This document shows positions 1 through 64,000 of a stretch of 64,000 nucleotides of DNA, piece by piece. The DNA is from an uncultured Planctomycetaceae bacterium. Its GTDB lineage: Bacteria > Planctomycetota > Phycisphaerae > SM23-33. The number at the start of each line of letters is the position of its first letter. The first letter of the stretch is position 1. The notes under the pieces were generated by a model. It did not search any database and was not told the DNA's origin. It worked only from the letters and a program-made list of their open reading frames with translations. The position numbers were made by a program, and so were the translations under genes. The stretch lies in contig CAYNZP010000009.1 of assembly GCA_964401835.1 (NCBI GenBank), positions 18,020 through 82,019 of the forward strand. The letters are read 5' to 3'.

Positions 1-64
1 TATTGTTTTTCTGTCGTTTTGCAAATCTGTTGCTCATCGGGTCGCCAGCCATAATCGCTCTTTC

Positions 65-3000
65 CTAGGTATTCTTTCCGCAACATTTCTTGTATTTTTT
101 GCCAGAACCGCACGGACACGGGTCGTTCCTGCCGACTTTCGGTGCATCGCGCATAATTGTTTCGACTTTTTTCGGCTGCATTGCCGCCTGCTGATCGGCT
201 GCGTCCCGCGTGAAACGCTCATAGCCGGCCATCTGCTCGTGGACAGTATTGGATATCTGATAGACATTGGACATCTCCGCGCCAGCTGAGAGACGGACCT
301 TGAAGATCATGTCCGTTACCTTCTCACGAATGCCGTCGAGCATCTCGTGGAACATCCGGGACCCTTCCCTCTTGAACGCCAGGCGTGGGTCCTGTTCTGC
401 ATAACTTCGCAGGCCGATGCCGCTTTTGAGATGGTCCATCGCCAGCAGGTGGTCCTTCCAGCTGGAATCATAAATCTGAAGCAGGACGAACTGCTCAAGT
501 CTTGTCATCTCCCGCCGAAGGAAACTCTTGCCAGCCTGAAGCAATCTGTCAAAGACGTCTCCATTAAAGTCTTCAGGTGAAAGCTCTATATCGAAACGGT
601 TTTTTGCAAATTCAATAGCCGGCTCCATGTCTGGCGCTTCGCCCAGGCTGTCGCGGATCAGTTCCTCGAGTTTATCGCCGTCATTCCACTGCTCACAAAG
701 GCTCACTAACTGGTAGTGAATGTCCTCGAGCTTTCTGCCACGGAAATCTTCGGTGGTGAAATCCTCGTTGAACTTATGATTGACCCATTTGACGAGATTT
801 TCCAGGGCATAGACATTTTCGGTTCCTGCCTGGGCAATTGTCATCTCAATGGCATGCACGACCGGATATTCTATCTCGCGCCGCTGGTAGGCCTGATCGA
901 CCTTTTTACCTACCGCTTCTCTGGCGTCAGCTGCCGAGCCGGTGAGTTCTTCGGGCGTCAGTTCAATATTGAAACTGCTCTTGACCCACTCGGCCATCGA
1001 GCGTTGAGGGAAATCTTCCCGAAGGAAACGCCCAGCCGGTGTAACGTCCAAATGGTCGATTATCTCGAACGCAGACTTGGTAAGCTCCTGTTCCACCTCT
1101 TGCGGATTCATCTTCCGCAGTTGATTCTGGGAGATGTTCACGTTGAACCGGCTCATCGCCCAACTGCTCAGGCCGCGAAGGTCCCACTGGCCGGCTTCCA
1201 TGTCGGGATCCATATACTCGCCAAGCGTCATTGAAATATTGGATGCGGCTTCGTCCCTGGCGATTTCTTTGAGCTTGTCTTCAAGATCGCCCAGCTCTTC
1301 GAGTGTCCGGACTGAAATTTGTTCTTCGCGAACCGGAATTTGCAGCGTCTGTCTGGCCCATTCGGCGATGCAACGCTGTACATAATCGCCCTCGATATAA
1401 TTCCCCACAGCCTCATCTACCGACTCGAGCACCATATCCAGAACCACGCCCTCAAGGTCCTGGCCATCAAGGATTGCCTGCCGGCGAGAGTAGAAGCCGT
1501 GCCGCTGAAAATCCATTACCTCGTCATATTCGAGAAGGTTTTTGCGGATTTCAAAGTTTCGCTCTTCAACCTTTTTCTGTGCTCGAGCAATGCCCTTGGA
1601 AATCCGGCGGTCTTCGATGGCCATATCCCCCTGCAAGCCAAGCCAGCTTAGCACCTTCAAAGTCCAGGGCCCGGCAAAAATCGCCATCAGATCATCCCGC
1701 AAGGAGATAAAGAACCTGCTCGAGCCGGGGTCGCCCTGTCTGCCGGCTCGACCTCGAAGCTGATTGTCGATACGCCTGGCTTCGTGGCGTTCGGTACCGA
1801 CAATGTGCAGGCCGCACGGCACTTCCTGCCGGCAAGCCCCCTTGCCTCGCGAAGGAAAATCCGGATCTATTTTCGGCTTGAAACAATGCCCGCAATTAGT
1901 GGACGGGTCATATTGGGTGCAACATATACAACATTTGTTGGTGCCCGCCGGGAAAAGTTCTTCCATCTCCACGCCCAACTGCTCAAATTTTTCCGCACCT
2001 GGAACATGGCAGTTTTTCCAGACAACGCCATCTCCAAGTTTGATATCGGTACCACGGCCGGCCATGTTTGTTGCTATGGTAACCATGCCGACCAGCTCTT
2101 TGGCGCCCGGCTTAATTGGAATGCGCTGACCGGCGTTTTTTACGATTTCGCCTTCCAGGTCGGCGTCCTGGATTCGGCCGTTGAGTACCTGATGCTCTAC
2201 ACCGTAACGGTGCTGGAGCAGATTGGATATTTTTTCCGATTTCTCGATGCTGGTCGTGCCGACCAGAACCGGCCTGCCCCGTTTGCTGACGTTGTTAATC
2301 TCCTCAACGACGGCTGAATATTTGCCATCGACCTCCCCGAAGATGCGGTCGTTATGGTCCATCCGGTTGACAGGCCTGTGCGTGGTAACTGATACGACAT
2401 CGAGCTCGTAAATCTTCATGAACTCGTCAGCCTCGGTCATGGCGGTACCGGTCATGCCGGCGAGTTTCTTATAAAGCTTGAAATAGTTCTGGATGGTGAT
2501 GGTCGCGAGGGTCTGGGTTTCTTCCTTGACGGTAACCCTTTCCTTGGCCTCGACCGCCTGATGCAAGCCGTCCGACCACTGCCGGCCAACCATGAGTCTG
2601 CCGGTGAATTCATCGACAATGATTACCTCGCCATTCTGGACTACATAATCTTTATCCCGCTCATAGACCAGATGGGCTCGCAGGGACTGTTCCATAAGGT
2701 GCGGCCATTCCATATTCGCACCGACATAAAAACTGCCCACTCCTGCGATTTCCTGGGCTGTTGATACGCCTTCGTGTGTCATGTGGGCCGACTTCTTATC
2801 CAACTCGACCTCGAAATACTTCACTTCCTGATCGCGATGGGCCTCGGCTTCGACGAGTTGGGCCTGGGTTTGCTCGATTTGCTTTTCGACATTCTTGGCT
2901 TTGTCGCCCTTGGCCTTGGATAGCTCACCGGAAAGTGCCTTGAGCTCGCGATGGAGAGACTCGACCTTGCTGTTTGCCCTGTCCCAGGGCCGGTTCTTGC

Positions 3001-3757
3001 TGACCAGATCCCGGGAAATACTGTCAACCTTGGCATAACGGTCGGTCTGGCCGTAAGCCGGGCCCGAGATGATAAGCGGGGTGCGAGCTTCGTCGATGAG
3101 TATGCTGTCGACTTCGTCCACAATCGCGAAACCGAGCTGGCCCTGTACCTGCTCGGAAGTGGAAAGCTTCATATTATCGCGAAGATAATCGAAGCCGAAC
3201 TCGCTGTTCGTGCCATATGTTACGTCGCAGGCATATTCCGCCTGCCTTTCGGTGTTATCCATTCCCGCGGTAATTCGGCCTACACTAACTCCTAGCATCT
3301 CGAAAATCGGCCTGGCAAAGGCGGCATCACGCTTGACCAGATAATCGTTGGTCGTAATTACATGAGCCTTCAAGCCTTCAAGAACGGCCATGTAGATAGC
3401 CGGATAGCATGCGATTGTCTTTCCCTCGCCGGTTGCTTCTTCGGCAATCCAGCCCTCATCGAGAATCATTCCCGCAACTAGCTGGACGTCGAACTGACGG
3501 TGATTCTGCGCCCGGCGAGACGCTTCGCGGACAAGCGCAAAGGCCTCAGCCTTGATGTTATCCCTGTTTTCGCCATCAGCCATACGGCTGCGGAGCTCGT
3601 TGCTTCGCTCGAGCACCTTCTCGTCACTGAGCGCACGCATCTGGTCTTCCAGGGGGTTAATCCGCTCATGGACGAAGTTTGCATATTTGCGGACGAGCCG
3701 TTCATTCCGGCTGCCACCGATGAGCTTGAGAAATATTTTTTGCATGAGTCCGAACAT
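65..3757 (-). CDS. secA: Preprotein translocase ATPase SecA (long form, 1230 aa)
   Basis: DEAD-like motor motifs (GRGTDIKLG, GLHIVGTERHEARRIDNQLRGRAGRQGDPGSSRF) and a C-terminal zinc-binding tail (CPCGSGKKYKKCCG). Carries a Cys-rich insert and an extended C-terminal region. Confidence 0.95.
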   Translation of the reverse strand: MFGLMQKIFLKLIGGSRNERLVRKYANFVHERINPLEDQMRALSDEKVLERSNELRSRMADGENRDNIKAEAFALVREASRRAQNHRQFDVQLVAGMILDEGWIAEEATGEGKTIACYPAIYMAVLEGLKAHVITTNDYLVKRDAAFARPIFEMLGVSVGRITAGMDNTERQAEYACDVTYGTNSEFGFDYLRDNMKLSTSEQVQGQLGFAIVDEVDSILIDEARTPLIISGPAYGQTDRYAKVDSISRDLVSKNRPWDRANSKVESLHRELKALSGELSKAKGDKAKNVEKQIEQTQAQLVEAEAHRDQEVKYFEVELDKKSAHMTHEGVSTAQEIAGVGSFYVGANMEWPHLMEQSLRAHLVYERDKDYVVQNGEVIIVDEFTGRLMVGRQWSDGLHQAVEAKERVTVKEETQTLATITIQNYFKLYKKLAGMTGTAMTEADEFMKIYELDVVSVTTHRPVNRMDHNDRIFGEVDGKYSAVVEEINNVSKRGRPVLVGTTSIEKSEKISNLLQHRYGVEHQVLNGRIQDADLEGEIVKNAGQRIPIKPGAKELVGMVTIATNMAGRGTDIKLGDGVVWKNCHVPGAEKFEQLGVEMEELFPAGTNKCCICCTQYDPSTNCGHCFKPKIDPDFPSRGKGACRQEVPCGLHIVGTERHEARRIDNQLRGRAGRQGDPGSSRFFISLRDDLMAIFAGPWTLKVLSWLGLQGDMAIEDRRISKGIARAQKKVEERNFEIRKNLLEYDEVMDFQRHGFYSRRQAILDGQDLEGVVLDMVLESVDEAVGNYIEGDYVQRCIAEWARQTLQIPVREEQISVRTLEELGDLEDKLKEIARDEAASNISMTLGEYMDPDMEAGQWDLRGLSSWAMSRFNVNISQNQLRKMNPQEVEQELTKSAFEIIDHLDVTPAGRFLREDFPQRSMAEWVKSSFNIELTPEELTGSAADAREAVGKKVDQAYQRREIEYPVVHAIEMTIAQAGTENVYALENLVKWVNHKFNEDFTTEDFRGRKLEDIHYQLVSLCEQWNDGDKLEELIRDSLGEAPDMEPAIEFAKNRFDIELSPEDFNGDVFDRLLQAGKSFLRREMTRLEQFVLLQIYDSSWKDHLLAMDHLKSGIGLRSYAEQDPRLAFKREGSRMFHEMLDGIREKVTDMIFKVRLSAGAEMSNVYQISNTVHEQMAGYERFTRDAADQQAAMQPKKVETIMRDAPKVGRNDPCPCGSGKKYKKCCGKNT

Positions 3758-3880
3758 AAATACGCCTTAATTACTGTGCCAGTTATTAGATAGTTCCGTA
3801 AGTATCTCACTTTAGACCAAGCCCAGTCAAGCACGGTAAGGTCAATAGATGTGTAAAATCAGATTTTCTTCGAGGAAATC

Positions 3881-6055
3881 TCAGAAAAACAGGCTTCCGA
3901 CCTGATAAACACCAGCCGTTATGACCCACGCCAATGCCGTCAGGAACACCCACTGGAAAAGCGCCCACTTCCAGGTACCGCTTTCATGGATGGTAATAGC
4001 CACGGTCATCACACAGGGCGAAGCTATAAGTATAAAAAGCATGATGCAGAAACCCTGAAGCGGATGATAAGCCGAAGCGAGCTTGTCTCTGAGAGGTTCA
4101 GATGTCTCGTCAGCACTCTCGCCCAACGCATAAATAACGCCCATCTGCCCTATAAAAACTTCCTTGGCGACGAACGCGCCGACCATGGCCGTCGATATCT
4201 TCCAATCGAAACCGCATGGTGCGAGGACAGGCGCGATTGTCTTGCCCACTTGGCCTATAGCGGAATTTTCCAATTGGGCCTGGGCGCGGTAATTTTCAAT
4301 TTCATTGAACTTGACGGCTTTGTCCTGGGCGGACAGGTCCGAATCAGCCTCTATGCCCTGCTGCATCTGGGCATAGGCCTGATTCTTGTCCTCACTCAGG
4401 CCCGGCCAATTTCCCAAGGCCCAGAGTATCACAACAAGGACAAGGATTAACGTGCCAGCCTTTCTGACGTACATCCACGCACGTTCCCACATATGCACCA
4501 CCAAGCCGCGAAGTGTCGGAAGCCGGTAAGGCGGAAGTTCCATGACAAACGGCGTGGTTTCGCCTTTAAGGACCGTTCCACGCAAAATTTTGGCCCCAAC
4601 AATGGCGAGAACTATCCCTGTCAGATAGACCAGCCATAAAAGTAGCGCCTGGTTCGTTATACCCAAAAACTCAACTACGGTTTTCTTCGGAAAAAATGCG
4701 CCCAATATGAGAACATAGACCGGTAGCCTGGCTCCGCAGCTCATAAGCGGCAAGACTATCATTGTCGTCAGCCGATCCCTCCGTGTTTCCAACATCCGCG
4801 TAGCCATGATTCCCGGCACAGAGCAACCGAAACCAATGAGCATCGGAATAAAACTTTTACCGTGCAGGCCTATCTTGTGCATCAACCTGTCCATCAGGAA
4901 CGCAGCCCGGGCCATGTATCCGGTGTCTTCAAGAAAGGCTATTCCCAAAAACAGAAGCACAATAAACGGCACAAAAACAATTACCGCTCCGACGCCTTCG
5001 ATTATCCCGTTAGCCAGCAGGTTCATCAGCAGATTCTCCTGTCCGCCGGCTTCCCTTACAAAATCGGCCAACATGGTCTTTCCCACTTCAAGCCAGCCAA
5101 CGATAGGCCCGCCTATAGCGAATGTCAGCTGAAAGACCAGATACATCATCAGTGCAAATATCGGCATGCCCAGCCAGCGATGAGTCAGAATCGCGTCTAT
5201 CTGATCGCTCCTTGCGTGGCGAACTTCAACGGTATTGGTTACCGCCTCCGTGCAGGCACCGGAAATGAAGCCATAACGGCGGTCAGCAAGTATGATCCCC
5301 GGCAGGTCGCCGCAGATTTTGTGGATATGATCCTGAATATGCTTCGTCTGGTCCTGGACCTCACCAAAGTGCTGCGGGCTGTGGTGCCTGAGCCTTTTGA
5401 CAGTTTCTTTATCGCCGGCTAGCAGCTTTAATGCAAACCATCGCTTGTGCAAATCCACTTCAACTTTTTCCGTAATCAACTCCGTTAGCTTTTGCACATG
5501 CGGCTCGACTTCATGGCCGTAACTGGGATGCCGCTGGCGAGAAATGAAGGCCTCTGGGTCTTTCGCTATTTCCACTGCCTCATCGAGAAGGCCGTCGATA
5601 CCTTTTGCCTTATTGCCAACTGTCTTGATTATCGGCACACCGAATAGCTGCGAGAGTTTTTCAATATCTATGCTCAGGCCGCGTCCCTGCGAGATATCCG
5701 TCATATTGAACGCAAGCAGCAAAGGCACACCAAGCTCGATAAGTTGGACCGCAAGGTAAAGGTTTCTTTCAAGGTTTGCCGAATCGATGATGTCTATAAC
5801 GACATCCGGCTTTTCATCGAGAAGAAAGTTTCTCGCAACAACTTCTTCAATGGAATTGGCTGTCAGGCTGTAGGTGCCGGGCAAATCCACGATGTTTATG
5901 TCCAGGCCATCGTAGCTGCATTTGCCTTCCTTTTTCTCAACTGTCACGCCTGGATAATTTCCGACATGCTGACGAGAACCGGTCAACTGATTAAAAATCG
6001 TTGTCTTGCCGGAGTTAGGATTACCCGCCAGCGCAATTGTTATACTGTTGTTCAT
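3881..6055 (-). CDS. feoB: Ferrous iron transporter FeoB (GTPase plus permease)
   Basis: N-terminal G-domain (IALAGNPNSGKTTIFNQLTG) followed by a polytopic membrane domain, 724 aa. Confidence 0.9.
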   Translation of the reverse strand: MNNSITIALAGNPNSGKTTIFNQLTGSRQHVGNYPGVTVEKKEGKCSYDGLDINIVDLPGTYSLTANSIEEVVARNFLLDEKPDVVIDIIDSANLERNLYLAVQLIELGVPLLLAFNMTDISQGRGLSIDIEKLSQLFGVPIIKTVGNKAKGIDGLLDEAVEIAKDPEAFISRQRHPSYGHEVEPHVQKLTELITEKVEVDLHKRWFALKLLAGDKETVKRLRHHSPQHFGEVQDQTKHIQDHIHKICGDLPGIILADRRYGFISGACTEAVTNTVEVRHARSDQIDAILTHRWLGMPIFALMMYLVFQLTFAIGGPIVGWLEVGKTMLADFVREAGGQENLLMNLLANGIIEGVGAVIVFVPFIVLLFLGIAFLEDTGYMARAAFLMDRLMHKIGLHGKSFIPMLIGFGCSVPGIMATRMLETRRDRLTTMIVLPLMSCGARLPVYVLILGAFFPKKTVVEFLGITNQALLLWLVYLTGIVLAIVGAKILRGTVLKGETTPFVMELPPYRLPTLRGLVVHMWERAWMYVRKAGTLILVLVVILWALGNWPGLSEDKNQAYAQMQQGIEADSDLSAQDKAVKFNEIENYRAQAQLENSAIGQVGKTIAPVLAPCGFDWKISTAMVGAFVAKEVFIGQMGVIYALGESADETSEPLRDKLASAYHPLQGFCIMLFILIASPCVMTVAITIHESGTWKWALFQWVFLTALAWVITAGVYQVGSLFF

Positions 6056-6504
6056 TTCTCTTTCGCTTCTGGGCCCCGGCAGTGACGCGCAAAGGCCTTT
6101 GATATATTTTTGCTGTTTGAAATTGGGCCATCGATAAACTTCACGAACTTTACGAACCTGTTGATGATCTTCTTTGGAATGGCGTGCTCCATCTTGCAGG
6201 CTGCCTCATCTGCAATGTCATCTTCGACGGCAAGCACCCTCGTAAAAAAATCTTTCAGGACTTCGTGTCTTCGAACTATATCCCGGGCAATAGATTCACC
6301 CTTATCTGTGAGCGTAATCACGTCATAAGGCGAATAGTTAACCAGGTGCTTCTCGCAAAGTGCATGCAACGCCCCTGTAACGGAACTGCGAGTTACACCC
6401 AGACGCTTGCTGATATCGGTGGCCCGCACAGCCTGCTTGCTGTTTACAATCTGGAAAATAGCCTCCAGATAGTCTTCCAAACTGGCACTCAAAAGCTCTG
6501 ACAC
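6052..6504 (-). CDS. DtxR/MntR-family metal-dependent transcriptional repressor
   Basis: wHTH (ATDISKRLGVTRSSVTGALHALCEKHLV) plus a metal-binding/dimerisation region. Overlaps feoB by 4 nt (ATGA), consistent with one operon. Confidence 0.75.
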   Translation of the reverse strand: MSELLSASLEDYLEAIFQIVNSKQAVRATDISKRLGVTRSSVTGALHALCEKHLVNYSPYDVITLTDKGESIARDIVRRHEVLKDFFTRVLAVEDDIADEAACKMEHAIPKKIINRFVKFVKFIDGPISNSKNISKAFARHCRGPEAKEK

Positions 6505-6525
6505 TAAGTAAACCTCTCCAAATAT

Positions 6526-6544
6526 TATTAGGAAAGCCTAACTT
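6526..6544. promoter_or_regulatory. Putative DtxR/IdeR-type iron box (TTAGGAAAGCCTAACTTTA)
   Basis: Imperfect 19-bp palindrome resembling the IdeR/DtxR operator consensus TTAGGTTAGGCTAACCTAA (about 14/19 matches), directly upstream of the dtxR-feoB operon start. Confidence 0.4.
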
Positions 6545-6678
6545 TATGCGTTTCGACGAACAATTGCAACTATTTTTTCCTTCCAGAACGGGAAGTTTCC
6601 TTTTTTTACGCCGCTTGACCCCAGCGGTTTATGGGCATAAGTTATTCATGGACGCATAACTTTTTTGGGGAGCCAGCT

Positions 6679-7803
6679 ATGACAAAGAACAAATCTATTG
6701 GGCTCGGGCTCATTGGCTGCGGCGACTTCGGCCGTTTCTGCATGGAAGCCTTCAGTGGAATTGAGGGAGTAAAACCCGCCGCCGTCGCGGACATAGTGCC
6801 CCCGGCAGCTGATGCAATGGGCAAGGCCTTGGGCGTGCCGGCCTTCCATAGCCCAGAAGAACTTATCGCATGCGAGGCAGTGGACGTCGTCCACATAGCC
6901 ACTCCTCCTTCGAGTCATTACGACATTGTCATGTCTGCTCTCGAAGCAGGAAAACACATCCTCTGCGAAAAGCCGTTGGCAATGGACAACGCCCAGGCAA
7001 CAGAGATGGTCGAAAAAGCCCAGTCCAAAAAGCTTACCATGCCTGTAAACTTCGTCCTGCGGTATAACGACGTCGTTGATACACTCAAGGCCGTTATAGA
7101 TTCAGGCGCGCTCGGAAAGGTATTGAGGGCGCAGCTGACAAATTGCGCATCTGACCACAAGTTGATGCCCAAACACTGGTTCTGGAATAAAAGTATTTCC
7201 GGCGGAATCTTTATCGAACACAGCGTCCACTTTTTCGATCTTTATAGGCATTTACTCGGGGACGGCGAGGTAATCTTCTCCCACACTGAAAGCCGCGAAT
7301 CTGACGGCATAGAGATGGAAGACCGTGCCATGTGCAGCGTCCGCCACGACAGTGGCACGATTGCGAGTCAATATCACTGCTTCGATCAGCCCCTGCCAAT
7401 GGACCGGACCAATCATCGGCTGGTTTGCGAAATGGGAGATATTTTCATTGAAGGTTGGATTCCGCTGGAGATGAGAATCGACGCGGTTGTTAACGAGGAG
7501 TCTCTTGGCAAATTAATAGAGTGCTGCCCCGACTGCGATGTCGAAGTGATCGAAGAATACGCAGGTCGAGACGAGCCGATTATCGGCCGAAGTTTAGTCA
7601 GAGATGTCGATCGGCGAATTTGTCTGACTTACGTCCCTACTACCGAAAAGCAGGCCGTTTACGCACAAAGCGTACGAGACCTGTTTGCCGATCAAATAGC
7701 TTTTATAAAAGACCCCAGCCACGCCAGAGAGGTAACCGAAACCAATGGACTCGATGCGGTGAGGTTAGCGGAGAAAGCGACAAAATTGGCCCAAGAGTCG
7801 TAA
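6679..7803 (+). CDS. Gfo/Idh/MocA-family NAD(P)-dependent oxidoreductase
   Basis: Rossmann GxGxxG (IGCGDFGRF) and the EKP motif (HILCEKPLA). Start most likely at the ATG at 6679 rather than the upstream in-frame ATG at 6631. Confidence 0.8.
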   Translation: MTKNKSIGLGLIGCGDFGRFCMEAFSGIEGVKPAAVADIVPPAADAMGKALGVPAFHSPEELIACEAVDVVHIATPPSSHYDIVMSALEAGKHILCEKPLAMDNAQATEMVEKAQSKKLTMPVNFVLRYNDVVDTLKAVIDSGALGKVLRAQLTNCASDHKLMPKHWFWNKSISGGIFIEHSVHFFDLYRHLLGDGEVIFSHTESRESDGIEMEDRAMCSVRHDSGTIASQYHCFDQPLPMDRTNHRLVCEMGDIFIEGWIPLEMRIDAVVNEESLGKLIECCPDCDVEVIEEYAGRDEPIIGRSLVRDVDRRICLTYVPTTEKQAVYAQSVRDLFADQIAFIKDPSHAREVTETNGLDAVRLAEKATKLAQES

Positions 7804-8166
7804 TTAGCCGATCGCTTTAAATTCTTTCATGGCGGCTGATTCGTCGTCGGCAAAGGTCATTATTTTGTCCAGCCCCATGACCTTGAATATCTCACGCAAA
7901 CTTGGACGCAAACCGCAAAGTACGACCTTGCCCTTTATCGCCTTGGATTTTTTATTCAATGCCGCCAGGACGCCCAGCATCTGCGAAGAAAGGAAGCTTA
8001 CCTTGCTGAAATCGACAATAATCTTTCGACAGGCGCGGTCATCCACGAGGCTGTAAAGTGAATTGCCGATTTCTTCGATGGCCACCATATCCAGAAGTGA
8101 CTGAACCTGCAGCCTCGCTATCGTTACATCCATTAACTTGGAAACAATTAATCCCTGGGCAGCCAT
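7804..8166 (-). CDS. STAS-domain anti-sigma-factor antagonist (SpoIIAA-like)
   Basis: 120 aa with the STAS pattern (IIVDFSKVSFLSSQMLGVL...LCGLRPSLREIFKVMGLD). Confidence 0.7.
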   Translation of the reverse strand: MAAQGLIVSKLMDVTIARLQVQSLLDMVAIEEIGNSLYSLVDDRACRKIIVDFSKVSFLSSQMLGVLAALNKKSKAIKGKVVLCGLRPSLREIFKVMGLDKIMTFADDESAAMKEFKAIG

Positions 8167-8243
8167 GTTTACCTCATAATTTAATTCGACCCAGGCAGAA
8201 GTTTACAACAGTCAGTTTTTGGGCACAATAAAATAGCAAAATA

Positions 8244-8420
8244 AGAGCCCCTAATAAAACCTCCCGCGGCCGCGACGCCTGATTTTTTGTTCGCAGACAA
8301 GAAGCGAGGAAGATACGATGCTTCGAGCATCATTGACTTTCGAGTGACGATGTATGCGGACAAAAGGGTCGGCGTCCCGTAGGGTTTGGCCGAAAATCGG
8401 CGTCTGCCGCGTTGCGGCTC
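8244..8420 (+). repeat. Conserved ~177-bp intergenic repeat, copy A
   Basis: Near-identical (few mismatches) to the reverse complement of 29993-30168. Contains CTCCCGCGGCCGCGACGCC and GCATCATTGACTTTCGAG blocks. Confidence 0.85.
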
Positions 8421-8476
8421 TACAACAAAACCAGATAAATTACCCGCAAGATTATTTTATTTGAAGGAAAGGTAAG

Positions 8477-8959
8477 ATGGAGCGGTTTTTCAAGCGGATG
8501 GGTAGAAAAAAACGCTGGCTGGCCCTGTCGTTGGCAGCAGTTGGCGTCGTCTTGCTGGTTGTGGGCTTGAGCCTTTTTATCTCTAACAGCCAAGACCAAA
8601 GCAAACGCAGTGTCGGAGCCTGCCTGATCTTTTTTGGCATGATCTTTCTGGCTTTGGGGGTAACTATCTTTAAACCGCCAAGGTCGACAATTGATGATGA
8701 AAAACTTAAACTTCTGAAAACTAAATCAAATCTTTCTCAGAAACAAATACAATACGCGATCAAGGCTGTCCTTTTCCGCAACGGAAACAACGGCGTCAAG
8801 ATTAACGACCTGACGACGGAGTTGCAGTTGTCTTATGGCGTAAATAAGTTCGACACTATCAGGGTGGCCAAGTTGCTCGAAAGGAAAGGCCAGGCCATTT
8901 TAGAGGTTCCATTTTCCGCCGACACAGGCGAGACTCTTGTATTCTGGGTCGAATCGTAA
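8477..8959 (+). CDS. Hypothetical membrane protein
   Basis: One or two N-terminal TM helices (WLALSLAAVGVVLLVVGLSLFI; LIFFGMIFLALGVTIF). No recognisable domain. Confidence 0.45.
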   Translation: MERFFKRMGRKKRWLALSLAAVGVVLLVVGLSLFISNSQDQSKRSVGACLIFFGMIFLALGVTIFKPPRSTIDDEKLKLLKTKSNLSQKQIQYAIKAVLFRNGNNGVKINDLTTELQLSYGVNKFDTIRVAKLLERKGQAILEVPFSADTGETLVFWVES

Positions 8960-9034
8960 GAGCTTGCACAAACATCCCGTTAGCTGTACCATCGAGTCAC
9001 TAAGGGGGTAGTCCCCATTTAATGAGGTGCCTGC

Positions 9035-10033
9035 ATGATCTCACGCGTCCATAGCAGCATTCTCCAGGGCATCGAAGCTGTTGGCTGTGAAGTGGAAGCC
9101 GACGTTGCCCGGGGCGGAATGGGAGAACTCAAACTCGTCGGGCTGGCAGAAGCTTCCGTCAAGGAGTCCGTCTCTAGGATACAGGCTGCACTAAGAAACA
9201 GCGGCTATCGCTGGCCGGGGCCCAAGGTGACGATCAATCTTGCCCCTGCCGACGTGCGGAAAGACTCTGCCGCATTCGATCTTCCTATTGCCATTGCTGT
9301 CAGCATTGCTGGGGGAATTTTTGCCACCGAGAAGATCGACGACTATTTGCTGATTGGCGAACTCGCCCTTGATGGCCGCATCAGGCCAATAAAAGGTGCA
9401 CTCGCCACCGCCATGCTCGCAAAGCGGACCAACTATCGAGGAGTAATCGTTCCAGTCGACAATGCAGCTGAAGCGGCCGTCGTCGAAGGCTTGGACGTGA
9501 TTCCCGTACGGTTCCTCGCAGATGCCGTCGGATTTTTGACCGATGAATTGCCCATCGAACCCAAATTTCTGGACCTTGAAGACACCTTTAATATCGCCTC
9601 TGCATATGATGTCGATTTCGGTGACGTTCGCGGGCAGGAGTCTGCCAAGCGGGCCCTTACCATCTCCGCTGCCGGCCATCACAATGTCATCATGATAGGC
9701 CCGCCGGGCACCGGCAAGACAATGCTCGCCAAGCGGATGCCGACAATACTTCCGCCGCTCACATTGGATGAGTCTTTGGAAACAACTCGTGTCTACTCCG
9801 CACGAGGCCTGCTTGAACCGGGCGACTCTCTGGTGGTATCCCGGCCGGTACGCACGCCGCACCACTCCACCAGCGCCCCTGCCCTCATCGGCGGTGGCAG
9901 CGTGCCCCAGCCCGGCGAAGTTTCGCTGGCCCATCATGGCGTTTTATTTCTTGATGAGTTTCCCGAGTTTGCCCGCGCCACACTTGAGATGATTCGCCAG
10001 CCGCTCGAAACAAGTATAATAATTTCTATATAA
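9035..10033 (+). pseudogene. comM: comM/yifB (Mg-chelatase-like AAA+ ATPase) N-terminal fragment, disrupted by island insertion
   Basis: Lon-like N-domain, Walker A ([12 protein letters not shown]) and Walker B ([10 protein letters not shown]). Reading frame ends abnormally ([12 protein letters not shown]) exactly where GC content drops. Confidence 0.85.
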
Positions 10034-10356
10034 GATTTTAGGGGCATTTCATATTTAGAATTCAGCCAAGTTACTTAGAAAAACGAACAATATTTTATAG
10101 AAAGTGCCTTTTCTTAATTTAAAATCCGGCATAGAATTAAATTTGAAAATTAGATATTAGTCTAGCTAGCATTTGTCGTTTCGGAAAACTGCGATATTTT
10201 CTTGGGGACATGGCGATGCATAGGTGGACTCCCGCAATGGGAGTTCGCTGATGAATCCTGTCCCCAGGCTGTCGCAGGCCTTCCGGAAGGGTAGTAATTG
10301 GCGGCTCCCCTTCTTCATAAGGGGGCCATTCCTAAACAAACGCAGAAAGGGGTAAG

Positions 10357-10965
10357 GTGATGAAAACAACAATCTTCAGCTTTTGCATATGTTTTGTAAT
10401 TCAACAGGTGTGTGCTGCGCCAACGTATTTGTCTTCAACCGGCCATTCCTACGAGCCTATTGCCATACTTCACCCCTTTGGTGAAGGTTATACATGGTAT
10501 GAAGTTCGAGATTTGGCCGCAACTAGCACCTATCTAGGTGTTCAAGGACATCTGGCCACTATAACATCCGCTGAAGAAAATCAATTTGTGGCAAATCTTT
10601 GCGATGCTCTTGGGCATGACACGTTCTATTGGCTCGGAGGCTATCAGCCAGAAGGCACGCCTGAGCCAAACGACGGGTGGCAGTGGGTGACAGGAGAATC
10701 TTGGACCTATGCCAATTGGAAAGCTGGCGAGCCAAACGATGCAGGAACCTTTGGTGTTGAAGACCACGTAGGAATAGTAGGCTCAAGCGACCAGGGACTC
10801 CTTGGGCAATGGAATGACATGTATGCAGGAGTTAATCCCGACCGGAATTGGAGCAGCTATGTTATTGAATACCCCGTTCCAGAACCAGCAACGTTTTCAT
10901 TATTCGCATTAGGTGGAATTGGATTGATATGGCAGAAAAAGGCCAGATTGAAGGCCCAATTATAA
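10357..10965 (+). CDS. Secreted C-type-lectin-domain protein with PEP-CTERM anchor
   Basis: Signal peptide. CTLD-like motifs (GHLATITSAEENQFV, WLGG, WQWVTGESWTYANWKAGEPND, WNDMY). C-terminal VPEPATFSLFALGGIGLIWQKK. Confidence 0.65.
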   Translation: MMKTTIFSFCICFVIQQVCAAPTYLSSTGHSYEPIAILHPFGEGYTWYEVRDLAATSTYLGVQGHLATITSAEENQFVANLCDALGHDTFYWLGGYQPEGTPEPNDGWQWVTGESWTYANWKAGEPNDAGTFGVEDHVGIVGSSDQGLLGQWNDMYAGVNPDRNWSSYVIEYPVPEPATFSLFALGGIGLIWQKKARLKAQL

Positions 10966-11124
10966 ATTAGACGAAGAGTGCCATGAGCTTGAAATCATCT
11001 CCGGCCTTTGAGTAGCCGGATAATTATTGACAAAAATCCAAGAATGCTTGAAGATATAAAGCAATCTTCGACCAATTTTTCCCCTTTCTAATTGGGTGAT
11101 GATTTGTCATTCAGAAATGAACTC

Positions 11125-12030
11125 TTAATTTTTAGGATTAGCTTTTAAATGCTCATTCAAAAATTCTTGAGTAAGTTCAATAGCAAATTTTTTAATGTGT
11201 TCTTTTGCGTTGTACTTACCAACTGAACTGCCCAAATAACCCTGTTCATATACTTCGGCTTCAGCTGCAAAGTCCGAAGACCACTCCAGGATAAAACTTG
11301 ACCTTGTTATCTCAAAGTTTATGTCGTACAAATAAAATTCATCAGTTCCTTTTATAAGATTCAAATTTAATTCACACTCAGGCAAACCATAGTTTCCCTT
11401 TAAGTTTTTTCTAGGATTAATTACTTTTACGCCAGCTTTTCTAAATTCAAATTCAACAGTTCGTTCTAATTCCTCTCTAGATAATGGGCATTCTTTATCA
11501 ATTCCTCTAATTAATAATGAATAACCTTCAATGCCTTTTAAATATGAATTAATGCCTTTTTTAAAATCTTCATTCAGTTCATCTTGATTAATTCTATTTA
11601 ATATCCATCCAGTTAATTGCGAATATGTAGGGCCATTGAGCTCGAATTTTTCTTTTTCATTTTTCAGTCTTTCTATTTCTGCATTTTTCTGAATTACTAA
11701 TTCATTCAGTCTTTCTTCTTCTGGTAATTCATTAATATCTTCAGGATCTGATTCAGAGATTTGATTTAAATCCAGAAGTTTAGATTTTAGGTGGTTATTC
11801 TTTGTGTATAAAGCTGTACAAAGTATCACACCAATAAAAGCGGCAATTGCCATAAAAGAGATTAGCCGGCCATTCTGCCACCAAGCTAAAGATTTTGTGT
11901 TTGGTATTAATTGCCAAACATGCCCGCAAGCTCCACACTTTGCTTTCTTCCCCATGGCATCATCACTTAGTCTTACTGGATTATTACAGTTTGGACATTG
12001 CGTATCCATCTTTTGCCCCTTTTCCTTCAA
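11125..12030 (-). CDS. Zinc-ribbon (MJ0042-type) / TM / coiled-coil protein with unknown C-terminal domain
   Basis: CPNCNN...CGACGH zinc ribbon, one TM (ISFMAIAAFIGVILCTALY), acidic coiled coil, ~170-aa C-terminal domain. Confidence 0.5.
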   Translation of the reverse strand: MKEKGQKMDTQCPNCNNPVRLSDDAMGKKAKCGACGHVWQLIPNTKSLAWWQNGRLISFMAIAAFIGVILCTALYTKNNHLKSKLLDLNQISESDPEDINELPEEERLNELVIQKNAEIERLKNEKEKFELNGPTYSQLTGWILNRINQDELNEDFKKGINSYLKGIEGYSLLIRGIDKECPLSREELERTVEFEFRKAGVKVINPRKNLKGNYGLPECELNLNLIKGTDEFYLYDINFEITRSSFILEWSSDFAAEAEVYEQGYLGSSVGKYNAKEHIKKFAIELTQEFLNEHLKANPKN

Positions 12031-12176
12031 ATGACGTGACTGATAATCTTAAAATCTTAATCAAATAAAGCTTACAGTCAATAATTCAGTTTATAAATCT
12101 GCCCAATAACTTGATAACTTTAGCTGTTTACTTGATAATCAGGCAGATAATTAGCCAATCTCCTAAGGGGAAAACG

Positions 12177-12917
12177 ATGAGAAAATTAAGTTACCTGGGG
12201 CTTTTTCTAACTTTTCTAATCATTCCGTCCGTCATTTGGGCCATAGATGCTGAAAATAAGGCTATCCCAAAATTTGAAAAGTTAGATTTATCCGATTCAA
12301 CAGCTTATTCGATTACAAGAGTTGTTGACGGCGACACTATCATCGCCAACATTGACGGAAAAGACACAACCATCAGGCTTATAGGGGTTGATACGCCTGA
12401 AACCGTCCATCCAAGCAAGTCTGTTCAATATTACGGCAAAGAAGCATCTAACTTCACAAAGAATTTGCTACAAGGTGAAAAGGTCTATCTTGTCACTGAC
12501 CCCCAGCAAGGCAAGACTGACCGATATGGCCGAACACTTGCTTATGTCTATCGAGCACCTGGTGGTCTATTTGTAAATGCCGAGATTATTCGGCAAGGCT
12601 ATGGGCATGCGTATGGGCGGTATCCATTTAAGTATCTTGAAGAATTCAGGCGGTTGGAAAAGTTTTCAAGAGATGCTGAAAAGGGATTATGGGAAGTCCG
12701 GCAGATTACCAAATTTTCTTCAAAATCTCCCTTAATGCCAACAGTTGTTAAACCCAAATCAGACACAGACAATGTTACCGTCTATATAACACGAACAGGC
12801 AAGAAATATCACAGGGGGAGTTGCAGTTATCTTCGGAGAAGCAAAATTCCTAAAAATCTTAGTGACGCCAGAGCGGCTGGCTATGGGCCATGTAGTCGAT
12901 GTGGCCCTCCTAGATAA
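12177..12917 (+). CDS. Secreted thermonuclease (staphylococcal nuclease / SNase fold) with Cys-rich C-terminal tail
   Basis: Signal peptide. SNase motifs (VVDGDTI, IRLIGVDTPE, DRYGRTLAYVY). C-terminal CSYL...CSRCGPP. Start chosen at the RBS-supported ATG. Confidence 0.75.
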   Translation: MRKLSYLGLFLTFLIIPSVIWAIDAENKAIPKFEKLDLSDSTAYSITRVVDGDTIIANIDGKDTTIRLIGVDTPETVHPSKSVQYYGKEASNFTKNLLQGEKVYLVTDPQQGKTDRYGRTLAYVYRAPGGLFVNAEIIRQGYGHAYGRYPFKYLEEFRRLEKFSRDAEKGLWEVRQITKFSSKSPLMPTVVKPKSDTDNVTVYITRTGKKYHRGSCSYLRRSKIPKNLSDARAAGYGPCSRCGPPR

Positions 12918-12933
12918 TTAAAAGGGGAAGCAC

Positions 12934-13395
12934 ATGGCAAAGATAAAATATCAGAAATTAATCTTGGTGATGTTGATTGGGATGGGTCTTTCTAGTATCG
13001 CTTTTTCTCGACAACCCCGCAAAAGGCAAAAACCATGGTGGGAATCAATCCCATCAAGCCAAGTCAAGAAAATGGGGCTACATAAGCTTTCAACGAGAGA
13101 AAAAAATGAACTCTTGAATTTTTTTATGAGTGTCCTAAATGGCTCGGGGGATGTTGCGGCAAGAAAGTACCTTGAGCGTAAAGGCTGGGAAAAGATGACA
13201 GTAGCAAAAAAAGCCTCTTCGGGAAAATTGATTCTCATCGACGATATTGGAAGGCAGTATCTTGCGGAATCATACGTTGGTTTTTATGGAATCTTTAAAG
13301 GCGATTGTGTGTGGCTAGAAAGTACCTTTGGTTATACTGACATGATTACCCCAGACGGCGACACGGAAAACGCAAAAATTGAGACGTTGAATTGA
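12934..13395 (+). CDS. Hypothetical secreted protein
   Basis: Signal-peptide-like N-terminus. Co-directional with the nuclease, 16-bp spacing. Confidence 0.4.
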   Translation: MAKIKYQKLILVMLIGMGLSSIAFSRQPRKRQKPWWESIPSSQVKKMGLHKLSTREKNELLNFFMSVLNGSGDVAARKYLERKGWEKMTVAKKASSGKLILIDDIGRQYLAESYVGFYGIFKGDCVWLESTFGYTDMITPDGDTENAKIETLN

Positions 13396-13604
13396 AAACT
13401 ATACAAGGTTTTCTTTACTATAAACTGACCATTCTTAAATTTTCATCCAGTCACAAAGAGGGCTGGAATTGTTAAGAAATCGCAAAAGATGCTTGAAGAT
13501 ATAACGCTACTTTTGGTCGATTCTAAAAGCCTCTATGGTTTATACCTATCTTGGAGGTTTTACTTTTGTGATTCAACAAACAATAACCGCAATCATAATT
13601 TGAA

Positions 13605-14111
13605 TTATTGCCATCTAACCTCGGGACTTGTGATTCTCCAGTCATCTGGACGGATTGGTTCTATCAAACCGGGCCCGTGAACAACTTCATCTTGTATTAC
13701 AATTATCTGGTCAGTCCAATCTGCTTTTCGATAGGCTAGCTTGATTTGAAATGGCAAATTTGGAAGTGCTGCTTCTGTAGCATTTTCTTCAGACTCATTT
13801 TTCTTTAACCAGCGTTCAGCTTCAATAAAAACCTTTGCCTTAAATTTGCCTGGGGGTAAAGAACGCGGCAACTCTTCAATATTATCTTCAAATTTAAAAT
13901 AACCTCGCTCAGGTTTCCTAATGTTTGGCTGAGAATAATAGAATTCATTTCCTGCTTTTATCTGATAGTCCAATCTCGCATTTGAATGAGACACGTTTAA
14001 TTCGAGTTCAATTTCGATTTGCAGCAGCTTGCTTCCAAGCTTATTAAAAGAACCAAATTTTTTAGAAATGACCATATAGCTACATATTCCGTCTCTATTG
14101 TTTGTTTCCAT
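13605..14111 (-). CDS. Hypothetical protein (island)
   Basis: ORF only. Confidence 0.35.
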   Translation of the reverse strand: METNNRDGICSYMVISKKFGSFNKLGSKLLQIEIELELNVSHSNARLDYQIKAGNEFYYSQPNIRKPERGYFKFEDNIEELPRSLPPGKFKAKVFIEAERWLKKNESEENATEAALPNLPFQIKLAYRKADWTDQIIVIQDEVVHGPGLIEPIRPDDWRITSPEVRWQ

Positions 14112-14388
14112 AATCTGCCCCTTTCTTCCCTAAAAATGAAACAACACCTTTTTATTTTACCCTTAAAACAAAATTTTCAAAATTTAGGGGCATTGGCAAG
14201 CGCCCCAATTTGTATAATAGTGTATCTAGTTAAGGGCCAGTAAGTCAGTGAAACCCAAGAAAACCCTGCCCGGCTAGATTAAGGTATGCCAAGGCGTGGT
14301 AAGGTATGGTACGGTTTGGTATGGTTTGGTATGGAAAGCACGGCATGAAGCTTTAATAGATTCATGCCGTGCCTAATTACTGGTTTCT

Positions 14389-14917
14389 TTATGTTTCTAT
14401 TAAAATGTTGGAAATTTCTTCTGCCAGCATCTCCGCAATCTCCGCTACGGAACCTTCAAAGACTTCGCCATCGGCAGATTTACGAAACATAAACCGGCGA
14501 TTATTAGCCCCTTCATCAACCAGCGATACTTCTTCTACATCAATGTCGAAAATTTTCTTTTTTCGTTTAGCCATTAGCCACCTTCGCATTCCCAGCCATT
14601 GAAAATGAGTTTATTTTGCCTTTTTTAATCTTGGCCCAAAGGTCATCGTCCAAAACTTTGACTGTCATGTACCAAGCCCCGGCTGGAATGTAATCCCTGC
14701 CCTTGTAGGTATCCCGTTCAGCTTGAAAGGATTCAACAACCACTGCATCGGCACTTCCCGCATGTTGTTCGCCGAGATTGAAACCATTCTTGGCAAAACT
14801 TTCCATGGCTTTGAAAATTTCTTCCCTATCCGTCCAGTCTCCATCGGCATCGACAGTATTTGGTTCGTAGACGATTCCGCCGACCAATCTCTTATCTTGC
14901 GATTTTATAAAATCCAT
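14389..14917 (-). pseudogene. XkdF-like phage protein (DUF2213-like) split by a frameshift into 14567-14917 and 14389-14589
   Basis: N-part GIVYEPNTVDADGDWTDREEI and C-part VSLVDEGANNRRFM are both XkdF-family hallmarks. 23-nt overlap in different frames at an A/T homopolymer (KRKKK). Confidence 0.5.
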
Positions 14918-15003
14918 AGAACATCATCTCTAAGTCGGGCAACAACCGGCCAGCCATGTTTAGCTAGCGCTGGCCGGAGTTCCCATTATTTGAAGAATTT
15001 ATT

Positions 15004-15507
15004 TTAATAAGCTGAACGTGCGCCAGCCCAAGGAGCTTCCTGCAAGTCATGGCCTATAAATACTGCGCTGACCTTGCTTCCTACGCCGCTCGAATCATAC
15101 TGAACATTCACATAGCGGCTCACATTTTTGCAATTAACAACGTACATGCCGTCTTCTGTGATAGAACTAATCGTATTGCTGGAAACGGTGAGGTCAGAAA
15201 CTGAAGCGCCAAGTAAGCCTTGTGCGTACAAGTTTGAAGTATCGCTTGTCAGCACAATTTGAGCCGTGCCATCACTTGAAACGGCTGCTAAAGCTGTGCC
15301 AGACGTTGCAAAATCTGAAATCAAACTCGTCCAGACTTCGACATTGCGAACATCACTGCCAGCGGCATTGTCAACAACCAGAACAAGGGTTCCGTTCTGA
15401 GCGCTGCCAGCATCTATTTCACCAACCAGCAAGTCAGAACCAGCTGCGCCGGTTGCTGAATTGTTTTTCAAAAGTGCGAATCTACTTTCGGGAATAATAC
15501 CTTTCAC
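15004..15507 (-). CDS. Hypothetical phage structural protein (Ser/Thr/Ala-rich, possible decoration or Ig-like)
   Basis: Directly downstream of the capsid gene. Low-complexity beta-rich composition. Confidence 0.3.
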   Translation of the reverse strand: MKGIIPESRFALLKNNSATGAAGSDLLVGEIDAGSAQNGTLVLVVDNAAGSDVRNVEVWTSLISDFATSGTALAAVSSDGTAQIVLTSDTSNLYAQGLLGASVSDLTVSSNTISSITEDGMYVVNCKNVSRYVNVQYDSSGVGSKVSAVFIGHDLQEAPWAGARSAY

Positions 15508-15523
15508 TTTAAATCAACCTCCT

Positions 15524-16615
15524 TTAGCTTGTGCTAATTCCCTTAATGACAACGAACGATTCGGGATGTCTGAGCAAAATGCCGACGTGCTTAATCACCC
15601 TCAAATGAACTTGGTCACGATAAAACGCATCGTAACTGTGCATCGATGTTTCGATTCTCAGGCCACGATTTTCGCCGATAATGAAATCCCTCCAATTGCC
15701 ACAGACTATATAGGTTTCGTCTGCATCTGGCATGTTGGTAACAGCCATTTCATTTGTAATACCCAACGGCCTGCCGTAAAGCGTCCTTAAATCAATGGTC
15801 GAATACCTATTATCATTCTGGCTTCCAAGGATGTAATTGCCTTCAGCATCCTTCAGCTTTTCAAGCTGGTACTCGATAACAGGTGGTGCAATAAATCCGG
15901 TAAGCTTTGAGCTTGAAGTACGAAGTTGATAATTGGCTTCAAGAATATCATCAAAACCAATCCCTGAACCATTTAAGTCTGTGCTTTGAACTCTTGGGTT
16001 GTAGTAGATACCCAAAGGCTCAGTGCCTCCTGTGCCCTCCAAGAATACCCTGTCTTCCTCCAGTGCGATTTGGGCTGCCAGTTCTGCACGAATTACATCT
16101 TCCGCAGCATCGGCATTGTCCAAAAGTTCTCGACTCATCTTGTAGATGCAGGTCGCTTTGCTGACCTCTAAAACCTTTTTGCCGAAATCCATAGAGGTGT
16201 CTTCTGAAATGGTTGCATTTTCGCTACCCCAGGTGATTTGGGGGCCGTTTTCTACAGCAGCATATGAAAGTTTGGGGCCTTTCATGTTCACGGTGCGAAT
16301 ACCGGGCATTTTACGAATTACTGATTCGTCTTTTAAAAGCTCAATAACACCGCCGGCCAGTTGTTCAGGCACAAGAAACCCACCCTGTGCGCCACCATCT
16401 TGGCCAAAAGTTTTATAAATTCGCTTTTCGTTATCTGCTCCTTGCCAATCATTGAAAATTGCACCTTTTAGATATTTGGCGATGCTAACATTCGATTCTC
16501 CAACCTCGATATCGCCGAAACTTTTCCTTACCCCTCTTTCAGATTTGACTGAATTTTGAAGCCCCTTGGCAAACGCCTCGATAAATTCAGCCTTCTCTTT
16601 TTTCGTCATTTTCAA
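15524..16615 (-). CDS. Phage major capsid protein, HK97 family
   Basis: 363 aa. Pattern typical of TIGR01554 (GGFLVPEQ..., ...ELLDNADAAEDVIRAELAAQIALEEDRVFLEGTGG). Confidence 0.7.
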   Translation of the reverse strand: MKMTKKEKAEFIEAFAKGLQNSVKSERGVRKSFGDIEVGESNVSIAKYLKGAIFNDWQGADNEKRIYKTFGQDGGAQGGFLVPEQLAGGVIELLKDESVIRKMPGIRTVNMKGPKLSYAAVENGPQITWGSENATISEDTSMDFGKKVLEVSKATCIYKMSRELLDNADAAEDVIRAELAAQIALEEDRVFLEGTGGTEPLGIYYNPRVQSTDLNGSGIGFDDILEANYQLRTSSSKLTGFIAPPVIEYQLEKLKDAEGNYILGSQNDNRYSTIDLRTLYGRPLGITNEMAVTNMPDADETYIVCGNWRDFIIGENRGLRIETSMHSYDAFYRDQVHLRVIKHVGILLRHPESFVVIKGISTS

Positions 16616-16834
16616 ACTACATCAAAACTCCTTAAAATTATTGAAATATGGACATACCAATATTGGTTGAAATAAAACTACTGTTCACCGGCAGCTTTTA
16701 CGCTCCGTTATTAGAAATGGGCTCCTGTTACTTCTAGGCAGCCTTGAGAAATGCTTCCATCAGATGATTGGCAAGCGTGAGAGTTCCGCGAATGGGCAAC
16801 CCTCTACATATATATTATACTAAAGGCAGGAAAA

Positions 16835-17125
16835 CTAGCCCGCTCTTTTAAATTGAATGCCATTATCGCCCGGATATGGCTTTCTGTGGTCATGCTCCCC
16901 TGCAACAATTTCCAAGGGAATACCCTTCGGGAAGGCCTTGCAGATATTGCCCTCTATGAGGTGTTTACAATAATGACATTGCGGGAACCCGCCCATGACT
17001 TCTTCGATGAATTTTAGCTCTAATTCATTCCACGCTTTTATTTGTTCACTTGTTTGGCCATTTTCAGGAAAATCCTTTTGGGCTTCGTCTAGTGCTCTTG
17101 TTCTTTTCGACATAAGACTCTCCAC
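16835..17125 (-). CDS. Hypothetical protein (Cys/His-containing)
   Basis: ORF only. CHYCKH...C motif. Confidence 0.3.
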   Translation of the reverse strand: MESLMSKRTRALDEAQKDFPENGQTSEQIKAWNELELKFIEEVMGGFPQCHYCKHLIEGNICKAFPKGIPLEIVAGEHDHRKPYPGDNGIQFKRAG

Positions 17126-17244
17126 GAACTGGTTTTAAGCCATTTTTTCATTTCCAATACACCTTCAGGCATTTCCTTCATAATAATTGATTACAAGTAA
17201 TCCTCATTAATCCTAGCCATGTTGCAAAATGCTTCTTTGACAAG

Positions 17245-17850
17245 TTATTCATCATATAATCCTGATACACCATCCTTCATATCTTCAAAGGGAACATCGG
17301 CGTACATATTGGCCGTTGTAGCAGGCGAAGCATGGCCCAATTGCTTTTGAACTTGCCTAAGGTTTTTGGTTTTTCGTAATAGATGAACTGCCATAGTATG
17401 TCGAGCACAATGAATTGATAGGTCTTTTGGCAATCCTGCTCGTTTGATTTCAGCTTTCCATATTTGCTGAAGCCCCTGGGCGGTTAAAGGCCCGCGTTTC
17501 CCTATGAATAACGAACCTTTTTTATCAATAGATTCCCCTACGGTATCTTTCCATGCAATGAATTCTTTCAAATGCTCCAGAAGCTCAGGAGATATGGCAA
17601 GGGTTTCAGCTAATGGTTTTTTACGCTTTAATCTTCTTACCTTCAAAGCTCCTCGTTTCAAATCGACATCGCCAATCCTAAGATTTGCCATTTCTGAAAC
17701 ACGCAAACCAGTAGACAAAGCCAAATCCACAACCATCCAGCTCAATACGCCGGTTTTACGCCCCTGAGCTATATCTTTTAATGCTCTATGTTCGCTGAAC
17801 GTTCTTAACTGTCTGGCCTCCTCGATGCTCATGTATCGCTGCCTATCCAT
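17245..17850 (-). CDS. Tyrosine recombinase, catalytic-domain-only (201 aa)
   Basis: R...HCARHTMAVHLL...LGHASPATTANMY catalytic residues. Lacks an N-terminal core-binding domain. Confidence 0.75.
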   Translation of the reverse strand: MDRQRYMSIEEARQLRTFSEHRALKDIAQGRKTGVLSWMVVDLALSTGLRVSEMANLRIGDVDLKRGALKVRRLKRKKPLAETLAISPELLEHLKEFIAWKDTVGESIDKKGSLFIGKRGPLTAQGLQQIWKAEIKRAGLPKDLSIHCARHTMAVHLLRKTKNLRQVQKQLGHASPATTANMYADVPFEDMKDGVSGLYDE

Positions 17851-17961
17851 TTCTACACCCTCTATTCAATAGTTTATAGCAATCTTTCAATATATTATAA
17901 GCTATTTCTGGGGGTATAAAAGCGTGATTTTCAATATATTTATCTAATTTTATATTGAATA

Positions 17962-18696
17962 TCAATCCTCGAAATCCGTATGCCTAGTCCAGCCGGGGTC
18001 GGGGCCATCGCCGATACATTTAAAAGCTGAGCCTAAACGCTCAGACGGCAATTGCTTCGGCTGGATATCTGAAACAATAGGTAAATCCTCTGTTTCTTGG
18101 ATAGGCGTATGAATATCTGATTGCTCATTAGATTTGCTTTGCTCAATAGGCTCTTGGCTCTGCTTGTTATCTTCGCATGGCAAAGTAAAGCCGGGCTTGG
18201 TTACTATGGTAATGTTTCCCTCACCATCCAAGCCCTCAAACTTTTTTAAGTTCATTAGCAGTTGAGCCGCGCTGACGGGGGATTTTTTCAGCAAGTCCAA
18301 ACAAAATTTTTCGACCCCATGCCTCTTTAGGGCTCGATGAAAAGCAGAAAGAAGGCCTAAATCTTCGTCATCCCCCTCCCCTGAATCCACACATGTGTTC
18401 TCAGTGTTCTTTTTATGTCCTCTACCCGGCCCGCCTGGGAAGCCCTTGAGGAAGTGGCCTTTGGAGTCTTTATATTGGGAATAATCAATGTTATCAATAT
18501 TATCCGGAGGTTCAGGATTTACTTTAGTGTCTGAAATGAGTGGAAGATTATTATCAGTTTCCACATGCCCATCTAAATTTGATAAGTCAGATTGGTTTTG
18601 TACCTCTATTATATCAACATCATTTGAGCTATTTTTTTCACTATTAAGATATTCTATTTTTCTTTTGAGCCTTTGTTTCAAATTTCCATCAATCAC
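17962..18696 (-). CDS. Hypothetical acidic protein
   Basis: ORF only. Highly acidic, low complexity. Confidence 0.3.
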   Translation of the reverse strand: MIDGNLKQRLKRKIEYLNSEKNSSNDVDIIEVQNQSDLSNLDGHVETDNNLPLISDTKVNPEPPDNIDNIDYSQYKDSKGHFLKGFPGGPGRGHKKNTENTCVDSGEGDDEDLGLLSAFHRALKRHGVEKFCLDLLKKSPVSAAQLLMNLKKFEGLDGEGNITIVTKPGFTLPCEDNKQSQEPIEQSKSNEQSDIHTPIQETEDLPIVSDIQPKQLPSERLGSAFKCIGDGPDPGWTRHTDFED

Positions 18697-18853
18697 ATGA
18701 CATCAACTCCAAATATTTGAACAAATATTTACCGAATATTTACTTTACATCTTTGGGTTACTAGTTATTAGTTTTGACCAGTTTTTCCATATAACATTAC
18801 ATGAGGCATCTCTAAGAGCGTTAATGTGAAAACTACCCTTTAACTGGTAACCG

Positions 18854-21043
18854 TTAACCTTTCCTTTTCGCCTCACGCATCTTTTGAATTCTTGCTACGT
18901 CGTCATTCGCAAAATCAATGCCCAAATAAACCAATTTCGTTGTGCCATCGATTTTTACCCGGTCTCTATTAAAACCTAATTGACTAATTGCCCGCCCAAA
19001 GCTTGTGTAATTATCAAGCCATTGATACTTTGGAATCTGGTTATCCTTGCACCATTTTTTATAATGGCCCCTCAATTCAGCAGCAGGAATGCTATACCCT
19101 TCGCCTGTTATACATTTTTCGGACACGAACTCATTGAGAAGATTCTCTTCCTTGCGATATTCGTTTGTTGCGAACTTTACTTCCTCCGGCTCGGCAAGGC
19201 CCTCTTTTTGCCATGCAAGACAACCTTCCAATGCCCAATTAAGAATACCAGATAATTCGGCTTGTAGTTTTACTCCCAAGTGCCTATCACACTCTTCTTC
19301 AGATATTACGATATTAAACGGAATAAGCTTAATTCTATCCCAGATTGCGTGTGTATCTTCTTCAACCTTGGGCTTATTGTTCGTAATTAAGACAGTTTTG
19401 TTTGTCCTTTCGAACTGGAAATAATCCTGTCGCATAAATCGAGCTTTAATAAACTTGTCTCCCGTCAGATTCTTGACAAGTTGTACTCGCATCTTGCCGT
19501 TACGCTCAGTTTCTGAAGCTATTATCAATCGCTTACCCATAAGGTCGGCCAGTTCTGTTGGATGCTCGTTGTATTTTCGCACGCTTAATAGATTAGGCGG
19601 CGCATAACCAGCATATTCCCCCATCATAGTCAATATGGTATCCAAAAAGGTATTCTTGCCATTGCGTCCTTCGCCAAAAAAAATTGGCAGAATTTGCTCG
19701 CTCACATCACCAGTCAACCATGTGCCGGTAAGTTTCTGAAGATATCGAATTAGGTTTTCGTTATTACCCAATACACGCTTGAGGAACTTATCAAATAAAG
19801 GACACTTCGCTTCCGAATCGTATTGAGCTGGCGCCATTTTAGTTATCAAATCTTCCTTCCTGTGCTCTTGAAATTCTCCTGTCTTCAAATTTAATGTTCC
19901 GTTTTGACAATTAAAAAGGAAAATATCTTTATCTAAATCTTCGGGCGAAACGACTAAAGCTTGATTGTCCTTTGCCATACCAACAGCAGCTCTAACTCTT
20001 TCTCGACTTAAACTTTTCTCAATATGTTTACCCAATGCTTTACAGACAGCAGAATCGGTAGATGTTTTAGCTTCATCGTAAATATCTTTGATTGCCTGAA
20101 TCATTAGAGAGTTTACAGAATCAGTTAGGTCTGGAGCCCAGTATTGACCGTTCCACAGATACCATTTGCCCTGTTGTGGACAATATTTCACCTCGTTGCC
20201 ATGCTTCTTTGCGAATCTCAGTGCATTTCCTTCATCTGTCAGAGAGAACTGGTCCGGTAAAATTGTGCCCTCTGTGGTTCGCATCACGACAGAAGTCTCA
20301 GTCGAATGCTGGTAGCCCATGGCGCTTTGAACAATTTTTATAATCTCCTCTTCCGACAAAGGAGGCACACACCGTTTATTTTCAGAAATGATAGCGACGT
20401 ATACCGATTCAGAAGTCAAGCCAAGTTTAGCCATTTTACAGGCCTTGCTGAAAAGGAAGTCATTTCTTTTGCCCTCCGGAATTGCTTCGTCTGATTGGTT
20501 GACAACTGGAGAATTTTTCTTTTTTAATTTCTCCAACAACCAAGACGGAGCCTCTGCAATTTCAACATCCTCGGGACTACAATTTTTTGCCCATTTGTAG
20601 CGAGTTCCTGAACTGTGTAAACTTGGTGGAACAATAACACTCCCACCTTCGCCTTTAATATCTAAACCTTCGCCTAACCCACCATTATTACAACGGATTT
20701 CTTGGTTTTCTGGATACCGAAAAAAGATATGGCAACCACCGCCGCCTGTTTCCGCCATTACCGTCTCCGGTAATGGTTCGAATTCAGATTCTAGCATTTC
20801 AAGAGATTCATAGCCGCCCGGTTGATAATCAACATCGAGAACAAATATTCCGCTCTCTTTTCCCGTTGCAATTGCAATGTTCTCATCGGCAAATCCGTTA
20901 TTCCACCAGTTTCGAATTTGCGTCTCATCTGTCGTTGCGTCTTTAAACCCATGCTTCGTTAAAGGTATTTTATCCCCACGTTTGACAGGAAAAACATGAA
21001 AACCCTTTTGGGCGTATTTCAATGCCCTATCCAAATTTTGCAT
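18854..21043 (-). CDS. Bifunctional PrimPol-domain / D5_N-P4-type primase-helicase
   Basis: N-terminal bifunctional primase-polymerase domain (HVFPV...KDATTD...VLDVDY). C-terminal P4/D5 helicase Walker A (GEGRNGKNT). Confidence 0.8.
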   Translation of the reverse strand: MQNLDRALKYAQKGFHVFPVKRGDKIPLTKHGFKDATTDETQIRNWWNNGFADENIAIATGKESGIFVLDVDYQPGGYESLEMLESEFEPLPETVMAETGGGGCHIFFRYPENQEIRCNNGGLGEGLDIKGEGGSVIVPPSLHSSGTRYKWAKNCSPEDVEIAEAPSWLLEKLKKKNSPVVNQSDEAIPEGKRNDFLFSKACKMAKLGLTSESVYVAIISENKRCVPPLSEEEIIKIVQSAMGYQHSTETSVVMRTTEGTILPDQFSLTDEGNALRFAKKHGNEVKYCPQQGKWYLWNGQYWAPDLTDSVNSLMIQAIKDIYDEAKTSTDSAVCKALGKHIEKSLSRERVRAAVGMAKDNQALVVSPEDLDKDIFLFNCQNGTLNLKTGEFQEHRKEDLITKMAPAQYDSEAKCPLFDKFLKRVLGNNENLIRYLQKLTGTWLTGDVSEQILPIFFGEGRNGKNTFLDTILTMMGEYAGYAPPNLLSVRKYNEHPTELADLMGKRLIIASETERNGKMRVQLVKNLTGDKFIKARFMRQDYFQFERTNKTVLITNNKPKVEEDTHAIWDRIKLIPFNIVISEEECDRHLGVKLQAELSGILNWALEGCLAWQKEGLAEPEEVKFATNEYRKEENLLNEFVSEKCITGEGYSIPAAELRGHYKKWCKDNQIPKYQWLDNYTSFGRAISQLGFNRDRVKIDGTTKLVYLGIDFANDDVARIQKMREAKRKG

Positions 21044-21107
21044 CTTACATCACTACTCCTATTTTTAGCCTAATCTTCAAAAAAGGATGCGAAAAGGAAC
21101 GACAGGA

Positions 21108-21398
21108 TTAGGCTGCCGTTCCTTCCCCTGCTCCCGCAGAGCTGCGCAGGCCAGCGCCGCTGCATTTTTTAAACATGGTTACGACCGCCGTAACCTGATA
21201 AGTATTCCAAAGAAATTTCCCATTGATTTGCTTGCAATATCCGCCCGCAAAACTTCCACGAGTGGGAAAACCTCGGTCATACAACAGTCGGTATTTTTTC
21301 AGAATTCCCCGAAGTTCAAGGGGAGTTAATCCGTTTTTTCTTGCGATTCGATTAAGCCTATTGAAAACAATTTCGTTTTGCTCGTTTTGCTCATTCAT
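21108..21398 (-). CDS. Hypothetical small protein (island replication/regulatory operon)
   Basis: ORF in tight array with the primase. Confidence 0.3.
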   Translation of the reverse strand: MNEQNEQNEIVFNRLNRIARKNGLTPLELRGILKKYRLLYDRGFPTRGSFAGGYCKQINGKFLWNTYQVTAVVTMFKKCSGAGLRSSAGAGEGTAA

Positions 21399-21717
21399 CT
21401 AACTCACCCCAAATTTGTTGAAGAATATCAGGGTGTGGCAGCATCGTATATTCACCAGAAAAGGGGTCAAAAAACTCAAAGCCGATTTCTGGGCCATCCT
21501 CTTTAATGAGTAATCGAATCCATCCTGATTCGAACGCCCGTTCTAGGTTCTCCATGAACTTTTCTAGGCCAAGATTAAAATCACCGTAATATTTATGTTT
21601 GATTAAGCCAGTAGCTAAATCCGCTATCATTGCTTGAAATGCCGAATGCAACTCTGGGTCCGACTTTTCGAGCTCAGTCAACGTGTACGGCAATGGATTG
21701 GGATATATCAACTTCAT
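21391..21717 (-). CDS. Hypothetical protein
   Basis: ORF, overlapping neighbours. Confidence 0.3.
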   Translation of the reverse strand: MKLIYPNPLPYTLTELEKSDPELHSAFQAMIADLATGLIKHKYYGDFNLGLEKFMENLERAFESGWIRLLIKEDGPEIGFEFFDPFSGEYTMLPHPDILQQIWGELDE

Positions 21718-21731
21718 TGCAACCTCCTTTA

Positions 21732-21968
21732 TTAATCCTCAACTTTTTCAAATAATCGGTCTATTTCTCTGCCTTTGTTACAATCTCTTTCCCAAAGTTC
21801 TTTTGAAATCCTGAAAGGCGGCGACCCCGGTTTATATTTTTTGCTTTTTTCGGGATAATGATTTCTTCCGCTATACGATTGTCCTGTAACGCTGTCTCGC
21901 CAATATCGCCCGGGGCGAAGTTGAACGAGGACGCCCGATTCGATATTCGATAATTTCGATGTTGTCAT
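21732..21968 (-). CDS. Hypothetical protein
   Basis: ORF. 1-nt overlap with the upstream gene. Confidence 0.3.
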   Translation of the reverse strand: MTTSKLSNIESGVLVQLRPGRYWRDSVTGQSYSGRNHYPEKSKKYKPGSPPFRISKELWERDCNKGREIDRLFEKVED

Positions 21969-22582
21969 TATTTAACCTCCGATTTTGTTTTGAATGATTT
22001 GATAAAATTCCGAAGTTCTTCTGCATTGATAGACAAGAATGGGTTTGAGCTAAATGCCAAAAAAGCAGAGGCCTTACGCATTATCGCTCTGCCTTCACGA
22101 TGGAGTTGTTCGGCTTTTTCTGCTGATGCCAATGCAGATTCGAGAGCTTCTATTGCTTTTTGAGCTTCAGCTTTTTGCTTTTGGGATAATTGTTCGAGTT
22201 TCTGAACCGAGTGCCATGAAGAATAGGACTTTTCGAGATAATTCGCCCATGCTTTGATTGCCGCACGAGCATCATATTTTGAATTCTCTCTGCTTTCCAG
22301 ATATTCAAATAAGGCGATCTCCTCCAGTGTTTTTGGCCTTCGCCCGCCCGTGGGATGGGTTTTGCCCCATTGGTCAAGTGATTTGCGCCGGGCTTCGGCC
22401 GCTACGATTCGCAAAGTTTCTTCTCGATCAACATCTGCGTTGATCGCGTCACATTCTTGGCACGTTCCCAGAAGTGCGGCCCGCCGCGAATCCCCCTTGG
22501 TAAGTTCCTTAAATCCCTCTGGTTTGCCTTCTAAATATTTGTCTTCTAGTGCTTTAAACTGATTCTCGTAATTATCTTGCAT
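21968..22582 (-). CDS. Hypothetical protein
   Basis: First gene of the leftward operon, diverging from the recombinase across an AT-rich spacer. Confidence 0.35.
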   Translation of the reverse strand: MQDNYENQFKALEDKYLEGKPEGFKELTKGDSRRAALLGTCQECDAINADVDREETLRIVAAEARRKSLDQWGKTHPTGGRRPKTLEEIALFEYLESRENSKYDARAAIKAWANYLEKSYSSWHSVQKLEQLSQKQKAEAQKAIEALESALASAEKAEQLHREGRAIMRKASAFLAFSSNPFLSINAEELRNFIKSFKTKSEVK

Positions 22583-22965
22583 TCACAAATCACTTCCTTA
22601 ATTATCTTATAAACATCTATATTTTCAGGGTTTGAAACCCATCCTCCTATTTTAATATTGTACTAAACGTTTCAAATTTTCGAACCAAACCTGCTCCTAC
22701 ATTAATTCATAACTTTCCTTCATTAATATAATTACACCAATACTTTTGTTTTTAGCTCATTTTTTCCAGATTTTTCTGGCCAAACATCAATTTAAGAGCC
22801 AGAAAAAACTCTTGCATTAATATATTATACTGAAACGAACATTCCTCGTGACAAGAAAATTTTCATGTTTTAACATCTTTTAATACAAGCTTTTATATCT
22901 TTTTAGTCACTATTGTTGTTCAAATACTATTTGCTTGAGTATTTGCTTTTCTATATAATACAAAT

Positions 22966-25080
22966 ATGACTAAAGCATTTTTAATGACAAGAGTAAGTAC
23001 CGAAGCGCAAGCCGACGTTGGCGAAGGCCACAGTGCCCAGTTACATGCCTGCCAAACCATCGCAAAAAGTAACGGCTTTTCAAACACTGAACATGTTTCG
23101 GAAACGATTTCTGGATTCACCGAAAATATTGATGACCGCCCGAAGTTGGCAAAAGTTTTAAATGAGGCTCAAGCAGGCGACATTCTCATCTGGGACAAGT
23201 CCGACCGTATTGCCAGAGACAAAAAAGCGAAAGAATCAATTCTTGATGAAATGGCAAAAAAAAGGCTTCGCTGTATTGTTGGCGGAACAGAATATGATTT
23301 AACCAATGAAGAACACCGCTTAATTTTAACGCTATTCGGGGGCTTCGATCATTACATGGGCCGAGCCCTTGTAGCTCGTATGAAATCCGGTAAAGAAGCA
23401 CGCCAACGCAAGGGTGGAATCATTTACACTAACGCCCCTTTCGGATTGACGTATCAGCCTCCCAAAGACTCGAAAAATTGGGAAGAGCGAACCTTTGTAA
23501 TTAATCCCACCGAAGGCAAAATCGTAAAAAAGATTTTCGAAAAATATCTATCAGGTTGGTCACAAGAAAAAATAGCTGATTGGCTTAACCAACAAAATAT
23601 AACCACAAGGCGTGGTCGAAGGTGGACGGGCCATAAAATTAGCAATTTGTTGAAGAATCCCATGATAGCTGGACGGGTTTATGCCAATCTTTATAGCTAT
23701 GCCCCCGGCACTCGAAGCCGAAAAATGAATCCCCAAAGGGATTGGCAATTCGTCAAATACATAGGCGAGATAGTTCCGTGGTCAGACTTTGGACGAGTGC
23801 AACAAAGATTAGAGCGCAATCTCCCACCGCATCGTCGAAACTCGGGCGATACATCCAAACAGAAAAAAGGACGAACTGCGAAAGACAGATATTTTCTTGC
23901 AGACCGCTTAAGCTGTGGAAAATGTAATGGCAAAATGGGATTGATGGGCGGAACGAAAAAACCGGACGGCGAATACGTCCGTTATTACAAATGCTCGTGG
24001 AGCAGGAGTACCCGTCGAACTCGGGTACAAGGGAAGGATTGGTGCGAATCATCGGGAATTTTTGCCGACCACGCTGAATTTCTTATTTGGCACTTTGTCC
24101 GTAAGGTCTTTTTGAATCCGAAAGGTTTTTTCAGCGATATACTAAAAGGTAACCCCGCAAAGGCCGAACTAATAAATGCAAAGCAGGAACTACAGGGTTT
24201 TGAAAGTAGGCTTGATACAGTAAATTCAAAAATCGAAAAAGCTATCGACATGCTTCTCGAAACTGAAAAAGGCTCTGCTCGTGAAGACACTTTAAATGCT
24301 CAACTTAAGAAACTCGAAAAAGACCGCGATTCAATTAAAGAACAAATCGCTCGGCAGTCCGGTATTGTTGTGGGGATTGAACAGTTTGCAAATCAGTTAG
24401 ATTTTGTGAAAGACAATAAAGAAGCATTGAATGGAATCCAAGTTGTAGCAAGGCGAGTTATCGATGATTTAAATTACGAGCAACGAAAAGAATTAGTTAA
24501 TGCCGTACTGGGAAATTTAACATTCAAAGTTGAAACAATCAGTAAAGAAGAATGGAAAACTTACCGAAAATGCCCTAGTGGGCAATTTGGAAAGGACTTA
24601 TACGTTATTTTAAGGGGCGTTGAGAGAATTCCTACTGAACCGCCGAAAACGAGGTTAGAGGCAATAGAACAGACGGTCTACGAAAGTAGTTTATCCGACC
24701 TGCATAAAATTCCATCCGTAGGCTGTGCCTTCAACCCTAGGGCAAAAGCACGTGGACAGGCCTTTAAACTTGTTCCGCAAGGCCGATACAATGTTCGCAA
24801 CGCTTTAAGAGATATGGCGAGATTTGCAAAAAGCCTCAAGCCCCGTATCTACAAAAAATACAGAGACTTAGATTCAACTAAAAATAATAATACTGATAGA
24901 AGACGGCTGCGTTACGATACCGCGCGTCCACAGTACGCTAAAGTTCCCGGCCCGGCTGATGCTGGTAGCTGCCATGAACCCCTGCCCATGCGGCTACTTC
25001 ACCGACCCCAAAAAGCCGTGCAAATGCTCGCCGAACCAGGTCCAGCGTTACCTGTCGCGCATTTCCGGGCCGTTGATTGA
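22966..25080 (+). CDS. Large serine recombinase (resolvase/invertase N-domain); 3' end reads through the island/chromosome junction
   Basis: TRVSTEAQ catalytic serine motif, recombinase domain, Cys-containing zinc-ribbon-like region, coiled coil. The last ~60 codons lie in high-GC host DNA. Confidence 0.8.
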   Translation: MTKAFLMTRVSTEAQADVGEGHSAQLHACQTIAKSNGFSNTEHVSETISGFTENIDDRPKLAKVLNEAQAGDILIWDKSDRIARDKKAKESILDEMAKKRLRCIVGGTEYDLTNEEHRLILTLFGGFDHYMGRALVARMKSGKEARQRKGGIIYTNAPFGLTYQPPKDSKNWEERTFVINPTEGKIVKKIFEKYLSGWSQEKIADWLNQQNITTRRGRRWTGHKISNLLKNPMIAGRVYANLYSYAPGTRSRKMNPQRDWQFVKYIGEIVPWSDFGRVQQRLERNLPPHRRNSGDTSKQKKGRTAKDRYFLADRLSCGKCNGKMGLMGGTKKPDGEYVRYYKCSWSRSTRRTRVQGKDWCESSGIFADHAEFLIWHFVRKVFLNPKGFFSDILKGNPAKAELINAKQELQGFESRLDTVNSKIEKAIDMLLETEKGSAREDTLNAQLKKLEKDRDSIKEQIARQSGIVVGIEQFANQLDFVKDNKEALNGIQVVARRVIDDLNYEQRKELVNAVLGNLTFKVETISKEEWKTYRKCPSGQFGKDLYVILRGVERIPTEPPKTRLEAIEQTVYESSLSDLHKIPSVGCAFNPRAKARGQAFKLVPQGRYNVRNALRDMARFAKSLKPRIYKKYRDLDSTKNNNTDRRRLRYDTARPQYAKVPGPADAGSCHEPLPMRLLHRPQKAVQMLAEPGPALPVAHFRAVD

Positions 25081-25462
25081 CAGAATAGATATTCACGTCG
25101 AAGTGCCGCCCGTCCCGTGGCGACAACTGCGAGGCGGCAATGGCGATGGTATCAGCTCCGCGGATATGCGCGACCAGGTAGTCTCTGCCCGTGCGATACA
25201 GAAAAGTCGTTTCAGCGGCAATGGTTCTACTACAACTAACGCTACGATGGCCAGCAAACAGGTTCGCAAATTCTGCCAGCTGGATTCATCGGGTGAATTG
25301 CTACTCAAACAGGCAATGACGGAGCTGGGCCTCTCCGCCCGCGCACATGACAAGGTGCTGCGAATTGCAAGAACCATCGCTGATATCGAAGGCGAGGAAA
25401 AAATCCAGCCGCACCACCTGGCCGAGGCAATTCAATATCGAAGATTAGACAGGAGATTGTAG
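24899..25462 (+). pseudogene. comM: comM/yifB C-terminal fragment (EDGCVTIPR...FPARLMLVAAMNPCPCGY...)
   Basis: Resumes the conserved YifB sequence immediately after the RQPLE motif that ends the N-fragment, in a different frame from the recombinase. Confidence 0.85.
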
Positions 25463-25538
25463 AAAACACCACTTGAGAGTCACTCGGAAAAGCTATTGTA
25501 ATTTTTAAACAAACTTCAACTTCTATCATTACCATCTG

Positions 25539-25754
25539 CTAGGGGCAGTCATTGCTTGGAACGTATTCAATCAAATCCCCTGGTGTGCAATTAAGGACTT
25601 TACAGATAGCCTCAAGGGTTGAAAAGCGAATCGCACGAGCTTTATTGGTTTTCAGAATCGACAGATTATTTACTGCAATACCCGTAGCTTCAGCCAGATC
25701 TTTAAGCTTCATCCTATTATCAAGAAGAAGATAGTCCAAACGAATGCGGATCAT
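25539..25754 (-). CDS. XRE/Cro-type HTH transcriptional regulator
   Basis: 71 aa, HTH (LKDLAEATGIAVNNLSILKTNKARAIRFSTLEAICKVL). Confidence 0.7.
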   Translation of the reverse strand: MIRIRLDYLLLDNRMKLKDLAEATGIAVNNLSILKTNKARAIRFSTLEAICKVLNCTPGDLIEYVPSNDCP

Positions 25755-25766
25755 GATATCTATTCC

Positions 25767-26270
25767 TTAAACAATTACCTTGGCTTCTTCAATGACCGGA
25801 ATGATTCGTCGCAAGAATTGCCCCAGTCCAATGAGAACCAAAATTTTTACTAACGATAGAAGTGTAGATGGTCCAAGTGAAGCTACAGTGAAATACCACG
25901 CTCCTGTGCGAACAGATAACAAAAAACAAAAATTAAGCAGAAGGCTAGAGAAGACAAGAATCGCGAAGATGTAAAGAATCTTGTCACCGTGGCGAAGTAC
26001 CCAGCCTGGTTTATCGTTAGTTTCGAGCAAGAAACGCAGCAACTGCCCAACGCCTATCGCAGTTATTCCTCCGCCGAAGGCCATAACGAAGGACACGAAA
26101 TATCGAGCTCTTAGAAAAACATTTATTTGTTCGGCGCCCTTTTGCAACTCAAAAAGGCCATATGCAAAGAATGGCAGCATCAAAACCAAGACCACCCATC
26201 CCATAATCCGAATGATAGAACAGCGAGTTCTGAGTAATCGTTCATTTTGCTTTATAATAGCGTTTGCCAT
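25767..26270 (-). CDS. Small polytopic membrane protein (DUF2975-like partner of the HTH)
   Basis: 4 TM helices. Start set at the RBS-supported ATG (AAGGAG) to avoid overlap with murG. Confidence 0.5.
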   Translation of the reverse strand: MANAIIKQNERLLRTRCSIIRIMGWVVLVLMLPFFAYGLFELQKGAEQINVFLRARYFVSFVMAFGGGITAIGVGQLLRFLLETNDKPGWVLRHGDKILYIFAILVFSSLLLNFCFLLSVRTGAWYFTVASLGPSTLLSLVKILVLIGLGQFLRRIIPVIEEAKVIV

Positions 26271-26421
26271 AGTAATTCTCCTTTGGATTAACTTGTTATA
26301 TGTGTAAAAAATAACGACAAACGTTATATTGTCAATGATAAACTTTTTTGTTTTGGTGCATCCATCATTAATTATTGCTAGCTCAAGCTGCCATTCTGTT
26401 TTCAATCGCCTGCGGTCAGAC

Positions 26422-27531
26422 TTAAGAATTCTGTAATAACCACTGTGCAATGATTTTTGAGGAGATGCTTTTATCGCTGCCGGAAATTCCATGGTGCATT
26501 TTTAATAGCTGTTCTTCGTCTTGCAAAATCGGGATAAGACTTGCGCCCAGGTTCGCTTTATTTGAGTCTGTATCAATTTCATCTTCGCATATCACGGCTG
26601 TTCCCGAGCTGACAAGTTCCGCTGCGTTGAGTTTCTGCTGCTGGTCACGATGATGAGGGTATGGCATGATGACAGCTGGAGTTGCTGTCGCGGTCAATTC
26701 CGCTATTGTCGATGCCCCGCCGCGACAAAGTGCCAAATCGGATGCCGCGTAAGCGAGGTCCATGTGGTCGCAATATTTTCTGGAAACAACTCTGATTTTT
26801 CCAAAAGGCGTCTGGGCCGATTCATTCGCCTCGCCGGTTATGTGGATTATCTGCCAGCCTTGGGCAAAATCATCGAGCTTATCAGCCAATGCGTAAACCG
26901 CCTTGTTAATCGAAGCTGCTCCAAAGCTGCCGCCAAGGACTAACAAGGTCTTCCTGTCGCTATCCAAACCAAAATGCTCCAAAGCTTGAGCCCGATTCGC
27001 ATTAGTTATATCGCTTCTGACAGGACAGCCGACGCATCTGACCCGCTCCTGCAAGCGGCCAGCAAAACAGCTCTGCGTTGACTCGAATTGAGTGAAGATT
27101 ACCCGTGCATGTTTCGATAAATGGCGGTTGGCGATTCCCGGCACTGCATCGGGATTCAACATTGCCGTAGGAATGCCAACCTTGGCGGCCTTGCTGACCA
27201 AATTGGCAGCTGCAAAACCGCCAAGACCAAGCACAGCTGCCGGTTTTAGGTCGCCCAACATATCCCGGGCCTGGGCGCAGGAAGCGATGTAGCTCCTGCA
27301 GAAACGACCCCACCCGCAAAAACTTCTGGGTAGTGGTTTAATCGGCTGGGGAACTGCCGCAAAACCCCTTCCGAGTGAGTCCAGAATTTTCCTGTCGATG
27401 CTTCGATCCGAACAGGCAAATACAATCTTCGCTTCCGGCTGCGATTTATGAAGTTGCTCGGCCACCGCCAGGCCGGGATATAAATGCCCACCCGTTCCGC
27501 CGCCGGCAAAGATGTAAATCGGCTTGGTCAA
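26422..27531 (-). CDS. murG: UDP-GlcNAc:lipid I GlcNAc transferase MurG
   Basis: IFAGGGTGGHLYPGLAV motif, GT28 architecture. Confidence 0.85.
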   Translation of the reverse strand: MTKPIYIFAGGGTGGHLYPGLAVAEQLHKSQPEAKIVFACSDRSIDRKILDSLGRGFAAVPQPIKPLPRSFCGWGRFCRSYIASCAQARDMLGDLKPAAVLGLGGFAAANLVSKAAKVGIPTAMLNPDAVPGIANRHLSKHARVIFTQFESTQSCFAGRLQERVRCVGCPVRSDITNANRAQALEHFGLDSDRKTLLVLGGSFGAASINKAVYALADKLDDFAQGWQIIHITGEANESAQTPFGKIRVVSRKYCDHMDLAYAASDLALCRGGASTIAELTATATPAVIMPYPHHRDQQQKLNAAELVSSGTAVICEDEIDTDSNKANLGASLIPILQDEEQLLKMHHGISGSDKSISSKIIAQWLLQNS

Positions 27532-27557
27532 AATTTGATCCTAAAGAAACCTTAAAA

Positions 27558-28736
27558 CTACCAGTCTCGTATTCTCGTCGGGTCATCCCGATGGGCTGTC
27601 ACCGAGATAATAAACGCCACAGCCGACGCCAACAACAAAAGTGCCGTCCCACCGGCGGAGACAAACGGCAGGCTCATTCCGGTCGGGGGTAGAACGACTG
27701 TATCGACAGCGATATGAAGGACTGCCTGTATCGCTATCATAAAGGCCAGCGACCCAGCCAAGACCTTACCGAACCGGTCGTCGGCGTGAACAGCTGCCTT
27801 GCGTGCCTGTAATATCCAAAGAATAAACAGGCCGATGAGCAGTACCGCCCCGACAAAACCCCATTCCTCGGCATAGACCGCGAAAATAAAGTCCGTCGTG
27901 TCTTCCGGTAAAAAGCCAAGTTTAAGCTCACCGTTGCCGGGCCCCTTGCCGAACCAGCCACCGGTAAGAATCGCCAGCAGAGACATACGCGGCTGATACG
28001 CGCTCGGATTGGCTTGCGACCACGGATCCAGCATAGCTGTTATCCGGGACAACCGATGCGGGTCTCGCACTATAAGTAAATAAAACCCGGCTGCCGCGGG
28101 CGGAATAAGGCTGGCAAGATAATACCACGGCACACCGGCCAATAGCATTGTTACACAAGCAGAGATGCCGATGAGCACCGCCGTGCCCAGGTCTTCTTTT
28201 ATGACAATTCCGACGCAAAACAGAACCATGAGTATGGCTGGCAAAAAAGTTTTGGTTATGCTGCGAAGCTGAACCGTCGGCCGGGACAGCCAGGCCGCCA
28301 AAAATATCACCAGCGTTATTTTGAGAATCTCGGATGGCTGGAAACCGATTTTGTACTGGGCCGGGCCAAGACGAATCCACCGGAGCCTGCCCCCCACCCC
28401 ATGACCTATACCCGGCACATAAACCATAAATGCGCAGACAATCGCGATAACCAGCAAAATCACCGGCATGACAGGAAAATGCTTGCCGGCAAAGAGCACG
28501 TGATAATCAATCCGCCAGGCAGTGAACATGATTAACAGTGCCATGCAGGAAAAAACGGTGTGCCGGATATCGAGACGTGCGTACCACTTGCCCGGTGATA
28601 CCACCGAAGCCACAGCACTATGAACCATTACGATGCCCAGGGCTAACAGGGCAAAGGTCGCCAGAAGCATAACGGTTCCGTTGGGGTTATCTCGAAGCGG
28701 CAATTGCTTGAATTTAACGTTCGGCTTCCGTGCCAT
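27558..28736 (-). CDS. ftsW: SEDS-family peptidoglycan polymerase FtsW/RodA
   Basis: 10-TM SEDS protein within the dcw cluster. Confidence 0.8.
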   Translation of the reverse strand: MARKPNVKFKQLPLRDNPNGTVMLLATFALLALGIVMVHSAVASVVSPGKWYARLDIRHTVFSCMALLIMFTAWRIDYHVLFAGKHFPVMPVILLVIAIVCAFMVYVPGIGHGVGGRLRWIRLGPAQYKIGFQPSEILKITLVIFLAAWLSRPTVQLRSITKTFLPAILMVLFCVGIVIKEDLGTAVLIGISACVTMLLAGVPWYYLASLIPPAAAGFYLLIVRDPHRLSRITAMLDPWSQANPSAYQPRMSLLAILTGGWFGKGPGNGELKLGFLPEDTTDFIFAVYAEEWGFVGAVLLIGLFILWILQARKAAVHADDRFGKVLAGSLAFMIAIQAVLHIAVDTVVLPPTGMSLPFVSAGGTALLLLASAVAFIISVTAHRDDPTRIRDW

Positions 28737-28746
28737 TAACGGTTCC

Positions 28747-29874
28747 CTACCACTTCAATTTAAGCGTAGCCAGCGCCAGTGCGGCGAAAATAAGACCCAT
28801 AACCCAGAAACGAATCACCACCTTGGACTCCGACCAGCCGCCCAGGTGGAAATGATGATGTAGCGGAGCACACCGGAAAAGCCTCTTACCATCCATGCCG
28901 CCCGGTGATTTTGTCAGCTTGAAATAGCCAATCTGAAGCAGGACACTTACGGCTTCCATAACGAAAACACCGCCGGCAATCAGCAGAAGAAGTTCCTGCC
29001 GTGTAACAACAGCAATAAAACCGATAAGCCCGCCAAGCGGAAGCGAACCGGTATCACCCATGAAAACCTGGGCGGGATGCGCGTTGTACCACATGAAACC
29101 CACACAGGCACCGAGCATAGCTGCACACAGAACCGTCATCTCCGCTGAACCAGCTACCACGGGAAGTTCGAAAAAGCTCGCCCATTCTGAAACGCCAACT
29201 ATCCAGGAAATAAGCAAAAACACAGCCGCCACAATCGCAACCGAGCCGGTCGCAAGACCGTCCATGCCGTCAGTGAGATTTACCGCATTGCACGAACCGA
29301 CCATGGTCAGGATTGTAATTATCATGTAGACGATCATCGGTAGATAAAAATGCCAGCTTGTAAACGGCAGATAAAAACTGTGGGCGGGATTAACCACCTC
29401 GCCTGTAGAGTCGACGATTGTGCTTTGGCTGCCGTATTGGCGGATGAAAATCGAGAGCAAAACGGCCAGACCAATCTGGAAAATGATTTTTTCCCACATT
29501 TTCAATCCGTCGCGAGAGCCCGTCCCAGCCGAGAAACGCAACTTGAGCCAATCGTCGATAGCGCCCAACACTCCCAGCCAAACAAGAGCGACAAAGGCCA
29601 TGCGAATGTACATGTTGAAAATGTTTGCGAACAACAAAATGGAAATAAAAATCGCGATTACGATCAATGCCCCGCCCATTGTCGGAGTGTTTGACTTGCT
29701 GCGAGTCAGTTCGTTGAGGTCGGCGTGGTTAAATTCCGGCTTGTCACCGACTTTGCTGCGAATCAGAAAGCGGATCATGCGAGGAGCCAGTAAAACGACT
29801 ATGAGAAAACTCACCACTGCCGCACCGACAATCCGCAGTATCAAACCTGTATAGCCAAGAAGCCAATAAACCAC
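28747..29874 (-). CDS. mraY: Phospho-N-acetylmuramoyl-pentapeptide transferase MraY
   Basis: MraY motifs (NAVNLTDGMDGLA, FMGDTGSL). Confidence 0.9.
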   Translation of the reverse strand: MVYWLLGYTGLILRIVGAAVVSFLIVVLLAPRMIRFLIRSKVGDKPEFNHADLNELTRSKSNTPTMGGALIVIAIFISILLFANIFNMYIRMAFVALVWLGVLGAIDDWLKLRFSAGTGSRDGLKMWEKIIFQIGLAVLLSIFIRQYGSQSTIVDSTGEVVNPAHSFYLPFTSWHFYLPMIVYMIITILTMVGSCNAVNLTDGMDGLATGSVAIVAAVFLLISWIVGVSEWASFFELPVVAGSAEMTVLCAAMLGACVGFMWYNAHPAQVFMGDTGSLPLGGLIGFIAVVTRQELLLLIAGGVFVMEAVSVLLQIGYFKLTKSPGGMDGKRLFRCAPLHHHFHLGGWSESKVVIRFWVMGLIFAALALATLKLKW

Positions 29875-29992
29875 AGCTTATTTCCTGTAATACCTAGAGT
29901 CCCTAACAAAATCTCGCGCTAGCCGCGTTTGGCCCAAAATCGAATGGCTACAAGGCGACGGCGACGACGCCATACCTTGATGGTATGGCGAG

Positions 29993-30168
29993 GAGTCGCA
30001 ACGTAGCAGACATCGATTTTCGGCCAAACCCTACGGGACGCAGCCCTTTTGTCCGCATACGGCGTCGCTCGAAAGTCAATGATGCCACAGGCATCGTATC
30101 CTCCTCGCTCCTTGCCTGCGAACAAAAAATCTGGCGTCGCGGCCGCGGGAGGTTTTGTTAGGGGCTCT
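29993..30168 (-). repeat. Conserved ~177-bp intergenic repeat, copy B (inverted relative to copy A)
   Basis: Reverse complement matches 8244-8420 almost base for base. Lies between mraY and murF inside the dcw operon. Confidence 0.85.
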
Positions 30169-31546
30169 CACTCAAAAAGGCCCGGCGGATCGGCTCGATA
30201 AGCCTTTCCATCTCCATGGCCCTGGAACCCTTAATTAAAACAGTATCGCCCTTGCATAGCAATTCGGCAATACCTTCGCAGGCAAATTGAACGGAGTCAA
30301 ACACCTGTGCCCGCAGACCAGCTTGTTGTGCTCCCTTGGCGATATATCGACCTAGAGGCCCTACTGATATGAGAAAATCGACCTGGCGTTTTGCGATATT
30401 CTCGCCCAGTTTCTCGTGCAGAACCTCAGCCGCCGACCCGAGCTCGAGCATATCGCCGAGGACTGCGACCTTTCGAGTTGTTTGGCAATCGGCCAGGACA
30501 TCGACCGCAGCTGAAACGCTCGCTGGATTGGCATTGTAGGCGTCATTTATGACAGTAAGGCCGTCAAGGCCAATCCACTCAAGGCGCATATCCACACCGT
30601 CAAAATCTTTCAGGGCTTCGGCTGCTTCCTCTTGGCTAAAACCAAAACGCTGGGCAACGGCAATGGCAGCCAGGGCATTCATGGCGTTGTGCTTGCCGGG
30701 CAAGGGTAGATCGACCCAGAAGCGGCCGTTGACCTGAAAACGGCAATTTCGACCTTGAGATTCATAACCGCTCAGCCGCAAATCTGCATTTTTACTCTTG
30801 CCGAAACGGACAAATTTCGCCTTATGGCTACGCAAAACCAGATTTAGCTCTTCACTATCGGCAAACACTACGGCAAAACCGCTTTTCTCAAGTGAGCCGA
30901 CAAGCGACGCCTTCTCGATTGCCACATTCTGCAAATCGCCAAAGCCTTCAAGATGCGAAGGACCAATGCAGGTTACAACGGTGATGTCCGGCTGGGATAT
31001 CTTTCCAAGCGAAGCTATCTCTCCCGGAGCGTTCGAGCCTATCTCGCAGACGACATAATCGTCTCCGGGATTTATACCCAGCAGTGTCAATGGTACCCCG
31101 ATTTCATTGTTGAAACTCTTGGGGCTGCACGAACCGGTAAGCCGCTTGGAAAGAATATGATGAATTAACCGTTTGACCGTCGTCTTGCCGTTTGAACCGG
31201 TAACGCCAACCACTCTCGCCGACGAAAGCTTGCGATTATAACAGCCCAGGTCTCCCAGAGCTTCAACGGTATCTCCTACACCGATTAGCCCACCTGTGAA
31301 AAGCTTTGTAACATCTGGCGGAGGTTCTCTATCACGGCGGATAATACCCGCAACCGCGCCAGCTTTGGCAGCCGGAGCGAGGAAGCCATGACCGTCGAAG
31401 TTATCTCCTTCAATGGCCAGAAAAAGATCGCCTTTTTTTGTCGTTCTACTGTCAGTAGAGATGTTATTGACGGTAATATCGCTGGAATTGGCCAGCCATC
31501 TGCCGCGTGTCGCGCGGCGAATTTCCTCTAAACTGACCGGCTTCAT
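30158..31546 (-). CDS. murF: UDP-MurNAc-tripeptide D-Ala-D-Ala ligase MurF
   Basis: Mur ligase domains (GVTGSNGKTT). Confidence 0.85.
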   Translation of the reverse strand: MKPVSLEEIRRATRGRWLANSSDITVNNISTDSRTTKKGDLFLAIEGDNFDGHGFLAPAAKAGAVAGIIRRDREPPPDVTKLFTGGLIGVGDTVEALGDLGCYNRKLSSARVVGVTGSNGKTTVKRLIHHILSKRLTGSCSPKSFNNEIGVPLTLLGINPGDDYVVCEIGSNAPGEIASLGKISQPDITVVTCIGPSHLEGFGDLQNVAIEKASLVGSLEKSGFAVVFADSEELNLVLRSHKAKFVRFGKSKNADLRLSGYESQGRNCRFQVNGRFWVDLPLPGKHNAMNALAAIAVAQRFGFSQEEAAEALKDFDGVDMRLEWIGLDGLTVINDAYNANPASVSAAVDVLADCQTTRKVAVLGDMLELGSAAEVLHEKLGENIAKRQVDFLISVGPLGRYIAKGAQQAGLRAQVFDSVQFACEGIAELLCKGDTVLIKGSRAMEMERLIEPIRRAFLSESP

Positions 31547-33012
31547 TTCATCCCCTCCCTGCCGCGTATTGCTTCACTGGCGACCTCGACATCGTCAAAA
31601 TGAATTCGCTGGCTGCCAAGAATTTGGTAATCCTCGTGTCCCTTGCCGGCGATTAAAACAACGTCACCATCGCTCGCAGAATTAACAGCCGATTCTATCG
31701 CCTCGCGTCTATCGGGAATGATTTTAGAGCGGGCCGAACCCTCTTGCGAAAAACCTGCAACAATCTCATCGATTATCGCCTGCGGCTGCTCGGTTCGTGG
31801 ATTATCGGAGGTAACGAAGATTAAATCGGCCAATTCTTCTGCCTTTGCAGCCATTCTGGGGCGTTTGGACCTGTCACGGTCGCCGCCGCAGCCGAAGACA
31901 ACTATAAGCCTGCCGGCTGTAATATCACGAACCGCACGAAGCACATTTTCCAGTGCATCGTCAGTGTGGGCATAATCTACGAAAACTTTATATGGCGCCG
32001 GCACATTCACCCTCTGCAGCCGCCCGGGCACACAATCCACCTTCTCAAGTGCAGCAGAAATTACAGAAAGCTCAACCCCAACAGCACTGCACACCGCTGC
32101 TGCTGCAAGGCAATTCAGGATATTGTGTTTCCCAATCAGTGGGGTGCAGATTAATTCTTCTTTACCGTCTATACGAAGCTTGAAGCGAGTTGACCCGGCA
32201 TCCATCTTTTCTATTCGGGCAGAAATTTCGGTTCCGTCTGCGAGGCTGTACCACTTAACCGTCGCGGCTGTCGAATCTGCTATGGACTTTGCTGCCGAGT
32301 CGCTGCGGTTCAGCACAGCTACGGCGCTGGAATCCAAATTTATAAAAAGCTCGCGCTTGGCTGCCAGATACTGCTCCATGGTCTGGTGATAATCCAGATG
32401 ATCGCCGGTAAGGTTTGTAAAAACGCCGACATTAAAGTCAATACCAGCCGTTCTGTGCTGGTCGAGGGCATGCGATGAAACCTCCATGACCAGATGAGAT
32501 TTACCAGCCTGGACCATCTCAGCTGCCATCTGTGCCAACAGAATCGGATCGGGTGTTGTCGCACCGGCTGGAAGTTGCCTTTTGCCGGTATCGTAGGCGA
32601 TGGTCCCCAACAATCCGGGGCAGTGGCCTGCCTTGGTCAAGACAGCCTTGATAAGATGGGCTACGGTTGTTTTTCCGTTTGTCCCGGTAACACCAATATT
32701 GACTAACTTTTTCGCGGGAAAGTCGAAAAACGCCTGTCCCAACAAACCAGCTGTGGGTCTGCTTTGCTTGACCACCGCACAGGCTAACCCATCAGGAATG
32801 TTTGAATCATCTTCACAGACAATCGCACAGCAACCAGCCGAGATCGCATCGGAAATGAACTTATGGCCATCTACATCGAAACCCCGAACCGCAATAAAAC
32901 AACTGCCCCGCTCAATGCACCTCGAATCGGACGCAAGGGCAGAAACCTCCGCATCGCCCTTTCGTCTTATAATATCGATATCAGCTCTTTTTAGAAGCTC
33001 GGAAAAAAGCAT
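31543..33012 (-). CDS. murE: UDP-MurNAc-L-Ala-D-Glu:meso-DAP ligase MurE
   Basis: Mur ligase (GVTGTNGKTT, DNPR). Start uncertain: the ORF extends to 33108, but an internal Met is more plausible. Confidence 0.85.
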   Translation of the reverse strand: MLFSELLKRADIDIIRRKGDAEVSALASDSRCIERGSCFIAVRGFDVDGHKFISDAISAGCCAIVCEDDSNIPDGLACAVVKQSRPTAGLLGQAFFDFPAKKLVNIGVTGTNGKTTVAHLIKAVLTKAGHCPGLLGTIAYDTGKRQLPAGATTPDPILLAQMAAEMVQAGKSHLVMEVSSHALDQHRTAGIDFNVGVFTNLTGDHLDYHQTMEQYLAAKRELFINLDSSAVAVLNRSDSAAKSIADSTAATVKWYSLADGTEISARIEKMDAGSTRFKLRIDGKEELICTPLIGKHNILNCLAAAAVCSAVGVELSVISAALEKVDCVPGRLQRVNVPAPYKVFVDYAHTDDALENVLRAVRDITAGRLIVVFGCGGDRDRSKRPRMAAKAEELADLIFVTSDNPRTEQPQAIIDEIVAGFSQEGSARSKIIPDRREAIESAVNSASDGDVVLIAGKGHEDYQILGSQRIHFDDVEVASEAIRGREGMK

Positions 33013-33104
33013 CGCAATATTATGCCGAAAAATACCGAAAAATGCTGAAAAAAACATTCGCTGAAAACCAAAAACTTGAAATGCAGGCTTCAACAGCGGG
33101 TTAA

Positions 33105-34844
33105 TCATTGATTCAGACTGAAATCCATTTTTTTATCCGGCGGCACTTCCATGTATGTCAGGGCTTTTTCCAGAACTTCCCTGACATAAGGTGCCGCCAC
33201 GACCGAACCATAGTAACCCTTGGAACGGTCCGGCCAGTAAATCGAAATAATACACATCAATTTCGTATCGTTAACCGGAGCGCCTCCAATGAACGTGCCG
33301 ACATAAGCGCCTTCGGTATAGCCGCCTATTCCCGGTATCTGGGCTGTGCCGGTTTTACCGAAGCTGGTCCAGCCCTCCATTTGACATTTCGCTCCCGTGC
33401 CCCGCTCGACGACCTGTGCAAGCACCGCTACGCTCTGGGCTGCGGTCGATGTTGTTAGCACTCGCTTAACAACCTCACGCTTCGACTGGAAAATCACTCG
33501 TCCTTTTGAATCCGTAACATGGTCGATTAATTGCGGCTTGAGCAGAAGGCCGCCATTTGCCAGAGACGAAAACGCCATGGCCAACTGAACAGTTGTTGCG
33601 GACATTTCCTGGCCGAAAGGCACTCGCCGCAAACTATAGCCATCCCATTTGACCAGCGGACGAATAATGCCCCTGCTCTCTGCGGGCAGTTCTATGCCGG
33701 TTTGCTGGCCAAACCCGAACCTACCCAGTATCTCGTATTGTCTTTCATCTCCCAGCAGTTCGCCAACTTTGGCCATGCCTATATTGCTGGAAAGGACCAG
33801 GACATCTTCGAGCGAGAGATATCCATATTTCTTGCCGTGGTCGGTAATCCGTCCGCCTCGGTGTGCCCTATATTCGCCGTTTTCACAAAATACCTGTGTC
33901 GCATAATCGATTAAACCGTAATCGACGGCAGCTGCGGCGAATATCGGTTTAACGGCACTTCCCGGTTCGTAAGGAAGACAAATCGCTTTGTTTGTTCGGG
34001 ATGACGGAGTTGAATTGTTAAATTCGTTGGGGTCAAAGTTCGGAAACGAGGTCATCGCCAGGATATCGCCGGTCTGCGGATTTACAACAATTCCGGTGCC
34101 CCACTTTGCCTCATACCTTTCAACCGACTCTGCCAAGGCGTCCTGAAGATAGCCTTGAATAACGGCATCGAGAGTAAGATAAATATTATTGCCGTCTTTG
34201 GGTAATTTGCTTTCGTTGAGAAGCGGCCAGATTGGCCTTCGCCGGGCGTCAGCGCGGACAACTCGGCGGCCATGTGAGGCTAGCAGCAATTTCTCCTGAC
34301 TCAATTCCAGCCCGCCGCCACCGACGCCATCGCTTCTACAAAAACCCATCATCGTCGATGCAAGTTCGGCATTGGGATATTCCCTTCGCCACAAATGGTT
34401 CACTTTAACCGAGCGTAATTTCAAGTCCCGAATCGCCTGAGCCTGCTCGGCCGAGATATCCTTCGACAGCCAGACAAAACCCTTGTCCCTGCGTGCGACA
34501 ATTTTATCCTGCAGAACCCTGGGGTCGATGCCGAGAACTTCGGAGACCTTTATGGCGACATCGTCAAGCTGCGAGTCGCTCATGATTGAAGGATCGCCGT
34601 AGCAACCGGGAATCTGCTTGCTGCCGGCTAGCAGAACGTAATTACTCCTGGCCTTGGCGAAGATATTGCCCCGCCTGGCCGGTAGCGGAATAACCATTTT
34701 CTGCTGGCGGCGGGTCATTTGGATTGCTTCGGATTGATTTGTGCGAATAAGGAAAGCAAGCCTGACGCATAAGGCGAGCATCGCCAATATCACCAGGCCA
34801 AATACAATTTCAAACCACCATCGTCCAGGACCGCTCTGTTTCAT
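33105..34844 (-). CDS. ftsI: Class B penicillin-binding protein FtsI (transpeptidase)
   Basis: SAVK, SSN and KTGTA motifs. N-terminal TM. Confidence 0.85.
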   Translation of the reverse strand: MKQSGPGRWWFEIVFGLVILAMLALCVRLAFLIRTNQSEAIQMTRRQQKMVIPLPARRGNIFAKARSNYVLLAGSKQIPGCYGDPSIMSDSQLDDVAIKVSEVLGIDPRVLQDKIVARRDKGFVWLSKDISAEQAQAIRDLKLRSVKVNHLWRREYPNAELASTMMGFCRSDGVGGGGLELSQEKLLLASHGRRVVRADARRRPIWPLLNESKLPKDGNNIYLTLDAVIQGYLQDALAESVERYEAKWGTGIVVNPQTGDILAMTSFPNFDPNEFNNSTPSSRTNKAICLPYEPGSAVKPIFAAAAVDYGLIDYATQVFCENGEYRAHRGGRITDHGKKYGYLSLEDVLVLSSNIGMAKVGELLGDERQYEILGRFGFGQQTGIELPAESRGIIRPLVKWDGYSLRRVPFGQEMSATTVQLAMAFSSLANGGLLLKPQLIDHVTDSKGRVIFQSKREVVKRVLTTSTAAQSVAVLAQVVERGTGAKCQMEGWTSFGKTGTAQIPGIGGYTEGAYVGTFIGGAPVNDTKLMCIISIYWPDRSKGYYGSVVAAPYVREVLEKALTYMEVPPDKKMDFSLNQ

Positions 34845-35092
34845 GGCACCGCCGGCTCGTAACGAAGAGACATCTCATGCTGATCGGCGTGGCGGTGAAG
34901 TTCCGCTGGGGCCAAGAGCTTTCCATATCGGACCTGCTGGTCCCAAAGCTTGCGGCGGAGTTTTATCTGCTGGGTTTGTAACCGCTGGATTTCGTGGCGA
35001 ATGGCGATTTCCTGACGCCGGATATGGATAAGGCCCAAAGCCAACCCAGCCATCAGTGCTATGATCATCGCTATCCGCACGAAAAACTCCAA
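34841..35092 (-). CDS. ftsL: FtsL-like cell-division protein
   Basis: 83 aa, TM plus coiled coil. 4-nt overlap with ftsI. Confidence 0.55.
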   Translation of the reverse strand: MEFFVRIAMIIALMAGLALGLIHIRRQEIAIRHEIQRLQTQQIKLRRKLWDQQVRYGKLLAPAELHRHADQHEMSLRYEPAVP

Positions 35093-35113
35093 CTTCCCTA
35101 AGGCAATATGGTT

Positions 35114-35986
35114 TTAGATAGGTATCTCCAGCTCCATGCCAACCTGCAACGAATCAGGGTCGCTGAGCTTGTCTTTATTCGACTGATAAATCTTCATAAT
35201 CGCATTATGAGAATCGTCCTTCAAAACCTTGCGGGCGATTTTTGTAAGATTATCGCCCTGGCGTACGACGTAAACCCGCCTGCTCTTTTGGGCAGTGGTT
35301 TTATTGCTCTTTTCCTGGCCAAAATGCTGGCTTAGCTGGTCCAGCGTCAGTTCCTGATAGTTTTTCTTTGGCCCAGCAGAGCGGGCAGCTAGAAGGTGCC
35401 TTGTTGGAGTTCCGCTTTTTTCCAAGGCCGGAATAACCAACTTCTGGCCGACCATCAGCGAATGTTCATTGGACAATTTATCCCTGTTGGCCTGGAAGAT
35501 TCTTTTGTACTCGTTGCTGCGTGCCCTGCCATAGACCCTTGAAGCAATCTTGATAAGTGAATCATTTTCCCGCACGACATAAGTTGAATTCTTCGAGTTT
35601 TGCAGGCTCTTTTGCGCTGTAGGCAATTGTGCGGTTTTATTTTCGAGACGGTTGAGTCTGGAATCCACTATCTGGTTAACATTTCTGGAATCATTCGGTG
35701 CTACCAACTCAGACTTTACGATTTCAACTTCCTTCTCATCCCGGATCAGATAACTTTTTGTCGGCCTGTCTGCACTGAGGCTGACCGACTTGAACTCAGT
35801 ATACCGAGAAACAGGCTGTATAGGTTCCCCCGCGGGCATACGCTCAACATAAGCAACTTGAGGAATTTCCTCTTCACCAGTGCTGTTCAAAGATGTGTGC
35901 GTGCCAGTTAAGTCGCTGAGGATGAGTCCAAACATTACTATGAACATCAACCCTACCAGCAGTCCGATCCTTGTTTCTCTTGTCAT
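35114..35986 (-). CDS. Membrane-anchored double-LysM-domain protein
   Basis: N-terminal TM and two LysM repeats (YVVRENDSLIKIA...LVIP; YVVRQGDNLTKIA...LEIP). Confidence 0.7.
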   Translation of the reverse strand: MTRETRIGLLVGLMFIVMFGLILSDLTGTHTSLNSTGEEEIPQVAYVERMPAGEPIQPVSRYTEFKSVSLSADRPTKSYLIRDEKEVEIVKSELVAPNDSRNVNQIVDSRLNRLENKTAQLPTAQKSLQNSKNSTYVVRENDSLIKIASRVYGRARSNEYKRIFQANRDKLSNEHSLMVGQKLVIPALEKSGTPTRHLLAARSAGPKKNYQELTLDQLSQHFGQEKSNKTTAQKSRRVYVVRQGDNLTKIARKVLKDDSHNAIMKIYQSNKDKLSDPDSLQVGMELEIPI

Positions 35987-36022
35987 TATTCCGGCTCCAT
36001 CCAGATATATGCTGATACTTTT

Positions 36023-36928
36023 TTAGCCCAACCACTCTAAAACACGGAGCTTTGCGGATCGTGATCTCGGATTGGATTCGATCTCCGCATCTGATGCTGT
36101 TATCGGCTTCCTGGTCAAAATTTCTGCACTCCCGGAGGCCTTAAATTCCGCGAATTTATGTTTAACTCGTCTGTCTTCCAACGAATGAAAACTAATGATC
36201 CCTGCCCGAGCGCCGGTAGTGAGCAATTTGGGAAGCGCTTCCAGCAGTTTTTCGAGGCTTCCCAGCTCATCGTTAACCGCAATCCGCAATGCCTGGAACG
36301 TCCGCGTTGCCGGGTGCACACCACGGCGTGACCTGCGGACAGGAGCCGGCATTGCTCCGTAAACAATCTGTGCAAGCTCTGCCGTCCGCTCCAGCCGTGC
36401 TTTCGACCTGGCTGCAACGATAGCTTTTGCGATTCTTCTGCTGAACCGTTCCTCGCCGAAGTTATAAATAATGTCGGCGAGTTCCTTTTCGCCCAGATTA
36501 TTGACCAGGTCCGCAGCGGTAGTTTCGATGCTGTCATCCAGCCGCATATCAAGCGGCCCGTCCGCAGAAAAACTCAAACCGCGGGTAGGGTCGTCCAGCT
36601 GAGTCGATGCTACACCAAGGTCGGCCAAAAGCAGATCGACTTTATTCACCTCAGCCTGACTCAGGACGGTTTCAACTTCGGAAAAATTGGCCTGAAACAG
36701 TCTTACCCTTTCGGAAAATTGCCCCAAACGCTCTTTGGCGATGCGTAGATTTCCTTCATCAACATCGATTCCGATTAATTGGGAATTTTCACCTGCTGCT
36801 TCAAGTAGTGCCTGGCTATGTCCGCCCAGGCCAGCAGTGCAATCCAATAGAACTGACCGCCCCCGTGGAGCCAGTAGCTCCAGAACCTCATCCAATAGTA
36901 CCGGCTGGTGGCCGTTTGGGTTTTCCAT
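36023..36928 (-). CDS. rsmH: 16S rRNA (cytosine1402-N4)-methyltransferase RsmH/MraW
   Basis: HQPVLLDEV...DCTAGLGGHS motifs. Confidence 0.9.
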   Translation of the reverse strand: MENPNGHQPVLLDEVLELLAPRGRSVLLDCTAGLGGHSQALLEAAGENSQLIGIDVDEGNLRIAKERLGQFSERVRLFQANFSEVETVLSQAEVNKVDLLLADLGVASTQLDDPTRGLSFSADGPLDMRLDDSIETTAADLVNNLGEKELADIIYNFGEERFSRRIAKAIVAARSKARLERTAELAQIVYGAMPAPVRRSRRGVHPATRTFQALRIAVNDELGSLEKLLEALPKLLTTGARAGIISFHSLEDRRVKHKFAEFKASGSAEILTRKPITASDAEIESNPRSRSAKLRVLEWLG

Positions 36929-36943
36929 AGAAAATCAGCCGTC

Positions 36944-37219
36944 TTAGATAGTCACCGGAACTTTTTCATTCGCCAATGCTGCAACTGCAGACTCACTAAG
37001 TTCAACCCGGGCATACTCGTCTCCCAACGCCTGAATGCGGTCCAGACGTCTTGCTAAGTTCAGCAGGCGCTGCCGATTTCCATCACTAAGTTTCGATGGT
37101 TCCGCAAGCTGCCGCCGCAATTCCGCCAAGCTCAACTTGGGGCATCCTTGCCTGCCTCGTTGACTGGTTCTGGCTTGCTGAGAGACGAGCATGTTCGACT
37201 CCTTTCGCACCGGGGCCAA
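36944..37219 (-). CDS. Hypothetical small protein between mraZ and rsmH
   Basis: ORF only. Confidence 0.3.
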   Translation of the reverse strand: MAPVRKESNMLVSQQARTSQRGRQGCPKLSLAELRRQLAEPSKLSDGNRQRLLNLARRLDRIQALGDEYARVELSESAVAALANEKVPVTI

Positions 37220-37247
37220 TATTTTCTTTGACCGGTATATTTACTTT

Positions 37248-37718
37248 TTATTCGTTTGTGGCATCCGAGGTGTTAACGCGTTCGGAAGCTTCGTAAAGGA
37301 CCTCTCCATAGGTCGGCAAAGCTTCCTCTACATGGCGTTCCCAATCCTCACTAGGCCAAAGTTCAATATGGTCGTAAATGCCGACCAGAGTAACTCGCTT
37401 GTCGATGACCGCCCGCTGCATCGATTTTTCCGGCAGGACGACCCTGCCCTGTGAATCCGACTTGACCAGACGCGCCATCGCAAAAAGCAAATCTATCTTC
37501 CGCGTCTGCCTGTCGGGGAGCGGGCTTCGCTTCAACGTCGCCAAAAGGCGGCGATAGTACTTATCCGGATAAAGCCATAAGTGACGGTCCGGGCCCAAGA
37601 CTAAAACGAAGTTATCTCCGTCTTCGTTTGGCTCGATCTGTTCGCGAAGTGAAGCATTGATCGCCAGCCTGTGCTTGGCGTCAATCGTCGCTTCAAATTC
37701 CCCGATCAAAAGTGCCAT
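37248..37718 (-). CDS. mraZ: Transcriptional regulator MraZ
   Basis: Duplicated MraZ motifs (IDAKHRLAI; DSQGRVVLP). Confidence 0.85.
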   Translation of the reverse strand: MALLIGEFEATIDAKHRLAINASLREQIEPNEDGDNFVLVLGPDRHLWLYPDKYYRRLLATLKRSPLPDRQTRKIDLLFAMARLVKSDSQGRVVLPEKSMQRAVIDKRVTLVGIYDHIELWPSEDWERHVEEALPTYGEVLYEASERVNTSDATNE

Positions 37719-38000
37719 TCGGTGGTCCTTTCCGCCATTCAATGGGACAACAAGGGAAATTAAACCACCAATAGGGAAATCTGCAAGGAAATAATTTAAA
37801 AACCATAGGAAAACTTTATGTGATTAGACGCCGTAACCACTTGTCAGGTCATAAATTGAGTTCTAGAAACATAGTGGACACCATATGTTGTGGTTATGAG
37901 CAGTCCTGAGGAGATATGAAATTTCGGTTTTTTTCGAGAATTCGCCCTGCTCGGATGATCGGCAAGGTGGCTTTATTAACTTTAGGCTGATTTTTAAAAC

Positions 38001-39128
38001 TTAATCAGTCTGTTTGACTATTTTCTGATAAAGCTGTTCGTGAATTGCGATGTTGCTCTCGATGGAATATTTCTCAGCCACCCTTCGCCGTCCTGCCTGA
38101 CCGAGTTTTTGGCGCATGTCTGCATCTTCGCTGAGTTGATGGATTGCCTCTGCCAGGCCAACGACGTCCTTGCGGTCTATCAGGATTCCCGTTTCGCCAT
38201 CTTTGACAACATCACGCAAGCCGGGAACGCGCGTTGCTATTACTGGCAATCCCACTGCCATAGCCTCTGTCGCAGCCAGGCCGAAGCCCTCCCAGTTGCT
38301 GGGCATCGCTAAAATGTCAGCTGCACTCAGTAGTCCCTGAACATCCCGGGTAAAACCGAGCAGCCGGCAGTGCTTTCCGCCTTCGCCGTGAGAGATGAAG
38401 TTTTCGACAACAAACCTTCTCGGGCCTTCCCCTGCAATAACGATATTGACCGGATTACCCCTTGCACCCAAATGGCTCATAGCCCCGATAAGAGTATCTA
38501 TCCCCTTTTGCTTATTGAGACGGCCAACAGAAGCGACAAGTACTTCGCCGTTTTCGATGCCCCACTCCTGCCTTAATTCCCGCCGCCTGTTTTCATCACG
38601 TGTAAAAGCGTTCAGGTCGACACCGTTTTCTATCACTTCGTAGGAGCTTTTCGGCAGGCCGCTTCTGCGGGAATGATAATCGCGCACCGATTCGCTCACG
38701 CAGATTATCTTTTCGCAAAAATCTCCTGCGAATCTTGCAAAGGCAAACTGCCAAGGCCGAAACCGACCCTCGGCGACATGAACCGTATGAACCACATGCG
38801 GCACAGCTGCCAATCTCGCCGCGATTCGCCCGGCAAGGTCCCCATGGAACATATGAGTGTGGACGATGTCGAGGTTTTCTTCTCTCAGAATATCGGTAAG
38901 TTTGAACAACTTGCCAACATCCCACTTTCCCCTGACGCCAAGGTTCGTCACTTTTACGCCGGCCTTTTCCAGCCAGTCCGCTACCCTGCCTCCCTGCAGG
39001 CCGATTACCTGCACATCAAAACGCTCCTTGTCCAACCTGGTCGCCAGTTCATACACCACACGCTCGGCGCCGGCGGGCTCAAGCTCTGTTATCAGTTCAC
39101 AAACCCGGATTTTTCGTATATCTGCCAT
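38001..39128 (-). CDS. GT4-family glycosyltransferase
   Basis: GT-B fold, EGFGLAATEAMAVGLPVIAT motif. Confidence 0.8.
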   Translation of the reverse strand: MADIRKIRVCELITELEPAGAERVVYELATRLDKERFDVQVIGLQGGRVADWLEKAGVKVTNLGVRGKWDVGKLFKLTDILREENLDIVHTHMFHGDLAGRIAARLAAVPHVVHTVHVAEGRFRPWQFAFARFAGDFCEKIICVSESVRDYHSRRSGLPKSSYEVIENGVDLNAFTRDENRRRELRQEWGIENGEVLVASVGRLNKQKGIDTLIGAMSHLGARGNPVNIVIAGEGPRRFVVENFISHGEGGKHCRLLGFTRDVQGLLSAADILAMPSNWEGFGLAATEAMAVGLPVIATRVPGLRDVVKDGETGILIDRKDVVGLAEAIHQLSEDADMRQKLGQAGRRRVAEKYSIESNIAIHEQLYQKIVKQTD

Positions 39129-39294
39129 TTATTGAATTTCGTTTTACCAATGCAACCCGCCAGAAGCGGTTTGCAAGCTTGCAAACGCCACAAAATCAGG
39201 TCCTAAAGTTACATTTTAAATACGTATGCCTAAAAATATGATATTATCCGCGAGCTTTTTAATTAATCCACAAGCTTAATAAAGGATTTGGCCA

Positions 39295-39966
39295 ATGTCG
39301 CCCCAAAAACCCAGCCGCATCGAACTAGCCGAGATGATAGACCATGCAGCACTGTCTCCGCAAGCAACTATAGAAGATGTCCGCTCAGCATGCCAACTCG
39401 CGGCCCAATACAAAATAGCGTGCATTTGCGTCCGGCCGAGTGATGTAGCTCTTGCCAAAAGTATCCTCGGCAAAACCGATGTCGCCGTTGGCGGCGTAAT
39501 TGGCTTTCCGCACGGCTCGAGCACAACCGAAATAAAGGCAGCCGAAACCCGCAAGGCTATTGAAGATGGCGCAGACGAACTCGACATGGTGATTAACATC
39601 GGCCGACTTGTAAGCGGGGAAATTGACTTTGTCCGGGATGACATAAAAGCTGTCGTCGACGCTGCCGGCGGCAGAATCGTCAAGGTGATCTTTGAATGTT
39701 GCTACCTCAACCGAGACCAAATGGCTGCTGCCTGCAAAGCCAGCGAAGAGGCGGGCGCCAGCTATGTAAAAACCTCTACCGGCACGGCAGCTTCCGGCGC
39801 AACGCTTGAGGATGTCAGCTTTATGCGTCAGCAGGTAGGCGACAGGCTTGGCGTGAAGGCTTCGGGCGGAATCCACACGCTTGAAGATGCACTGGCAATG
39901 ATTGACGCAGGCGCAACACGAATCGGAACAAGCAGCACAAAACAGATTTTGGACGCCTTGGACTAA
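39295..39966 (+). CDS. deoC: Deoxyribose-phosphate aldolase
   Basis: DeoC motifs (VIGFPHG, VKVIFE, KTSTG, VKASGGI). Confidence 0.85.
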   Translation: MSPQKPSRIELAEMIDHAALSPQATIEDVRSACQLAAQYKIACICVRPSDVALAKSILGKTDVAVGGVIGFPHGSSTTEIKAAETRKAIEDGADELDMVINIGRLVSGEIDFVRDDIKAVVDAAGGRIVKVIFECCYLNRDQMAAACKASEEAGASYVKTSTGTAASGATLEDVSFMRQQVGDRLGVKASGGIHTLEDALAMIDAGATRIGTSSTKQILDALD

Positions 39967-41015
39967 AGATTCTTCGCTGCGGCGATCATTTCATCCAGCG
40001 TCGTTACAGCTGCTCCGCAGATAGTGTCAGCCGCACCGTAATAAATCGTCATCGTGCCGTCGTCATCGAGGATAAGGCCGTTCGAGAAAACCACCTCCCC
40101 ATAAACGCCGTCTAATTCGTAATTCGTCTCGGGCGAAATTACCGGCTGTTTGGCACGAGAGATTAATTTTTCCGGACGCTCGAGGTCGCTTAGCATCGCA
40201 CCAAGATGATAGACATGTTCATCGTCGGCGGCGTGGTATATCTCCAGCCAGCCGTCGTCAGTCTTTATCGGCGGAGCGCCGCAGCCGACACGCTCTGCCT
40301 CCCACGTGCCCGGACTCGGAGAAAGCGTAACTGTATGATTGCCCCACGAGACAAAGTCCGGCGAATATGCCGTCCAGATTGCCGCGGGGTTGAACTCGCT
40401 CTTGTAAGGCCGGTGTCGGCAAACATACTTGCCGCCAATCTTTTCCGGGAAAATGCAGACGTCCTTGTTATATGGCGGCAGGATAACGCCGTGCTTTTCG
40501 TAGCTGACGAAATCCGTCGTCGAGGCCAGAGCCACCGCCACACCATGAGGGGAGACAGCCGTGTATGCGATATAGTACCGCCCATCGATAAAAGTTATCC
40601 GTGCATCCTCGCAGCCGTACGTTTCGTAAGGGCTCGAGGGGAAAATCGCGGGCGTCGGATCAAACGAGAAATTCTCGCCATCCCTGCTCCGTGCGATTCG
40701 CAGGTGCGAAATGCTCGTGAGCAGCGTCCGGCCGTGATAGCGATACTTGCGCGGGTCGGAGGTATCCAGGCCCGGATCGTCGAGGCTGAGGAACTGGGGC
40801 TGGACCTGACCGCTGTCGCAATCGAATACCATGTAGGCCACCTTGCCAGCCGGTGTCTGTCGGAGCTTTTCGCCGACACGCACCAGCAGGAGTATTTCAT
40901 CGCCAAATTTCACAGCTGCCGGGTTGAGCGTACAGAGGATTTCCAGATCGTCCCGCGTCGGTTTAACGTCCGCGGGGGTGAGTAACGGATTGGCTTTTGA
41001 TCTTTGAACTGTCAT
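39963..41015 (-). CDS. GH130-family glycoside phosphorylase/hydrolase (beta-mannoside-type)
   Basis: 5-bladed-propeller family pattern (NPLLTP...NPAAV...LLVRV). Confidence 0.55.
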   Translation of the reverse strand: MTVQRSKANPLLTPADVKPTRDDLEILCTLNPAAVKFGDEILLLVRVGEKLRQTPAGKVAYMVFDCDSGQVQPQFLSLDDPGLDTSDPRKYRYHGRTLLTSISHLRIARSRDGENFSFDPTPAIFPSSPYETYGCEDARITFIDGRYYIAYTAVSPHGVAVALASTTDFVSYEKHGVILPPYNKDVCIFPEKIGGKYVCRHRPYKSEFNPAAIWTAYSPDFVSWGNHTVTLSPSPGTWEAERVGCGAPPIKTDDGWLEIYHAADDEHVYHLGAMLSDLERPEKLISRAKQPVISPETNYELDGVYGEVVFSNGLILDDDGTMTIYYGAADTICGAAVTTLDEMIAAAKNL

Positions 41016-41173
41016 AGTCCCCTATTTGTAACTTTTCATGGCCTGTGAACAAACTTTTTTCTCGGCTTTATTCCAAAGGTGAGTAGGGCGAGCAAATTTT
41101 TTGCTCGCGGGGGATGAAAAGAACACAGCTTGCTAGCCAGCTGTGCCACCCGCCCAAAACATTCTAATGGTTT

Positions 41174-41521
41174 TCAAAGATCTTCTGCTTCAGATTTACG
41201 AATTTCAGCCTCAATTCTATTCTTACGGTCCCAGATAATAATGTACGTTGTCAAACGTATATGTGCCCAAAGCTTCATTACTGCGACATTAACAATTCCT
41301 ACAATACCCAAAAATAATCCAATAGCATGTTGCTTTAAATTATCGTCAGGGGCATTAAAGATAATGTTTAGCCCCCAAAGCGTAATAAATACGGACAACG
41401 ATAGAAAAATCCAATATGTTATTTCTGTTTTCCGAACTTTCTTTAGAATATCATCACATGTTGGAGTTTCTTTAAAGCTCTCTGCCCAGTTAAATAATCT
41501 CATAGTAAATCTCCCATTCAT
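41174..41521 (-). CDS. Small 3-TM membrane protein
   Basis: Overlaps the upstream HTH gene by ATGA. AT-rich patch. Confidence 0.4.
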   Translation of the reverse strand: MNGRFTMRLFNWAESFKETPTCDDILKKVRKTEITYWIFLSLSVFITLWGLNIIFNAPDDNLKQHAIGLFLGIVGIVNVAVMKLWAHIRLTTYIIIWDRKNRIEAEIRKSEAEDL

Positions 41522-41811
41522 TTGTCGCTTTGTTCAAAAGCCTTGATTAATGTTTTGGCTATTGAAAGATCTAGTTTTCCTTCGACTACCAGCAATTTGA
41601 TTTTTCGATGAAACGATGTTTTCGGTTTCTTAGAATCAAGGATTTTCACTTTCTCAATAAGGCGATTCAGCCTAATTCGGACCGTGGGATAAGAAATGCC
41701 ATATTGTCGAGCAATCTCCTTAAGTGATCCAGAGGCCAGCAACAGTCGTTTAATAAACTGCCAGTCCTCTTCGCCTAAGCCTCTAACCCATTCTGGAATT
41801 TCAGAATCCAT
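41518..41811 (-). CDS. DUF2089-like HTH protein
   Basis: EIARQYGISYPTVRIRLNRL resembles the DUF2089 C-terminal HTH. Confidence 0.5.
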   Translation of the reverse strand: MDSEIPEWVRGLGEEDWQFIKRLLLASGSLKEIARQYGISYPTVRIRLNRLIEKVKILDSKKPKTSFHRKIKLLVVEGKLDLSIAKTLIKAFEQSDK

Positions 41812-42143
41812 AAAATGTTCCTTTTTTGTACTTTAATATTATTAAGATACACATTAATAATGTTAAAGACAAGGAAAAGTTCAAATTTCTTAGTATATAG
41901 AAAAAGGCGATCAAATTGAAAGGTAGGCTGGGGTGCTCCCCCTCCCCAGAAAATCCAAAAAATTCTTCTCATGGCCCGGCCGGGGTTTAGGCCGGGGGAA
42001 TCCATTTTTTATTACCGCATTGCGCGGGAAGTGCCGGCTTGGGCGGGTATATATGGAAGGACTATGCTTTCCGTTGTTTTCGTTTTTTGACAATTTAATA
42101 GGCGACATTTAACTCAAATACTTATTCAGCCATTACTTAAGCC

Positions 42144-42286
42144 ATTTAAAAACTTGGCAGTTTTGGGCAGAATTGGGCACATTTGGGCAGAACTGGGCAG
42201 AATTGGGCAGTTTTGGGCAGAACTGGGCAGTTTTGGGCAGATTTGGGCAGTTTCGGGCAGCTTTCGGCAAACAGAGGCAGGCTCGA
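42144..42286 (+). repeat. About 14 tandem copies of a 10-bp unit (NNNTGGGCAG), perfectly phased
   Basis: Visible directly in the sequence as a GGCAG recurrence every 10 nt. Located 100-240 nt upstream of the 42387 gene. Confidence 0.9.
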
Positions 42287-42386
42287 ACCAAAAGTTACAT
42301 TCGATAATTACTGCTTGTTAGCCGGCGAGGCTTTTGCTATCTTTCCGCCTTCTGCTTAACTATTAGAACAAACAGGAGAAACACTC

Positions 42387-43568
42387 GTGAACGAACAACT
42401 CGCTTACGCCCTGATAACACCATATAGCCTCTACAAAAGCCGAACCGGCGGCATCATCGGCCGGCTCCTCTCACACGCCCAGCTCGAACTCGTGGACGTC
42501 CGCATGTTCGTCTTCAGCGATGCCTTTGTAGATGCCTACAAGAAAGTCGTATGTCCGGAAGGCATGGACCCTGCCATTGCAGAAGCGTGGCATAAGTATC
42601 TGGACCTGTCGCTGCGTCAGGACAACAGATGGGGCCGTGTGCCCCGCTGCATGCTGCTGCTGCTTCGCGGCCAAGACGCCGTTCGCCACCTCAAAGACGA
42701 GGTCGTCGGCGGCTTTACTGATCAGCTTGTTGGCGACACTATCCGCGGCACTTATGGAGACTTCATTCGTGATGAAGACGGCAAGGTTCACTACTTCGAG
42801 CCGGCTGTCATTACCTGCCCCGATGTGAAATTGAACAACGAGCATCTGAAACTCTTTGCCGAATACGCCACAACCGACGGCGGCGTCCTCACCGACCGCG
42901 TCAAGTACGATGAAGGCAAGCCGGAAGTATCGCTGGTAATGCTCAAGCCCGACAATTTCTACCGTGCAAGCCGCCGGCCGGGAAATATTATCGACACGTT
43001 CAGCTGGACCGGCCTGAAGATCGTCGGAGCCAAGCTTTTCAATATGACCGTCGCACAGGGCGAAGAATTCTACGGCCCGCTGAAGAGCCTCTTCGTCGAC
43101 AAGCTCAAATTCAAGGTAGCCAACGAAGTTTATGAGCGGCTGAGCGACGCGTTTGACTTCGAGTTCAACGCCGACGACGCCGACGTACTGGCCCAGAAGC
43201 TGGCTGAGCGAAACGCGATTACCGAGTTCAACAAGATCGTCGAATTCATGACCGGAGTCAGCCCCGACGAAATTACCGATCCGCAGGAAAAGAAAACCGC
43301 CAGCAAGACTACATGCCTGGCGCTACTTTACGAGGGGCCGGACGCGATTGAAAAGATCCGCACCGTTCTGGGTTCGACCGATCCGACAAAGGCAGAGCCT
43401 GGCACGGTTCGTAGCGACTTCGGCCGCGACCTGATGCGTAACGGTGCTCACGCTTCGGACTCGACGGAAAACGCAATGCGTGAAAGAAAGATCGTCGGCC
43501 TGGCGAAAACCGAAAAAGACACCTGCCGTTTTGCCGAGATTATCGGGGAGTACATCGATAAGAAGTAA
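42387..43568 (+). CDS. Nucleoside-diphosphate-kinase-like protein with duplicated NDK fold
   Basis: Second domain has KPD and NGAHASDS (catalytic-His region) NDK motifs. First domain is degenerate. Confidence 0.5.
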   Translation: MNEQLAYALITPYSLYKSRTGGIIGRLLSHAQLELVDVRMFVFSDAFVDAYKKVVCPEGMDPAIAEAWHKYLDLSLRQDNRWGRVPRCMLLLLRGQDAVRHLKDEVVGGFTDQLVGDTIRGTYGDFIRDEDGKVHYFEPAVITCPDVKLNNEHLKLFAEYATTDGGVLTDRVKYDEGKPEVSLVMLKPDNFYRASRRPGNIIDTFSWTGLKIVGAKLFNMTVAQGEEFYGPLKSLFVDKLKFKVANEVYERLSDAFDFEFNADDADVLAQKLAERNAITEFNKIVEFMTGVSPDEITDPQEKKTASKTTCLALLYEGPDAIEKIRTVLGSTDPTKAEPGTVRSDFGRDLMRNGAHASDSTENAMRERKIVGLAKTEKDTCRFAEIIGEYIDKK

Positions 43569-43580
43569 CGAAAAGTTGAC

Positions 43581-44219
43581 ATGTCAGTAGATATTAAAAC
43601 CTTCGAAATCGGGCCGTTCGGGACAAACACATATTTGCTGTGTTGCGACGGCGACACATGGGTGATAGACCCCGGCATCGGCCCCGACAGTGAGCTTGTC
43701 GATTATCTGAAAGCGGAAGGAATAACGCCCTCTCGCATTTTGCTAACACACGGCCATGCCGACCATATCGGCGGCATCAAGGAGATAATGGATAATTTCG
43801 ACGGCGTGAAGCTCTGCTGCCCGGCAGCTGAAAAAAACATGCTAACCGACAGCCACGCTAATCTGTCTGCACCATTCGGAATGCCTGTCGAGACAAGCGA
43901 AGCTGACGAATTGCTCGAACCCGGCCAGGAGCTCATGCTTGGTGAGTCGCGGTGGCTGGTTCTGGATACTTCGGGGCATACTCCCGGCGGCATAAGCTTT
44001 TACTGCCGCGACGAGAAGGTAGTAATCACCGGAGACTCGCTGTTCGCCGGCAGTATCGGCCGAACGGATTTTCCCGGCTCTGACAGTGTTAGGCTACTGG
44101 AAACAATTAAATCGAATTTATTGACGCTACCGGAAGAAACGAGAGTTCTGCCGGGTCACGGCCCGGAATCGACAATTGGAAAGGAAAAATTGGCAAACCC
44201 ATTTTTGCAAAGGCTATGA
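43581..44219 (+). CDS. MBL-fold metallo-hydrolase (glyoxalase II-like)
   Basis: THGHADHIGG motif. Confidence 0.8.
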   Translation: MSVDIKTFEIGPFGTNTYLLCCDGDTWVIDPGIGPDSELVDYLKAEGITPSRILLTHGHADHIGGIKEIMDNFDGVKLCCPAAEKNMLTDSHANLSAPFGMPVETSEADELLEPGQELMLGESRWLVLDTSGHTPGGISFYCRDEKVVITGDSLFAGSIGRTDFPGSDSVRLLETIKSNLLTLPEETRVLPGHGPESTIGKEKLANPFLQRL

Positions 44220-44452
44220 TGCAGTAATGGCTTCAGTTCTATTGACTTGAGGCAATTTTTAGCCTAACATATGTGCAGGAAATGTCCGAGGCATCAAATT
44301 GCATTTCATAATTATATTCATGTCATCTAATCGGATATAGCCTGACGCGAAAAAACAGGGTAAAGCGTTTAGGTATTAATTGAGCAGGTTTTTGAACGGC
44401 ATTTTTGCAGGTAATGCTGCGCATGAACCTTTGTAACTTGTAGAGGCCCATA

Positions 44453-46093
44453 TTGGCATATATTCAAGTCATACAAGGCCCGGATAACGGCCGAACGTTC
44501 GAGCTGATTGACGGCGAAAACATCATTGGCCGGCAAAGCCCCACTGTCGGGCTGACTGACGGCACTATTTCCCGCCAGCACGCCCGTGTTATTACCCGCA
44601 ATGGCAAATGGGTGCTCGAGGATTGCGGCTCGGCCAACGGCACGTTCCTCAATGGAGTAAGGGTATCGAAATCCATGCCCCTCAAACGAGGCGACCAAAT
44701 TCGTTGCGGTGCGAGTCTTCTGGTTTTCGGTGGTAGTGAAAAAACTATGCCCACAGGAGCTGCTGTGGATATCGATGAAGAAGGAATGCTTGTAGACGCC
44801 GCAATTGTCGCCACCGTGCCAAGTAATGAAGATTCGGTAATCATCCCTACCGCCGAAGCCGGCACGGCAGCAATCCAGAGGCTGAGAATTCTTTACGACC
44901 TGATTTCAGATGTGGGCTCGATACTGAATGTTGACCTGCTCTTACAGCGAACGCTGCATAAGATGCTTGAAGTAATAAAAGCTGACCGGGCCTACATAAT
45001 GCTGGTCGACGAGAAAGACAAACTCACGCTCAAGGCGTCTTACCCCGAGCAGCCCGAAGCAATGAGACATATACCCGTATCCCGAACACTCCTTAAGGAA
45101 GTTCTGCGAAACGAAGTAGGAGTACTTAGCAGCAATGCGATGAGCGACAAACGATTCGCCTCCGGCAAGAGTGTTCACGACCTGGGCATACGCTCGGCTT
45201 TGTGCGTTCCGATTAAAGCGCGAGGGAAGATTATAGGCATAATAAACGTTGACTGTAACGTCTCCGAGCAGACATATTCGACCGAACAGCTTCGCCTGCT
45301 GACAGCCATCGGTTACCAGACTGGATTGGCGATAGAAAGCGTCAAGCTTTACGACGCAGCCGTCCAATCTGAGCGATTGGCAGCTGTGGGTGAGACAGTT
45401 GCGAACCTTTCGCATCACATCAAAAATATTCTCCAGGCACTTGGCGGCGGTATCGATATCGTTGAAATGAGCCTGAATAGTAACGACGTAAACAAAGCAC
45501 AGGACGCCTGGCCGATAGTTCAGCGTAACCTTGGAAAGATAAATGCCCTGATACTGAACATGCTTGCGTTCAGCAAAGACCGTCAGCCGTTACTCGAAAG
45601 CGTTAACATTAATCATGTTCTTAACGAATGTCTGGAATTAGTCACCCCACAAGCCGACGAAAGAGAAGTCGCCATAATAAGCGACCTCGACGAACTGCCG
45701 CCAATTCCAGTGGACGCCGCGGGCCTGCAGCAAGGGTTCCTGAATTTGCTTACCAACGCACTCGAAGCTGTCGAAGATCAAAACGGCGTGATTACATTGA
45801 CAAGTAAATTCGATTCCATGAACCGCCTGGTCGTAGTAACTGTCAGTGATAACGGCAGCGGAATAGAGAGCGACAAGCTGGAAGAAATTTTCCATCCGTT
45901 CTTTTCAAGTAAGGGGCAGAAAGGAACCGGCCTTGGTCTGGCTGTAACAAAAAAGGTAGTAAACGAACACAACGGAAGCATAAAGGTTGAATCCAAACCC
46001 GGCCAGGGGACGACCTTCACTATCAAGTTGCCCGCCATTACCGGCCAAAGTGCCGCAGATACCGACAGTGCAAAAATGCAGACTGACGTTTGA
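44453..46093 (+). CDS. FHA-GAF-histidine kinase (cytoplasmic sensor kinase)
   Basis: N-terminal FHA, central GAF, HisKA (NLSHHIKN) and HATPase_c (GTGLGLAV). Confidence 0.8.
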   Translation: MAYIQVIQGPDNGRTFELIDGENIIGRQSPTVGLTDGTISRQHARVITRNGKWVLEDCGSANGTFLNGVRVSKSMPLKRGDQIRCGASLLVFGGSEKTMPTGAAVDIDEEGMLVDAAIVATVPSNEDSVIIPTAEAGTAAIQRLRILYDLISDVGSILNVDLLLQRTLHKMLEVIKADRAYIMLVDEKDKLTLKASYPEQPEAMRHIPVSRTLLKEVLRNEVGVLSSNAMSDKRFASGKSVHDLGIRSALCVPIKARGKIIGIINVDCNVSEQTYSTEQLRLLTAIGYQTGLAIESVKLYDAAVQSERLAAVGETVANLSHHIKNILQALGGGIDIVEMSLNSNDVNKAQDAWPIVQRNLGKINALILNMLAFSKDRQPLLESVNINHVLNECLELVTPQADEREVAIISDLDELPPIPVDAAGLQQGFLNLLTNALEAVEDQNGVITLTSKFDSMNRLVVVTVSDNGSGIESDKLEEIFHPFFSSKGQKGTGLGLAVTKKVVNEHNGSIKVESKPGQGTTFTIKLPAITGQSAADTDSAKMQTDV

Positions 46094-46189
46094 TCAGCCA
46101 ACCTTCAGCTGAAAACAAAAAAAACGGCGAAACAGAATTTCTGCTCGCCGTTTTTGCTTGAGTTCGCTTTATCCGACTCTATAGAATCG

Positions 46190-48871
46190 TCATGCTTCGT
46201 CTTCGCCGGAAATTTCTTCCGCTTCTGCAGAAGGCTTTTTTTCGGCCGGAGTGTCATTGTCGACTTCCAGCGGCAGCTGGCCCTGCGAGGAATCTTCCGT
46301 AACCACGCGAGCTATAGAAACAAGCTTATCGCCCTTTTTAAGTGCGATTACCCGAACGCCCTGTGTCGCCCGGCCGATCGTGCGCACCTCGCTTACACCT
46401 GTGCGGACAATCATGCCAGTTTGAGTAATCAGCATGAGCTCGTCAGCTTCACGGATTGACTTCATGCCCACAACTTTACCATTGCGCTCGGTTGTCTTGA
46501 TGTTGATGATTCCATAACCACCGCGGCTCTGAATACGGTATTCTTCGAAGCTTGTCCGCTTGCCATAGCCGTTTTCGCAAACGGTAAGCAATGTTGCCAT
46601 CGGGTCGACAATGGCCATATCCACTACTTCGTCACCCTTGCGCAGATTAATGCCACGCACGCCAGCTGCGATTCGGCCCATCGGTCTGGCGTCGGTTTCC
46701 TTGAACCGAATCGCCTGTCCGTTACGGGTCGCCAGAATGATCTCGTCGTTTCCTCGAGTAATGGCCACATTAATTACAACGTCACCTTTACCAACGCCGG
46801 TCGCTTGAATGCCCCCACGCCTGGGGTTGGAGTAAGCTTTCAGTGCGGTCTTTTTGATCTGTCCGCTTTTAGTGGCGGTAACGAGGAACCTGTCATCAAA
46901 TTCGCGAACAGCAACAACTGCGCAGATTTTTTCATCTTTTTTAATCGGCAGCAGGTTGACAATGGCCCGGCCTTTGGACTGCCTGGACATCGAAGGAATA
47001 TCGTAAACCTTCAGCCAGTGCATGCGGCCGTTATTGAGGAATACCAGCATGTAATCGTGCGTCGAGGCGATAAACAGCTCTTCGACAAAATCGCCTTCCT
47101 TGGAATCCGAGCCGATAATGCCCTTGCCGCCCCTGCCCTGGCGACGATAAGTCGTAAGCGGCATGCGCTTGATATAACCCTCGTGGCTAAGCGTTACGAC
47201 GACGTCTTCCTCGGCAATGAGGTCTTCAATGTTAAAATCTTCAACGCCGGCGACTATTTCCGTGCGACGTTCGTCGCCATATTTGTCCTTAAGCTCGTGG
47301 ATATCCTCGCGGATCACATCCAAAAGCAGGGTTTCTTCCCGAAGGATGGCTTCATGGCCTTCGATTTCATCGACAAGTTTGGTGTAATTTTCCGCGAGTT
47401 TTTCGATTTCCAGGCCTGTCAAACGCTGCAACTGCATTGCAAGGATAGCGTCAGCCTGTACACCGGTAAGGGTTTGGGCCTCCTTGCTGGTCTTTTCGAC
47501 AAACGTCTTGGGCAAAAGCTTGCGAACAGTGGCAGACTCCGTCAGGCGGAGCTTATGAGCCATCAAACGCTGCTTTGCCGTCGGCACATCGGGAGACTTC
47601 TTGATTATCTCGATGATGCTGTCGATATCCGCAACCGCAAGTATCAAGCCTTCCAAAATATGTGCACGCTGACGGGCTCGACGCAGCAAGAACATCGTCC
47701 TGCGGCGGATTACTTCCTTGCGATGCTCGAGGAAGTGGAAGAGCATTTCCTTGAGGCCAAGGGTCTGTGGGGCACGGTTAACCAGAGCAATATTAATTAT
47801 GCTGAATGTCGATTGCAGCGACGTGAACTTGTAAAGCTGATTTACGACAACTTCCTCCTCGGCGCCTTTTTTCAGGTCCACGACAATTCGCATGCCAGTG
47901 CGGTCGGAATGGTCCTGAACGTCGGAGATATCCGGAATCTTGCCAGCCTTAACGGTGTCGGCAATACGCTCGATGATCGTTGTTTTGAGAACCTGATACG
48001 GAATCTCAGTTATGATAATCTGACTCTTGCCACCGCGTGTCTGCTCTGTATGCATCTTGGCGCGGACGATGACTTTGCTGCGTCCCGTGCGGTAACCTTC
48101 GACAATACCCTTTCGGCCGCAGATAAGCCCACCAGTCGGGAAGTCCGGGCCCTTGACGATCTTCATCAGGTCTTCGACCTCAGCTTCGGGATTGTCTATC
48201 AGACAAAGCAGAGCATCACAAATTTCTGTCAGGTTATGCGGGGCCATGCTTGTAGCCATACCAACGGCAATACCCTGCGAACCATTTACGAGAAGGTTGG
48301 GAAACTTGCTCGGAAGTACGGTCGGCTCGGTTCGCGTGTCGTCATAGTTCGGCTGCATATCGACGGTGTCGAGGTTCAAATCCTCGAGCATCTCCATCGC
48401 CACAGCCGTCATGCGTGCTTCCGTGTATCGCATAGCTGCCGGGGGGTCGCCATCGATAGAACCGAAGTTGCCCTGTGGATTGATAAGCGGACACCTCAGG
48501 GACCAGTGCTGACCAAGGCGAACCAGTGTCGGATAGACAACACCCTCGCCGTGTGGGTGATAGTTACCGGATGTGTCGCCGGCGATCTTGGCGCATTTTC
48601 TGTGTTTGCTGCGCGGGCCGAGGCTGAGGTCGTTCATAGCAACCATAACGCGTCGCTGCGACGGTTTGAGCCCGTCCCGTACGTCGGGAAGTGCGCGGTC
48701 CATTATTGTGCTCATCGCGTAGGTGAGATAGCTCTCTCGCATCTCCTCTTCGATGGGCAAATCCTCGATACGTTCATTATTGAACATTATCTGGGGAGCG
48801 GCCGGCTTTGCAGGAACTTCTGTTTGCTCAGCTTCGGGGGTTTCTTCTTGTGGAACGTTTTCTTCTGCCAC
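46190..48871 (-). CDS. gyrA: DNA gyrase subunit A
   Basis: Active-site region (AMRYTEARM), GyrA box (RQGRGGKG) in the CTD, acidic tail. Confidence 0.9.
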   Translation of the reverse strand: MAEENVPQEETPEAEQTEVPAKPAAPQIMFNNERIEDLPIEEEMRESYLTYAMSTIMDRALPDVRDGLKPSQRRVMVAMNDLSLGPRSKHRKCAKIAGDTSGNYHPHGEGVVYPTLVRLGQHWSLRCPLINPQGNFGSIDGDPPAAMRYTEARMTAVAMEMLEDLNLDTVDMQPNYDDTRTEPTVLPSKFPNLLVNGSQGIAVGMATSMAPHNLTEICDALLCLIDNPEAEVEDLMKIVKGPDFPTGGLICGRKGIVEGYRTGRSKVIVRAKMHTEQTRGGKSQIIITEIPYQVLKTTIIERIADTVKAGKIPDISDVQDHSDRTGMRIVVDLKKGAEEEVVVNQLYKFTSLQSTFSIINIALVNRAPQTLGLKEMLFHFLEHRKEVIRRRTMFLLRRARQRAHILEGLILAVADIDSIIEIIKKSPDVPTAKQRLMAHKLRLTESATVRKLLPKTFVEKTSKEAQTLTGVQADAILAMQLQRLTGLEIEKLAENYTKLVDEIEGHEAILREETLLLDVIREDIHELKDKYGDERRTEIVAGVEDFNIEDLIAEEDVVVTLSHEGYIKRMPLTTYRRQGRGGKGIIGSDSKEGDFVEELFIASTHDYMLVFLNNGRMHWLKVYDIPSMSRQSKGRAIVNLLPIKKDEKICAVVAVREFDDRFLVTATKSGQIKKTALKAYSNPRRGGIQATGVGKGDVVINVAITRGNDEIILATRNGQAIRFKETDARPMGRIAAGVRGINLRKGDEVVDMAIVDPMATLLTVCENGYGKRTSFEEYRIQSRGGYGIINIKTTERNGKVVGMKSIREADELMLITQTGMIVRTGVSEVRTIGRATQGVRVIALKKGDKLVSIARVVTEDSSQGQLPLEVDNDTPAEKKPSAEAEEISGEDEA

Positions 48872-48992
48872 GTATTCAACTCCGTTTAAATACCTTGATG
48901 AAAGAGTGGTAATTTATCACAAAAGCGGGCCAATGTCACCATCAAGACACAATATCATTTCTTCCAGACAAAGCTTTCAGGCAGCATACATT

Positions 48993-50012
48993 TTAAAGGT
49001 CTTCGTCTGGCTTGACTTCCTTGCGAACAACTCGTTTTACGCCGTAAGTCCTTGCGTTTGTGGACTCGAAATATATCCGCATCATAAGTTCGCCAATCAG
49101 GCCGGTCGCAAGGAAAAGAAGTGCCATGACGAACAACATGAATCCCAGCGCCATCAAAGGTGCATGCTTTTCAAACAAATGAAAGTCATTCCATTGCACT
49201 ATCTTACGGATGCCTCCGTATGCAAGTATGCCAAATCCGGCCAGGCCGCTCACCATGCCCCACTTTCCGAAGAAGTGAAGCGGACGAGTGAGATAGTTGC
49301 TGATAAACCGAAGCGTCAGGATATCAAGAGCCACCCTAAACGTTCGTGTTATGCCGTAATTGCTCTTGCCGGATGCCCGGCGAACGTTTTTTATCGGCAC
49401 TTCACAAATCTTCGCGCCGAGGCGGGCACAGATAGCCGGAACGAAGCGGTGCATATCACCATAAAGGCGGACGTCCTCGATAACTTCGCGGCGGTAAGCT
49501 TTAAAGGTCGTGCCGAAATCGTGCAAACTCACGCCCGATACCTTCGCCAGCAGCCAATTGGCAATGCGGGAAGGAATACGTCGCATGATGAAATTGTCGC
49601 CCCGGCGAACTCGCCAGCCGCTGGCAATATCGTAGCCCTCGTCGATTTTCTTGATGAAAAGCGGAATCTCGTACGGATCGTGCTGGAGGTCGCCGTCCAT
49701 AGCGATTATCACCTCACCGCTCGCCTTGTCGAAGCCTGCCTGAAGTGCTGTTGCCTGGCCGAAGTTCCGACGCAGGTCGACAAAGATTACCCTGTCGTCC
49801 TGTTGGGCTATTTCTTCAAGCCGCTGGGCTGTGGCGTCGGTACTGCCGTCGTTGACAAGGACAAACTCATAGCTGCCGCCAACGTGTCGCATAACACGAG
49901 CAATACGTTTGCAGAGTTTCTCTACGATATCCTGCTCGTTATAAAACGGCACGACAACGCTGTATTTAATCTTCTTAGCTTCTGGTTTTGATACTGTGGA
50001 GTAGACGTCCAT
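48993..50012 (-). CDS. GT2 polyprenyl-phosphate glycosyltransferase (ArnC/GtrB/DPM1-like)
   Basis: VVVPFYNE...DGDLQHDP motifs plus C-terminal TM helices. Confidence 0.8.
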   Translation of the reverse strand: MDVYSTVSKPEAKKIKYSVVVPFYNEQDIVEKLCKRIARVMRHVGGSYEFVLVNDGSTDATAQRLEEIAQQDDRVIFVDLRRNFGQATALQAGFDKASGEVIIAMDGDLQHDPYEIPLFIKKIDEGYDIASGWRVRRGDNFIMRRIPSRIANWLLAKVSGVSLHDFGTTFKAYRREVIEDVRLYGDMHRFVPAICARLGAKICEVPIKNVRRASGKSNYGITRTFRVALDILTLRFISNYLTRPLHFFGKWGMVSGLAGFGILAYGGIRKIVQWNDFHLFEKHAPLMALGFMLFVMALLFLATGLIGELMMRIYFESTNARTYGVKRVVRKEVKPDEDL

Positions 50013-50859
50013 AATTTGTCAATTCGATTCCATTTTGCTCGAATGCCTGCTTTACAGTCGGGTCACAAAGTGCGGCCAATTCTGCTTCGCGATTTTCGAT
50101 AAGTCTCGTTACGCTCTCGTCCAGGCCGTAAGATTTGCCAGGATGAGTCATTATTTCTATAATGCCATCAACAGCTCTCAACGTTTCCGCTGCCTTTTTC
50201 AGCCACTTAGCGTCAATAAAGCCCGTATGCGCCACGCCCCAGCTACCGATAGTTCCTCGCAGCTGCGGAGCGATTTTTGCATTAACCCAGCCGAAGCAAT
50301 TCAAAATACAGCTGAGGCGTCGCTGCTTCGCCGGGCAATCAGGCCAATCCGTTCTCGGCCCGGGCAGTCTTTCGCCCTGCTGCCGAACGAAGGGGATATC
50401 ATACCTTTTTGCGAGCCTGGCTACACGCGCGAAAATCGGACTAAATGCATGCGTATGACGGTGGCTGTCGAGGTGTGTCGGCTTTATGTCATTATCCAGA
50501 ATCCAGCGAATCTGTGCGTCGAACTCAGTCTCGAAAACTTTTATCAGCCAGGGCTTGAGCATACACGCCCTGATAACACCAGCCGCCGTGTATCGCATAA
50601 TGCCGTCATCATCGGCAAGCTGCTGTCCAGCCGCAGAAAGCGGCGGCCCCTGTGAAACGTTCAGATGCACGCCAATGCCCAGGTCTGGTACTTCTCCTAT
50701 GCGATTGACGGCCCCCTGGGCTGCGGGCATGTTGGCGGCAAGGGTCGTACTGGTGAGGATTCCATCGAGATGCGCAGAGATTATGCCCTCGGTTATCCCT
50801 TCAGAAAAACCAAAATCGTCAGCATTTATAATAACTCGTTTTTGTTTCTCTGTTTCCAT
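49975..50859 (-). CDS. ChbG/YdjC-family carbohydrate deacetylase
   Basis: INADDFG motif. Confidence 0.7.
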   Translation of the reverse strand: METEKQKRVIINADDFGFSEGITEGIISAHLDGILTSTTLAANMPAAQGAVNRIGEVPDLGIGVHLNVSQGPPLSAAGQQLADDDGIMRYTAAGVIRACMLKPWLIKVFETEFDAQIRWILDNDIKPTHLDSHRHTHAFSPIFARVARLAKRYDIPFVRQQGERLPGPRTDWPDCPAKQRRLSCILNCFGWVNAKIAPQLRGTIGSWGVAHTGFIDAKWLKKAAETLRAVDGIIEIMTHPGKSYGLDESVTRLIENREAELAALCDPTVKQAFEQNGIELTNYGRLLHSIKTRS

Positions 50860-50980
50860 GGCAGCGCGGACAATTATAATGTCTGGAACCTTTGACTTAC
50901 AGTTTGGGTATAAGCACTATCAGTGAATATTTCGAAATATTTCGCAAAAACCAAAATAAACGAATTCGAAAGGAAATAAA

Positions 50981-51367
50981 GTGATCGCCATATTAAGCGA
51001 ACTTTCCGGCAATATCAGCGAATTACTCAGCAAACTGAATCCCGAGGACATACCCGTCGCATGGCTGATCGTCGGCCTGACCGGCCAATTCATATTCGGC
51101 ATGAGATTCGTCGTCCAATGGATAGCCACCGAGCGGGCGAAAAGGTCCGTAATTCCGCTGGCGTTCTGGTACCTCTCTCTTGTCGGTACCATTATCACGC
51201 TTGTCTACGCAATCGCTCGCAAAGACCCGGTCTTTATCGCTAGTTTCAGCCTGAACCTGATAATCTATCTGCGGAACCTTTACTTCATCCATATCCACCC
51301 GAAAAAGATGGCTGCCGAGCAGGCTGTCGTGGTTCCGGCCACAGATGAAAATAATAACGAGGACTAA
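50981..51367 (+). CDS. Lipid-A-biosynthesis N-terminal-domain (LAB_N) small membrane protein
   Basis: GQFIFGMRFVVQW motif. Confidence 0.55.
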   Translation: MIAILSELSGNISELLSKLNPEDIPVAWLIVGLTGQFIFGMRFVVQWIATERAKRSVIPLAFWYLSLVGTIITLVYAIARKDPVFIASFSLNLIIYLRNLYFIHIHPKKMAAEQAVVVPATDENNNED

Positions 51368-52320
51368 TGGCAACTGAAGGCATAACACGCCTGGCCCCCT
51401 CCCCAACCGGGGCACTGCATCTGGGCAACGCACGCACGTTCTTCATTAACCATCTGCTGGCCAGGCACTACGGCTGGCGCATGCTGATGCGAATCGAGGA
51501 CCTGGACGGACCTCGCACCAAGGCTGGAGCGGCTGAGCAGGCACTGGACGAACTAAGCTGGCTGGGCTTGGAATGGGAGCAGCCGATTGCTTATCAGTCT
51601 CACAGGCATCTCATTTATCAACAGTCGCTGGAACAGCTCATAGACACCGGGGCAGCTTACCCCTGCACATGCAGCCGAAAAGACATCCTGCTAGCCGGCG
51701 GAGCCCCGCACATCGAAGACGGCATAACGAGTTACCCCGGCACTTGCCGTGGAAAATACAAATCGCTCGCCCACGCCGAGGAAAAATCTTCCCGGCCGGT
51801 TGCGTGGCGACTGCACGTTCCAGATGAGCCGATTACCGTTGAAGATCAGTTTTTCGGCACACATCAGATCAACCTGGCCAAAACTACCGGCGACTTCGTG
51901 GTTTTCAGAAACGAAGGGCTGGCGTCGTACCAGTTGGCCGTCGTGGTAGATGACTATGCTGCGGGCGTAACAGAAATCGTCCGCGGCGACGACCTGCTCG
52001 AATCGGCAGCAAGGCAGATTTATCTCCGTAGGTTGCTGGGCCTTGATGGACAAGTTAGATATTGGCATCTGCCGCTGGTAGTTGGCGAGGATGGCATACG
52101 CCTTGCCAAACGCCACGGTGATACGAGAATCGCTCATTATCGACAATTGGGAGCGACTCCGCAGCGAGTGCTCGGATTGTTGGGATATTGGTCCGGCCTG
52201 CTTAGAAAGCGCAAGAAAATATCGCTGGAAGACCTCTTGGAAAAATTCGACATCGAAAAACTCTCACACGAGAAGGTTGTTTTCACAAAGAAAGATGATA
52301 AATTCCTCTCTGGCAAATAG
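51367..52320 (+). CDS. gluQ: Glutamyl-Q tRNA(Asp) synthetase
   Basis: Truncated GluRS catalytic domain (RLAPSPTGALHLGNA). Confidence 0.8.
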   Translation: MATEGITRLAPSPTGALHLGNARTFFINHLLARHYGWRMLMRIEDLDGPRTKAGAAEQALDELSWLGLEWEQPIAYQSHRHLIYQQSLEQLIDTGAAYPCTCSRKDILLAGGAPHIEDGITSYPGTCRGKYKSLAHAEEKSSRPVAWRLHVPDEPITVEDQFFGTHQINLAKTTGDFVVFRNEGLASYQLAVVVDDYAAGVTEIVRGDDLLESAARQIYLRRLLGLDGQVRYWHLPLVVGEDGIRLAKRHGDTRIAHYRQLGATPQRVLGLLGYWSGLLRKRKKISLEDLLEKFDIEKLSHEKVVFTKKDDKFLSGK

Positions 52321-52338
52321 GTTTATCGGGAATAAGAA

Positions 52339-53433
52339 ATGCCCTATAAAAAAATAGATTCTACAAAAATCAAAGTCCTGCCGCTCTCGCAGCGGAAAAG
52401 TTATATCAATATTGAAGACGCCGCCTGCAACCCCAGCGAAACACCACCCGACGCCGGCCCGCTTTCCGGGCAGATAGACGCACTTGTTGAACGAATTAAA
52501 AAGGCACGCGAAAAAGGCGCCTCGGTAATGTTGGCCTACGGTGCTCACCTGATAAAAAACGGCGGCGGCCCGTTGCTCAACTCCCTTATCGAAGGCGGCT
52601 TTGTTACGCACGTTGCAACGCAGGGGGGAGGAACTATTCACGACTGGGAATTCGCATTTCAGGGCAAATCCAGCGAATCGGTCAAGGACAACGCCCCCAT
52701 CGGCCAGTTCGGCAGCTGGGATGAAACCGGCAAAAGTATCAACCTGGCTGTTATCGCAGGTGCCGCCGAAGGCTTGGGCTATGGCGAAGCTTTGGGCAGA
52801 TTCATTACCCAAGACGGCGTAGAACTCCCGGACCCGGCCCAGCTGGAAAAGGAAATCGCAGCCCAACCAACTGCCCCACTTGCCGCAGCCAAAGCGGACC
52901 TGCTCCAGACAATGCAAAAATTCGGCCTCGGTGGCGGGAAGCTGACCGTAGAGCATCCTTACAAGAAATATTCTGCCCTTGCCTGTGCATACGAAAAGAA
53001 GGTTCCATTTACGGTCCATCCGGGCATCGGCTATGACATCATCGTCAATCATCCGTATTACAACGGCGGCGCTATCGGCCGGGCCTCACACACTGACGCA
53101 CAAATCTTCGCTGCCAGCGTAGAAAATTTAACCAGCGGCGTTTTTATCTCGGTTGGCTCGGCAATCATGAGCCCGCAGGTATTCGAAAAGGCCTTCAGTG
53201 CAGCTAACAACCTGCGTCAGCAACAAGGCCAGCCGTTTATCAACGACCATTTCATCGCCATCGTGGACATTCAGGAAGGCGGGGACTGGGACTGGACCAA
53301 GGGCGAGCCAACAAAAGACCATCCAGCCTACTATCTAAGATTCTGCAAAAGTTTCTACCGCATGGGCGGGACGGTGGACTATCTCTGCGGCGACAACAGG
53401 CTGGTACTTGCAAATCTGATAGCAAAATTGTGA
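52339..53433 (+). CDS. Deoxyhypusine-synthase-like family protein
   Basis: Resembles DHS motifs (HVATQGGGTIHD ~ VTTAGGVEED; KVPFTVHPGIGYDIIVNH ~ [20 protein letters not shown]). Confidence 0.45.
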   Translation: MPYKKIDSTKIKVLPLSQRKSYINIEDAACNPSETPPDAGPLSGQIDALVERIKKAREKGASVMLAYGAHLIKNGGGPLLNSLIEGGFVTHVATQGGGTIHDWEFAFQGKSSESVKDNAPIGQFGSWDETGKSINLAVIAGAAEGLGYGEALGRFITQDGVELPDPAQLEKEIAAQPTAPLAAAKADLLQTMQKFGLGGGKLTVEHPYKKYSALACAYEKKVPFTVHPGIGYDIIVNHPYYNGGAIGRASHTDAQIFAASVENLTSGVFISVGSAIMSPQVFEKAFSAANNLRQQQGQPFINDHFIAIVDIQEGGDWDWTKGEPTKDHPAYYLRFCKSFYRMGGTVDYLCGDNRLVLANLIAKL

Positions 53434-54095
53434 AAAAAAATATGAGCGATTTAGCTAAAAACCTGAAAGACAAACTTACTGGCAGGTTCCTCGTAATCGA
53501 TGGCCCCGACGGAGCCGGCAAGAGCACGCAGATAAAACAACTCGCCGAGCACCTTCAAAGCTACGGCGTCGAGGTAGTTCAAACCCGCGACCCCGGCGGG
53601 ACGACTATCGGCGACAAGATACGCCATATCCTGCTGGACAATTCACACAACGAAATGACCGTCTCCTGCGAAATGCTACTCTACATGGCCAGCCGCGCAC
53701 AGCTGATGGGTGAGGTCATCGCACCAGCCATTGCGAAAAACCAATGTGTTATTTGCGACCGCTGGGTCAGCTCAACTCTTGCTTATCAGGTCGCCGAAGC
53801 CAAAGCGACTCCGCAGGAAATAATCGACGTATACAACGCCGCCCTGAAAACCCGCTGGCCGGACCTGACGATCATCCTGGACCTACCCCCGGATGAAGGC
53901 CTGAAAAGAATCACCGGCACGCCGGACAGGATGGAAGCCAAGGGTGTCGAATTTCACCAAAAGGTTTACGACCGCTTCATCGCCCAGGCCAAAGAGCAGC
54001 CGGATATTTTCGCACTCGTTGACGCGACCGGAGCTGTCGAAGATGTGCAGAAGCGACTCCGTGAAACACTGGAAAACTGGACCTTTCCTAAATAA
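53430..54095 (+). CDS. tmk: Thymidylate kinase
   Basis: P-loop (IDGPDGAGKST) and DRW motifs. Confidence 0.85.
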   Translation: MKKNMSDLAKNLKDKLTGRFLVIDGPDGAGKSTQIKQLAEHLQSYGVEVVQTRDPGGTTIGDKIRHILLDNSHNEMTVSCEMLLYMASRAQLMGEVIAPAIAKNQCVICDRWVSSTLAYQVAEAKATPQEIIDVYNAALKTRWPDLTIILDLPPDEGLKRITGTPDRMEAKGVEFHQKVYDRFIAQAKEQPDIFALVDATGAVEDVQKRLRETLENWTFPK

Positions 54096-54097
54096 CC

Positions 54098-55252
54098 ATG
54101 CCGGAATTTCTTGAGATAATCGGACAGGAAAAGGCTATCGCCCGCCTGCAGCGATCCATGGCTGGGCAGCGAATGCCTCACTCGTTTTTATTCACGGGAC
54201 CAGCCGGTGTCGGAAGAAGAACTACAGCTATCGCGCTGGGTAAGACGCTGCTTTGTGAAAAACCCCTAAGCCAGGCAAACGCCGGAAAATTCCCCGACCT
54301 TGAGGATAATTTCCAGCTCAAGCAGTCATGCGGTGCGTGCAACAGCTGCAAGATGATCGAAGCCGGCACGCATCCGGATTTCCAACTGGTTTACAAGGAA
54401 CTCGCTCGCTATCACGATGATGCGTCCGTCCGCAGCCGAGTCATGCAGGAACTTGGCATACCTGTTATTCGAAGTTTTCTTATCTCGCCATCCACTCAGT
54501 CTTCTTCGCAAGGCCGGGGCAAGGTTTTTGTGGTACTCGAATCCGAGCTTCTGAGCATACCCGCCCAGAACGCCATGCTGAAAACGCTGGAAGAACCGCC
54601 GGACGGCGTGACGATTATCTTAATCTGCACCCGCAGTGAAGAACTTCTACCAACAACTCGAAGCCGCTGCTCAACGATAAGCTTCGCACTTCTGCTGGCA
54701 GATTTCGTTAAAGGAAAGTTGGTCAAATCCGGCATAGAGGCCGCCGAAGCCGACTTCTGGGCGCACTTTACCGGCGGATCGGTCGGTCGGGCATTGAAGT
54801 TGGCTCAGCAGGGAATGTATGAAATCAAACAGGACGTAATCGACCGAATCGCGTCTCCAGATGCTCAAAGCAGCGAAAACCTCGGCGACCATCTGGCCAA
54901 GCTGGCCGACAAACTCGCAACGGCAGCTGTTGCAGCCGCAAAAAAACTCGATGGAGCCGATCTTTCCAAGGCCCTGGCCAGCCGGCGCAGCACCGGAATA
55001 ATGCTCGAGCTTATCGCAAGTGCCTTCAGTGACGCTGTGACAATAGCCACTCAAACCGATCGGCCGTTGATTAACTCCGACCAAAGCCATGCCGTCAATT
55101 GCCTTGCAAGGCGATTTTCCCCCACTGAGCTGGCCAGAGTTATCGAGCAATTAAGTAGTTACGAAAAGCTGCTCTGGCGAAATGTTAATCCTAAAGTCGT
55201 TTGGGATAACGTAGTTATAACCTGCTGCTCAGCCGCTCCGCTTGAGCTGTAA
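54098..55252 (+). CDS. holB: DNA polymerase III delta-prime subunit
   Basis: AAA+ (FTGPAGVGRRT), zinc module (CGACNSC), SRC motif (TTRSRC). Confidence 0.8.
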   Translation: MPEFLEIIGQEKAIARLQRSMAGQRMPHSFLFTGPAGVGRRTTAIALGKTLLCEKPLSQANAGKFPDLEDNFQLKQSCGACNSCKMIEAGTHPDFQLVYKELARYHDDASVRSRVMQELGIPVIRSFLISPSTQSSSQGRGKVFVVLESELLSIPAQNAMLKTLEEPPDGVTIILICTRSEELLPTTRSRCSTISFALLLADFVKGKLVKSGIEAAEADFWAHFTGGSVGRALKLAQQGMYEIKQDVIDRIASPDAQSSENLGDHLAKLADKLATAAVAAAKKLDGADLSKALASRRSTGIMLELIASAFSDAVTIATQTDRPLINSDQSHAVNCLARRFSPTELARVIEQLSSYEKLLWRNVNPKVVWDNVVITCCSAAPLEL

Positions 55253-55355
55253 CCCTTTTTAAGCCTTTTTATCCGTTGACACTTACGCCGTTCTAGCCCC
55301 TAATATTTGCCTGTATTTAAAGAATGATTCTTTAAAAATTCTTGAAGAGTAATAA

Positions 55356-57509
55356 ATGAAAAGCCTTAAAAGTTTTTTCCGTGCAGCTAAATACCTAAAA
55401 CCCTACCGCAGCCGCCTGGCTGTTGCGATTATCTGCGTAATCTGCATCAGCATTCTATGGGCTGGCGGGTTGGGAATGGCCCTTCCTGCGCTAAAGGTGC
55501 TTATCTCACCGGAAGGCCTGCACGGCTGGGCGTGGAACTCGATGACCGGCGACCGGCTCGGGGCTACCGTCGTCCAGCAGAAGCTGCCAGCTGGAGTTCC
55601 CATAGACGGTGTGGAAATACCGTTTGTCTTATTAATTAACGATGTAGAAAAAGACAAGTTCGCCCACGAGGCCGGCATTGTAGCGAATGAATACATCGTT
55701 GGCATTGACGATGGTGAAATCGCCCATAAGGTCATGCGTGCGGAACTGCTGGCTCGCGAATTGGCGCTATCTGACACAGGCCGAAAAATTTCCCTGCGTG
55801 TTTACAATCCGTTTGAGCAGTCCACACGAAATATCGAATTGAAACTGGGCGATGTGGAGTTCAGCTCCAGGCTGCTCGGCGAAATCGCCAAGAAGATTCC
55901 CGAGCCGGTAGATCGCGCCGGCCGAGTGCCGATGCTTGTAGGTCTTCTTATCGTCATAGCGGTAATCACGATACTTCGCGACTTCTTCCGCTTCTGTCAG
56001 GAATATCTCGTCCAATCAACCGTCTACCGCAGCATAATGGACATTCGCTGTGCGAACTACGGTGCCGCGCTAAAAATGCCGGTAACGTTCTTCAGCCAAA
56101 AAGGAACCTCCGACACGACCAGCCGTTTCGTCCAGGATACGAACGAACTTTCCCGCGGCCTGATTACGCTTTTCGGCAAGACCATGGCCGAGCCGGGCAA
56201 GGCTATCGCTTCGTTGGTACTGGCCTTTTATGCGTCATGGAAGCTGACCCTGATCGTACTGGTTGCCGGGCCCCCCGCCTATATCCTCATCAGCAAGTTC
56301 GGAAAGAGAATGAAGCGGGCCTCGCGACGCGCACTTGAAGGCTGGTCCGGCGTGCTGGCTGTGCTGGAAGAAACGCTGGCCGGCATCCGCGTAGTCAAGG
56401 CATATACAATGGAAGGTTCGGAGCGAAAGCGTTTCTTCCGTGCCAACCGACAGCTATACAAGCAGCAGAAAAAAATCGCCAGTATCGATGCAGCCACCGC
56501 ACCGACGGTCGAGGCTTTGGGCATAATCGGAGCGATGCTCGCAGCAGGGCTGGCTGGTTCGTGGGTGCTAAGAGGCGAGATGGACCAGGAAGTGTTCATG
56601 ACATGGATGGCCCTTCTGGCAGCCATCTTCGACCCGGTCCGCAAACTCGCCAAGGTCGTTACCCGCTTCCAGCGAGCTGACGCGGCTGCAAGCAGGATAT
56701 TCGAGCTGCAGGACAGGGAGAAGGAAAAGGTCGTCCACGGCGCACCGACGCTGTCGACTCACAACCAGAGCATTGAATTCAGTGATGTCACTTATCGATA
56801 CCCCGCTGCGTCGGTCGATGCCCTGAAAAAAATCAATCTGAAAATTCAAGCCAACAAGACCGTCGCCATCGTCGGCCCCAACGGCTGTGGCAAAACGACG
56901 CTCGTCTCGCTGGTTCCGAGATTGCTCGATGCAACCAACGGCAAAATTCTCATTGACGGCAACGACATATCGGAATATTCGCTACGATCCCTGCGGCGAC
57001 AGATTGGCCTGGTAACGCAAGACACTGTCCTGTTCAACGCCACCATCGCAGAAAACATAGCCTACGGCCTTCGCCGCCCCAAGCAGGAAGATGTACTTGC
57101 GGCCGCGAAAAAGGCCTTCGTTGACGATTTCGTCAAAGACATGCCCGAAGGTTACGAAACCATGGTGGGCGAACATGGAGCGACGTTGTCTGGGGGGCAG
57201 AAACAGCGAATTTCCATCGCACGGGCGATTTTGCGCGACCCGGCTATCCTTATATTCGACGAAGCAACCAGCCAGGTCGACAGCGATTCCGAGCAGCGGA
57301 TACATCAGGCAATGGATGAATTCATCAAGGGAAGAACCACCCTGATGATAGCGCACCGCTTCTCGACGATAATGTCAGCTGAAATGATCGTGGTCATGGA
57401 TGACGGGCAAATTGTGGACTGCGGCACCAACGTAGAGTTGCTGGAAAGATGCGACATATACAGGCATCTCTACGACACACAGTTCAAGGGGCAGGAAGCT
57501 TCGGAATAA
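55356..57509 (+). CDS. ABC exporter (fused TMD-NBD, MsbA-like) with ~150-aa periplasmic insertion between TM1 and TM2
   Basis: Walker A (GPNGCGKTT), signature (LSGGQKQR), Walker B (ILIFDEAT). PDZ-like stretch in the periplasmic loop (GIVANEYIVGIDDGEI). Confidence 0.85.
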   Translation: MKSLKSFFRAAKYLKPYRSRLAVAIICVICISILWAGGLGMALPALKVLISPEGLHGWAWNSMTGDRLGATVVQQKLPAGVPIDGVEIPFVLLINDVEKDKFAHEAGIVANEYIVGIDDGEIAHKVMRAELLARELALSDTGRKISLRVYNPFEQSTRNIELKLGDVEFSSRLLGEIAKKIPEPVDRAGRVPMLVGLLIVIAVITILRDFFRFCQEYLVQSTVYRSIMDIRCANYGAALKMPVTFFSQKGTSDTTSRFVQDTNELSRGLITLFGKTMAEPGKAIASLVLAFYASWKLTLIVLVAGPPAYILISKFGKRMKRASRRALEGWSGVLAVLEETLAGIRVVKAYTMEGSERKRFFRANRQLYKQQKKIASIDAATAPTVEALGIIGAMLAAGLAGSWVLRGEMDQEVFMTWMALLAAIFDPVRKLAKVVTRFQRADAAASRIFELQDREKEKVVHGAPTLSTHNQSIEFSDVTYRYPAASVDALKKINLKIQANKTVAIVGPNGCGKTTLVSLVPRLLDATNGKILIDGNDISEYSLRSLRRQIGLVTQDTVLFNATIAENIAYGLRRPKQEDVLAAAKKAFVDDFVKDMPEGYETMVGEHGATLSGGQKQRISIARAILRDPAILIFDEATSQVDSDSEQRIHQAMDEFIKGRTTLMIAHRFSTIMSAEMIVVMDDGQIVDCGTNVELLERCDIYRHLYDTQFKGQEASE

Positions 57510-57626
57510 ATCGGGTTTGAGTAAATTTATTAATGCATTGTAGATTCCCGCAGATAAACCTGTGGCCATTAGGTTGCTACAAAAAAAAGATGTTACATGT
57601 AAGATTTTGAAAAATGCCACGAGACC

Positions 57627-60464
57627 ATGACATCATTAATTAAATATTCCGTCCTACTCGCTTTTCTGGCAGCAGCCATGGCCGGCTGTGAGGCGAAAAA
57701 AATTGACGCCTGGTTCGTCGGAGAAATGACCCAACTGAGCAGTTCTGCACCGCGAAACGACGACTGGGGGGTTTACGATTCTCTAAACAATAACATCAAA
57801 CTATTTGCGGCTGGCAACGAGACTCTCAGTTTCCAGCTTGTCATAGACGCAGACGAACTGCCCCTGCAAGACTTGACAATTCGCTGCAGCGACTTGAAGA
57901 CTGCCTTCGGCGACAAAATAGCCGCGGACAATTTCAGCGTCTATAAAATGCTTCCCGTTGAGATTGAAAAATTCCCCTCGTGGTATTTGAGACTTACAGA
58001 CAAACCCCTGCAAAAAGCTCAAGTCTACGACGTTCTCGTGCCCATCGCCCTTGGTGTAGATAACAGCTTTACTGTCTCAGCTAACCAGCGGCTGGCACTG
58101 TGGTTTGATGTTTACGTTCCACGCAGCGCCAAGGCTGGCGATTACTCCGGCAAAATTGACATCGCGGCATTGGGACGTCAGAATTTTTCCGCCAAAATCT
58201 CTGCTGAAGTTTACGATTTCGTACTGCCGGATTCCCGTCCTATTGTCGCCCTTGGCGGCTTTGGACACCGAGAGCTTTTCAGGGAACTCATCCAGCGAGA
58301 TTCAAAACCCTTCGTTCCCGTCCGACTCGACCGCACAAATCCCAAGGTTCGCGAAGGATTAATACTTTTGCGACAGATGATGAAGCTTGCCCATCGGCAC
58401 AGGCTCGATCTGTTCGATAAGGACATCCATCCGATACTTAAGCGTGACCGACAGGGTAAGCCTGTTCTGGGTTGGGAAGATTACGACCAGATCATTACCC
58501 CCTATCTTGACGGCACGGCCTTTGAAGACCGAATCGGTGCGCCGGCCTGGCCGCTGCCAATAAGCGAGGATTGGCCAAAACCCCGGACATATGGCGGGAT
58601 AAACTCAAAACGTTACACTCAAACCCTGGAACAAATAACCGACGATTGCGTTAAACATTTTTCACAGCTTAAAGATGTATCCCCCACCAGGCAGTTGTTC
58701 GCCTGGCCTTATCGTGGGAAGATAGATAACAGCGGTTACGCCCGGCACAGCCGTCTTGCAGGAATAATCCGCAAAACCGCGCCGGAAATCCAAATCCTCA
58801 CCACCCTGCCGGCAGAAGCTGCGAAGATATGGAACCTGAATCCGCCGAAAAACTTTAAAAATTCCGCGGACATTCATGTACTTCAGGGGCAATGGCTCAA
58901 CACCGCTGCAGTCAAAATCGGCTCGTCGCAGGAATGGCCTTTCGAGGGCACCTGGATATCACCGGGCAAGATGCCATATCTGCCGTCAATTACCACGCTG
59001 TCAAGGCCCCCGGACATCCGGGCAATTGTCTGGTTTGCCATGAAGTATCGATGCAATGGCATCTTCCTGGCAGAAGTCCTCGGCTGGGACGGTGGAAATC
59101 AAACAGACGCCAACTCTGCGGCATCATTATTTTATTCCGGAAAAATTGCAGGGATGCAAATGGTCTTGCCGTCGGTAAGGCTAAAGCGGCTTCGGCGAGG
59201 GCTTCAGGACGCAAACTACCTTTGGCTGCTTCAGCTTCGTCAGCGAGAAGCAATAGCGGATTCACTGTTAAACGCACTGATCAGATATGGCGGGCTCGAT
59301 GCAGCGGGAGACAACTACCACGACGCTCGATTCGACGGCTGGGTGAAGGACCCCTATGCATGGGAAATGGCTAGAAGGATTTTAGCCGAGGAAGTGCTCG
59401 CAGCCGTGCACCCGTCGGAAAATTCTAAAAGCCGCCTGGTAGCCCAAAGAGTGATTTGGAAACAGTTCAATGAGCGAACCCGCAGTATTCGCATCGAGCA
59501 GATTCGCACGAATGTATCCAGGTTCAAGCAAAGAGACCCCAAGGCGGAGGAAATGTTGGCTGTTATCTCGCTGGACTTGTTCAACGAATACAGCCACAGC
59601 ACAAAACTTACAGCCAGGATAACCTCTATGCCTGATGGCTGGAAACCTCTCGTTGATCAGTCCTTTATTGAAGATTTTCCAGCCGGCAGGAAACGCATTT
59701 TAAAATTGTTCATTCGCGGCAAAAACTTCGAGTCCAACTCCAACGCCAAAATGCCAGTCAGCATCGAAGTAACAACAAAGCATAACTTACGAAAAGAATT
59801 TAAAGTAGAAGTCCCGCTGCTTCAGACATCTATCGTAAAAAACAGGCCGAAAATAGACGGGATTTTAGACGATTGGCCCATGCGGCCCGGCAATACCGCA
59901 GCCGACTTTAAGCTCCTGGGCGTACGGGGAACAAAAGACAACGGCCTGGCTGAGCGGCAGACCAAGGTATTTGTCACCAACGATGATAAGAATTTGTATT
60001 TTGCCTTCCGCTGCGACGAGCCAAACCTCTCCGGCATTGTGGCAAGGCCTACAAATATTATTCAGTACGATCAATTACTCGCATGTGGCGAAGACCTGGT
60101 CGAAATAGTTTTTAATCCCGGCCTGAAAGCCAAAGACGCTTCGGGCCTATACCATATGGTCATAAAGCCAAACGGCGTAGTCCTCACAGAACGAGGCATA
60201 GCAAGCAACCCCCCGCTGGGCCAGGTCCGGGTCTGGCCTGGCTCGGCATCGATTGCTATCGGAAGGCAGGGACCGTGCTGGATAATCGAGCTTTGCGTGC
60301 CGTTGTCGGCGTTTGGAGAAGCTAGCAGGGAAAGATTTTGGGGTATTAATTTCGCCAGGTTCTCGCAGCAGGGGCTGGAACCATCTAACTGGGCGGGCGC
60401 ACAGAGATTCTATTACAGCCCCGACAACCTCGGTACAATGCTATTGAACCTGCCTGAGAAATAA
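57627..60464 (+). CDS. Large lipoprotein, putative glycan-active enzyme with C-terminal CBM9/DOMON-like domain
   Basis: Lipobox (LAAAMAGC). C-terminal IDGILDDW...NLYFAFRCDE pattern typical of CBM9-like modules. Confidence 0.35.
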   Translation: MTSLIKYSVLLAFLAAAMAGCEAKKIDAWFVGEMTQLSSSAPRNDDWGVYDSLNNNIKLFAAGNETLSFQLVIDADELPLQDLTIRCSDLKTAFGDKIAADNFSVYKMLPVEIEKFPSWYLRLTDKPLQKAQVYDVLVPIALGVDNSFTVSANQRLALWFDVYVPRSAKAGDYSGKIDIAALGRQNFSAKISAEVYDFVLPDSRPIVALGGFGHRELFRELIQRDSKPFVPVRLDRTNPKVREGLILLRQMMKLAHRHRLDLFDKDIHPILKRDRQGKPVLGWEDYDQIITPYLDGTAFEDRIGAPAWPLPISEDWPKPRTYGGINSKRYTQTLEQITDDCVKHFSQLKDVSPTRQLFAWPYRGKIDNSGYARHSRLAGIIRKTAPEIQILTTLPAEAAKIWNLNPPKNFKNSADIHVLQGQWLNTAAVKIGSSQEWPFEGTWISPGKMPYLPSITTLSRPPDIRAIVWFAMKYRCNGIFLAEVLGWDGGNQTDANSAASLFYSGKIAGMQMVLPSVRLKRLRRGLQDANYLWLLQLRQREAIADSLLNALIRYGGLDAAGDNYHDARFDGWVKDPYAWEMARRILAEEVLAAVHPSENSKSRLVAQRVIWKQFNERTRSIRIEQIRTNVSRFKQRDPKAEEMLAVISLDLFNEYSHSTKLTARITSMPDGWKPLVDQSFIEDFPAGRKRILKLFIRGKNFESNSNAKMPVSIEVTTKHNLRKEFKVEVPLLQTSIVKNRPKIDGILDDWPMRPGNTAADFKLLGVRGTKDNGLAERQTKVFVTNDDKNLYFAFRCDEPNLSGIVARPTNIIQYDQLLACGEDLVEIVFNPGLKAKDASGLYHMVIKPNGVVLTERGIASNPPLGQVRVWPGSASIAIGRQGPCWIIELCVPLSAFGEASRERFWGINFARFSQQGLEPSNWAGAQRFYYSPDNLGTMLLNLPEK

Positions 60465-60475
60465 CCTGAAAAAAC

Positions 60476-61948
60476 ATGCGATTTGGCAAAGGTAAAATTC
60501 GAACGCAAAGACTGAATCTGAATTGCACGCCGGGCGCGATGCTTAAACTTCTCGCGCAGCAAAAGGACCCCGTCATGCTGGAGTCTTCGGCTTTGCATGA
60601 CGAGTTCGGCAGATATACCATCCTCACCTGCAGCCCGCTGGAAGTTATTACCCTCAACGATGGCGTTTTAAAAAATATCTCCGGCGAAATAATTGCAGAC
60701 AGCGATGAATCTATCTGGAGCGAACTGTCGGACGCTTTCGCCTGCGTTGACGCTGAAATCGGCACGCAAAAACCCGCTTATATGCCCGGTTGGTTTGGTT
60801 ATTTCGGATATGAGCTGGGAAGGCATATCGAAAAGCTTCCCAGCAAGGCGCCGCGCGATACTGCCCTGCCGGATGTTCGGCTTGGTTTTTACGATGCACT
60901 GCTGGTTTACGACGCCAAGGAGCACACATGGCAATTAGTCTGGCTGGAGTTGGAAAATCCGCCCAAGGATGCTGGGCAAGCTATCGAGAGTTTACAAAAA
61001 ATTGTCGCAGCTGAGCAGGAGCACGAAGGCGATCCTCGTCCAGTTCCTACAGAACACGCCGATGCCGCCATTCAACCAAGCGTCAATGATACCCAAAGGC
61101 ATTTCACCCCGGCCCAATATAAACAGGCTGTGGCAAGATGCGTTGAATACATCGCCGCTGGGGATATTTTTCAGGTAAATCTTTCGCAGAGATTCTCGAT
61201 GCACGGAGCTCCTGAGCCGCTGGCAATCCATCAGGCACTTCGCAAGCGGAACCCAGCCTGGTACGCCGCCTATATGAGTTTCGTCTCTCATGGGAAAAAC
61301 TGTGCGGTTGTCTCCAGTTCTCCGGAACTTTTCCTGCGTGTTCGGGGAGAAAAAGTAATTACCCGACCTATCAAGGGAACCCGGCCCAGAATCGCAGACG
61401 CCGAGGTTGACGCCGCGGCCGCTGCCGATTTGCTTTCAAGCCCGAAAGACAACGCGGAACTCGCGATGATAATCGACCTGCTCAGAAACGATATCGGGAG
61501 AGTCTGCAGGTTCGGCACGGTCAAGGTCACCGAACCGCGGCGGCTTGAGACTCACCCGACAGTTTTTCATCTCGTTGGAACGGTCGAAGGTCAGCTTCGC
61601 CAAGGTGTAGGCCCGGCCGAGTTGCTTCGGGCGACATTCCCGGGCGGTTCTATAACAGGAGCGCCCAAGATTCGTTCGATGGAAATTATTGACGAGCTTG
61701 AGCCGGTCGCACGCGGCGTATACACGGGCTGCATCGGAACAATCGGCGTTGACGGGTCGTGCGAATGGAACATAGCCATCCGTACTATCGTCTGCGAGGG
61801 CAAAACCGCCCACTTGCAGGTCGGCGGCGGCATCGTAGCAGATTCGAGTCCTGATGGCGAATACGAGGAGACACTTCATAAGGCCAGGGCAATGTTAGAA
61901 GCAATCGAGTTGGCCCGGACCGCGGAGCAGACGTTTACCAAGAAATGA
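60476..61948 (+). CDS. pabB: Chorismate-utilising enzyme, aminodeoxychorismate synthase component I type (PabB/TrpE family)
   Basis: GDIFQVNLSQRF and PIKGT motifs. Confidence 0.6.
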   Translation: MRFGKGKIRTQRLNLNCTPGAMLKLLAQQKDPVMLESSALHDEFGRYTILTCSPLEVITLNDGVLKNISGEIIADSDESIWSELSDAFACVDAEIGTQKPAYMPGWFGYFGYELGRHIEKLPSKAPRDTALPDVRLGFYDALLVYDAKEHTWQLVWLELENPPKDAGQAIESLQKIVAAEQEHEGDPRPVPTEHADAAIQPSVNDTQRHFTPAQYKQAVARCVEYIAAGDIFQVNLSQRFSMHGAPEPLAIHQALRKRNPAWYAAYMSFVSHGKNCAVVSSSPELFLRVRGEKVITRPIKGTRPRIADAEVDAAAAADLLSSPKDNAELAMIIDLLRNDIGRVCRFGTVKVTEPRRLETHPTVFHLVGTVEGQLRQGVGPAELLRATFPGGSITGAPKIRSMEIIDELEPVARGVYTGCIGTIGVDGSCEWNIAIRTIVCEGKTAHLQVGGGIVADSSPDGEYEETLHKARAMLEAIELARTAEQTFTKK

Positions 61949-62574
61949 AGACCTATCCAATAATGCTGGACATCCATGGCCGAGTAGCGGTGGTTGTTGG
62001 GGGCGGAAACGTCGGCCTGCGAAAAGTGCAATCCCTGCTCCGGGCTGGGGCGAAGGTCAGACTCATTACCGAACAGGCACCTTCCCAGGTCGATTTGTCG
62101 CAGTGTGAAGTCATCCAGCACAGCTATGAAAAAAAATATCTCCAAGGCGCCTTCCTTGTCTTTGTATGTACCGATAATGCTAAGCTGAACAGGAAAATCG
62201 CAGCTGACGCCCGCACTCTTGGCGTGTTGGTAAACGTCGCGGACCAGCCGGAAGATTGCGACTTTTACGTGCCAGCCATGTACCAAAATGAAGATATGAC
62301 AATTGCCATTGGCACCGGCGGCAAATGCCCTGCCCTCGCCGCAAGCCTGAGAAAGCAGTTAGAACAGGCCCTGCCGAAGGAGCTTGGCAAGTTCAATGAT
62401 GTACTGGGCGAAATACGGCAGGAGATTAAAGATACGGTTAAAGACAGCAGCAAACGAAACGAGATAATGAAAAAACTCGCGGACGAGGAATCTCTCACTG
62501 CCTTTAAAAAAGGCGGTCGAACGGCAATCGAGAAAATTTTGAGAAAAATCCTGAATAGCGACACCGACAGCTGA
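61945..62574 (+). CDS. Precorrin-2 dehydrogenase / sirohydrochlorin ferrochelatase (SirC / CysG N-domain-like)
   Basis: VVVGGGNVGLRK Rossmann motif. ATGA overlap with the upstream gene. Confidence 0.7.
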   Translation: MKTYPIMLDIHGRVAVVVGGGNVGLRKVQSLLRAGAKVRLITEQAPSQVDLSQCEVIQHSYEKKYLQGAFLVFVCTDNAKLNRKIAADARTLGVLVNVADQPEDCDFYVPAMYQNEDMTIAIGTGGKCPALAASLRKQLEQALPKELGKFNDVLGEIRQEIKDTVKDSSKRNEIMKKLADEESLTAFKKGGRTAIEKILRKILNSDTDS

Positions 62575-62585
62575 GCTATTATGAA

Positions 62586-63869
62586 TTGAACATGAGACTA
62601 CTTTGCATCGGAATAAATCATAAGACTGCCGACCTGGCCCTGCGCGAAAAGCTCGCGTTCGATCAGGCTCAGACAAAGCGAGCCTTGAAAAGTTTAGCCC
62701 AAAGTTGGCCCAAGGCTGAGTTCGTCATTGTCTCCACCTGCAACCGCACGGAAATTTACACTTCAAGGTTCGTCCACGGCCATCCCCGTGAAAGCGAACT
62801 TCGGGACTGGCTGGGTGAAACAAAAAAATTATCCACTACCGAATTCGAAAACTCGCTTTACACGCTATCAGACGCCCAGGCAGCGGAGCATCTCTTTGAA
62901 GTTGCCGCCGGAATGGACAGCCTGGTTCCCGGCGAGGCGGAAATCGCCGCCCAGGTCAAGGCGGCCTACGCACTTGCCGCTCAGGCCTGGACAGCAAAGA
63001 GTGTATTAAACGAGCTTTTCCAGACCGCCTTCCACGTTGCAAAGCATATCCGCACGGAAACAAAAATCGGCCAAGGCAAGGTATCGGTCGCCTCGGTTGC
63101 GATAGACCATGTTCTCGATTGCTTTAAAAGTATCGAGGGCAAATGTGTGCTCAACGTCGGTGCCGGCAAGATGAACAAACTGATGCTCAAACACTTGATA
63201 GAGCTGGGTGCGGGAAAAATCATAGTTGCAAACCGCTCCATCCAGAAAGCTCGAACCCTGGCAGCCGAATGTTACGGAACGGCCGCTACCATCAAAAGCG
63301 TCCCAAAACATCTCAAACAAGCTGACATTGTCCTGGCATCGACCGCAGCGGCAAGGCCGATAATTTCTCACGGAATGGTCAAAACTGCACAGGAATCGCG
63401 AAAATTCAGGCCGATGCTCATAGTAGATATCGCCGTTCCGCGTGATGTCGATGAACGGGTTGGCAACATAAAAAACATTTCGCTTTATAACATCGATGAT
63501 CTGGAAAAAGTCGTAGCCAAAACGGTCAAGACCAGAAAAGACCAGAAGGCCGCCGCCGGAAAAATAATTACTGAACACGTCGATGAATTAATGAGTTCGC
63601 TCAACATACGCGACGTCGGGCCGGTGATAGAGGCCCTGTATAACTCAATGCGTAAAATCGCAGATGACGAATTGGCCTCTGCCCTCAAAAAACTTTCATC
63701 TCATCCCGATTGCCAAGAGGACGCCGAGATAATTAAACGGACTCTGCATCGCATGGTCAGGAAAATAGTGCACCCCGCAACGCGTAACCTGCGAAAACAG
63801 ACTGGAGAAGCATCCCGCGCAGATATCGCAGCTATTCGCAGACTCTTCGACCTGGATGAGTTACTCTAG
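62586..63869 (+). CDS. hemA: Glutamyl-tRNA reductase
   Basis: NHKTA and STCNRTEIY motifs. Confidence 0.9.
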   Translation: MNMRLLCIGINHKTADLALREKLAFDQAQTKRALKSLAQSWPKAEFVIVSTCNRTEIYTSRFVHGHPRESELRDWLGETKKLSTTEFENSLYTLSDAQAAEHLFEVAAGMDSLVPGEAEIAAQVKAAYALAAQAWTAKSVLNELFQTAFHVAKHIRTETKIGQGKVSVASVAIDHVLDCFKSIEGKCVLNVGAGKMNKLMLKHLIELGAGKIIVANRSIQKARTLAAECYGTAATIKSVPKHLKQADIVLASTAAARPIISHGMVKTAQESRKFRPMLIVDIAVPRDVDERVGNIKNISLYNIDDLEKVVAKTVKTRKDQKAAAGKIITEHVDELMSSLNIRDVGPVIEALYNSMRKIADDELASALKKLSSHPDCQEDAEIIKRTLHRMVRKIVHPATRNLRKQTGEASRADIAAIRRLFDLDELL

Positions 63870-64000
63870 ACGATATTGAACGGGTCCCTGTCGGTTTTTG
63901 ACAGCACAACACGGACCTTGTCGAGTCGCTTGGTAAGGTTTTTGGCGACATTACCAAGCGCGATGCGTTCGGTATTTGAATGGCAGGCACACAGCACGGT

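Follow-up and report, generated by a model that had tools for sequence, protein, structure and literature searches.

A probable MITE family with IS5-type terminal repeats in an uncultured marine planctomycete, with one copy lying between murF and mraY

What kind of sequence is the repeat of about 177 bp that occurs twice, in inverted orientation, within the 64-kb stretch of planctomycete DNA analysed here (the window), and what has it done to the dcw operon in which one of its copies lies? The initial annotation had described a conserved non-coding repeat and proposed for it either a MITE/REP-like element or a small-RNA gene family. The repeat pair is real: positions 8244-8420 (plus strand, copy A) and 29993-30168 (minus strand, copy B) align over 177 columns with 89% identity, and careful alignment left the identity at that level (89.3% by MAFFT and blastn, with 18 substitutions and one single-base indel, 13 of the 18 substitutions being transitions in the global alignment). 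A repeat search of the window returned the same relationship as two inverted arm pairs, 8244-8368/30044-30168 (125 nt, 90%) and 8363-8420/29993-30050 (58 nt, 86%), and nhmmer assigned both copies E-values of 1e-63 to 1e-65. The internal palindromes that had been described were found as well, exemplified by CGCGGCCGCG, a 10-nt palindrome at 8265-8274 in copy A and at the corresponding position in copy B. The limits of the repeat had to be corrected by one nucleotide, in that its reported first base (8244 / 30168) belongs to the flank and the element starts with the G at 8245 / 30167. The extent reported for copy B was accurate for the part shared with copy A, but the true length of this copy is 271 bp rather than 176, as it runs a further 96 bp past the shared part to 29897, the site of a second terminal inverted repeat.

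The ends of the element were defined by searching the window for the 19-mer GAGCCCCTAACAAAACCTC with up to three mismatches, which yielded three sites only (8245-8263, 30149-30167 and, inverted, 29897-29915) where 0.02 sites per window are expected by chance. Copy B has terminal inverted repeats at both ends, 271 bp apart, and its two arms match at 27/32 positions (blastn), whereas copy A has the left repeat only. At the right end of copy A we saw a degenerate repeat (reverse complement GAGCCGCAAC) and no terminal repeat within three mismatches, and the similarity between the copies ends at 8420, beyond which their sequences are unrelated. Copy A is probably no longer mobile, because its right terminal repeat is missing, and the existence of a 176-bp and a 271-bp form could reflect either a deletion or two subfamilies. 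The parts of the two copies are as follows.

8245 to 8420, plus strand: copy A, the one-ended form of 176 bp, consisting of the left terminal repeat and the shared interior, 89% identical to copy B
8245 to 8263, plus strand: left terminal inverted repeat of copy A, GAGCCCCTAATAAAACCTC, with one mismatch to the repeat of copy B
8274 to 8376, plus strand: hairpin I of copy A, with a long and imperfect stem (from folding)
29897 to 30167, minus strand: copy B, the full element of 271 bp between murF and mraY, with both terminal repeats found
30149 to 30167, minus strand: left terminal inverted repeat of copy B, GAGCCCCTAACAAAACCTC (19-mer search, 0 mismatches)
30045 to 30137: hairpin I of copy B (from folding)
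29993 to 30167, minus strand: the part of copy B common to copy A (from the alignment)
29916 to 29992, minus strand: right-arm interior, present in copy B only (read from the sequence, folding and blastn)
29897 to 29915, plus strand: right terminal inverted repeat of copy B, reading GAGTCCCTAACAAAATCTC (19-mer search, 2 mismatches)
29872 to 29896, minus strand: right flank of copy B, comprising AGGAAA (the ribosome-binding site of mraY) and the GTG start codon of that gene (29872-29874)

The left repeat of copy A is preceded by TAA (8242-8244) and that of copy B by TGA (30168-30170), and the right repeat of copy B, read on the element strand, is followed by TAG (29894-29896). The apical hairpin of hairpin I in copy A is GATGCTTCGAGCATC (8317-8331). 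The right-arm interior of copy B contains CGATTTTGGGCCAAAC, one half of a hairpin II whose other half is GTTTGGCCGAAAATCG at 30014-30029, together with a perfect small hairpin, CGCCATACC-ATCAA-GGTATGGCG, and blastn recovered an internal inverted match in this copy at 29927-30029.

The differences between copies A and B show a synonymous excess in none of the six frames, in agreement with the earlier view that the repeat is not protein coding. The accompanying statement that the short open reading frames overlapping the copies are unrelated to one another was mistaken, since those at 8181-8363 (minus strand) and 30049-30201 (plus strand) share a frame and agree at about 80% over 40 aa; this likeness only reflects the identity of the underlying DNA, and both frames are still non-coding. 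Public annotations place a 48-aa gene at 29948-30094 (minus strand), wholly within copy B. This gene call is almost certainly spurious: no relatives were found among 1.84 billion cluster representatives, and an exact-sequence look-up of seven spurious open reading frames of the element found only the 48-aa frame on record, as the sole member of its cluster. An exhaustive HMMER search with a 69-aa open frame of copy B returned the query itself and three low-complexity matches only. The genes around copy A are those named initially, with the STAS gene (7804-8166, minus strand) on one side and on the other a 160-aa gene (8477-8959, plus strand) whose product has a hydrophobic N-terminus, and both copies indeed lie in the sense orientation toward the gene downstream of them.

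No third copy was present in the 64-kb window, nor did one turn up when the search was extended by about 18.5 kb along the source, a 213-kb JGI metagenome contig, making some 82 kb of DNA in all. An exact scan for the conserved interior 21-mer CCCGTAGGGTTTGGCCGAAAA in genome and metagenome collections from which the source contigs are absent gave 0 matches, and copy B had no blastn match in plasmid and phage collections. The identical window sequence is present in several ENA and Logan assemblies, and its MurF is about 60% identical to the nearest named homologues, which come from Phycisphaerae MAGs. Two Logan contigs of run SRR8062346 break inside the element, one (L003) ending at window position 30139, 29 nt into copy B, and the other (L087) beginning at 8388, inside copy A; copies A and B have no exact 31-mer in common. 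These breaks within both copies hint weakly at further copies in the sample, or at assembly trouble at the hairpins.

The window contains one further repeat of a different kind, a tandem array at 42156-42269 in which a 10-bp unit (consensus TTTTGGGCAG) recurs about 11 times, each unit consisting of an A/T-rich spacer and GGGCAG and the units being phased at exactly one helical turn. It sits in a 575-bp gap between a gene for a DUF2089 HTH-domain protein (41518-41811, minus strand) and a gene of 393 aa (42387-43568, plus strand) whose product has an NDK domain, and could represent phased protein-binding sites or intrinsically bent DNA.

The terminus of the element led to known relatives. A degenerate form of the 19-mer, GAGYCCCTAAYAAAAYCTC, matched 56 metagenome contigs, mostly from soil, and among 46 distinct termini 36 were directly preceded by TAA or TTA and four more by CTA. 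Where a terminus had a partner, the same TTA or TAA stood at both ends in 14 of about 18 distinct cases, as expected of a 3-bp duplication, and the elements so bounded measured 88 to 1695 bp. Four of them (L130, L096, L118 and L089) are miniature elements, 88-164 bp in length, that share these termini, and the terminus thus commonly bounds miniature derivatives. Three others (L128, L104 and L113; 849, 876 and 909 bp) carry the 19-mer of the window at their ends and two overlapping open reading frames each, which match DUF4096 and DDE_Tnp_1 and which, when joined, match the NCBIfam model NF033580 (IS5 family transposase; IS5_3) with 241 bits against a cut-off of 110. Their nearest named relatives, found on annotated plasmids, are IS1421 and ISAzba7, both at 63% amino acid identity and with ends like the terminus in the window, starting with GAG and having the core (C)TAACAAAACC. 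We take IS1421 (Ralstonia solanacearum) and ISAzba7 (Azospirillum) to be placed in the IS427 group in ISfinder. Members of this group are 800-1000 bp long and have two frameshifted open reading frames, a DDE transposase and a 2-4 bp duplication (PMC3281130), a description that the full-length metagenome elements with the shared terminus fit (849-909 bp, two open reading frames, 3-bp TWA duplication). The terminal 19-mer had no match in viral contigs, and in a negative control of distant MraY-bearing loci (at most 38% identity, almost all from Bacteroidota) it had 0 matches in 1.4 Mb.

Because the same 19-mer terminates IS5-family insertion sequences and mini-elements, we conclude that the two copies very probably belong to one MITE family with IS5-family terminal repeats, apparently of the IS427 group. 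At 271 and 176 bp both are shorter than the limit of about 600 bp for MITEs, neither has a conserved open reading frame, and their terminus is that of autonomous insertion sequences (L113, L104 and L128). They differ from IS427-group insertion sequences in that they have no transposase, that their interior is unrelated to that of the full-length elements and that their flanks are not clean duplications. A tblastn search of the window found no relative of an IS5-family transposase, and a matching autonomous element was absent from the 82 kb of this organism's DNA. A full-length insertion sequence, at another site in the genome or in an ancestor, would have supplied the transposase that moved such a transposase-less element in trans. 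Of the possibilities offered by the initial annotation, MITE-like is the one that the terminal repeats and the IS5 match bear out, while REP-like and small-RNA gene family are not supported.

The same terminal repeats also bound larger elements in the soil metagenomes. Three of these (L102, L114 and L121; 1060, 1098 and 1003 bp) encode, instead of a transposase, a protein of 142-165 aa with a signal-peptide-like N-terminus, and a fourth (L106, 1695 bp) has a 485-aa open frame for a repeat protein. The flanks of L114, L121 and L106 are matching TTA/TAA duplications and those of L102 are TAA / TTA; none of the four proteins has a Pfam match above the cut-off. They look like passenger-carrying mobile cassettes, and we would liken them to mobile insertion cassettes (MICs), in which terminal inverted repeats enclose passenger genes. 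Window copies differ from such cassettes in containing no conserved open reading frame.

The flanks of the two copies were inspected for target-site duplications, as had been suggested at the outset, with a mixed result: copy B lies between TGA and TAG and copy A between TAA and TAC, so that neither has an identical pair, where the norm for this family of termini is an identical TTA or TAA at both ends. Flanks without clean duplications, the lack of a right terminal repeat in copy A and the presence of only two copies in about 82 kb would also be compatible with a decayed insertion-sequence remnant that was copied by segmental duplication or gene conversion, rather than with transposition of a mini-element. 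However, each flank of copy B is a single transition away from TAA, and a decayed 3-bp duplication is possible in elements that have diverged by 11%. In both copies, moreover, the terminal repeat marks the exact point at which the similarity sets in, the flanks being unrelated, copy B is precisely bounded by inverted repeats, and the same termini bound many short elements elsewhere, with duplications. We therefore regard an origin by duplication or conversion as very unlikely and retain transposition of a MITE as the explanation for the pair.

Palindromic sequences adjoining gene ends are also known as REP/BIME elements, spread by a RAYT (IS200/IS605-like), and as integron attC sites. The core sites of attC read RYYYAAC / GTTRRRY, and the CCCTAAC ... 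GTTAGGG of the present element is superficially like them, but as cores these sequences are not of the R...Y form. The lengths of 271 and 176 bp far exceed those of REP sequences (20-40 nt) or attC sites (about 57-141 bp), the units are not clustered, the window contains no array and neither an integrase nor a RAYT, and the terminus is identical to that of insertion sequences with a DDE transposase and 3-bp duplications. Both candidates were rejected on these grounds, and we consider it extremely improbable that either accounts for the repeat.

The strong secondary structure of the repeat raises the question of whether the shared 177-nt unit is instead a structured RNA, either a cis-regulatory leader or a small RNA, whose transposon-like ends are incidental or serve as a vehicle. 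Copy A folds better than its shuffles (z = -3.3), and both copies are oriented alike relative to the downstream gene, although for two copies this has a 50% chance. Copy B, folded as single-stranded DNA, reaches -75 kcal/mol against -46 for shuffles (z = -7.9), in a structure composed of an outer stem formed from both termini, hairpin I, the mini-hairpin CCCGTAGGG and hairpin II, the last of which draws on the right arm specific to this copy. The two strands of the full copy B fold about equally well (-138.0 vs -136.8 kcal/mol), and equal folding on both strands is the behaviour of a DNA palindrome. Nor are the substitutions across the whole unit structure-preserving: relative to the minimum-energy fold of copy A, the changes in copy B break 6 of the 12 pairs that they touch (P = 0.43), with the breaks clustered toward the 3' end of the unit. 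Five of the 18 substitutions, all transitions, fall there within 22 nt (8400-8416 vs 29997-30012), and four of these nucleotides form two adjacent substitution pairs, GC vs AT and CG vs TA. The copy A version of this 3' cluster pairs with that copy's own left arm and the copy B version with its private right arm, and each form is thus internally palindromic in its own way.

Hairpin I behaves differently in that the substitutions break only 1 of the 5 pairs touched, compared with 4.1 expected (P about 0.025, in a test chosen post hoc and based on two sequences), its apical stem contains one compensatory change from T-A to C-G, and its sense strand is the more stable (-29.8/-34.3 vs -20.9/-26.2 kcal/mol for the antisense strand). 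The Rfam scan called for by the small-RNA proposal nevertheless gave no match at the gathering score in the window and none on the element at E <= 10; a hit to IMES-4 (14.1 bits, E = 9.5) lies almost entirely in the 3' flank of copy A. Nor was a promoter-like site found in copy B. We accordingly judge an RNA identity for the whole unit to be clearly unlikely, and the MITE assignment stands. A narrower possibility, slightly less improbable but still unlikely, is that the host has recruited hairpin I of the MITE as an RNA element of its own transcripts, to direct processing or stability in the dcw operon and to act as a leader at copy A. If so, hairpin I would serve, for example, as an RNase III site that uncouples murF and mraY expression, and as a structured leader upstream of the 160-aa membrane-protein gene.

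Two other roles were considered and set aside. As a terminator or promoter the element offers only a weak terminator-like apical hairpin in both copies, and the counts of such signals are at the level of shuffles. A retron, bridge RNA or omega-RNA was rejected on the lack of an Rfam match, of a neighbouring reverse transcriptase, recombinase or TnpB, and on the DDE-type termini.

The genes on either side suggest how copy B came to lie in the dcw operon. Its position between mraY and murF, overlapping the murF stop, is as first described, the stop codon TAA (30158-30160) lying inside the left terminal repeat, which also holds the final three codons of murF. The end of murF and the start of mraY share 4 nt (GTGA or TTGA) in three contigs from related Phycisphaerae, whereas here, where the mraY start is the GTG at 29874, they are 283 nt apart, of which the element makes up 271. 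Past the conserved EPIRxAF motif most relatives have a MurF tail of 12-20 aa, and the tail here has a length of 5 aa, LSESP, in which Ser-Pro-stop is encoded by the terminal repeat; the C-terminus of MurF is chimeric. The N-terminus of MraY, VVYWLL, agrees with the (V/L)I(Y/H/S)WL(L/F) of its relatives. Joining the two flanks with a 3-bp duplication would restore the frame ...AFLS-E-YYRK-TAA, ending 3 nt before the mraY GTG, and the original murF stop was presumably the TAA at 29878-29880 in the right flank of copy B. No murF allele lacking the insertion was found in the database, because the 90%-identity cluster of this MurF has this sequence as its only member; the next-best homologue is 62% identical. 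Relative to the related genomes, copy B is an insertion.

According to this reconstruction, copy B would have inserted itself into the final codons of murF, at a point 22 nt ahead of where mraY starts, and would have exchanged the non-conserved C-terminal tail of MurF for a Ser-Pro-stop supplied by the terminal repeat. The insertion would at the same time have come between two genes whose translation is coupled in relatives, and the dcw operon transcript would presumably read through copy B, which would then form a long RNA hairpin.

Elements of comparable organization are known from other bacteria. The Correia elements of Neisseria (CREE/NEMIS) are short non-autonomous elements with terminal inverted repeats; they occur both between genes and inside operons, including the dcw cluster (PMC2649163). 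When co-transcribed with their neighbours they form hairpins to which RNase III binds or which it cleaves, and they can create promoters (PMC2649163). If transcribed, the elements in the window would resemble Correia elements by analogy; they are not members of that family, which differs in sequence, in length (70-157 bp), in target (TA) and in copy number (>100 per genome). In Coxiella burnetii, QMITE1 and QMITE2 lie across the 3' ends of functional genes, to which they can contribute C-terminal residues and the stop codon, and QMITE2 is a hot spot for insertion of IS1111, an element of the IS110 family (PMC5896051). The QMITE sequences are unrelated to that of the window element, belong to a host of another phylum and number about 50 copies per family.

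One of the metagenome elements with the shared terminus offers a parallel to the insertion of IS1111 into QMITE2. This element (L092, 1577 bp) contains an IS110-family transposase gene (DEDD_Tnp_IS110 and Transposase_20) within the same terminal repeats and is flanked by a TAA duplication, and, by analogy, it looks like an IS110-type element inserted into a MITE.

Taken as proposed here, the repeat represents a new MITE family with IS5/IS427-type termini, and its insertion is an ordinary kind of event in bacteria that leaves our knowledge of how MITEs work unchanged. If the assignment is correct, the mobilising partner would be an NF033580 transposase gene of this genome with GAGYCCCTAACAAAAYC on its flanks. 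For annotation, it would mean that the 48-aa gene is spurious, that the C-terminus of MurF is chimeric and that assemblies tend to break at the element. Copy B would be a clear example of a MITE in the essential and normally tightly coupled murF-mraY pair, with the end of a protein rewritten without obvious harm. With this pair of copies, the uncultured marine Phycisphaerae (Planctomycetota), a lineage in which mobile elements have been little described, would also gain a MITE family and evidence for transposition of the IS5/IS427 type.

Follow-up and report, generated by a model that had tools for sequence, protein, structure and literature searches.

A 14.9 kb integrative element in comM of an uncultured planctomycete, probably a helper-dependent phage satellite

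Introduction

P4-like satellites are integrative and carry a primase-helicase of the D5/SF3 type, and they act on helper heads through Sid (capsid size) and Psu (decoration); P4 has a tyrosine integrase and no major capsid protein (MCP). In the PLE of Vibrio cholerae, a satellite-encoded scaffold, TcaP, remodels helper capsids. PLEs have their own replication initiator and encode no MCP. They integrate by means of a large serine recombinase (LSR) (PMC9618062). The marine VEIMEs (Eppley et al., PMC9618062) are small integrative elements whose recombinases are of the tyrosine or serine type and whose primases are of the PrimPol/D5 type; they have been interpreted as satellites. [quoted passage not shown] The PICI-like tycheposons of Prochlorococcus (Hackl et al., bioRxiv 10.1101/2020.12.28.424599) are integrative elements of 10–20 kb with their own primase/helicase module and a recombinase that is mostly of the tyrosine and in some cases of the large serine type; they have no portal, TerL or tail genes, and the sole packaging-related gene is a lone MCP (or terS). 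Seven tRNA genes serve tycheposons as integration sites in cyanobacteria, and the PICI-like forms are reported never to carry cargo.

The island described here lies in a 64,000-nucleotide window (the whole stretch of DNA analysed) from an uncultured Planctomycetaceae bacterium, and its closest described architecture is that of an MCP-carrying PICI-like tycheposon, with which, going by the published account, it shares size class, integration, a replication module of its own and the lack of portal, TerL and tail genes. It differs in lying inside comM, by way of an LSR, and in having a 4.3 kb cargo region, and it adds a small second recombinase alongside three head components: the probable cement protein, the scaffold peptide and the XkdF domain. 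The preliminary description of this DNA had held satellites of this kind to be uncharacterised in Planctomycetota, a claim of novelty that needs qualifying, as the PICI-like tycheposons already described combine an integrase and a primase with a lone MCP. The label of capsid-forming PICI that it offered does not hold under the published definition (PMC10085698): the island resembles cf-PICIs in size, integrase, primase and HK97 MCP, but it has none of their head and packaging set, and with portal, head-tail adaptor/connector, TerS and TerL all absent we reject this identity. Unlike cf-PICIs it would need chimeric heads made with the portal and terminase of a helper, and it has an LSR as integrase and no AlpA-type regulator. 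With PLEs it shares integration by an LSR and replication functions of its own, but the replication protein and host differ and the sequence relation is limited to the LSR superfamily; Psu, Sid, Delta and AlpA of P4 are absent from the island in Pfam and PHROG scans, and the MCP sets it apart from VEIMEs.

Results and Discussion

Integration into comM

The island occupies positions ~10010–24901 of the window and its ends are set by the split comM (yifB) gene, at 10007–10009 and 24899–24901; the resulting 14.9 kb bears out the earlier estimate of about 15 kb. Its GC content is 0.33–0.45 as against about 0.52 in the flanks, a contrast indicating foreign composition, and the host genes within the window are ordinary housekeeping genes. 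The N-terminal comM fragment (9035–10009, plus strand, 325 aa) matches Pfam ChlI and positions 1–135 of the 207 in the Mg_chelatase profile, and reads on through seven junk island codons to a stop at 10033, the translation ending in MIRQPLE followed by island-encoded TSIIISI. The C-terminal fragment (24902–25462, plus strand; DGCVTIPR... to the stop) covers Mg_chelatase positions 151–204 and Mg_chelatase_C (1.3e-33). At attL the crossover core GAA (10007–10009) reads ctcGAA followed by acaagtataataatt, with island DNA from 10010; the same GAA recurs at attR (24899–24901), where aataatactgataGAA is followed by gacggctgc and comM picks up again at 24902. The reconstructed attB, CAGCCGCTCGAAGACGGCTG, contains a CAGCCG/CGGCTG dyad, and in the reconstructed attP an imperfect dyad surrounds the core. 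The LSR gene stands at the right end of the island (22966–25080, plus strand) and encodes all three LSR domains (Pfam Resolvase 2.2e-20, Recombinase 6.4e-22 and Zn_ribbon_recom; PHROG 95 integrase 4e-73); its reading frame crosses attR, with island DNA up to codon 645 and comM read out of frame in the final 59 codons. The LSR inserted the island into comM, and both att cores are clean. Six independent contigs bear the island, all 100% identical and integrated wherever a junction is reached, with no excision, empty site or circular form seen among them. We note that the interval first described, 15004–22582, covers just the core operon; the LSR, the comM insertion, the tyrosine recombinase, the 4.3 kb cargo and the 61-aa scaffold-like ORF had been missed or placed elsewhere.

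Replication module and backbone genes

The core genes form a tightly packed leftward operon, in which start codons overlap stop codons and which ends in a hairpin. At its head stand four small ORFs (96, 108, 78 and 204 aa; 21108–22582, minus strand) with zero family matches in Pfam, PHROG and NCBIfam scans, and these are followed by a 729-aa replication protein (18854–21043, minus strand) with PrimPol, PriCT_1, D5_N and SF3-helicase (DUF5906) domains (Prim-Pol E 6.5e-47, D5_N E 8e-33; PHROG DNA primase 1.4e-140), which judging from its sequence is complete and intact. Both components of this module are as the preliminary description reported. Just 3' of the primase gene are three 11-nt repeats (CCAAATATTTA; 18709–18743, Tandem Repeats Finder), candidate origin iterons.

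The next gene, u244 (17962–18696, minus strand, 244 aa), is the backbone marker of the element family. It combines the motif G.F.KG.PGGPGRG, a three-helix domain (LLKKSPVSAAQLL) and a C-terminal hairpin; in the AF2 model mean pLDDT is 61.7, with the helical domain predicted confidently (about 94 at residues 115–157). Pfam, PHROG and PDB searches gave zero matches and u244 is an orphan in a word-indexed search, while exhaustive HMMER searching retrieved 22 remote relatives; that it acts in packaging or binds DNA is speculation. Between primase and capsid genes lies a small tyrosine recombinase (17245–17850, minus strand, 201 aa) consisting of the catalytic domain alone (PF00589 3.1e-31), probably a multimer-resolution or switch recombinase. 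Upstream of it, a repeat search found inverted repeats (17886–17964; I4, I9), TGATATTCAATATA and TATATTGAAAATCA separated by 12 nt, with a third TATATTGAA copy, a candidate recombinase site or operator.

Distant relatives

Through the u244 search we reached three distant elements, L113, L110 and L115, with GC of 0.57–0.65 as against 0.42 in the island and protein identities to it of 26–48%, all ORFs being intact. Common to all four is the gene order LSR, u204-like, u78-like, replication protein, u244-like, small recombinase and head genes. The 204-aa protein (u204) matches a 302-aa protein of L113 and a 344-aa protein of L115, and the 78-aa protein (u78) is 39% identical to an 81-aa protein of L113 (E 7e-12), so that both are conserved backbone genes and presumably regulatory. 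The small tyrosine recombinase is 33% identical to a 211-aa enzyme at the equivalent place in L113, and in L110 and L115 a small serine resolvase occupies its slot. The head cassette of L113 consists of an MCP (41–43% identity) and a u167-like protein, that of L110 and L115 of XkdF and a scaffold-like protein; the island MCP and its L113 counterpart show no clear sister relation, and their capture may have been independent. None of the three contigs (10.2–14.3 kb) contains portal, terminase or tail genes; L113 and L110 each break off at one end, and further genes may lie past the contig ends. Because three such distant elements share this stripped-down layout, the island most likely belongs to a satellite family not described before.

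A 10.6 kb circular metagenome element (L105 / L092-094) has a similar D5-type primase-helicase (34% identity over 423 aa) with a PF05065 MCP about 2 kb on. However, its S78 protease, portal and Rep3 initiator with 22-nt iterons amount to cf-PICI-like content, the identity between the two MCPs is only 25%, and the element has no u244, u204, u78 or LSR backbone.

Head genes and their phage origin

The HK97-fold MCP reported earlier is present at full length (15524–16615, minus strand, 361–363 aa) and covers the PF05065 profile nearly end to end (E 3.9e-50, positions 1–279 of 280). Within its family of 33 proteins (40–51% identity; named relatives are in MAGs of Phycisphaerae and Brocadiales, the one hint in the sequence at Planctomycetota) it keeps all 24 invariant columns and departs at 5 of 74 conserved ones, which is mid-range. 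The jelly-roll protein beside it (u167; 15004–15507, minus strand, 167 aa) is probably a capsid cement or decoration protein. An XkdF-like protein had also been reported, and we find it just beyond the interval first given (14567–14917, minus strand, 116 aa), as a stand-alone XkdF (Peptidase_S78_2) domain (Pfam 5e-27; PHROG 3017 head maturation protease 2e-31) that in phage relatives forms the C-terminal part of 331–454-aa proteins. Its stop codon is overlapped by the ATG (ATGGCTAA) of a 61-aa ORF (14389–14574, minus strand), which matches only the N-terminal ~40–45 residues (MAKRKKK..DVEEVSLVDEGANNRRF) of a phage scaffold-like protein of about 300 aa (tblastn/phmmer; 12 phage loci, 46–62% identity); alignment with these proteins reveals no scaffold remnant downstream. 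At the end of the head operon stand about five 10-nt phased repeats (14280–14334; Tandem Repeats Finder) and a hairpin with a perfect 15-bp stem (14338–14372; inverted repeat I6), a candidate terminator plus pac/ori-type site. A Cys-rich protein of phage origin, u96 (16835–17125, minus strand, 96 aa), shares 54% identity across 46 aa with an ORF located upstream of the XkdF-fusion gene in phage contig L022.

The head genes have homologues at 40–72% identity in one lineage of real phages, and u167, XkdF, the 61-aa ORF and u96 match one and the same set of phage contigs; on these sequence matches, the head genes of the island derive from a single recognisable lineage of tailed phages. In these phages the MCP gene directly follows that of the ~300-aa scaffold-like protein, XkdF is part of longer fusions, and a portal gene lies less than 10 kb from the MCP in 30 loci.

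Only part of a phage head module is represented among the island head genes, as one would see if a temperate phage integrated in comM had undergone internal deletions and rearrangement that removed its genes for portal, terminase, scaffold, connector, tail and lysis, the rest now drifting. A scaffold gene surviving as its first ~40–45 residues and an XkdF cut down to its domain fit such a history, both could be deletion relics and to that extent count against a satellite, and the island contigs show zero population variation for a test of selection. Even so, we regard the heavily decayed prophage, which the preliminary description had raised as an alternative, as very unlikely. Neither the LSR nor either att junction is damaged, no frameshifted or stop-truncated genes are seen, and the order MCP, cement, XkdF, scaffold N-terminus is not derivable from the phage order through deletion alone. 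Moreover, u204, u78, u244, the small recombinase and the LSR were not found in the related phages, nor a PrimPol gene beside this MCP family, but the former are common to three portal-less elements in very different genomes; this shared backbone with its intact ORFs is hard to reconcile with decay.

Missing phage functions

Scanned against Pfam, PHROG and NCBIfam, all substantial island ORFs together yielded no portal, large terminase or tail genes, and connector and lysis genes are likewise absent; an iterative jackhmmer search recovered portals in 30 MCP-bearing phage loci and zero in the window. The largest unassigned ORFs (301, 244 and 204 aa) fall short of the length of a portal or large terminase. 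The absence first reported is thus borne out. There are nine island ORFs with no detectable family, and u244, basic and partly disordered, could be a virion-internal protein, so that an autonomous very small virus or virus-like element might hide its remaining structural proteins among them. We consider this extremely improbable, as tailed phages with HK97-fold capsids depend on a portal and a terminase, neither of which is detectable, the unassigned ORFs are all of 301 aa or less, and the cargo ORFs have the signal peptides or PEP-CTERM anchor that typify proteins of the cell surface. Several observations count against a satellite: no helper phage was identified within the window, excision was not seen, u244-family genes were not found among IMG/VR viral contigs, TerS, a pac/cos site, a repressor and an excisionase were not recognised in the island, and the relatives number only three.

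Cargo genes

The cargo region (10010–14340) encodes a secreted C-type-lectin-like protein with a PEP-CTERM anchor (10357–10965, plus strand, 202 aa; Pfam Lectin_C 3.6e-6, PEP-CTERM 9.8e-6), with no homologue found in the related elements; a zinc-ribbon and transmembrane protein (11125–12030, minus strand, 301 aa; Pfam Zn_ribbon_4 1.5e-7), with none found among the retrieved related loci; and a secreted staphylococcal-nuclease-fold protein (12111–12917, plus strand, 268 aa; Pfam SNase 8.9e-24) that matches the PADLOC candidate 'SNc+LTD' (4.4e-42). A 153-aa protein with a signal-peptide-like N-terminus (12934–13395, plus strand) and a 168-aa ORF, cargo or otherwise (13605–14111, minus strand), gave zero matches in Pfam, PHROG, NCBIfam and PADLOC searches.

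A rival reading is that the island, mobilised by its LSR and replicated by its PrimPol, is a cargo or interference island whose head genes only poison the assembly of infecting phages in defense of the host, and which spreads rarely or otherwise, for instance by vesicles or transformation. The truncated scaffold peptide and domain-only XkdF do resemble dominant-negative fragments, no packaging specificity gene was recognised in the island scans, the cargo includes the nuclease with its PADLOC match, and tycheposons with cargo and no packaging genes are the majority of their group and vesicle-enriched (bioRxiv 10.1101/2020.12.28.424599). We nonetheless think it unlikely that transfer in capsids plays no part: a complete, conserved MCP with cement exceeds what interference requires, and L113 retains both in the absence of the fragments. 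Known satellites pair interference with their own transfer, and the two readings are not exclusive.

A proposed life cycle

On balance we favor the view that the island is of the phage-satellite type, integrating and replicating with enzymes of its own while depending on a helper, and that it probably belongs to a previously undescribed family. The satellite interpretation put forward at first is strengthened by the backbone shared with L113, L110 and L115, by the absence of portal, terminase and tail genes, and by the intact ORFs. LSR-mediated excision would be triggered when a helper phage of the related lineage infects the cell or is induced, and the directionality factor could be encoded by one of the small ORFs or come from the helper. 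The excised circle would replicate through the PrimPol-D5 protein from its own origin, with the small recombinase maintaining monomeric replicons or flipping a switch. The island MCP and cement, together with the portal, scaffold, terminase and tail of the helper, would form particles sized for about 15 kb, drawing assembly away from the helper, and the XkdF domain and mini-scaffold peptide may target the helper scaffold/XkdF interaction. After transfer, the LSR would re-insert the element in comM of the new host, which would inactivate a transformation gene.

Boundaries of the island and its insertion in comM

The island lies within a block of low GC content (0.33-0.45 over ~10-27 kb of the window, compared with ~0.52 in the flanks) and divides a comM/YifB gene into an N-terminal fragment at 9035-10033 (Pfam ChlI and Mg_chelatase profile positions 1-135) and a C-terminal fragment that extends to 25462 (Mg_chelatase profile positions 151-204 and Mg_chelatase_C). 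The translation reads ..MIRQPLE|TSIIISI* across the left junction and ..IILIE|DGCVTIPR.. across the right; the corresponding DNA is ctcGAA|acaagtataataatt at attL (10007-10009) and aataatactgataGAA|gacggctgc at attR (24899-24901), with a GAA core common to both. Junction translations and junction DNA together place the island at 10010-24901, and its length of 14.9 kb agrees with the ~15 kb of the preliminary description. An assembly artefact is ruled out by the recovery of the island, 100% identical, on six contigs, which derive from five or more samples; because all public copies are identical, there is no polymorphism for dN/dS analysis.

The rebuilt attB (..CAGCCGCTCGAAGACGGCTG..) and the rebuilt attP of the excised circle (..ATACTGATAGAAACAAGTATAAT..) are each partly dyad-symmetric about the common core, the pattern expected of a large serine recombinase (LSR), and a gene for such an enzyme sits at the right end (22966-25080). 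Its product contains Resolvase (PF00239), Recombinase (PF07508) and Zn_ribbon_recom (PF13408) domains, matches the PHROG 95 integrase and carries an RVSTEAQ motif; the three domains and the short att sites with their partial dyads mark it as a member of this class. The gene spans attR, such that the integrated form encodes 704 amino acids, the last 59 of which are derived from comM in another frame, while the rebuilt excised circle would encode a 655-residue enzyme. The attP site therefore falls within the gene for the integrase itself, and the C-terminus of the enzyme is exchanged upon integration. In the distant element L115, the 3′ end of the LSR gene likewise shares 80 nt (237-316) with a flanking host ORF.

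No tRNA gene is present in the 64-kb window, and Rfam searches returned no family passing the gathering threshold in the window and no credible hit inside the island. The Pfam content of 30 host ORFs is generic housekeeping. Directly to the right of comM, a segment of intermediate GC content (25500-27000; 0.45-0.47) encodes a 71-residue HTH_26 protein and a 145-241-residue ORF of no known family ahead of a murG/ftsW cluster, and may be the remnant of an older insertion at the same hotspot. We also note a 178-nt repeat of 89% identity (~8244-8420 and 29993-30168) in host intergenic DNA flanking the island and outside the element; it could represent a repeat dispersed among intergenic regions or encode a small RNA. 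The insertion disrupts comM, a transformation gene, and self-protection has been discussed as an explanation when mobile elements interrupt such genes.

Gene content of the island

Most of the island is occupied by a tightly packed minus-strand operon running from 22582 to 14389, in the order u204, u78, u108, u96b (ORFs without a family name, designated by length in residues), a PrimPol-D5 replication protein, u244, a tyrosine recombinase, u96, the major capsid protein (MCP), u167 (a jelly-roll, cement-like protein), an XkdF domain and a 61-residue ORF, with a perfect 15-bp hairpin beyond its end. The replication module and capsid gene described previously are borne out: the four small ORFs lie at 21108-22582, the PrimPol/PriCT_1/D5_N/DUF5906 protein at 18854-21043, and the HK97-type MCP at 15524-16615 (PF05065, E = 3.9e-50, profile positions 1-279 of 280). 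The XkdF-like protein is also present, as a stand-alone domain of 116 residues at 14567-14917, slightly beyond the quoted interval (15004-22582). The small tyrosine recombinase has 201 residues (PF00589, E = 3e-31).

The left 4.3 kb (10010-14340) is cargo in mixed orientation, comprising a lectin/PEP-CTERM protein, a zinc-ribbon membrane protein, a secreted SNase-fold nuclease and two ORFs of no known family. The nuclease (12111-12917) has a Cys-rich C-terminal tail and matches the PADLOC candidate defence gene 'SNc+LTD' (4e-42); together with the lectin/PEP-CTERM protein it lends the cargo the character of cell-surface or extracellular proteins.

Several repeats lie between the genes. At 17886-17964, the intergenic DNA separating u244 from the small tyrosine recombinase gene has TGATATTCAATATA and TATATTGAAAATCA as inverted repeats 12 nt apart, along with a third copy of TATATTGAA, a candidate recombinase site or operator; the corresponding spacer in the GC-rich element L113 (6362-6505) is markedly AT-rich. 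About five phased 10-nt tandem repeats are found at 14280-14334, just past the terminator hairpin of the head operon, and three 11-nt tandem repeats at 18709-18743, directly downstream of the primase gene; either set may be a pac or ori element.

Head genes and their phage relatives

The island MCP shares 40-51% identity with 33 full-length relatives and retains 24 of the 24 columns that are invariant in the 33-member alignment. It deviates at five of the 74 conserved columns, near the middle of the family's range; the full-length PF05065 match and the invariant residues thus identify it as an MCP of the HK97 fold. The relatives are encoded in ordinary phage head modules, with the order portal (PF04860), an ORF of ~90-107 residues, an XkdF-domain protein of 331-384 residues, a protein of ~300 residues, MCP, a protein of 150-170 residues and further structural genes, and IMG/VR adds 38 loci. 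Matches to these phages are confined to five genes of the island, namely the MCP, u167 (up to 70-72% identity), the XkdF domain (37-56%), u96 (54%, in the phage locus L022 only) and the 61-residue ORF. The last can be aligned to the N-terminal ~40-45 residues (MAKRK..DxEVSLVDxxAN..FFF.K) of the ~300-residue scaffold-like phage protein, and there is nothing similar to the remainder of that protein anywhere in the island. In the close phage relatives, XkdF (Peptidase_S78_2) forms the C-terminal part of proteins of 331-454 residues; in the island it is a bare domain.

The XkdF ORF and the overlapping ORF with its EVSLVDEGAN motif could be read as a single gene broken by a frameshift, or as a pseudogene. 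We reject this reading because the two parts belong to different phage proteins and because the ATG of the 61-residue ORF overlaps the XkdF stop codon (ATGGCTAA). Among their phage relatives, the strand-like motif EVSLVDxxAN is at the extreme N-terminus of the separate scaffold-like protein (the arrangement is seen at 3062-4057 and 6509-7453 in L008, 2652-3806 and 6142-7047 in L010, and within 7791-9957 in L031). From these sequence arrangements, the XkdF domain may dock on the scaffold N-terminus, instead of or besides acting as a protease. The island order of MCP, cement, XkdF and scaffold N-terminus is not obtainable from the phage order by deletion alone.

Searches for portal, terminase and tail genes

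Large terminase, portal and tail genes had been described as missing, and the family scans, ORF lengths and portal search support this. Pfam, PHROGs and NCBIfam gave no portal, terminase or tail match for any island ORF, with unassigned ORFs followed to an E-value of 10, nor did they give any match among the island ORFs to HNH, the small (TerS) or large (TerL) terminase subunits, or a head-tail adaptor or connector, although highly divergent small proteins of the latter type are conceivable. The largest unassigned ORFs are of 301, 244 and 204 residues, so that none is long enough for TerL. Iterated jackhmmer searches with three portal seeds were positive in 30 MCP-bearing phage loci and negative in the window and in the related elements L113, L110 and L115. 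A similar search with a TerL seed verified against the PDB recovered only three distant phage loci and hence carries little weight; the absence of TerL rests on the family scans and ORF lengths. The search for a helper prophage covered the window and found none, the island's own five genes being the only matches to phage contigs.

A proposed family of elements related through u244

The u244 protein is an orphan in a word-indexed search, and an exhaustive HMMER search identified 22 remote relatives with the common motifs G.F..G.PGGPGRP and LLKKSPVSAAQLL. Neither u244 nor 21 relatives matched any entry of Pfam, PHROG, NCBIfam or the PDB, and the motif gave no hits in IMG/VR. The AF2 model of u244 is largely disordered except for one three-helix domain. 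The motif G.F.KG.PGGPGRG resembles motifs of small terminase subunits, and it is speculation that u244 is a small terminase.

Three of the relatives, all on short contigs, lie in elements that share the organization of the island, which we define as a divergent LSR followed by u204-like, u78-like, replication and u244-like proteins, a small recombinase and a reduced head cassette without a portal. L113 is an 11.1-kb contig (GC 0.65) with a divergent LSR, then a 302-residue u204-like protein, an 81-residue u78-like protein, proteins of 174, 399 and 70 residues, a u244-like protein, a 211-residue tyrosine recombinase, a 161-residue protein, an MCP, a u167-like protein and ORFs of 129, 135 and 68 residues; identities to the island are 39% (u78-like), 33% (tyrosine recombinase), 41-43% (MCP) and 28% (u167-like). 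In phmmer searches its 161-residue protein weakly matches phage ORFs (E 4e-5 to 7e-4), including a gene of L008 with a faint Sigma70_r2 hit. L115 (GC 0.57) and L110 (GC 0.64) have an LSR, a u204-like protein, u78-sized and other small ORFs, a protein of 286-365 residues, a u244-like protein, a small serine resolvase, a stand-alone XkdF domain (138 residues) and a scaffold-like protein of 274-291 residues that shares the EVSLV..PA motif at its N-terminus and has an acidic tail; L110 additionally encodes an AAA+ protein, followed by host genes. The island is thus syntenic with each of the three elements and shares pairwise homology with them, and all four lack a portal. The backbone genes are in none of the phage loci examined. 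In the phylogeny of the MCPs, the island and L113 do not form a clear group.

It had been suggested as an alternative that the island is a heavily decayed prophage. This is disfavoured, because the same reduced architecture recurs with intact ORFs in L113, L110 and L115, even though the shared proteins are only 26-48% identical and the genome compositions are very different, which argues for a functional element family rather than independent prophage decay. The gene order that deletion cannot produce points the same way, as does the occupation of the replication and small recombinase positions by non-homologous analogues in different members. We regard the u244 contexts as the decisive sequence evidence as to whether the island is a remnant or a designed element.

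The PrimPol was also tried as a path to sister elements, but its relatives in 50 metagenome loci (30-50% identity) lack a related MCP except in the unrelated L105. This element (L105 1-10702; also L092-L094; contig JGI20225J20221_1000818) is a 10.6-kb circle, repeated in tandem at least three times in the assembled contig of 42.5 kb. Its iterons are 22 nt long, and it encodes a D5 primase-helicase, an HK97 MCP, an S78 protease, a portal and a Rep3 initiator; no terminase or tail was seen in it. It is a cf-PICI-like satellite or plasmid-like mini-element; we reject it as an island relative because the portal, S78 protease and Rep3 make it cf-PICI-like.

Comparison with known satellites and a possible life cycle

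Of the classes proposed for the island, capsid-forming PICI (cf-PICI) or another satellite, only the satellite-like character stands. The cf-PICI core set consists of MCP, portal, head-tail adaptor and connector, TerS, TerL and HNH, with a left-arm integrase, an AlpA-type regulator and a primase-replicase (PMC10085698). The island shares a full-length MCP of its own and has a primase and an integrase, albeit an LSR rather than a tyrosine integrase; no AlpA, MerR or Stl-type regulator was detected among its small ORFs, and without portal, adaptors and terminases it falls outside the cf-PICI definition (PMC10085698). Judged by published description rather than by sequence, the closest described architecture appears to be that of the PICI-like tycheposons, elements of 10-20 kb with a recombinase, replication genes, and an MCP or terS as the sole packaging gene, reported never to carry cargo; tycheposons are found in Prochlorococcus, use seven tRNA genes as sites and leave partial tRNA repeats (bioRxiv 10.1101/2020.12.28.424599). 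The island, with its LSR, PrimPol-D5 and MCP in 14.9 kb, corresponds in gene content and size, but it is inside comM rather than at a tRNA gene and it has cargo. VEIMEs are without MCPs (PMC9618062), and only generic features are held in common with P4 and PLE.

The island looks like a helper-dependent satellite, and a life cycle can be proposed. The LSR would excise the island from comM, and PrimPol-D5 would replicate it, perhaps with the 11-nt repeats at 18709-18743 as iterons. The small recombinase would resolve multimers or act as a switch, with the inverted-repeat cluster at 17886-17964 as a candidate site. The element would then make its own shell of MCP and cement, which would need a helper portal for nucleation and helper proteins for DNA filling and tail attachment, while the XkdF domain and scaffold N-terminal peptide could plausibly interfere with, or adapt to, the interaction between helper scaffold and XkdF.

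Possible implications for capsid takeover

Two routes to the takeover of helper heads are known in satellites: some reshape helper capsid protein (P4, SaPI and PLE), and others bring a complete set of head and packaging genes (cf-PICI). We propose tentatively, and with a little less than even confidence, that the island belongs to a satellite family not described so far, of which it is the member with the best-defined boundaries, and that this family has a conserved backbone, interchangeable head-hijacking cassettes of helper lineage, and chimeric capsids built on a helper portal. The proposed backbone comprises the LSR, the u204 and u78 regulators, an exchangeable replication protein, the u244 protein and a small resolvase-type recombinase; the cassettes are MCP and cement in L113, XkdF and scaffold in L110 and L115, and both in reduced form in the island. 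These swaps suggest a modular capsid-takeover toolkit. If this is true, it would represent a strategy intermediate between capsid-size redirection (P4, SaPI and PLE) and full capsid autonomy (cf-PICI), in which shell proteins (MCP and cement) and pieces of scaffold and XkdF belong to the satellite and the portal and motor come from the helper. The u244, u204 and u78 proteins would serve as family markers unused by current satellite finders. Most catalogued satellites are from Proteobacteria and Firmicutes (PMC10085698), and this toolkit would lie outside both, in uncultured marine or environmental bacteria.

Follow-up and report, generated by a model that had tools for sequence, protein, structure and literature searches.

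The 64,000-nt stretch of DNA analysed here (hereafter the window) carries a 14.9-kb phage-like island that most probably entered the comM gene of a Phycisphaerae-type planctomycete through the action of its own large serine recombinase (LSR), with the crossover inside the recombinase gene (int) and a passive, host-encoded tail on the recombinase, a reading to which a probability of about 80% is given. The 2-bp GA crossover falls in codon 645 of int, so that the P arm of the attachment site codes for part of a non-conserved C-terminal tail. In the excised circle, the P' arm would provide the last 10 codons and the stop, while integration would move this arm 14.9 kb away to attL and leave an ORF running out of frame into comM until a chance stop 59 codons further on. 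Recombination between attL and attR, expected to be conservative, would restore comM to an intact gene and regenerate a 655-aa recombinase gene. The junctions, the anatomy of the att sites, the restoration of comM, the two recombinase C-termini and the occurrence of a relative in both states were established at the level of sequence comparison.

The recombinase ORF (22966..25080, + strand) starts with ATG and encodes 704 aa without any earlier in-frame stop, in agreement with the sequence-only reading, which had described a frame open to 25080. Its product is an LSR by its sequence features, with catalysis predicted: it combines a serine-nucleophile domain with a Recombinase domain, a zinc ribbon and a coiled coil, and is associated with dyad-symmetric att sites. 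The element-encoded part (codons 1-645; 22966..24900, + strand), delineated through Pfam, alignment, an AF2 model and fold matches, contained a Resolvase domain (PF00239; residues 6-151; E = 2.2e-20), a Recombinase domain (PF07508; residues 181-285; E = 6e-22) and a recombinase zinc ribbon (PF13408; residues 311-379) scoring 24.2 bits, just below the 25.3 cut-off, followed by a coiled coil at residues ~398-483, seen as long helices (398-483) in the AF2 model. In an alignment of 13 LSRs (the window protein and 12 others), R9 and the catalytic nucleophile Ser11 were invariant, as were the zinc-ribbon cysteines C317, C320, C343 and C360. Foldseek matched the AF2 model to full-length serine-integrase complexes and Bxb1, with E-values between 2e-19 and 3e-15, and also to PhiC31. 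The top structures (9dxf, 9dxd, 9y66 and 9dxh) were serine integrase-att complexes, presumably those of the SPbeta integrase described in PMC11722253. A PDB sequence search with the recombinase returned no match, and the protein is highly divergent, no phage record exceeding 25% identity to it; the phage WO recombinase was among its nearest phage-record matches (25% identity). Beyond the zinc ribbon and the coiled coil, alignment and the AF2 model delimited a family-specific C-terminal region (residues ~560-633; window 24640-24865) that belongs to no Pfam family and was modelled with moderate confidence.

The crossover was mapped to a GA dinucleotide present at 24899-24900 in attR, within recombinase codon 645, and at 10007-10008 in attL, with only GAA common to both junctions. 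The sequence-only reading had placed the island/host boundary at ~24891: its position within the ORF was borne out, and the exact site is 8 bases further on, upstream of the end of the ORF at 25080. The left boundary reads CCGCTC-GA-AACAAGTATAATAA and the right boundary AATACTGATA-GA-AGACGGCTGCG, from which attL (B arm, GA core and P' arm; 9979..10036, + strand) and attR (P arm, GA core and B' arm; 24871..24928, + strand) were defined from the mapped junctions and their dyad symmetry. The P arm of attP falls within recombinase codons ~636-645, and the P' arm (10009..10041, + strand) would, in the attP assembled in silico, supply the recombinase's last 10 codons and a TAG stop in the excised circle. 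The sites were reconstructed as CGCCAGCCGCTC-GA-AGACGGCTGCG for attB, which includes a CAGCCG...CGGCTG dyad, and AAATAATAATACTGATA-GA-AACAAGTATAATAATTT for attP, with predicted junctions ...CGCCAGCCGCTC-GA-AGACGGCTGCGTT... and ...AATAATACTGATA-GA-AACAAGTATAATAA..., respectively.

Both reconstructed sites showed dyad symmetry centred exactly on GA (9/20 for attB and 14/20 for attP), with lower values at offsets of 1-2 bases either way; such scores occur at 4.5% of host positions for attB and at 0.013% of island positions for attP. Sites of serine integrases are expected to span about 45-50 bp, with inverted repeats and a 2-bp core (PMC5311408), and the window att sites, as reconstructed, have this anatomy and not that of tyrosine-integrase sites. 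The proposal that the attachment site lies inside the 3' end of the integrase gene thus held when attP and attB were rebuilt, both being symmetric on a shared GA whose core copy lies in codon 645. No match to the exact 22-nt attP junction pattern was found in viral contigs, promoter and terminator scans near both junctions gave background level only, and an Rfam search of 8000-27000 returned no match.

The host gene is split at the same dinucleotide. The N-terminal fragment of comM, encoding a YifB/Mg-chelatase-like AAA+ ATPase (9035..10008, + strand; Pfam ChlI and Mg_chelatase positions 1-135 of 207), ends in ...EMIRQPLE at the GA core, after which the frame continues for 7 island codons (TSIIISI, then a stop). 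The C-terminal fragment (24899..25462, + strand; Pfam Mg_chelatase positions 130-204 and Mg_chelatase_C), identified through Pfam and the reconstruction, is in frame from the GAA Glu codon (EDGCVTIPRVHSTLKFPARLMLVAAMNPCPCGY...). As had been noticed from the sequence, it overlaps the recombinase ORF in another frame, the host part of that ORF being read in the +2 frame of comM. Joining 9035-10008 to 24901-25462 in silico gave a 511-aa ComM without stop or indel, with ~80% identity at 100% coverage to intact YifB/ComM proteins of ~510 aa from Phycisphaerae and other planctomycete MAGs. At the DNA level, the intact comM of contig L011 aligned without gaps across the reconstructed attB. The expectation that conservative excision would restore comM is therefore supported by a full-length protein alignment with orthologues as well as by this gapless DNA alignment.

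Directly downstream of comM, positions 25463-26500 have a GC content below the host average, contain genes for an XRE-type HTH protein (25539-25754, - strand) and a membrane protein (25767-26492, - strand), and are not syntenic with the comM neighbourhood of L011. This segment could be another small insertion.

The low-GC island itself (10009..24898; 14,892 bp with one core copy counted) was outlined from the GC profile, Pfam and PHROGs. Pfam annotations identified genes for a C-type lectin with a PEP-CTERM (10357-10965, + strand), an SNase (12111-12917, + strand), an XkdF-type protease (14567-14917, - strand), an HK97-type capsid protein (15524-16615, - strand), a small tyrosine recombinase with a Phage_integrase domain (17245-17850, - strand) and a PrimPol/D5 helicase (18854-21043, - strand). 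PHROGs gave no functional assignment to ten further island ORFs, the single match being to a family of unknown function, and neither Pfam nor PHROGs detected terminase, portal or tail genes; the gene content of the island is more suggestive of a phage satellite or of a defective prophage than of a complete phage. The small island ORFs received no functional assignment from these two databases, and no candidate for a recombination directionality factor (RDF) emerged. The tyrosine recombinase, the second recombinase of the island, has 201 aa and consists of a catalytic domain only; it could act, for example, in dimer resolution or inversion. The cargo-like lectin/PEP-CTERM gene lies at the left end of the island, in surroundings of higher GC than the rest.

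As the recombinase ORF crosses attR, the protein would differ between the two states of the element, as the sequence-only reading had anticipated. Joining 24900 to 10009 in silico yielded a predicted excised form of 655 aa, in which ...KNNNTDR is followed by 10 residues and a stop at 10039-10041, whereas the integrated form has 704 aa: at integration, the 10 native residues would be replaced by 59 comM-derived ones (59 codons and a TGA stop; 24901..25080, + strand). The possibility that the length of this open run is significant in itself was considered and rejected, since runs of at least 59 codons are found from 8.7% of start positions in the same relative frame of the 28 host genes of the window (median 15), and since an intact comM orthologue without the island has a run of 66 open codons in this frame. 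In the AF2 model, pLDDT was below 50 over residues 634-704, which comprise an element-encoded linker and the host-encoded part, the minimal alignment depth there partly explaining the low values.

The distribution of this arrangement was further examined among relatives of the recombinase, which are rare. A search with the full-length protein found three close homologues (P0002, P0003 and P0004, with 49%, 46% and 38% identity, respectively). An exhaustive HMMER search with the C-terminal 176 residues against 1.84 billion representative proteins retrieved only 5 proteins, a word-indexed search with the same 176 residues had no match, and a recombinase-family search of viral contigs revealed no relative. 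Genome contigs provided one relative (L005) and metagenome contigs five, three of the latter being N-terminal fragments that are uninformative on the 3' end. The homologues were conserved up to ...LKPR(I/V)(F/Y), corresponding to query residues ~625-629, and then diverged into 14-31 unrelated residues. The comparison of C-termini proposed from the sequence thus revealed variable tails past ~625-629, without sign of a lost stop.

The element carrying P0002 was recovered in both states, free on a metagenome contig (L001) and integrated on a contig of a Phycisphaerae MAG (L005). On L001, the gene upstream of the recombinase is homologous to the one upstream of the window recombinase, and ~290 bp beyond the recombinase lies an SNase gene (2948-3652) whose product is 59% identical to the island SNase; by its gene order, this contig represents a circularly joined, attP-form arrangement. 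The presence of this secreted-type SNase next to attP in the related element suggests that it may be a core gene of the element family. On L005, the recombinase abuts an opposite-strand comM N-terminal fragment ending in ...EVLRQPLE (Mg_chelatase positions 1-130). The two contigs share 96% identity over 2,535 bp, stopping exactly at a TC core (2629-2630 in L001; 2543-2544 in L005), which is GA on the comM strand and belongs to the same Glu codon as the window insertion. The attP of L001 is dyad-symmetric on TC (11/20, top 1.6%). The natural occurrence of a free and an integrated form would point to attP x attB recombination by the enzyme. The free form of the relative ends in ...LSLS followed by AGMVFSIGR and the stop (631 aa, 9-residue tail), and the integrated form in ...LSLS followed by RGWRSTSSVCRLNSGSSSRNRTP and the stop (645 aa, 23-residue tail). 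Two recombinases with 49% identity therefore each have an attP core about 10 codons before the int stop and target the same comM dinucleotide. The window and L005 elements have opposite insertion orientations at this GA, and their att arms differ. The asymmetric central dinucleotide of serine integrases sets the polarity of integration, and opposite orientations are what would be expected on that basis.

A further probable case, in a different target gene, was provided by P0003 (L002/L003), in which an abrupt switch from AT-rich to GC-rich sequence occurs at the equivalent place; in L002, an unrelated opposite-strand ORF, for which no Pfam match was obtained, overlaps the recombinase gene at its 3' end. 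Finding a relative in both states with the same arrangement indicates that the family, as represented by the window element, the L001/L005 pair and this probable third case (L002), characteristically has its attP core within the 3' end of int. L004 and L013, which end 9 and 49 nt after the stop, do not discriminate between an attP and a hybrid state. A short ORF on a GC-rich metagenome contig (L014, 1224-1811) is a decayed copy of the recombinase C-terminal region only, probably the remnant of an old insertion; as a decayed remnant, P0136/L014 was set aside as a comparison.

We infer that the host-encoded tail is a passive by-product of an attP located at the very end of int and not a regulatory device, because it is non-conserved, has low pLDDT and occupies an open run expected by chance. 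The functional recombinase would effectively end near residue 633, and the simplest reading of the last ~20 codons is that they are att-site DNA that happens to be translated. The importance that the sequence-only reading had implied for the tail is thus probably overstated.

An alternative is that the core was selected to lie within int because the 655-aa and 704-aa forms behave differently, for instance in stability, attL x attR competence or RDF binding, as in Mx8 IntP/IntX or mycobacteriophage integration-dependent immunity. The retention of the core within the ORF of the 49%-identical relative despite other att arms and the opposite orientation, and probably also in P0003/L002, would fit such a role, for which there are precedents in tyrosine systems (PMC6070905, PMC8092301). 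However, the host-encoded tails share neither length nor sequence (59 residues in the window, 23 in L005 and ~22 in L002), the excised-form tails (the 10 residues of the window and AGMVFSIGR in the relative) have no common motif and no -AA degron, and the whole region past residue 633 was modelled with low confidence. The arrangement would be equally explained by an attP abutting int, which is the usual case (PMC5311408), and selection for two distinct forms is considered unlikely. With regard to an activity difference of the Mx8 type between the 655-aa and 704-aa forms, the sequence features argue weakly against it. The bolder proposal that this LSR clade uses an attP core inside the last ~10 int codons as a state sensor is judged quite unlikely. 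If it were true, the excised genome would encode a 655-aa enzyme and the prophage a form with a host-encoded extension in place of the native tail. Stability, or competence for integration versus excision, would then distinguish the two forms, and a counterpart of Mx8 IntP/IntX or of integration-dependent immunity would be known for the first time from a serine integrase.

Two other readings concern the state of the element and the identity of its integrase. The lack of detected terminase, portal or tail genes, which sets the island apart from a complete prophage, would be compatible with a fixed, dead remnant in which the original recombinase stop has been lost and the true boundary lies elsewhere. 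Nevertheless, junctions that are clean at base level are accompanied by intact, symmetric att half-sites, and the full-length recombinase retains every catalytic and zinc-binding residue. In none of the homologues does a stop codon occur at the crossover position or upstream of it, and in the free form of the relative the stop lies beyond the core. This explanation, already largely refuted by these features, is very improbable. The small tyrosine recombinase at 17245-17850, an island protein with a Phage_integrase domain, could in principle be the real integrase, the LSR merely lying next to the island end. The serine-type anatomy of the att sites argues against this: they are LSR-type dyads centred on a dinucleotide, and the 3 bp shared by attL and attR are too short for a tyrosine-integrase overlap region. 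Moreover, the 201-aa protein comprises a catalytic domain only and the homology break of the relative falls inside the LSR gene, which makes this assignment scarcely credible. Integration by the LSR, with the crossover inside its own gene and a passive tail, remains the best explanation overall.

The skin (SpoIVCA) and SPbeta (SprA) elements of Bacillus subtilis resemble the window element in that an LSR element interrupts a host gene which conservative excision would rebuild. These systems are defined by programmed excision tied to a host developmental programme, and we know of no report of a crossover inside the recombinase ORF in either of them. The analogy, which had been drawn in the sequence-only reading, holds for the chemistry and the restoration of the host gene, that is, for the split of the gene and its restoration in silico. 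A parallel to the altered C-terminus is offered by myxophage Mx8, in which attP lies in the int coding sequence. The recombinant gene formed there upon integration has another 3' end and encodes an integrase with an altered C-terminus, a swap shown by experiment to change integrase behaviour (PMC6070905). Likewise, the attP core of the window element is part of its integrase ORF, and the C-terminus of the enzyme would change at integration. Mx8 Int, however, is a tyrosine recombinase and the window enzyme a serine recombinase, which makes this an analogy and not a shared membership, and the window element would swap only a non-conserved tail (10 for 59 residues). In mycobacteriophage integration-dependent immunity, attP lies inside a phage gene and integration changes the C-terminus of its product (PMC8092301), but it is a repressor gene that is split, by a tyrosine recombinase, and the tail removed is a degradation tag, whereas the window recombinase tails have no evident one.

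Concerning LSRs more generally, attP is usually adjacent to int (PMC5311408). The genes most often reported as targets of LSRs are those of the magnesium chelatase family, to which comM belongs (Durrant et al. 2022, PMC10083194), and sr1WO of phage WO integrates into a Wolbachia magnesium chelatase gene (PMC9203015). The window element shares the enzyme class and the target family of these elements in Mg-chelatase/ComM-family genes, and differs in its very divergent LSR with a rare C-terminal region, in the crossover within its own ORF and in its planctomycete host. No LSR with attP inside its own coding sequence was found in the literature, a weak negative given incomplete coverage. Streptococcus Javan23, considered as a case of an LSR ORF crossing a prophage end, was rejected as uninformative, its boundary being simply the gene end.

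At a practical level, the deposited protein of this locus (698-704 aa) is chimeric, its last 59 residues being out-of-frame comM, and for cloning of the window integrase, the 655-aa excised-form sequence or a truncation near residue 633 would be advisable. The window gives a complete, base-resolved attP/attB pair with its GA core for a very divergent LSR, and the relative, inserted at the same attB dinucleotide but in reverse, supplies its own attP and a hybrid site. An LSR island in comM does not overturn current understanding, and its crossover within its own int is a modest variant, conserved in a rare planctomycete-associated clade. With it, planctomycetes join the hosts whose comM serves as a landing site for LSRs, and it provides a simple system for asking whether a serine integrase can be modulated by an att site within int.

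Follow-up and report, generated by a model that had tools for sequence, protein, structure and literature searches.

A lineage-specific, phased 10-bp tandem array upstream of a conserved double-NDK promoter in Phycisphaerae, and its resemblance to MraZ operators

The 64-kb stretch of Phycisphaerae DNA analyzed here (hereafter the window, meaning the whole of that stretch) harbors 13 head-to-tail 10-bp units, covering 130 bp at positions 42151-42280, upstream of a gene encoding a double-NDK protein. The array is a stable 13-unit tract in one marine-type Phycisphaerae population and is not hypermutable. It most likely represents a lineage-specific minisatellite born by slippage that contributes at most a static bend, a reading that we hold tentatively and at slightly less than even confidence. 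The features on which this account depends are the following.

42151 to 42280, forward strand: tandem array of 13 x 10 bp, with units 2-11 well formed (WWWY-GGGCAG) and units 1, 12, and 13 degenerate
42164 to 42247, forward strand: unbroken series of nine TGGG boxes spaced exactly 10 bp apart (TGGGC-AGNNN, equivalent to TGGGN-N5), without a second such run in the window
42315 to 42343, forward strand: predicted σ70-type promoter of the double-NDK operon with an extended -10, based on orthologue conservation
42387 to 43568, forward strand: double-NDK gene (393 aa, PF00334), the first gene of a conserved block

Reading along the array, units 1 to 5 are AACTTGGCAG TTTTGGGCAG AATTGGGCAC ATTTGGGCAG AACTGGGCAG, units 6 to 9 are AATTGGGCAG TTTTGGGCAG AACTGGGCAG TTTTGGGCAG, and units 10 to 13 are ATTTGGGCAG TTTCGGGCAG CTTTCGGCAA ACAGAGGCAG. 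The sequence itself, tandem-repeat detection (TRF), and motif counts all bear out the preliminary description of a genuine phased array upstream of the double-NDK gene, although its estimate of about 14 copies over ~140 bp has to be lowered to the count and length given above. The 10-bp register it reported also stands, but the GGCAG pentamer said to recur exactly every 10 nt occupies only 11 of the 13 registers; GGCA is found in all 13, TGGGCAG in 8 of 13, and TGGG in nine consecutive ones. The confinement of variation to three positions nearly holds for the interior units 2-11, in which columns 5-9 are invariant, column 10 has changed once, and the remaining variation falls in columns 1-4, but it does not extend to the degenerate units 1, 12, and 13. 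Likewise, the placement of every site on one face of the helix is only approximate and is lost across 13 units, since at 10.5 bp per turn the drift amounts to about -17 degrees per unit, -51 degrees over four boxes, and -206 degrees over 13.

TRF resolved the array into a period of 10 (11.4 copies, 78% matches) and, as a second solution, a period of 30 (2.9 copies, 91% matches), this higher-order period pointing to block duplication. Phased TGGG runs of at least three boxes are expected 0.01 times per 64-kb window, and the one observed has nine; a search of the window gave this run alone. The looser pair GGCAG-N5-GGCAG (up to one mismatch) occurs 22 times in the window against 4.15 +/- 1.83 expected, with 12 of these occurrences in the array. 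TGGGCAG has 18 sites in the window, eight of them inside the array, and the 10 sites beyond it represent no enrichment over the ~8.4 expected. Reconstruction of the mutational steps among units 2-11 and two variant units assigned six of seven to the four spacer columns and one of seven to the six core columns, a bias with P = 0.019 uncorrected and ~0.19 once the choice of register is allowed for. The spacer substitutions are mostly exchanges between A and T, which leave the spacer A/T-rich.

The predicted promoter has its -35 element, TTGTTA, at 42315-42320 and its -10 element, TATCTT, at 42338-42343; the 17 nt between them close with TGc (TG at 42335-42336), and upstream regions of orthologues conserve CTTGTx-17-TGnTATC(C/T)T. 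Judging from these elements, the double-NDK start site probably lies near 42350, which would give the array a position of about -200 to -70. Some 35 bp separate the end of the array from the predicted -35 and ~70 bp separate its last exact TGGG box from it, and the tract as a whole is outside the -35/-10 spacer, the 5'UTR, the core promoter, and any reading frame. The double-NDK gene (NDK2) opens a conserved block of NDK2, a metallo-beta-lactamase-fold gene, and an FHA-GAF histidine kinase, and the neighborhood comprises NDK, MBL-fold hydrolase, FHA-GAF kinase, gyrA, a DUF2089 pair, GH130, and DeoC genes. In all 41 orthologous loci scanned, the array is missing from the 1.5 kb upstream of NDK2 while the promoter and the downstream synteny are kept; with 31 Phycisphaerae loci also devoid of phased boxes, we rejected the array as a conserved feature of the NDK2 promoter.

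The assembly of the array is reliable because its units are imperfect, the longest exact repeat within it being 19 bp. Short-read assemblies break within the tract. Independent JGI and ENA assemblies share the order and the number of units, which disposes of the concern that it is an assembly artefact; the source samples are JGI 3300009128 and 3300009378 and ENA SAMN10231891-3. Two population haplotypes have identical unit numbers and differ by two spacer SNPs, at 42193 and 42231, close to a contig end. Both SNPs of the 6,751 bp compared sit within the array (P ~3e-4), making it the sole polymorphic spot in that interval, which is what a fast-evolving repeat would show. The suggested comparison of repeat number thus gave no polymorphism between two haplotypes and several assemblies, a small sample; further haplotypes were sought through the small ORF beside the array, and this recovered the source contig alone.

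In the explanation we favor, a 10-bp unit composed of an A/T-rich tetranucleotide and GGGCAG would have multiplied through replication slippage or unequal exchange, in part as 30-bp blocks of three units, just upstream of the conserved double-NDK promoter. Any effect on the NDK operon would then come from static curvature altering upstream DNA wrapping or promoter contacts, with no dedicated regulator. This minisatellite origin is favored because the array is missing near NDK2 orthologues and near all DUF2089 homologues examined, and because short-unit arrays are common in the clade and duplications precede the same promoter elsewhere: short-unit tandem arrays of at least four copies occur about once per 25 kb across 291 kb of Phycisphaerae DNA, the window has a second intergenic one (5/10-bp unit, 14280-14335), and several orthologues carry 2-3-copy tandem duplications directly upstream of the same NDK promoter. 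It is further favored because the TGGGCAG arrays found elsewhere, in 83 metagenomic matches (80 analyzed) and seven viral loci, are ordinary minisatellites. These are mostly perfect, lie on contigs of 24-74% GC, several of them clearly eukaryote-like, share no context, with none beside NDK2, DUF2089, or mraZ, and are no commoner than composition-matched scrambled-core controls (viral loci, 7 vs 4 and 16), so that we rejected them as relatives of the present array. Several points weaken the minisatellite explanation: mutations spare the core, though a G/C-rich core is expected to be the more mutable part; spacers stay A/T-rich; haplotypes that differ by substitutions keep one unit number; the conserved core and the 10-bp period coincide with the layout of MraZ boxes; and the 13-unit array exceeds all others in the clade sample.

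One physical consequence of the array is certain: with T/A tracts and G/C-rich cores taking turns every 10 bp, the stretch from about -200 to -70 has a strong intrinsic bend or a superhelical writhe, its curvature being predicted by wedge models. Under a Bolshoy-type wedge model, the end-to-end/contour ratio of the array was 0.75-0.76, compared with a window median of 0.965 and 0.966 +/- 0.021 in shuffles, and a cross-check with an AA-only model gave 0.81-0.83 against a window median of 0.975. Both models predict it to be the second most curved locus in the window; with its phased A/T tracts and large predicted curvature it would belong with intrinsically curved DNA. As in curved promoter-upstream DNA, every 10 bp brings a T4, A2T2, or AT3 tract set between G/C-rich segments, over the range of about -70 to -200. 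Classical examples of curved DNA have three to six tracts, with neither exact tandem repeats nor an invariant 6-bp core, and the 10.0-bp period of the array, unlike theirs, implies a superhelical rather than a planar path.

The strongest competing explanation is that the array is a row of MraZ-type boxes, 9-11 of them arranged head to tail (each TGGGN plus 5 nt), bound cooperatively by oligomeric MraZ, with one subunit per box producing an extended open-ring or filament-like nucleoprotein complex, which we regard as possible though doubtful. Such a complex would titrate MraZ from the dcw promoter, link the NDK operon with MraZ, or do both. The window contains the candidate ligand and its operator.

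37248 to 37718, reverse strand: mraZ (156 aa, PF02381), 4.4 kb from the array, the candidate ligand under this explanation
37743 to 37787, forward strand: clade-conserved mraZ operator/promoter block with boxes in 10-bp register

MraZ sites consist of GTG(G/T) followed by six spacer nucleotides in direct repeats of 10-bp period, one subunit occupying each major-groove box, and binding is cooperative, with fibre-like assemblies forming on concatenated boxes (PMC12957436). The boxes read GTGG[A/T]G plus 4 nt in B. subtilis (bioRxiv 10.1101/2022.02.09.479790) and AAAGTG[T/G] repeats in Mollicutes (PMC8475190). In E. coli K-12, the sequence directly upstream of mraZ is GTGGGAAATT GTGGGGCAAA GTGGGAATAA. 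On the forward strand, the operator in the window has TGGGAC at 37743, AGGGAA at 37753, an inverted GTGG at 37765-37768, and AGGGAA at 37773, and the mraZ -35 CTTGCA (37782-37787, reverse strand) lies next to these boxes; across the clade, mraZ operators conserve (A/G)TGGGA and AGGGAA boxes with A/T-rich spacers in 10-bp register. The array, with well over three direct repeats at a 10-bp period, has the TGGGN-N5 layout of the published sites and of the E. coli operator, and the clade's own operators likewise use (A/T)GGGA boxes at 10-bp spacing. The MraZ encoded in the window keeps K13, R15, and R86, the three residues that contact bases in the solved structure of M. genitalium MraZ with DNA. 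Also consistent with MraZ binding are the singularity of the array as a run of at least three phased TGGG boxes in the window and its conserved core beside a spacer that varies yet stays A/T-rich. The cooperative-binding geometry put forward in the preliminary description is a legitimate reading, as TGGG plus a 6-nt, partly A/T-rich gap at a 10-bp period is the layout of an MraZ operator.

At the level of individual bases, the resemblance is partial. The array box (T/C)TGGGC has TGGG in common with E. coli GTGGG[A/G] and the clade's proximal (A/G)TGGGA, but it begins with T or C where the canonical GTGG begins with G, and the base after GGG, which is A in 15 of 15 operator boxes from five Phycisphaerae, is C in every array unit. 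What remains is a 4-nt core, noticed post hoc and matched by about 8% of random 10-bp units by our estimate. Like MraZ boxes, the array has direct repeats at an exact 10-bp period with a G-rich 4-7-bp box followed by an A/T-rich spacer; unlike MraZ operators, it has 9-13 boxes instead of 3-4, precedes an unrelated operon, and is not kept in relatives. It also lies outside the mraZ/dcw promoter, 4.4 kb away and upstream of the NDK2 operon. Since the multi-box site is confined to the mraZ promoter in B. subtilis and M. genitalium (PMC8475190; bioRxiv 10.1101/2022.02.09.479790), a distant super-array would be without precedent. The 31 NDK2 orthologue loci searched in Phycisphaerae lack phased boxes and no other phased set exists in 236 kb of clade sequence, so that an MraZ role would be a novelty of one lineage. 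The TGGGCAG arrays found elsewhere all lie away from mraZ genes, and the distance between the array and the -35 makes promoter occlusion impossible. We consider it rather unlikely that the array is a natural MraZ super-operator of 9-11 TGGGN-N5 boxes acting as a sink or as a link between NDK and division; such an operator would be three times the length of any described MraZ site and would stand away from the dcw promoter.

It is less probable still that the array serves as a phased platform for another direct-repeat regulator, either a winged-helix protein of the OmpR/PhoB type or a nucleoid protein, that would activate or silence the NDK operon promoter from upstream. OmpR/PhoB-family sites are promoter-upstream head-to-tail repeats of a 6-7-bp core and a 3-4-bp A/T spacer, with a period of about one helical turn, and bent, A/T-phased DNA is a preferred target of nucleoid proteins. 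The architecture of the array may be likened to the former and its predicted bend would suit the latter, while the position at -200 to -70 is appropriate for an upstream element and the pattern of core versus spacer variation fits. Nevertheless, the conserved NDK2 operon and the flanks of the array contain no response regulator and no DNA-binding gene other than the DUF2089 HTH, which has a likely operator of its own, TGGGCAG is at background frequency in the rest of the window, and relatives lack the array.

The suggestion of a slippage-prone contingency locus, in which gain or loss of 10-bp units would switch or tune the NDK operon, fared poorly, and we judge it very unlikely. The tandem repeat does adjoin a promoter, short-read assemblies break inside it, and all polymorphism seen in 6.7 kb falls within it; in being short-unit, promoter-side, lineage-specific, a variation hotspot, and an assembly breakpoint, it resembles intergenic VNTRs and contingency loci. 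Its units are, however, imperfect (78% matches and no exact repeat above 19 bp), which lowers slippage, and the haplotypes differ by two substitutions and by zero units, an equality that leaves phase variation unsupported. Contingency loci have near-perfect units in an ORF, a -35/-10 spacer, or a regulator-spacing element, and the array has neither such units nor such a position; moreover, as a 10-bp step roughly keeps the helical phase, unit changes would be geometrically minor. In Neisseria and Haemophilus, for instance, tetranucleotide or heptanucleotide tracts precede adhesin genes; the array differs from these in its imperfect units, its constant unit number, its location outside the core promoter and coding sequence, and its presence in a free-living Phycisphaerae bacterium and not a host-adapted pathogen.

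The next proposal involves the DUF2089 cassette that precedes the array.

41174 to 41521: membrane-like ORF (115 aa)
41518 to 41811, reverse strand: DUF2089 HTH gene (97 aa), paired with the membrane-like ORF, a conserved Phycisphaerae gene pair
41831 to 41868, no strand assigned: AT-rich inverted repeat CTTTAATATTATTAA / TTAATAATGTTAAAG, overlapping the predicted DUF2089 promoter
41957 to 42010, no strand assigned: GC-rich hairpin CCCGGCC-N8-GGCCGGG (hairpin 41975-41996) with A-run and T-run flanks, located from sequence

That the array is the DUF2089 operator, or else a replication origin, an iteron set, or a partition centromere, is extremely improbable. It adjoins the HTH cassette, gene orientation flips at ~42 kb, and, by analogy, its short direct repeats recall the arrays typical of iterons and parC-type centromeres. 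Comparison of upstream regions from four relatives led us to reject the operator role and, with it, the proposed link between the array and the HTH/membrane cassette: DUF2089 homologues (78-80% identical) have no GGGCAG repeats in the 700 bp upstream, where GGGCAG/CTGCCC hexamers number zero or one, and have CTTTAATAATATTAAAG-like palindromes in common instead. Every DUF2089 homologue examined has a conserved AT-rich inverted repeat upstream, and the one at 41831-41868 is likely to be the DUF2089 operator; the AT-rich palindromes lie ~290 bp from the array. We also dropped the idea that the HTH pair is an acquired low-GC cassette, as the clade retains it at 72-82% identity and the relatives' copies are likewise AT-rich. 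The GC-rich hairpin, which separates the HTH promoter from the array, resembles a bidirectional terminator, with a fold z-score of its region that is not significant. As for an origin, a single replichore accounts for the per-gene GC skew (term -0.044), an origin term at 42 kb adds nothing (coefficient 0.004), and the 575-bp intergenic region has no DnaA-box-like site with up to two mismatches; on these two grounds an origin was rejected despite the orientation flip. The iteron-like role raised initially is undermined by the same lack of DnaA boxes and of a skew switch, and the neighborhood contains no rep, parA, parM, or tubZ-like gene. Like parC/ParR sites, omega-protein heptads, and iterons, the array has about ten contiguous short repeats with a conserved core that would suit cooperative superhelical coating, but unlike them it has no adjacent operon of a partition NTPase and adaptor and no Rep, in a chromosomal housekeeping context without plasmid similarity.

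We give next to no credence to a G-quadruplex or other non-B structure, in which ten GGG runs with 7-nt gaps would form G4s on the non-template strand, with effects on transcription or on replication. Canonical G3-N1-7 x4 motifs are found only in the array within the window's forward strand, the strand searched; still, every loop is at the 7-nt upper limit, the G4Hunter maximum of 1.04 falls below the usual threshold of 1.2 and is surpassed at other places in the window, and the tract lies upstream of the promoter, without known transcription. An RNA element was rejected, since an Rfam search of the array gave no match at the gathering threshold (chance-level matches only, at E up to 10), the folding energy of the array was no better than that of shuffles (z-score -0.61), as was that of the region upstream, and the predicted start site is downstream of the array; a search for tRNA and tmRNA found none. 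A mobile element or MITE was likewise rejected, with no terminal inverted repeats and no plasmid similarity. Three candidates inspected by eye were dropped: a σ54 promoter (GG-N10-GC), its spacing being off by one; −35-like hexamers inside units, as no −10 follows them; and a Rho-utilisation site on the C-rich strand, as that strand is not transcribed into the array.

Together with the array, the analysis yielded a conserved extended -10 promoter for the double-NDK operon, a likely DUF2089 operator palindrome, and the layout of Phycisphaerae mraZ operators, with boxes on the antisense strand and one inverted GTGG. If the array is only a minisatellite, its value is modest, as a clean case of a stable, strongly bent repeat upstream of a conserved promoter in an uncultured Phycisphaerae lineage and as a caution against assigning phased repeats to whichever regulator is encoded beside them. 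Should MraZ bind it, the array would be the first multi-box MraZ site outside the dcw promoter and a natural substrate for the filament-like MraZ-DNA assemblies that cryo-EM has recently revealed, on which the MraZ ring would open and polymerise into the helical fibre so far known only in vitro on concatenated boxes. In that case a chromosomal sink would set the level of free MraZ and thereby dcw expression, or nucleotide supply through the NDK operon would be tied to cell division, and the array would offer a handle on MraZ targets beyond its own operon and on how the oligomeric ring engages long DNA.

The tandem 10-bp array of the preliminary description was confirmed upstream of the double-NDK gene (NDK2), with its count revised from about 14 copies over about 140 bp to 13 units over 130 bp. 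In order, the units read:

Units 1-5, from 42151: AACTTGGCAG, TTTTGGGCAG, AATTGGGCAC, ATTTGGGCAG, AACTGGGCAG
Units 6-10: AATTGGGCAG, TTTTGGGCAG, AACTGGGCAG, TTTTGGGCAG, ATTTGGGCAG
Units 11-13, to 42280: TTTCGGGCAG, CTTTCGGCAA, ACAGAGGCAG

TRF assigned the array a 10-bp period, with 11.4 copies at 78% matches, and above it a 30-bp period, with 2.9 copies at 91% matches, the latter pointing to block duplication. GGCA was present in 13/13 registers and TGGG in nine registers in a row (42164-42247); with 0.01 phased TGGG runs of at least three expected per window, the array is the sole case in 64 kb, and beyond it TGGGCAG occurred in the window at chance level (10 sites vs about 8.4 expected). The unit as originally described is right for the array interior, where columns 5-9 of units 2-11 are invariant, column 10 has one change and the remaining variation falls in columns 1-4, but the end units are degenerate. 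The proposed placement of every site on the same helix face holds only approximately: with a helical repeat of 10.5 bp, successive units turn by about -17 degrees, accumulating to -51 degrees across four boxes and to about -206 degrees across the entire array.

The array is not an assembly artefact. The JGI contig Ga0118727_1000035 (213 kb) matches the window and reads through the array, whereas contigs of the ENA short-read assemblies from the same population stop inside it, their overlapping pieces agreeing on unit order and number. The longest exact repeat within the array, whose units are imperfect, is only 19 bp, so any assembler with k >19 resolves it, and a collapsed longer satellite is therefore unlikely.

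The closest relatives of the 393-aa double-NDK protein (PF00334) come from Phycisphaerae MAGs (about 75% identity), and NDK2 forms with the genes for an MBL-fold protein and an FHA-GAF histidine kinase a block kept across the class. The orthologues have in common a σ70-type promoter with extended -10 (CTTGTx, 17 nt, TGnTATC(C/T)T), about 45-55 nt 5' of the start codon and followed by an ACAGGAG ribosome-binding site. In the window, the start site would lie near 42350, and the array, as described upstream of NDK2, would thus span about -200 to -70, outside the 5'UTR and upstream of the predicted promoter.

Features around the array (window coordinates)
37248-37718: mraZ, the MraZ gene of the window
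41518-41811, divergent from NDK2: DUF2089 HTH gene, with a 115-aa ORF
41866-41838: candidate DUF2089 promoter, TTAACA-17-AATAAT, overlapping an AT-rich inverted repeat (41831-41868)
42315-42320 and 42335-42343: predicted NDK2 promoter, TTGTTA and TGc-TATCTT, from conservation in orthologues
42387-43568, + strand: NDK2

Several orthologous loci (L008, L012, L014, L018, L024, L027 and L030) carry 2-3-copy tandem duplications just 5' of or over the -35 (16 bp x2.3 in L008, 9 bp x3.4 in L012), and the region around the NDK2 -35 may be duplication-prone. A GC-rich hairpin, CCCGGCC-N8-GGCCGGG (41957-42010), with an A-run and a T-run at its flanks, resembles a bidirectional intrinsic terminator; it sits between two divergent promoters, where a terminator is not expected, and could be left over from the end of a former gene or mark where a small transcript ends.

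Scanning 1.5 kb upstream, we found the array lacking at all 41 orthologous NDK2 loci, and phased boxes were present at 0/31 Phycisphaerae NDK2 loci across the full available locus. Phased TGGGCAG arrays elsewhere (80 metagenomic and 7 viral loci) were largely perfect minisatellites with one fixed spacer, on contigs of 24-74% GC, and none lay near NDK2, DUF2089 or mraZ; composition-matched scrambled cores were just as common, with 4 and 16 viral matches vs 7 for TGGGCAG. Arrays of TGGGCAG do not in themselves constitute a family. On an unrelated metagenomic contig (L075, 61% GC), TTGGGCAGAYT words with mixed 10-/11-bp spacing occur at 8950-9250; because these words stand amid low-complexity GGC/GGA coding sequence and further repeat families, a eukaryotic source of the contig is probable. 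Phycisphaerae DNA (291 kb) contained one short-unit array of four or more copies per about 25 kb, the array of the window being the largest. A second intergenic array lies at 14280-14335 (TGGTW, period 5 and also 10, about 5 TAAGGTATGG-like copies), with a perfect hairpin, GCACGGCATGAA...TTCATGCCGTGC, after it. The 14 kb at about 10000-24000 have 39-43% GC vs 50-53% in the remainder of the window, with the strongest negative GC skew, and could represent a genomic island or a gene cluster of different composition.

The likeliest single account, which we favor tentatively and at slightly below even chances, is that the array is a lineage-specific, slippage-born minisatellite. Such a tract would be stable and not phase-variable, its sole assured effect being a predicted static bend in the DNA ahead of the NDK2 promoter. 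A strong bend is predicted for the array because GGGCAG recurs every 10 bp with T4, A2T2 and AT3 tracts in between.

Predicted curvature as end-to-end/contour (trustworthy as a relative ranking only)
Dinucleotide wedge: array 0.75-0.76; window median 0.965; shuffles 0.966 +/- 0.021
AA-only wedge: array 0.81-0.83; window median 0.975; shuffles 0.982 +/- 0.013

In both wedge models the array came second in the window for curvature. The most curved predicted DNA is at 22600-22965, a 380-bp AT-rich intergenic region flanked by divergent genes (21968-22582, - strand; 22966-25080, + strand).

Rewritten as TGGGC-AGNNN, the array unit becomes TGGGN plus five bases, a form that invites comparison with the sites of the cell-division regulator MraZ. 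MraZ sites described in the literature are direct repeats spaced at 10 bp. The B. subtilis MraZ site has the motif GTGG[A/T]G three times, with 4 nt between copies, a triple repeat confined to the mra promoter (bioRxiv 10.1101/2022.02.09.479790), and the Mollicutes site has AAAGTG[T/G] repeats, confined to the mraZ promoter (PMC8475190). The E. coli K-12 genome sequence, read directly, has GTGGGAAATT GTGGGGCAAA GTGGGAATAA just 5' of mraZ, with three GTGGG boxes on the sense strand between promoter and start codon. The MraZ of the window keeps the base-contact residues of the solved complex: M. genitalium K13 is K15 here, R15 is R17, and R86 is the R of DSQGR. Alignment of its upstream region with those of four relatives (L168, L169, L171 and L173; MraZ 75-80% identical) revealed an operator/promoter block (37743-37787) that is invariant in the five genomes and in strict 10-bp register, reading, antisense to mraZ, (A/G)TGGGA, AGGGAA, inverted GTGG and AGGGAA (registers 0, 1, 2 and 3); a CTTGCx -35 and an extended -10 overlap the block, which lies about 30-75 bp 5' of mraZ in the four relatives. 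A scan of 236 kb for at least 3/4 phased [AT]GGGA boxes found exactly the four mraZ operators and nothing else (0 expected). The 10-bp period, TGGG core and A/T-rich spacer in common with these operators argue for the main rival, in which MraZ would bind the tract cooperatively as a super-array. However, the array has C where 15/15 clade boxes have A, the G that opens the canonical box is missing, mraZ is 4.4 kb away and the operon downstream is a different one, and no relative has a counterpart; moreover, the chance of TGGG on either strand of a random 10-bp unit is about 8%, and the resemblance was noticed post hoc. We consider this rival possible but unlikely.

A minimum spanning tree linking the eight unit types of the interior took 7 steps, 6 in columns 1-4 and 1 in the six core columns (P = 0.019 for the core-versus-spacer bias, or about 0.19 allowing for register choice), and spacer changes were chiefly A<->T. 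This hints, not decisively, that the core and the A/T-richness of the spacer are constrained. Occupancy of the array by another direct-repeat-reading regulator or by a nucleoid protein seems improbable.

The array was also assessed as a possible regulator site for the adjoining HTH gene, a role that the relatives do not bear out. The DUF2089 and 115-aa ORF pair is conserved in the clade (72-82% identity among the best 120 of 1,289 matches), with a different gene neighborhood in each relative examined, so its location beside NDK2 belongs to this lineage only. In 4/4 relatives (L132, L135, L136 and L139; HTH 78-80% identical), an AT-rich CTTTAATAATATTAAAG-like palindrome in 2-4 copies lies upstream of the DUF2089 gene, about 110 bp or less from the start codon, and the 700 bp upstream have no GGGCAG repeats. 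Judged from this conservation, the palindrome is likely the autoregulatory DUF2089 operator of an uncharacterised clade-wide regulator, and the array was rejected for that function.

A slippage-prone contingency locus, also proposed earlier, is very improbable. The variant contig L003 (6,751 bp) is identical to the window except at 42193 and 42231, both in array spacer columns (P ~3e-4 for both falling in the array under random placement; both <75 bp from the contig end), so the two population haplotypes compared differ in substitutions and are equal in unit number (n=2); the array is built of imperfect units and lies beyond the core promoter and any ORF. Five contigs of this population (L001, L003-L006) end in or beside the 575-bp intergenic region, at the array start, in the array interior or at the GC-rich hairpin, and one more single-base difference (42053, L006) was seen 4 bp from a contig end. 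Because this region is hard for assemblers, variants near contig ends need read-level confirmation.

A G-quadruplex is scarcely credible, given loops all of 7 nt and a G4Hunter maximum of 1.04; as RNA, the array folded no better than shuffles (z = -0.61) and matched no Rfam family. Equally doubtful, even taken jointly, are the HTH operator, origin and centromere readings. The iteron-like role once suggested found no rep/par genes nearby, no DnaA-like box in the 575-bp intergenic region even at two mismatches, and neither terminal inverted repeats nor plasmid similarity for the array region. Gene orientation flips at about 42 kb, and one replichore term fits the per-gene GC skew (-0.044), an origin term adding nothing (0.004).

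Bent intergenic minisatellites are a known kind of element, to which the array adds another member of modest interest. The MraZ reading, if true, would represent a variant of a known system and would matter for dcw regulation and for MraZ oligomeric mechanics.
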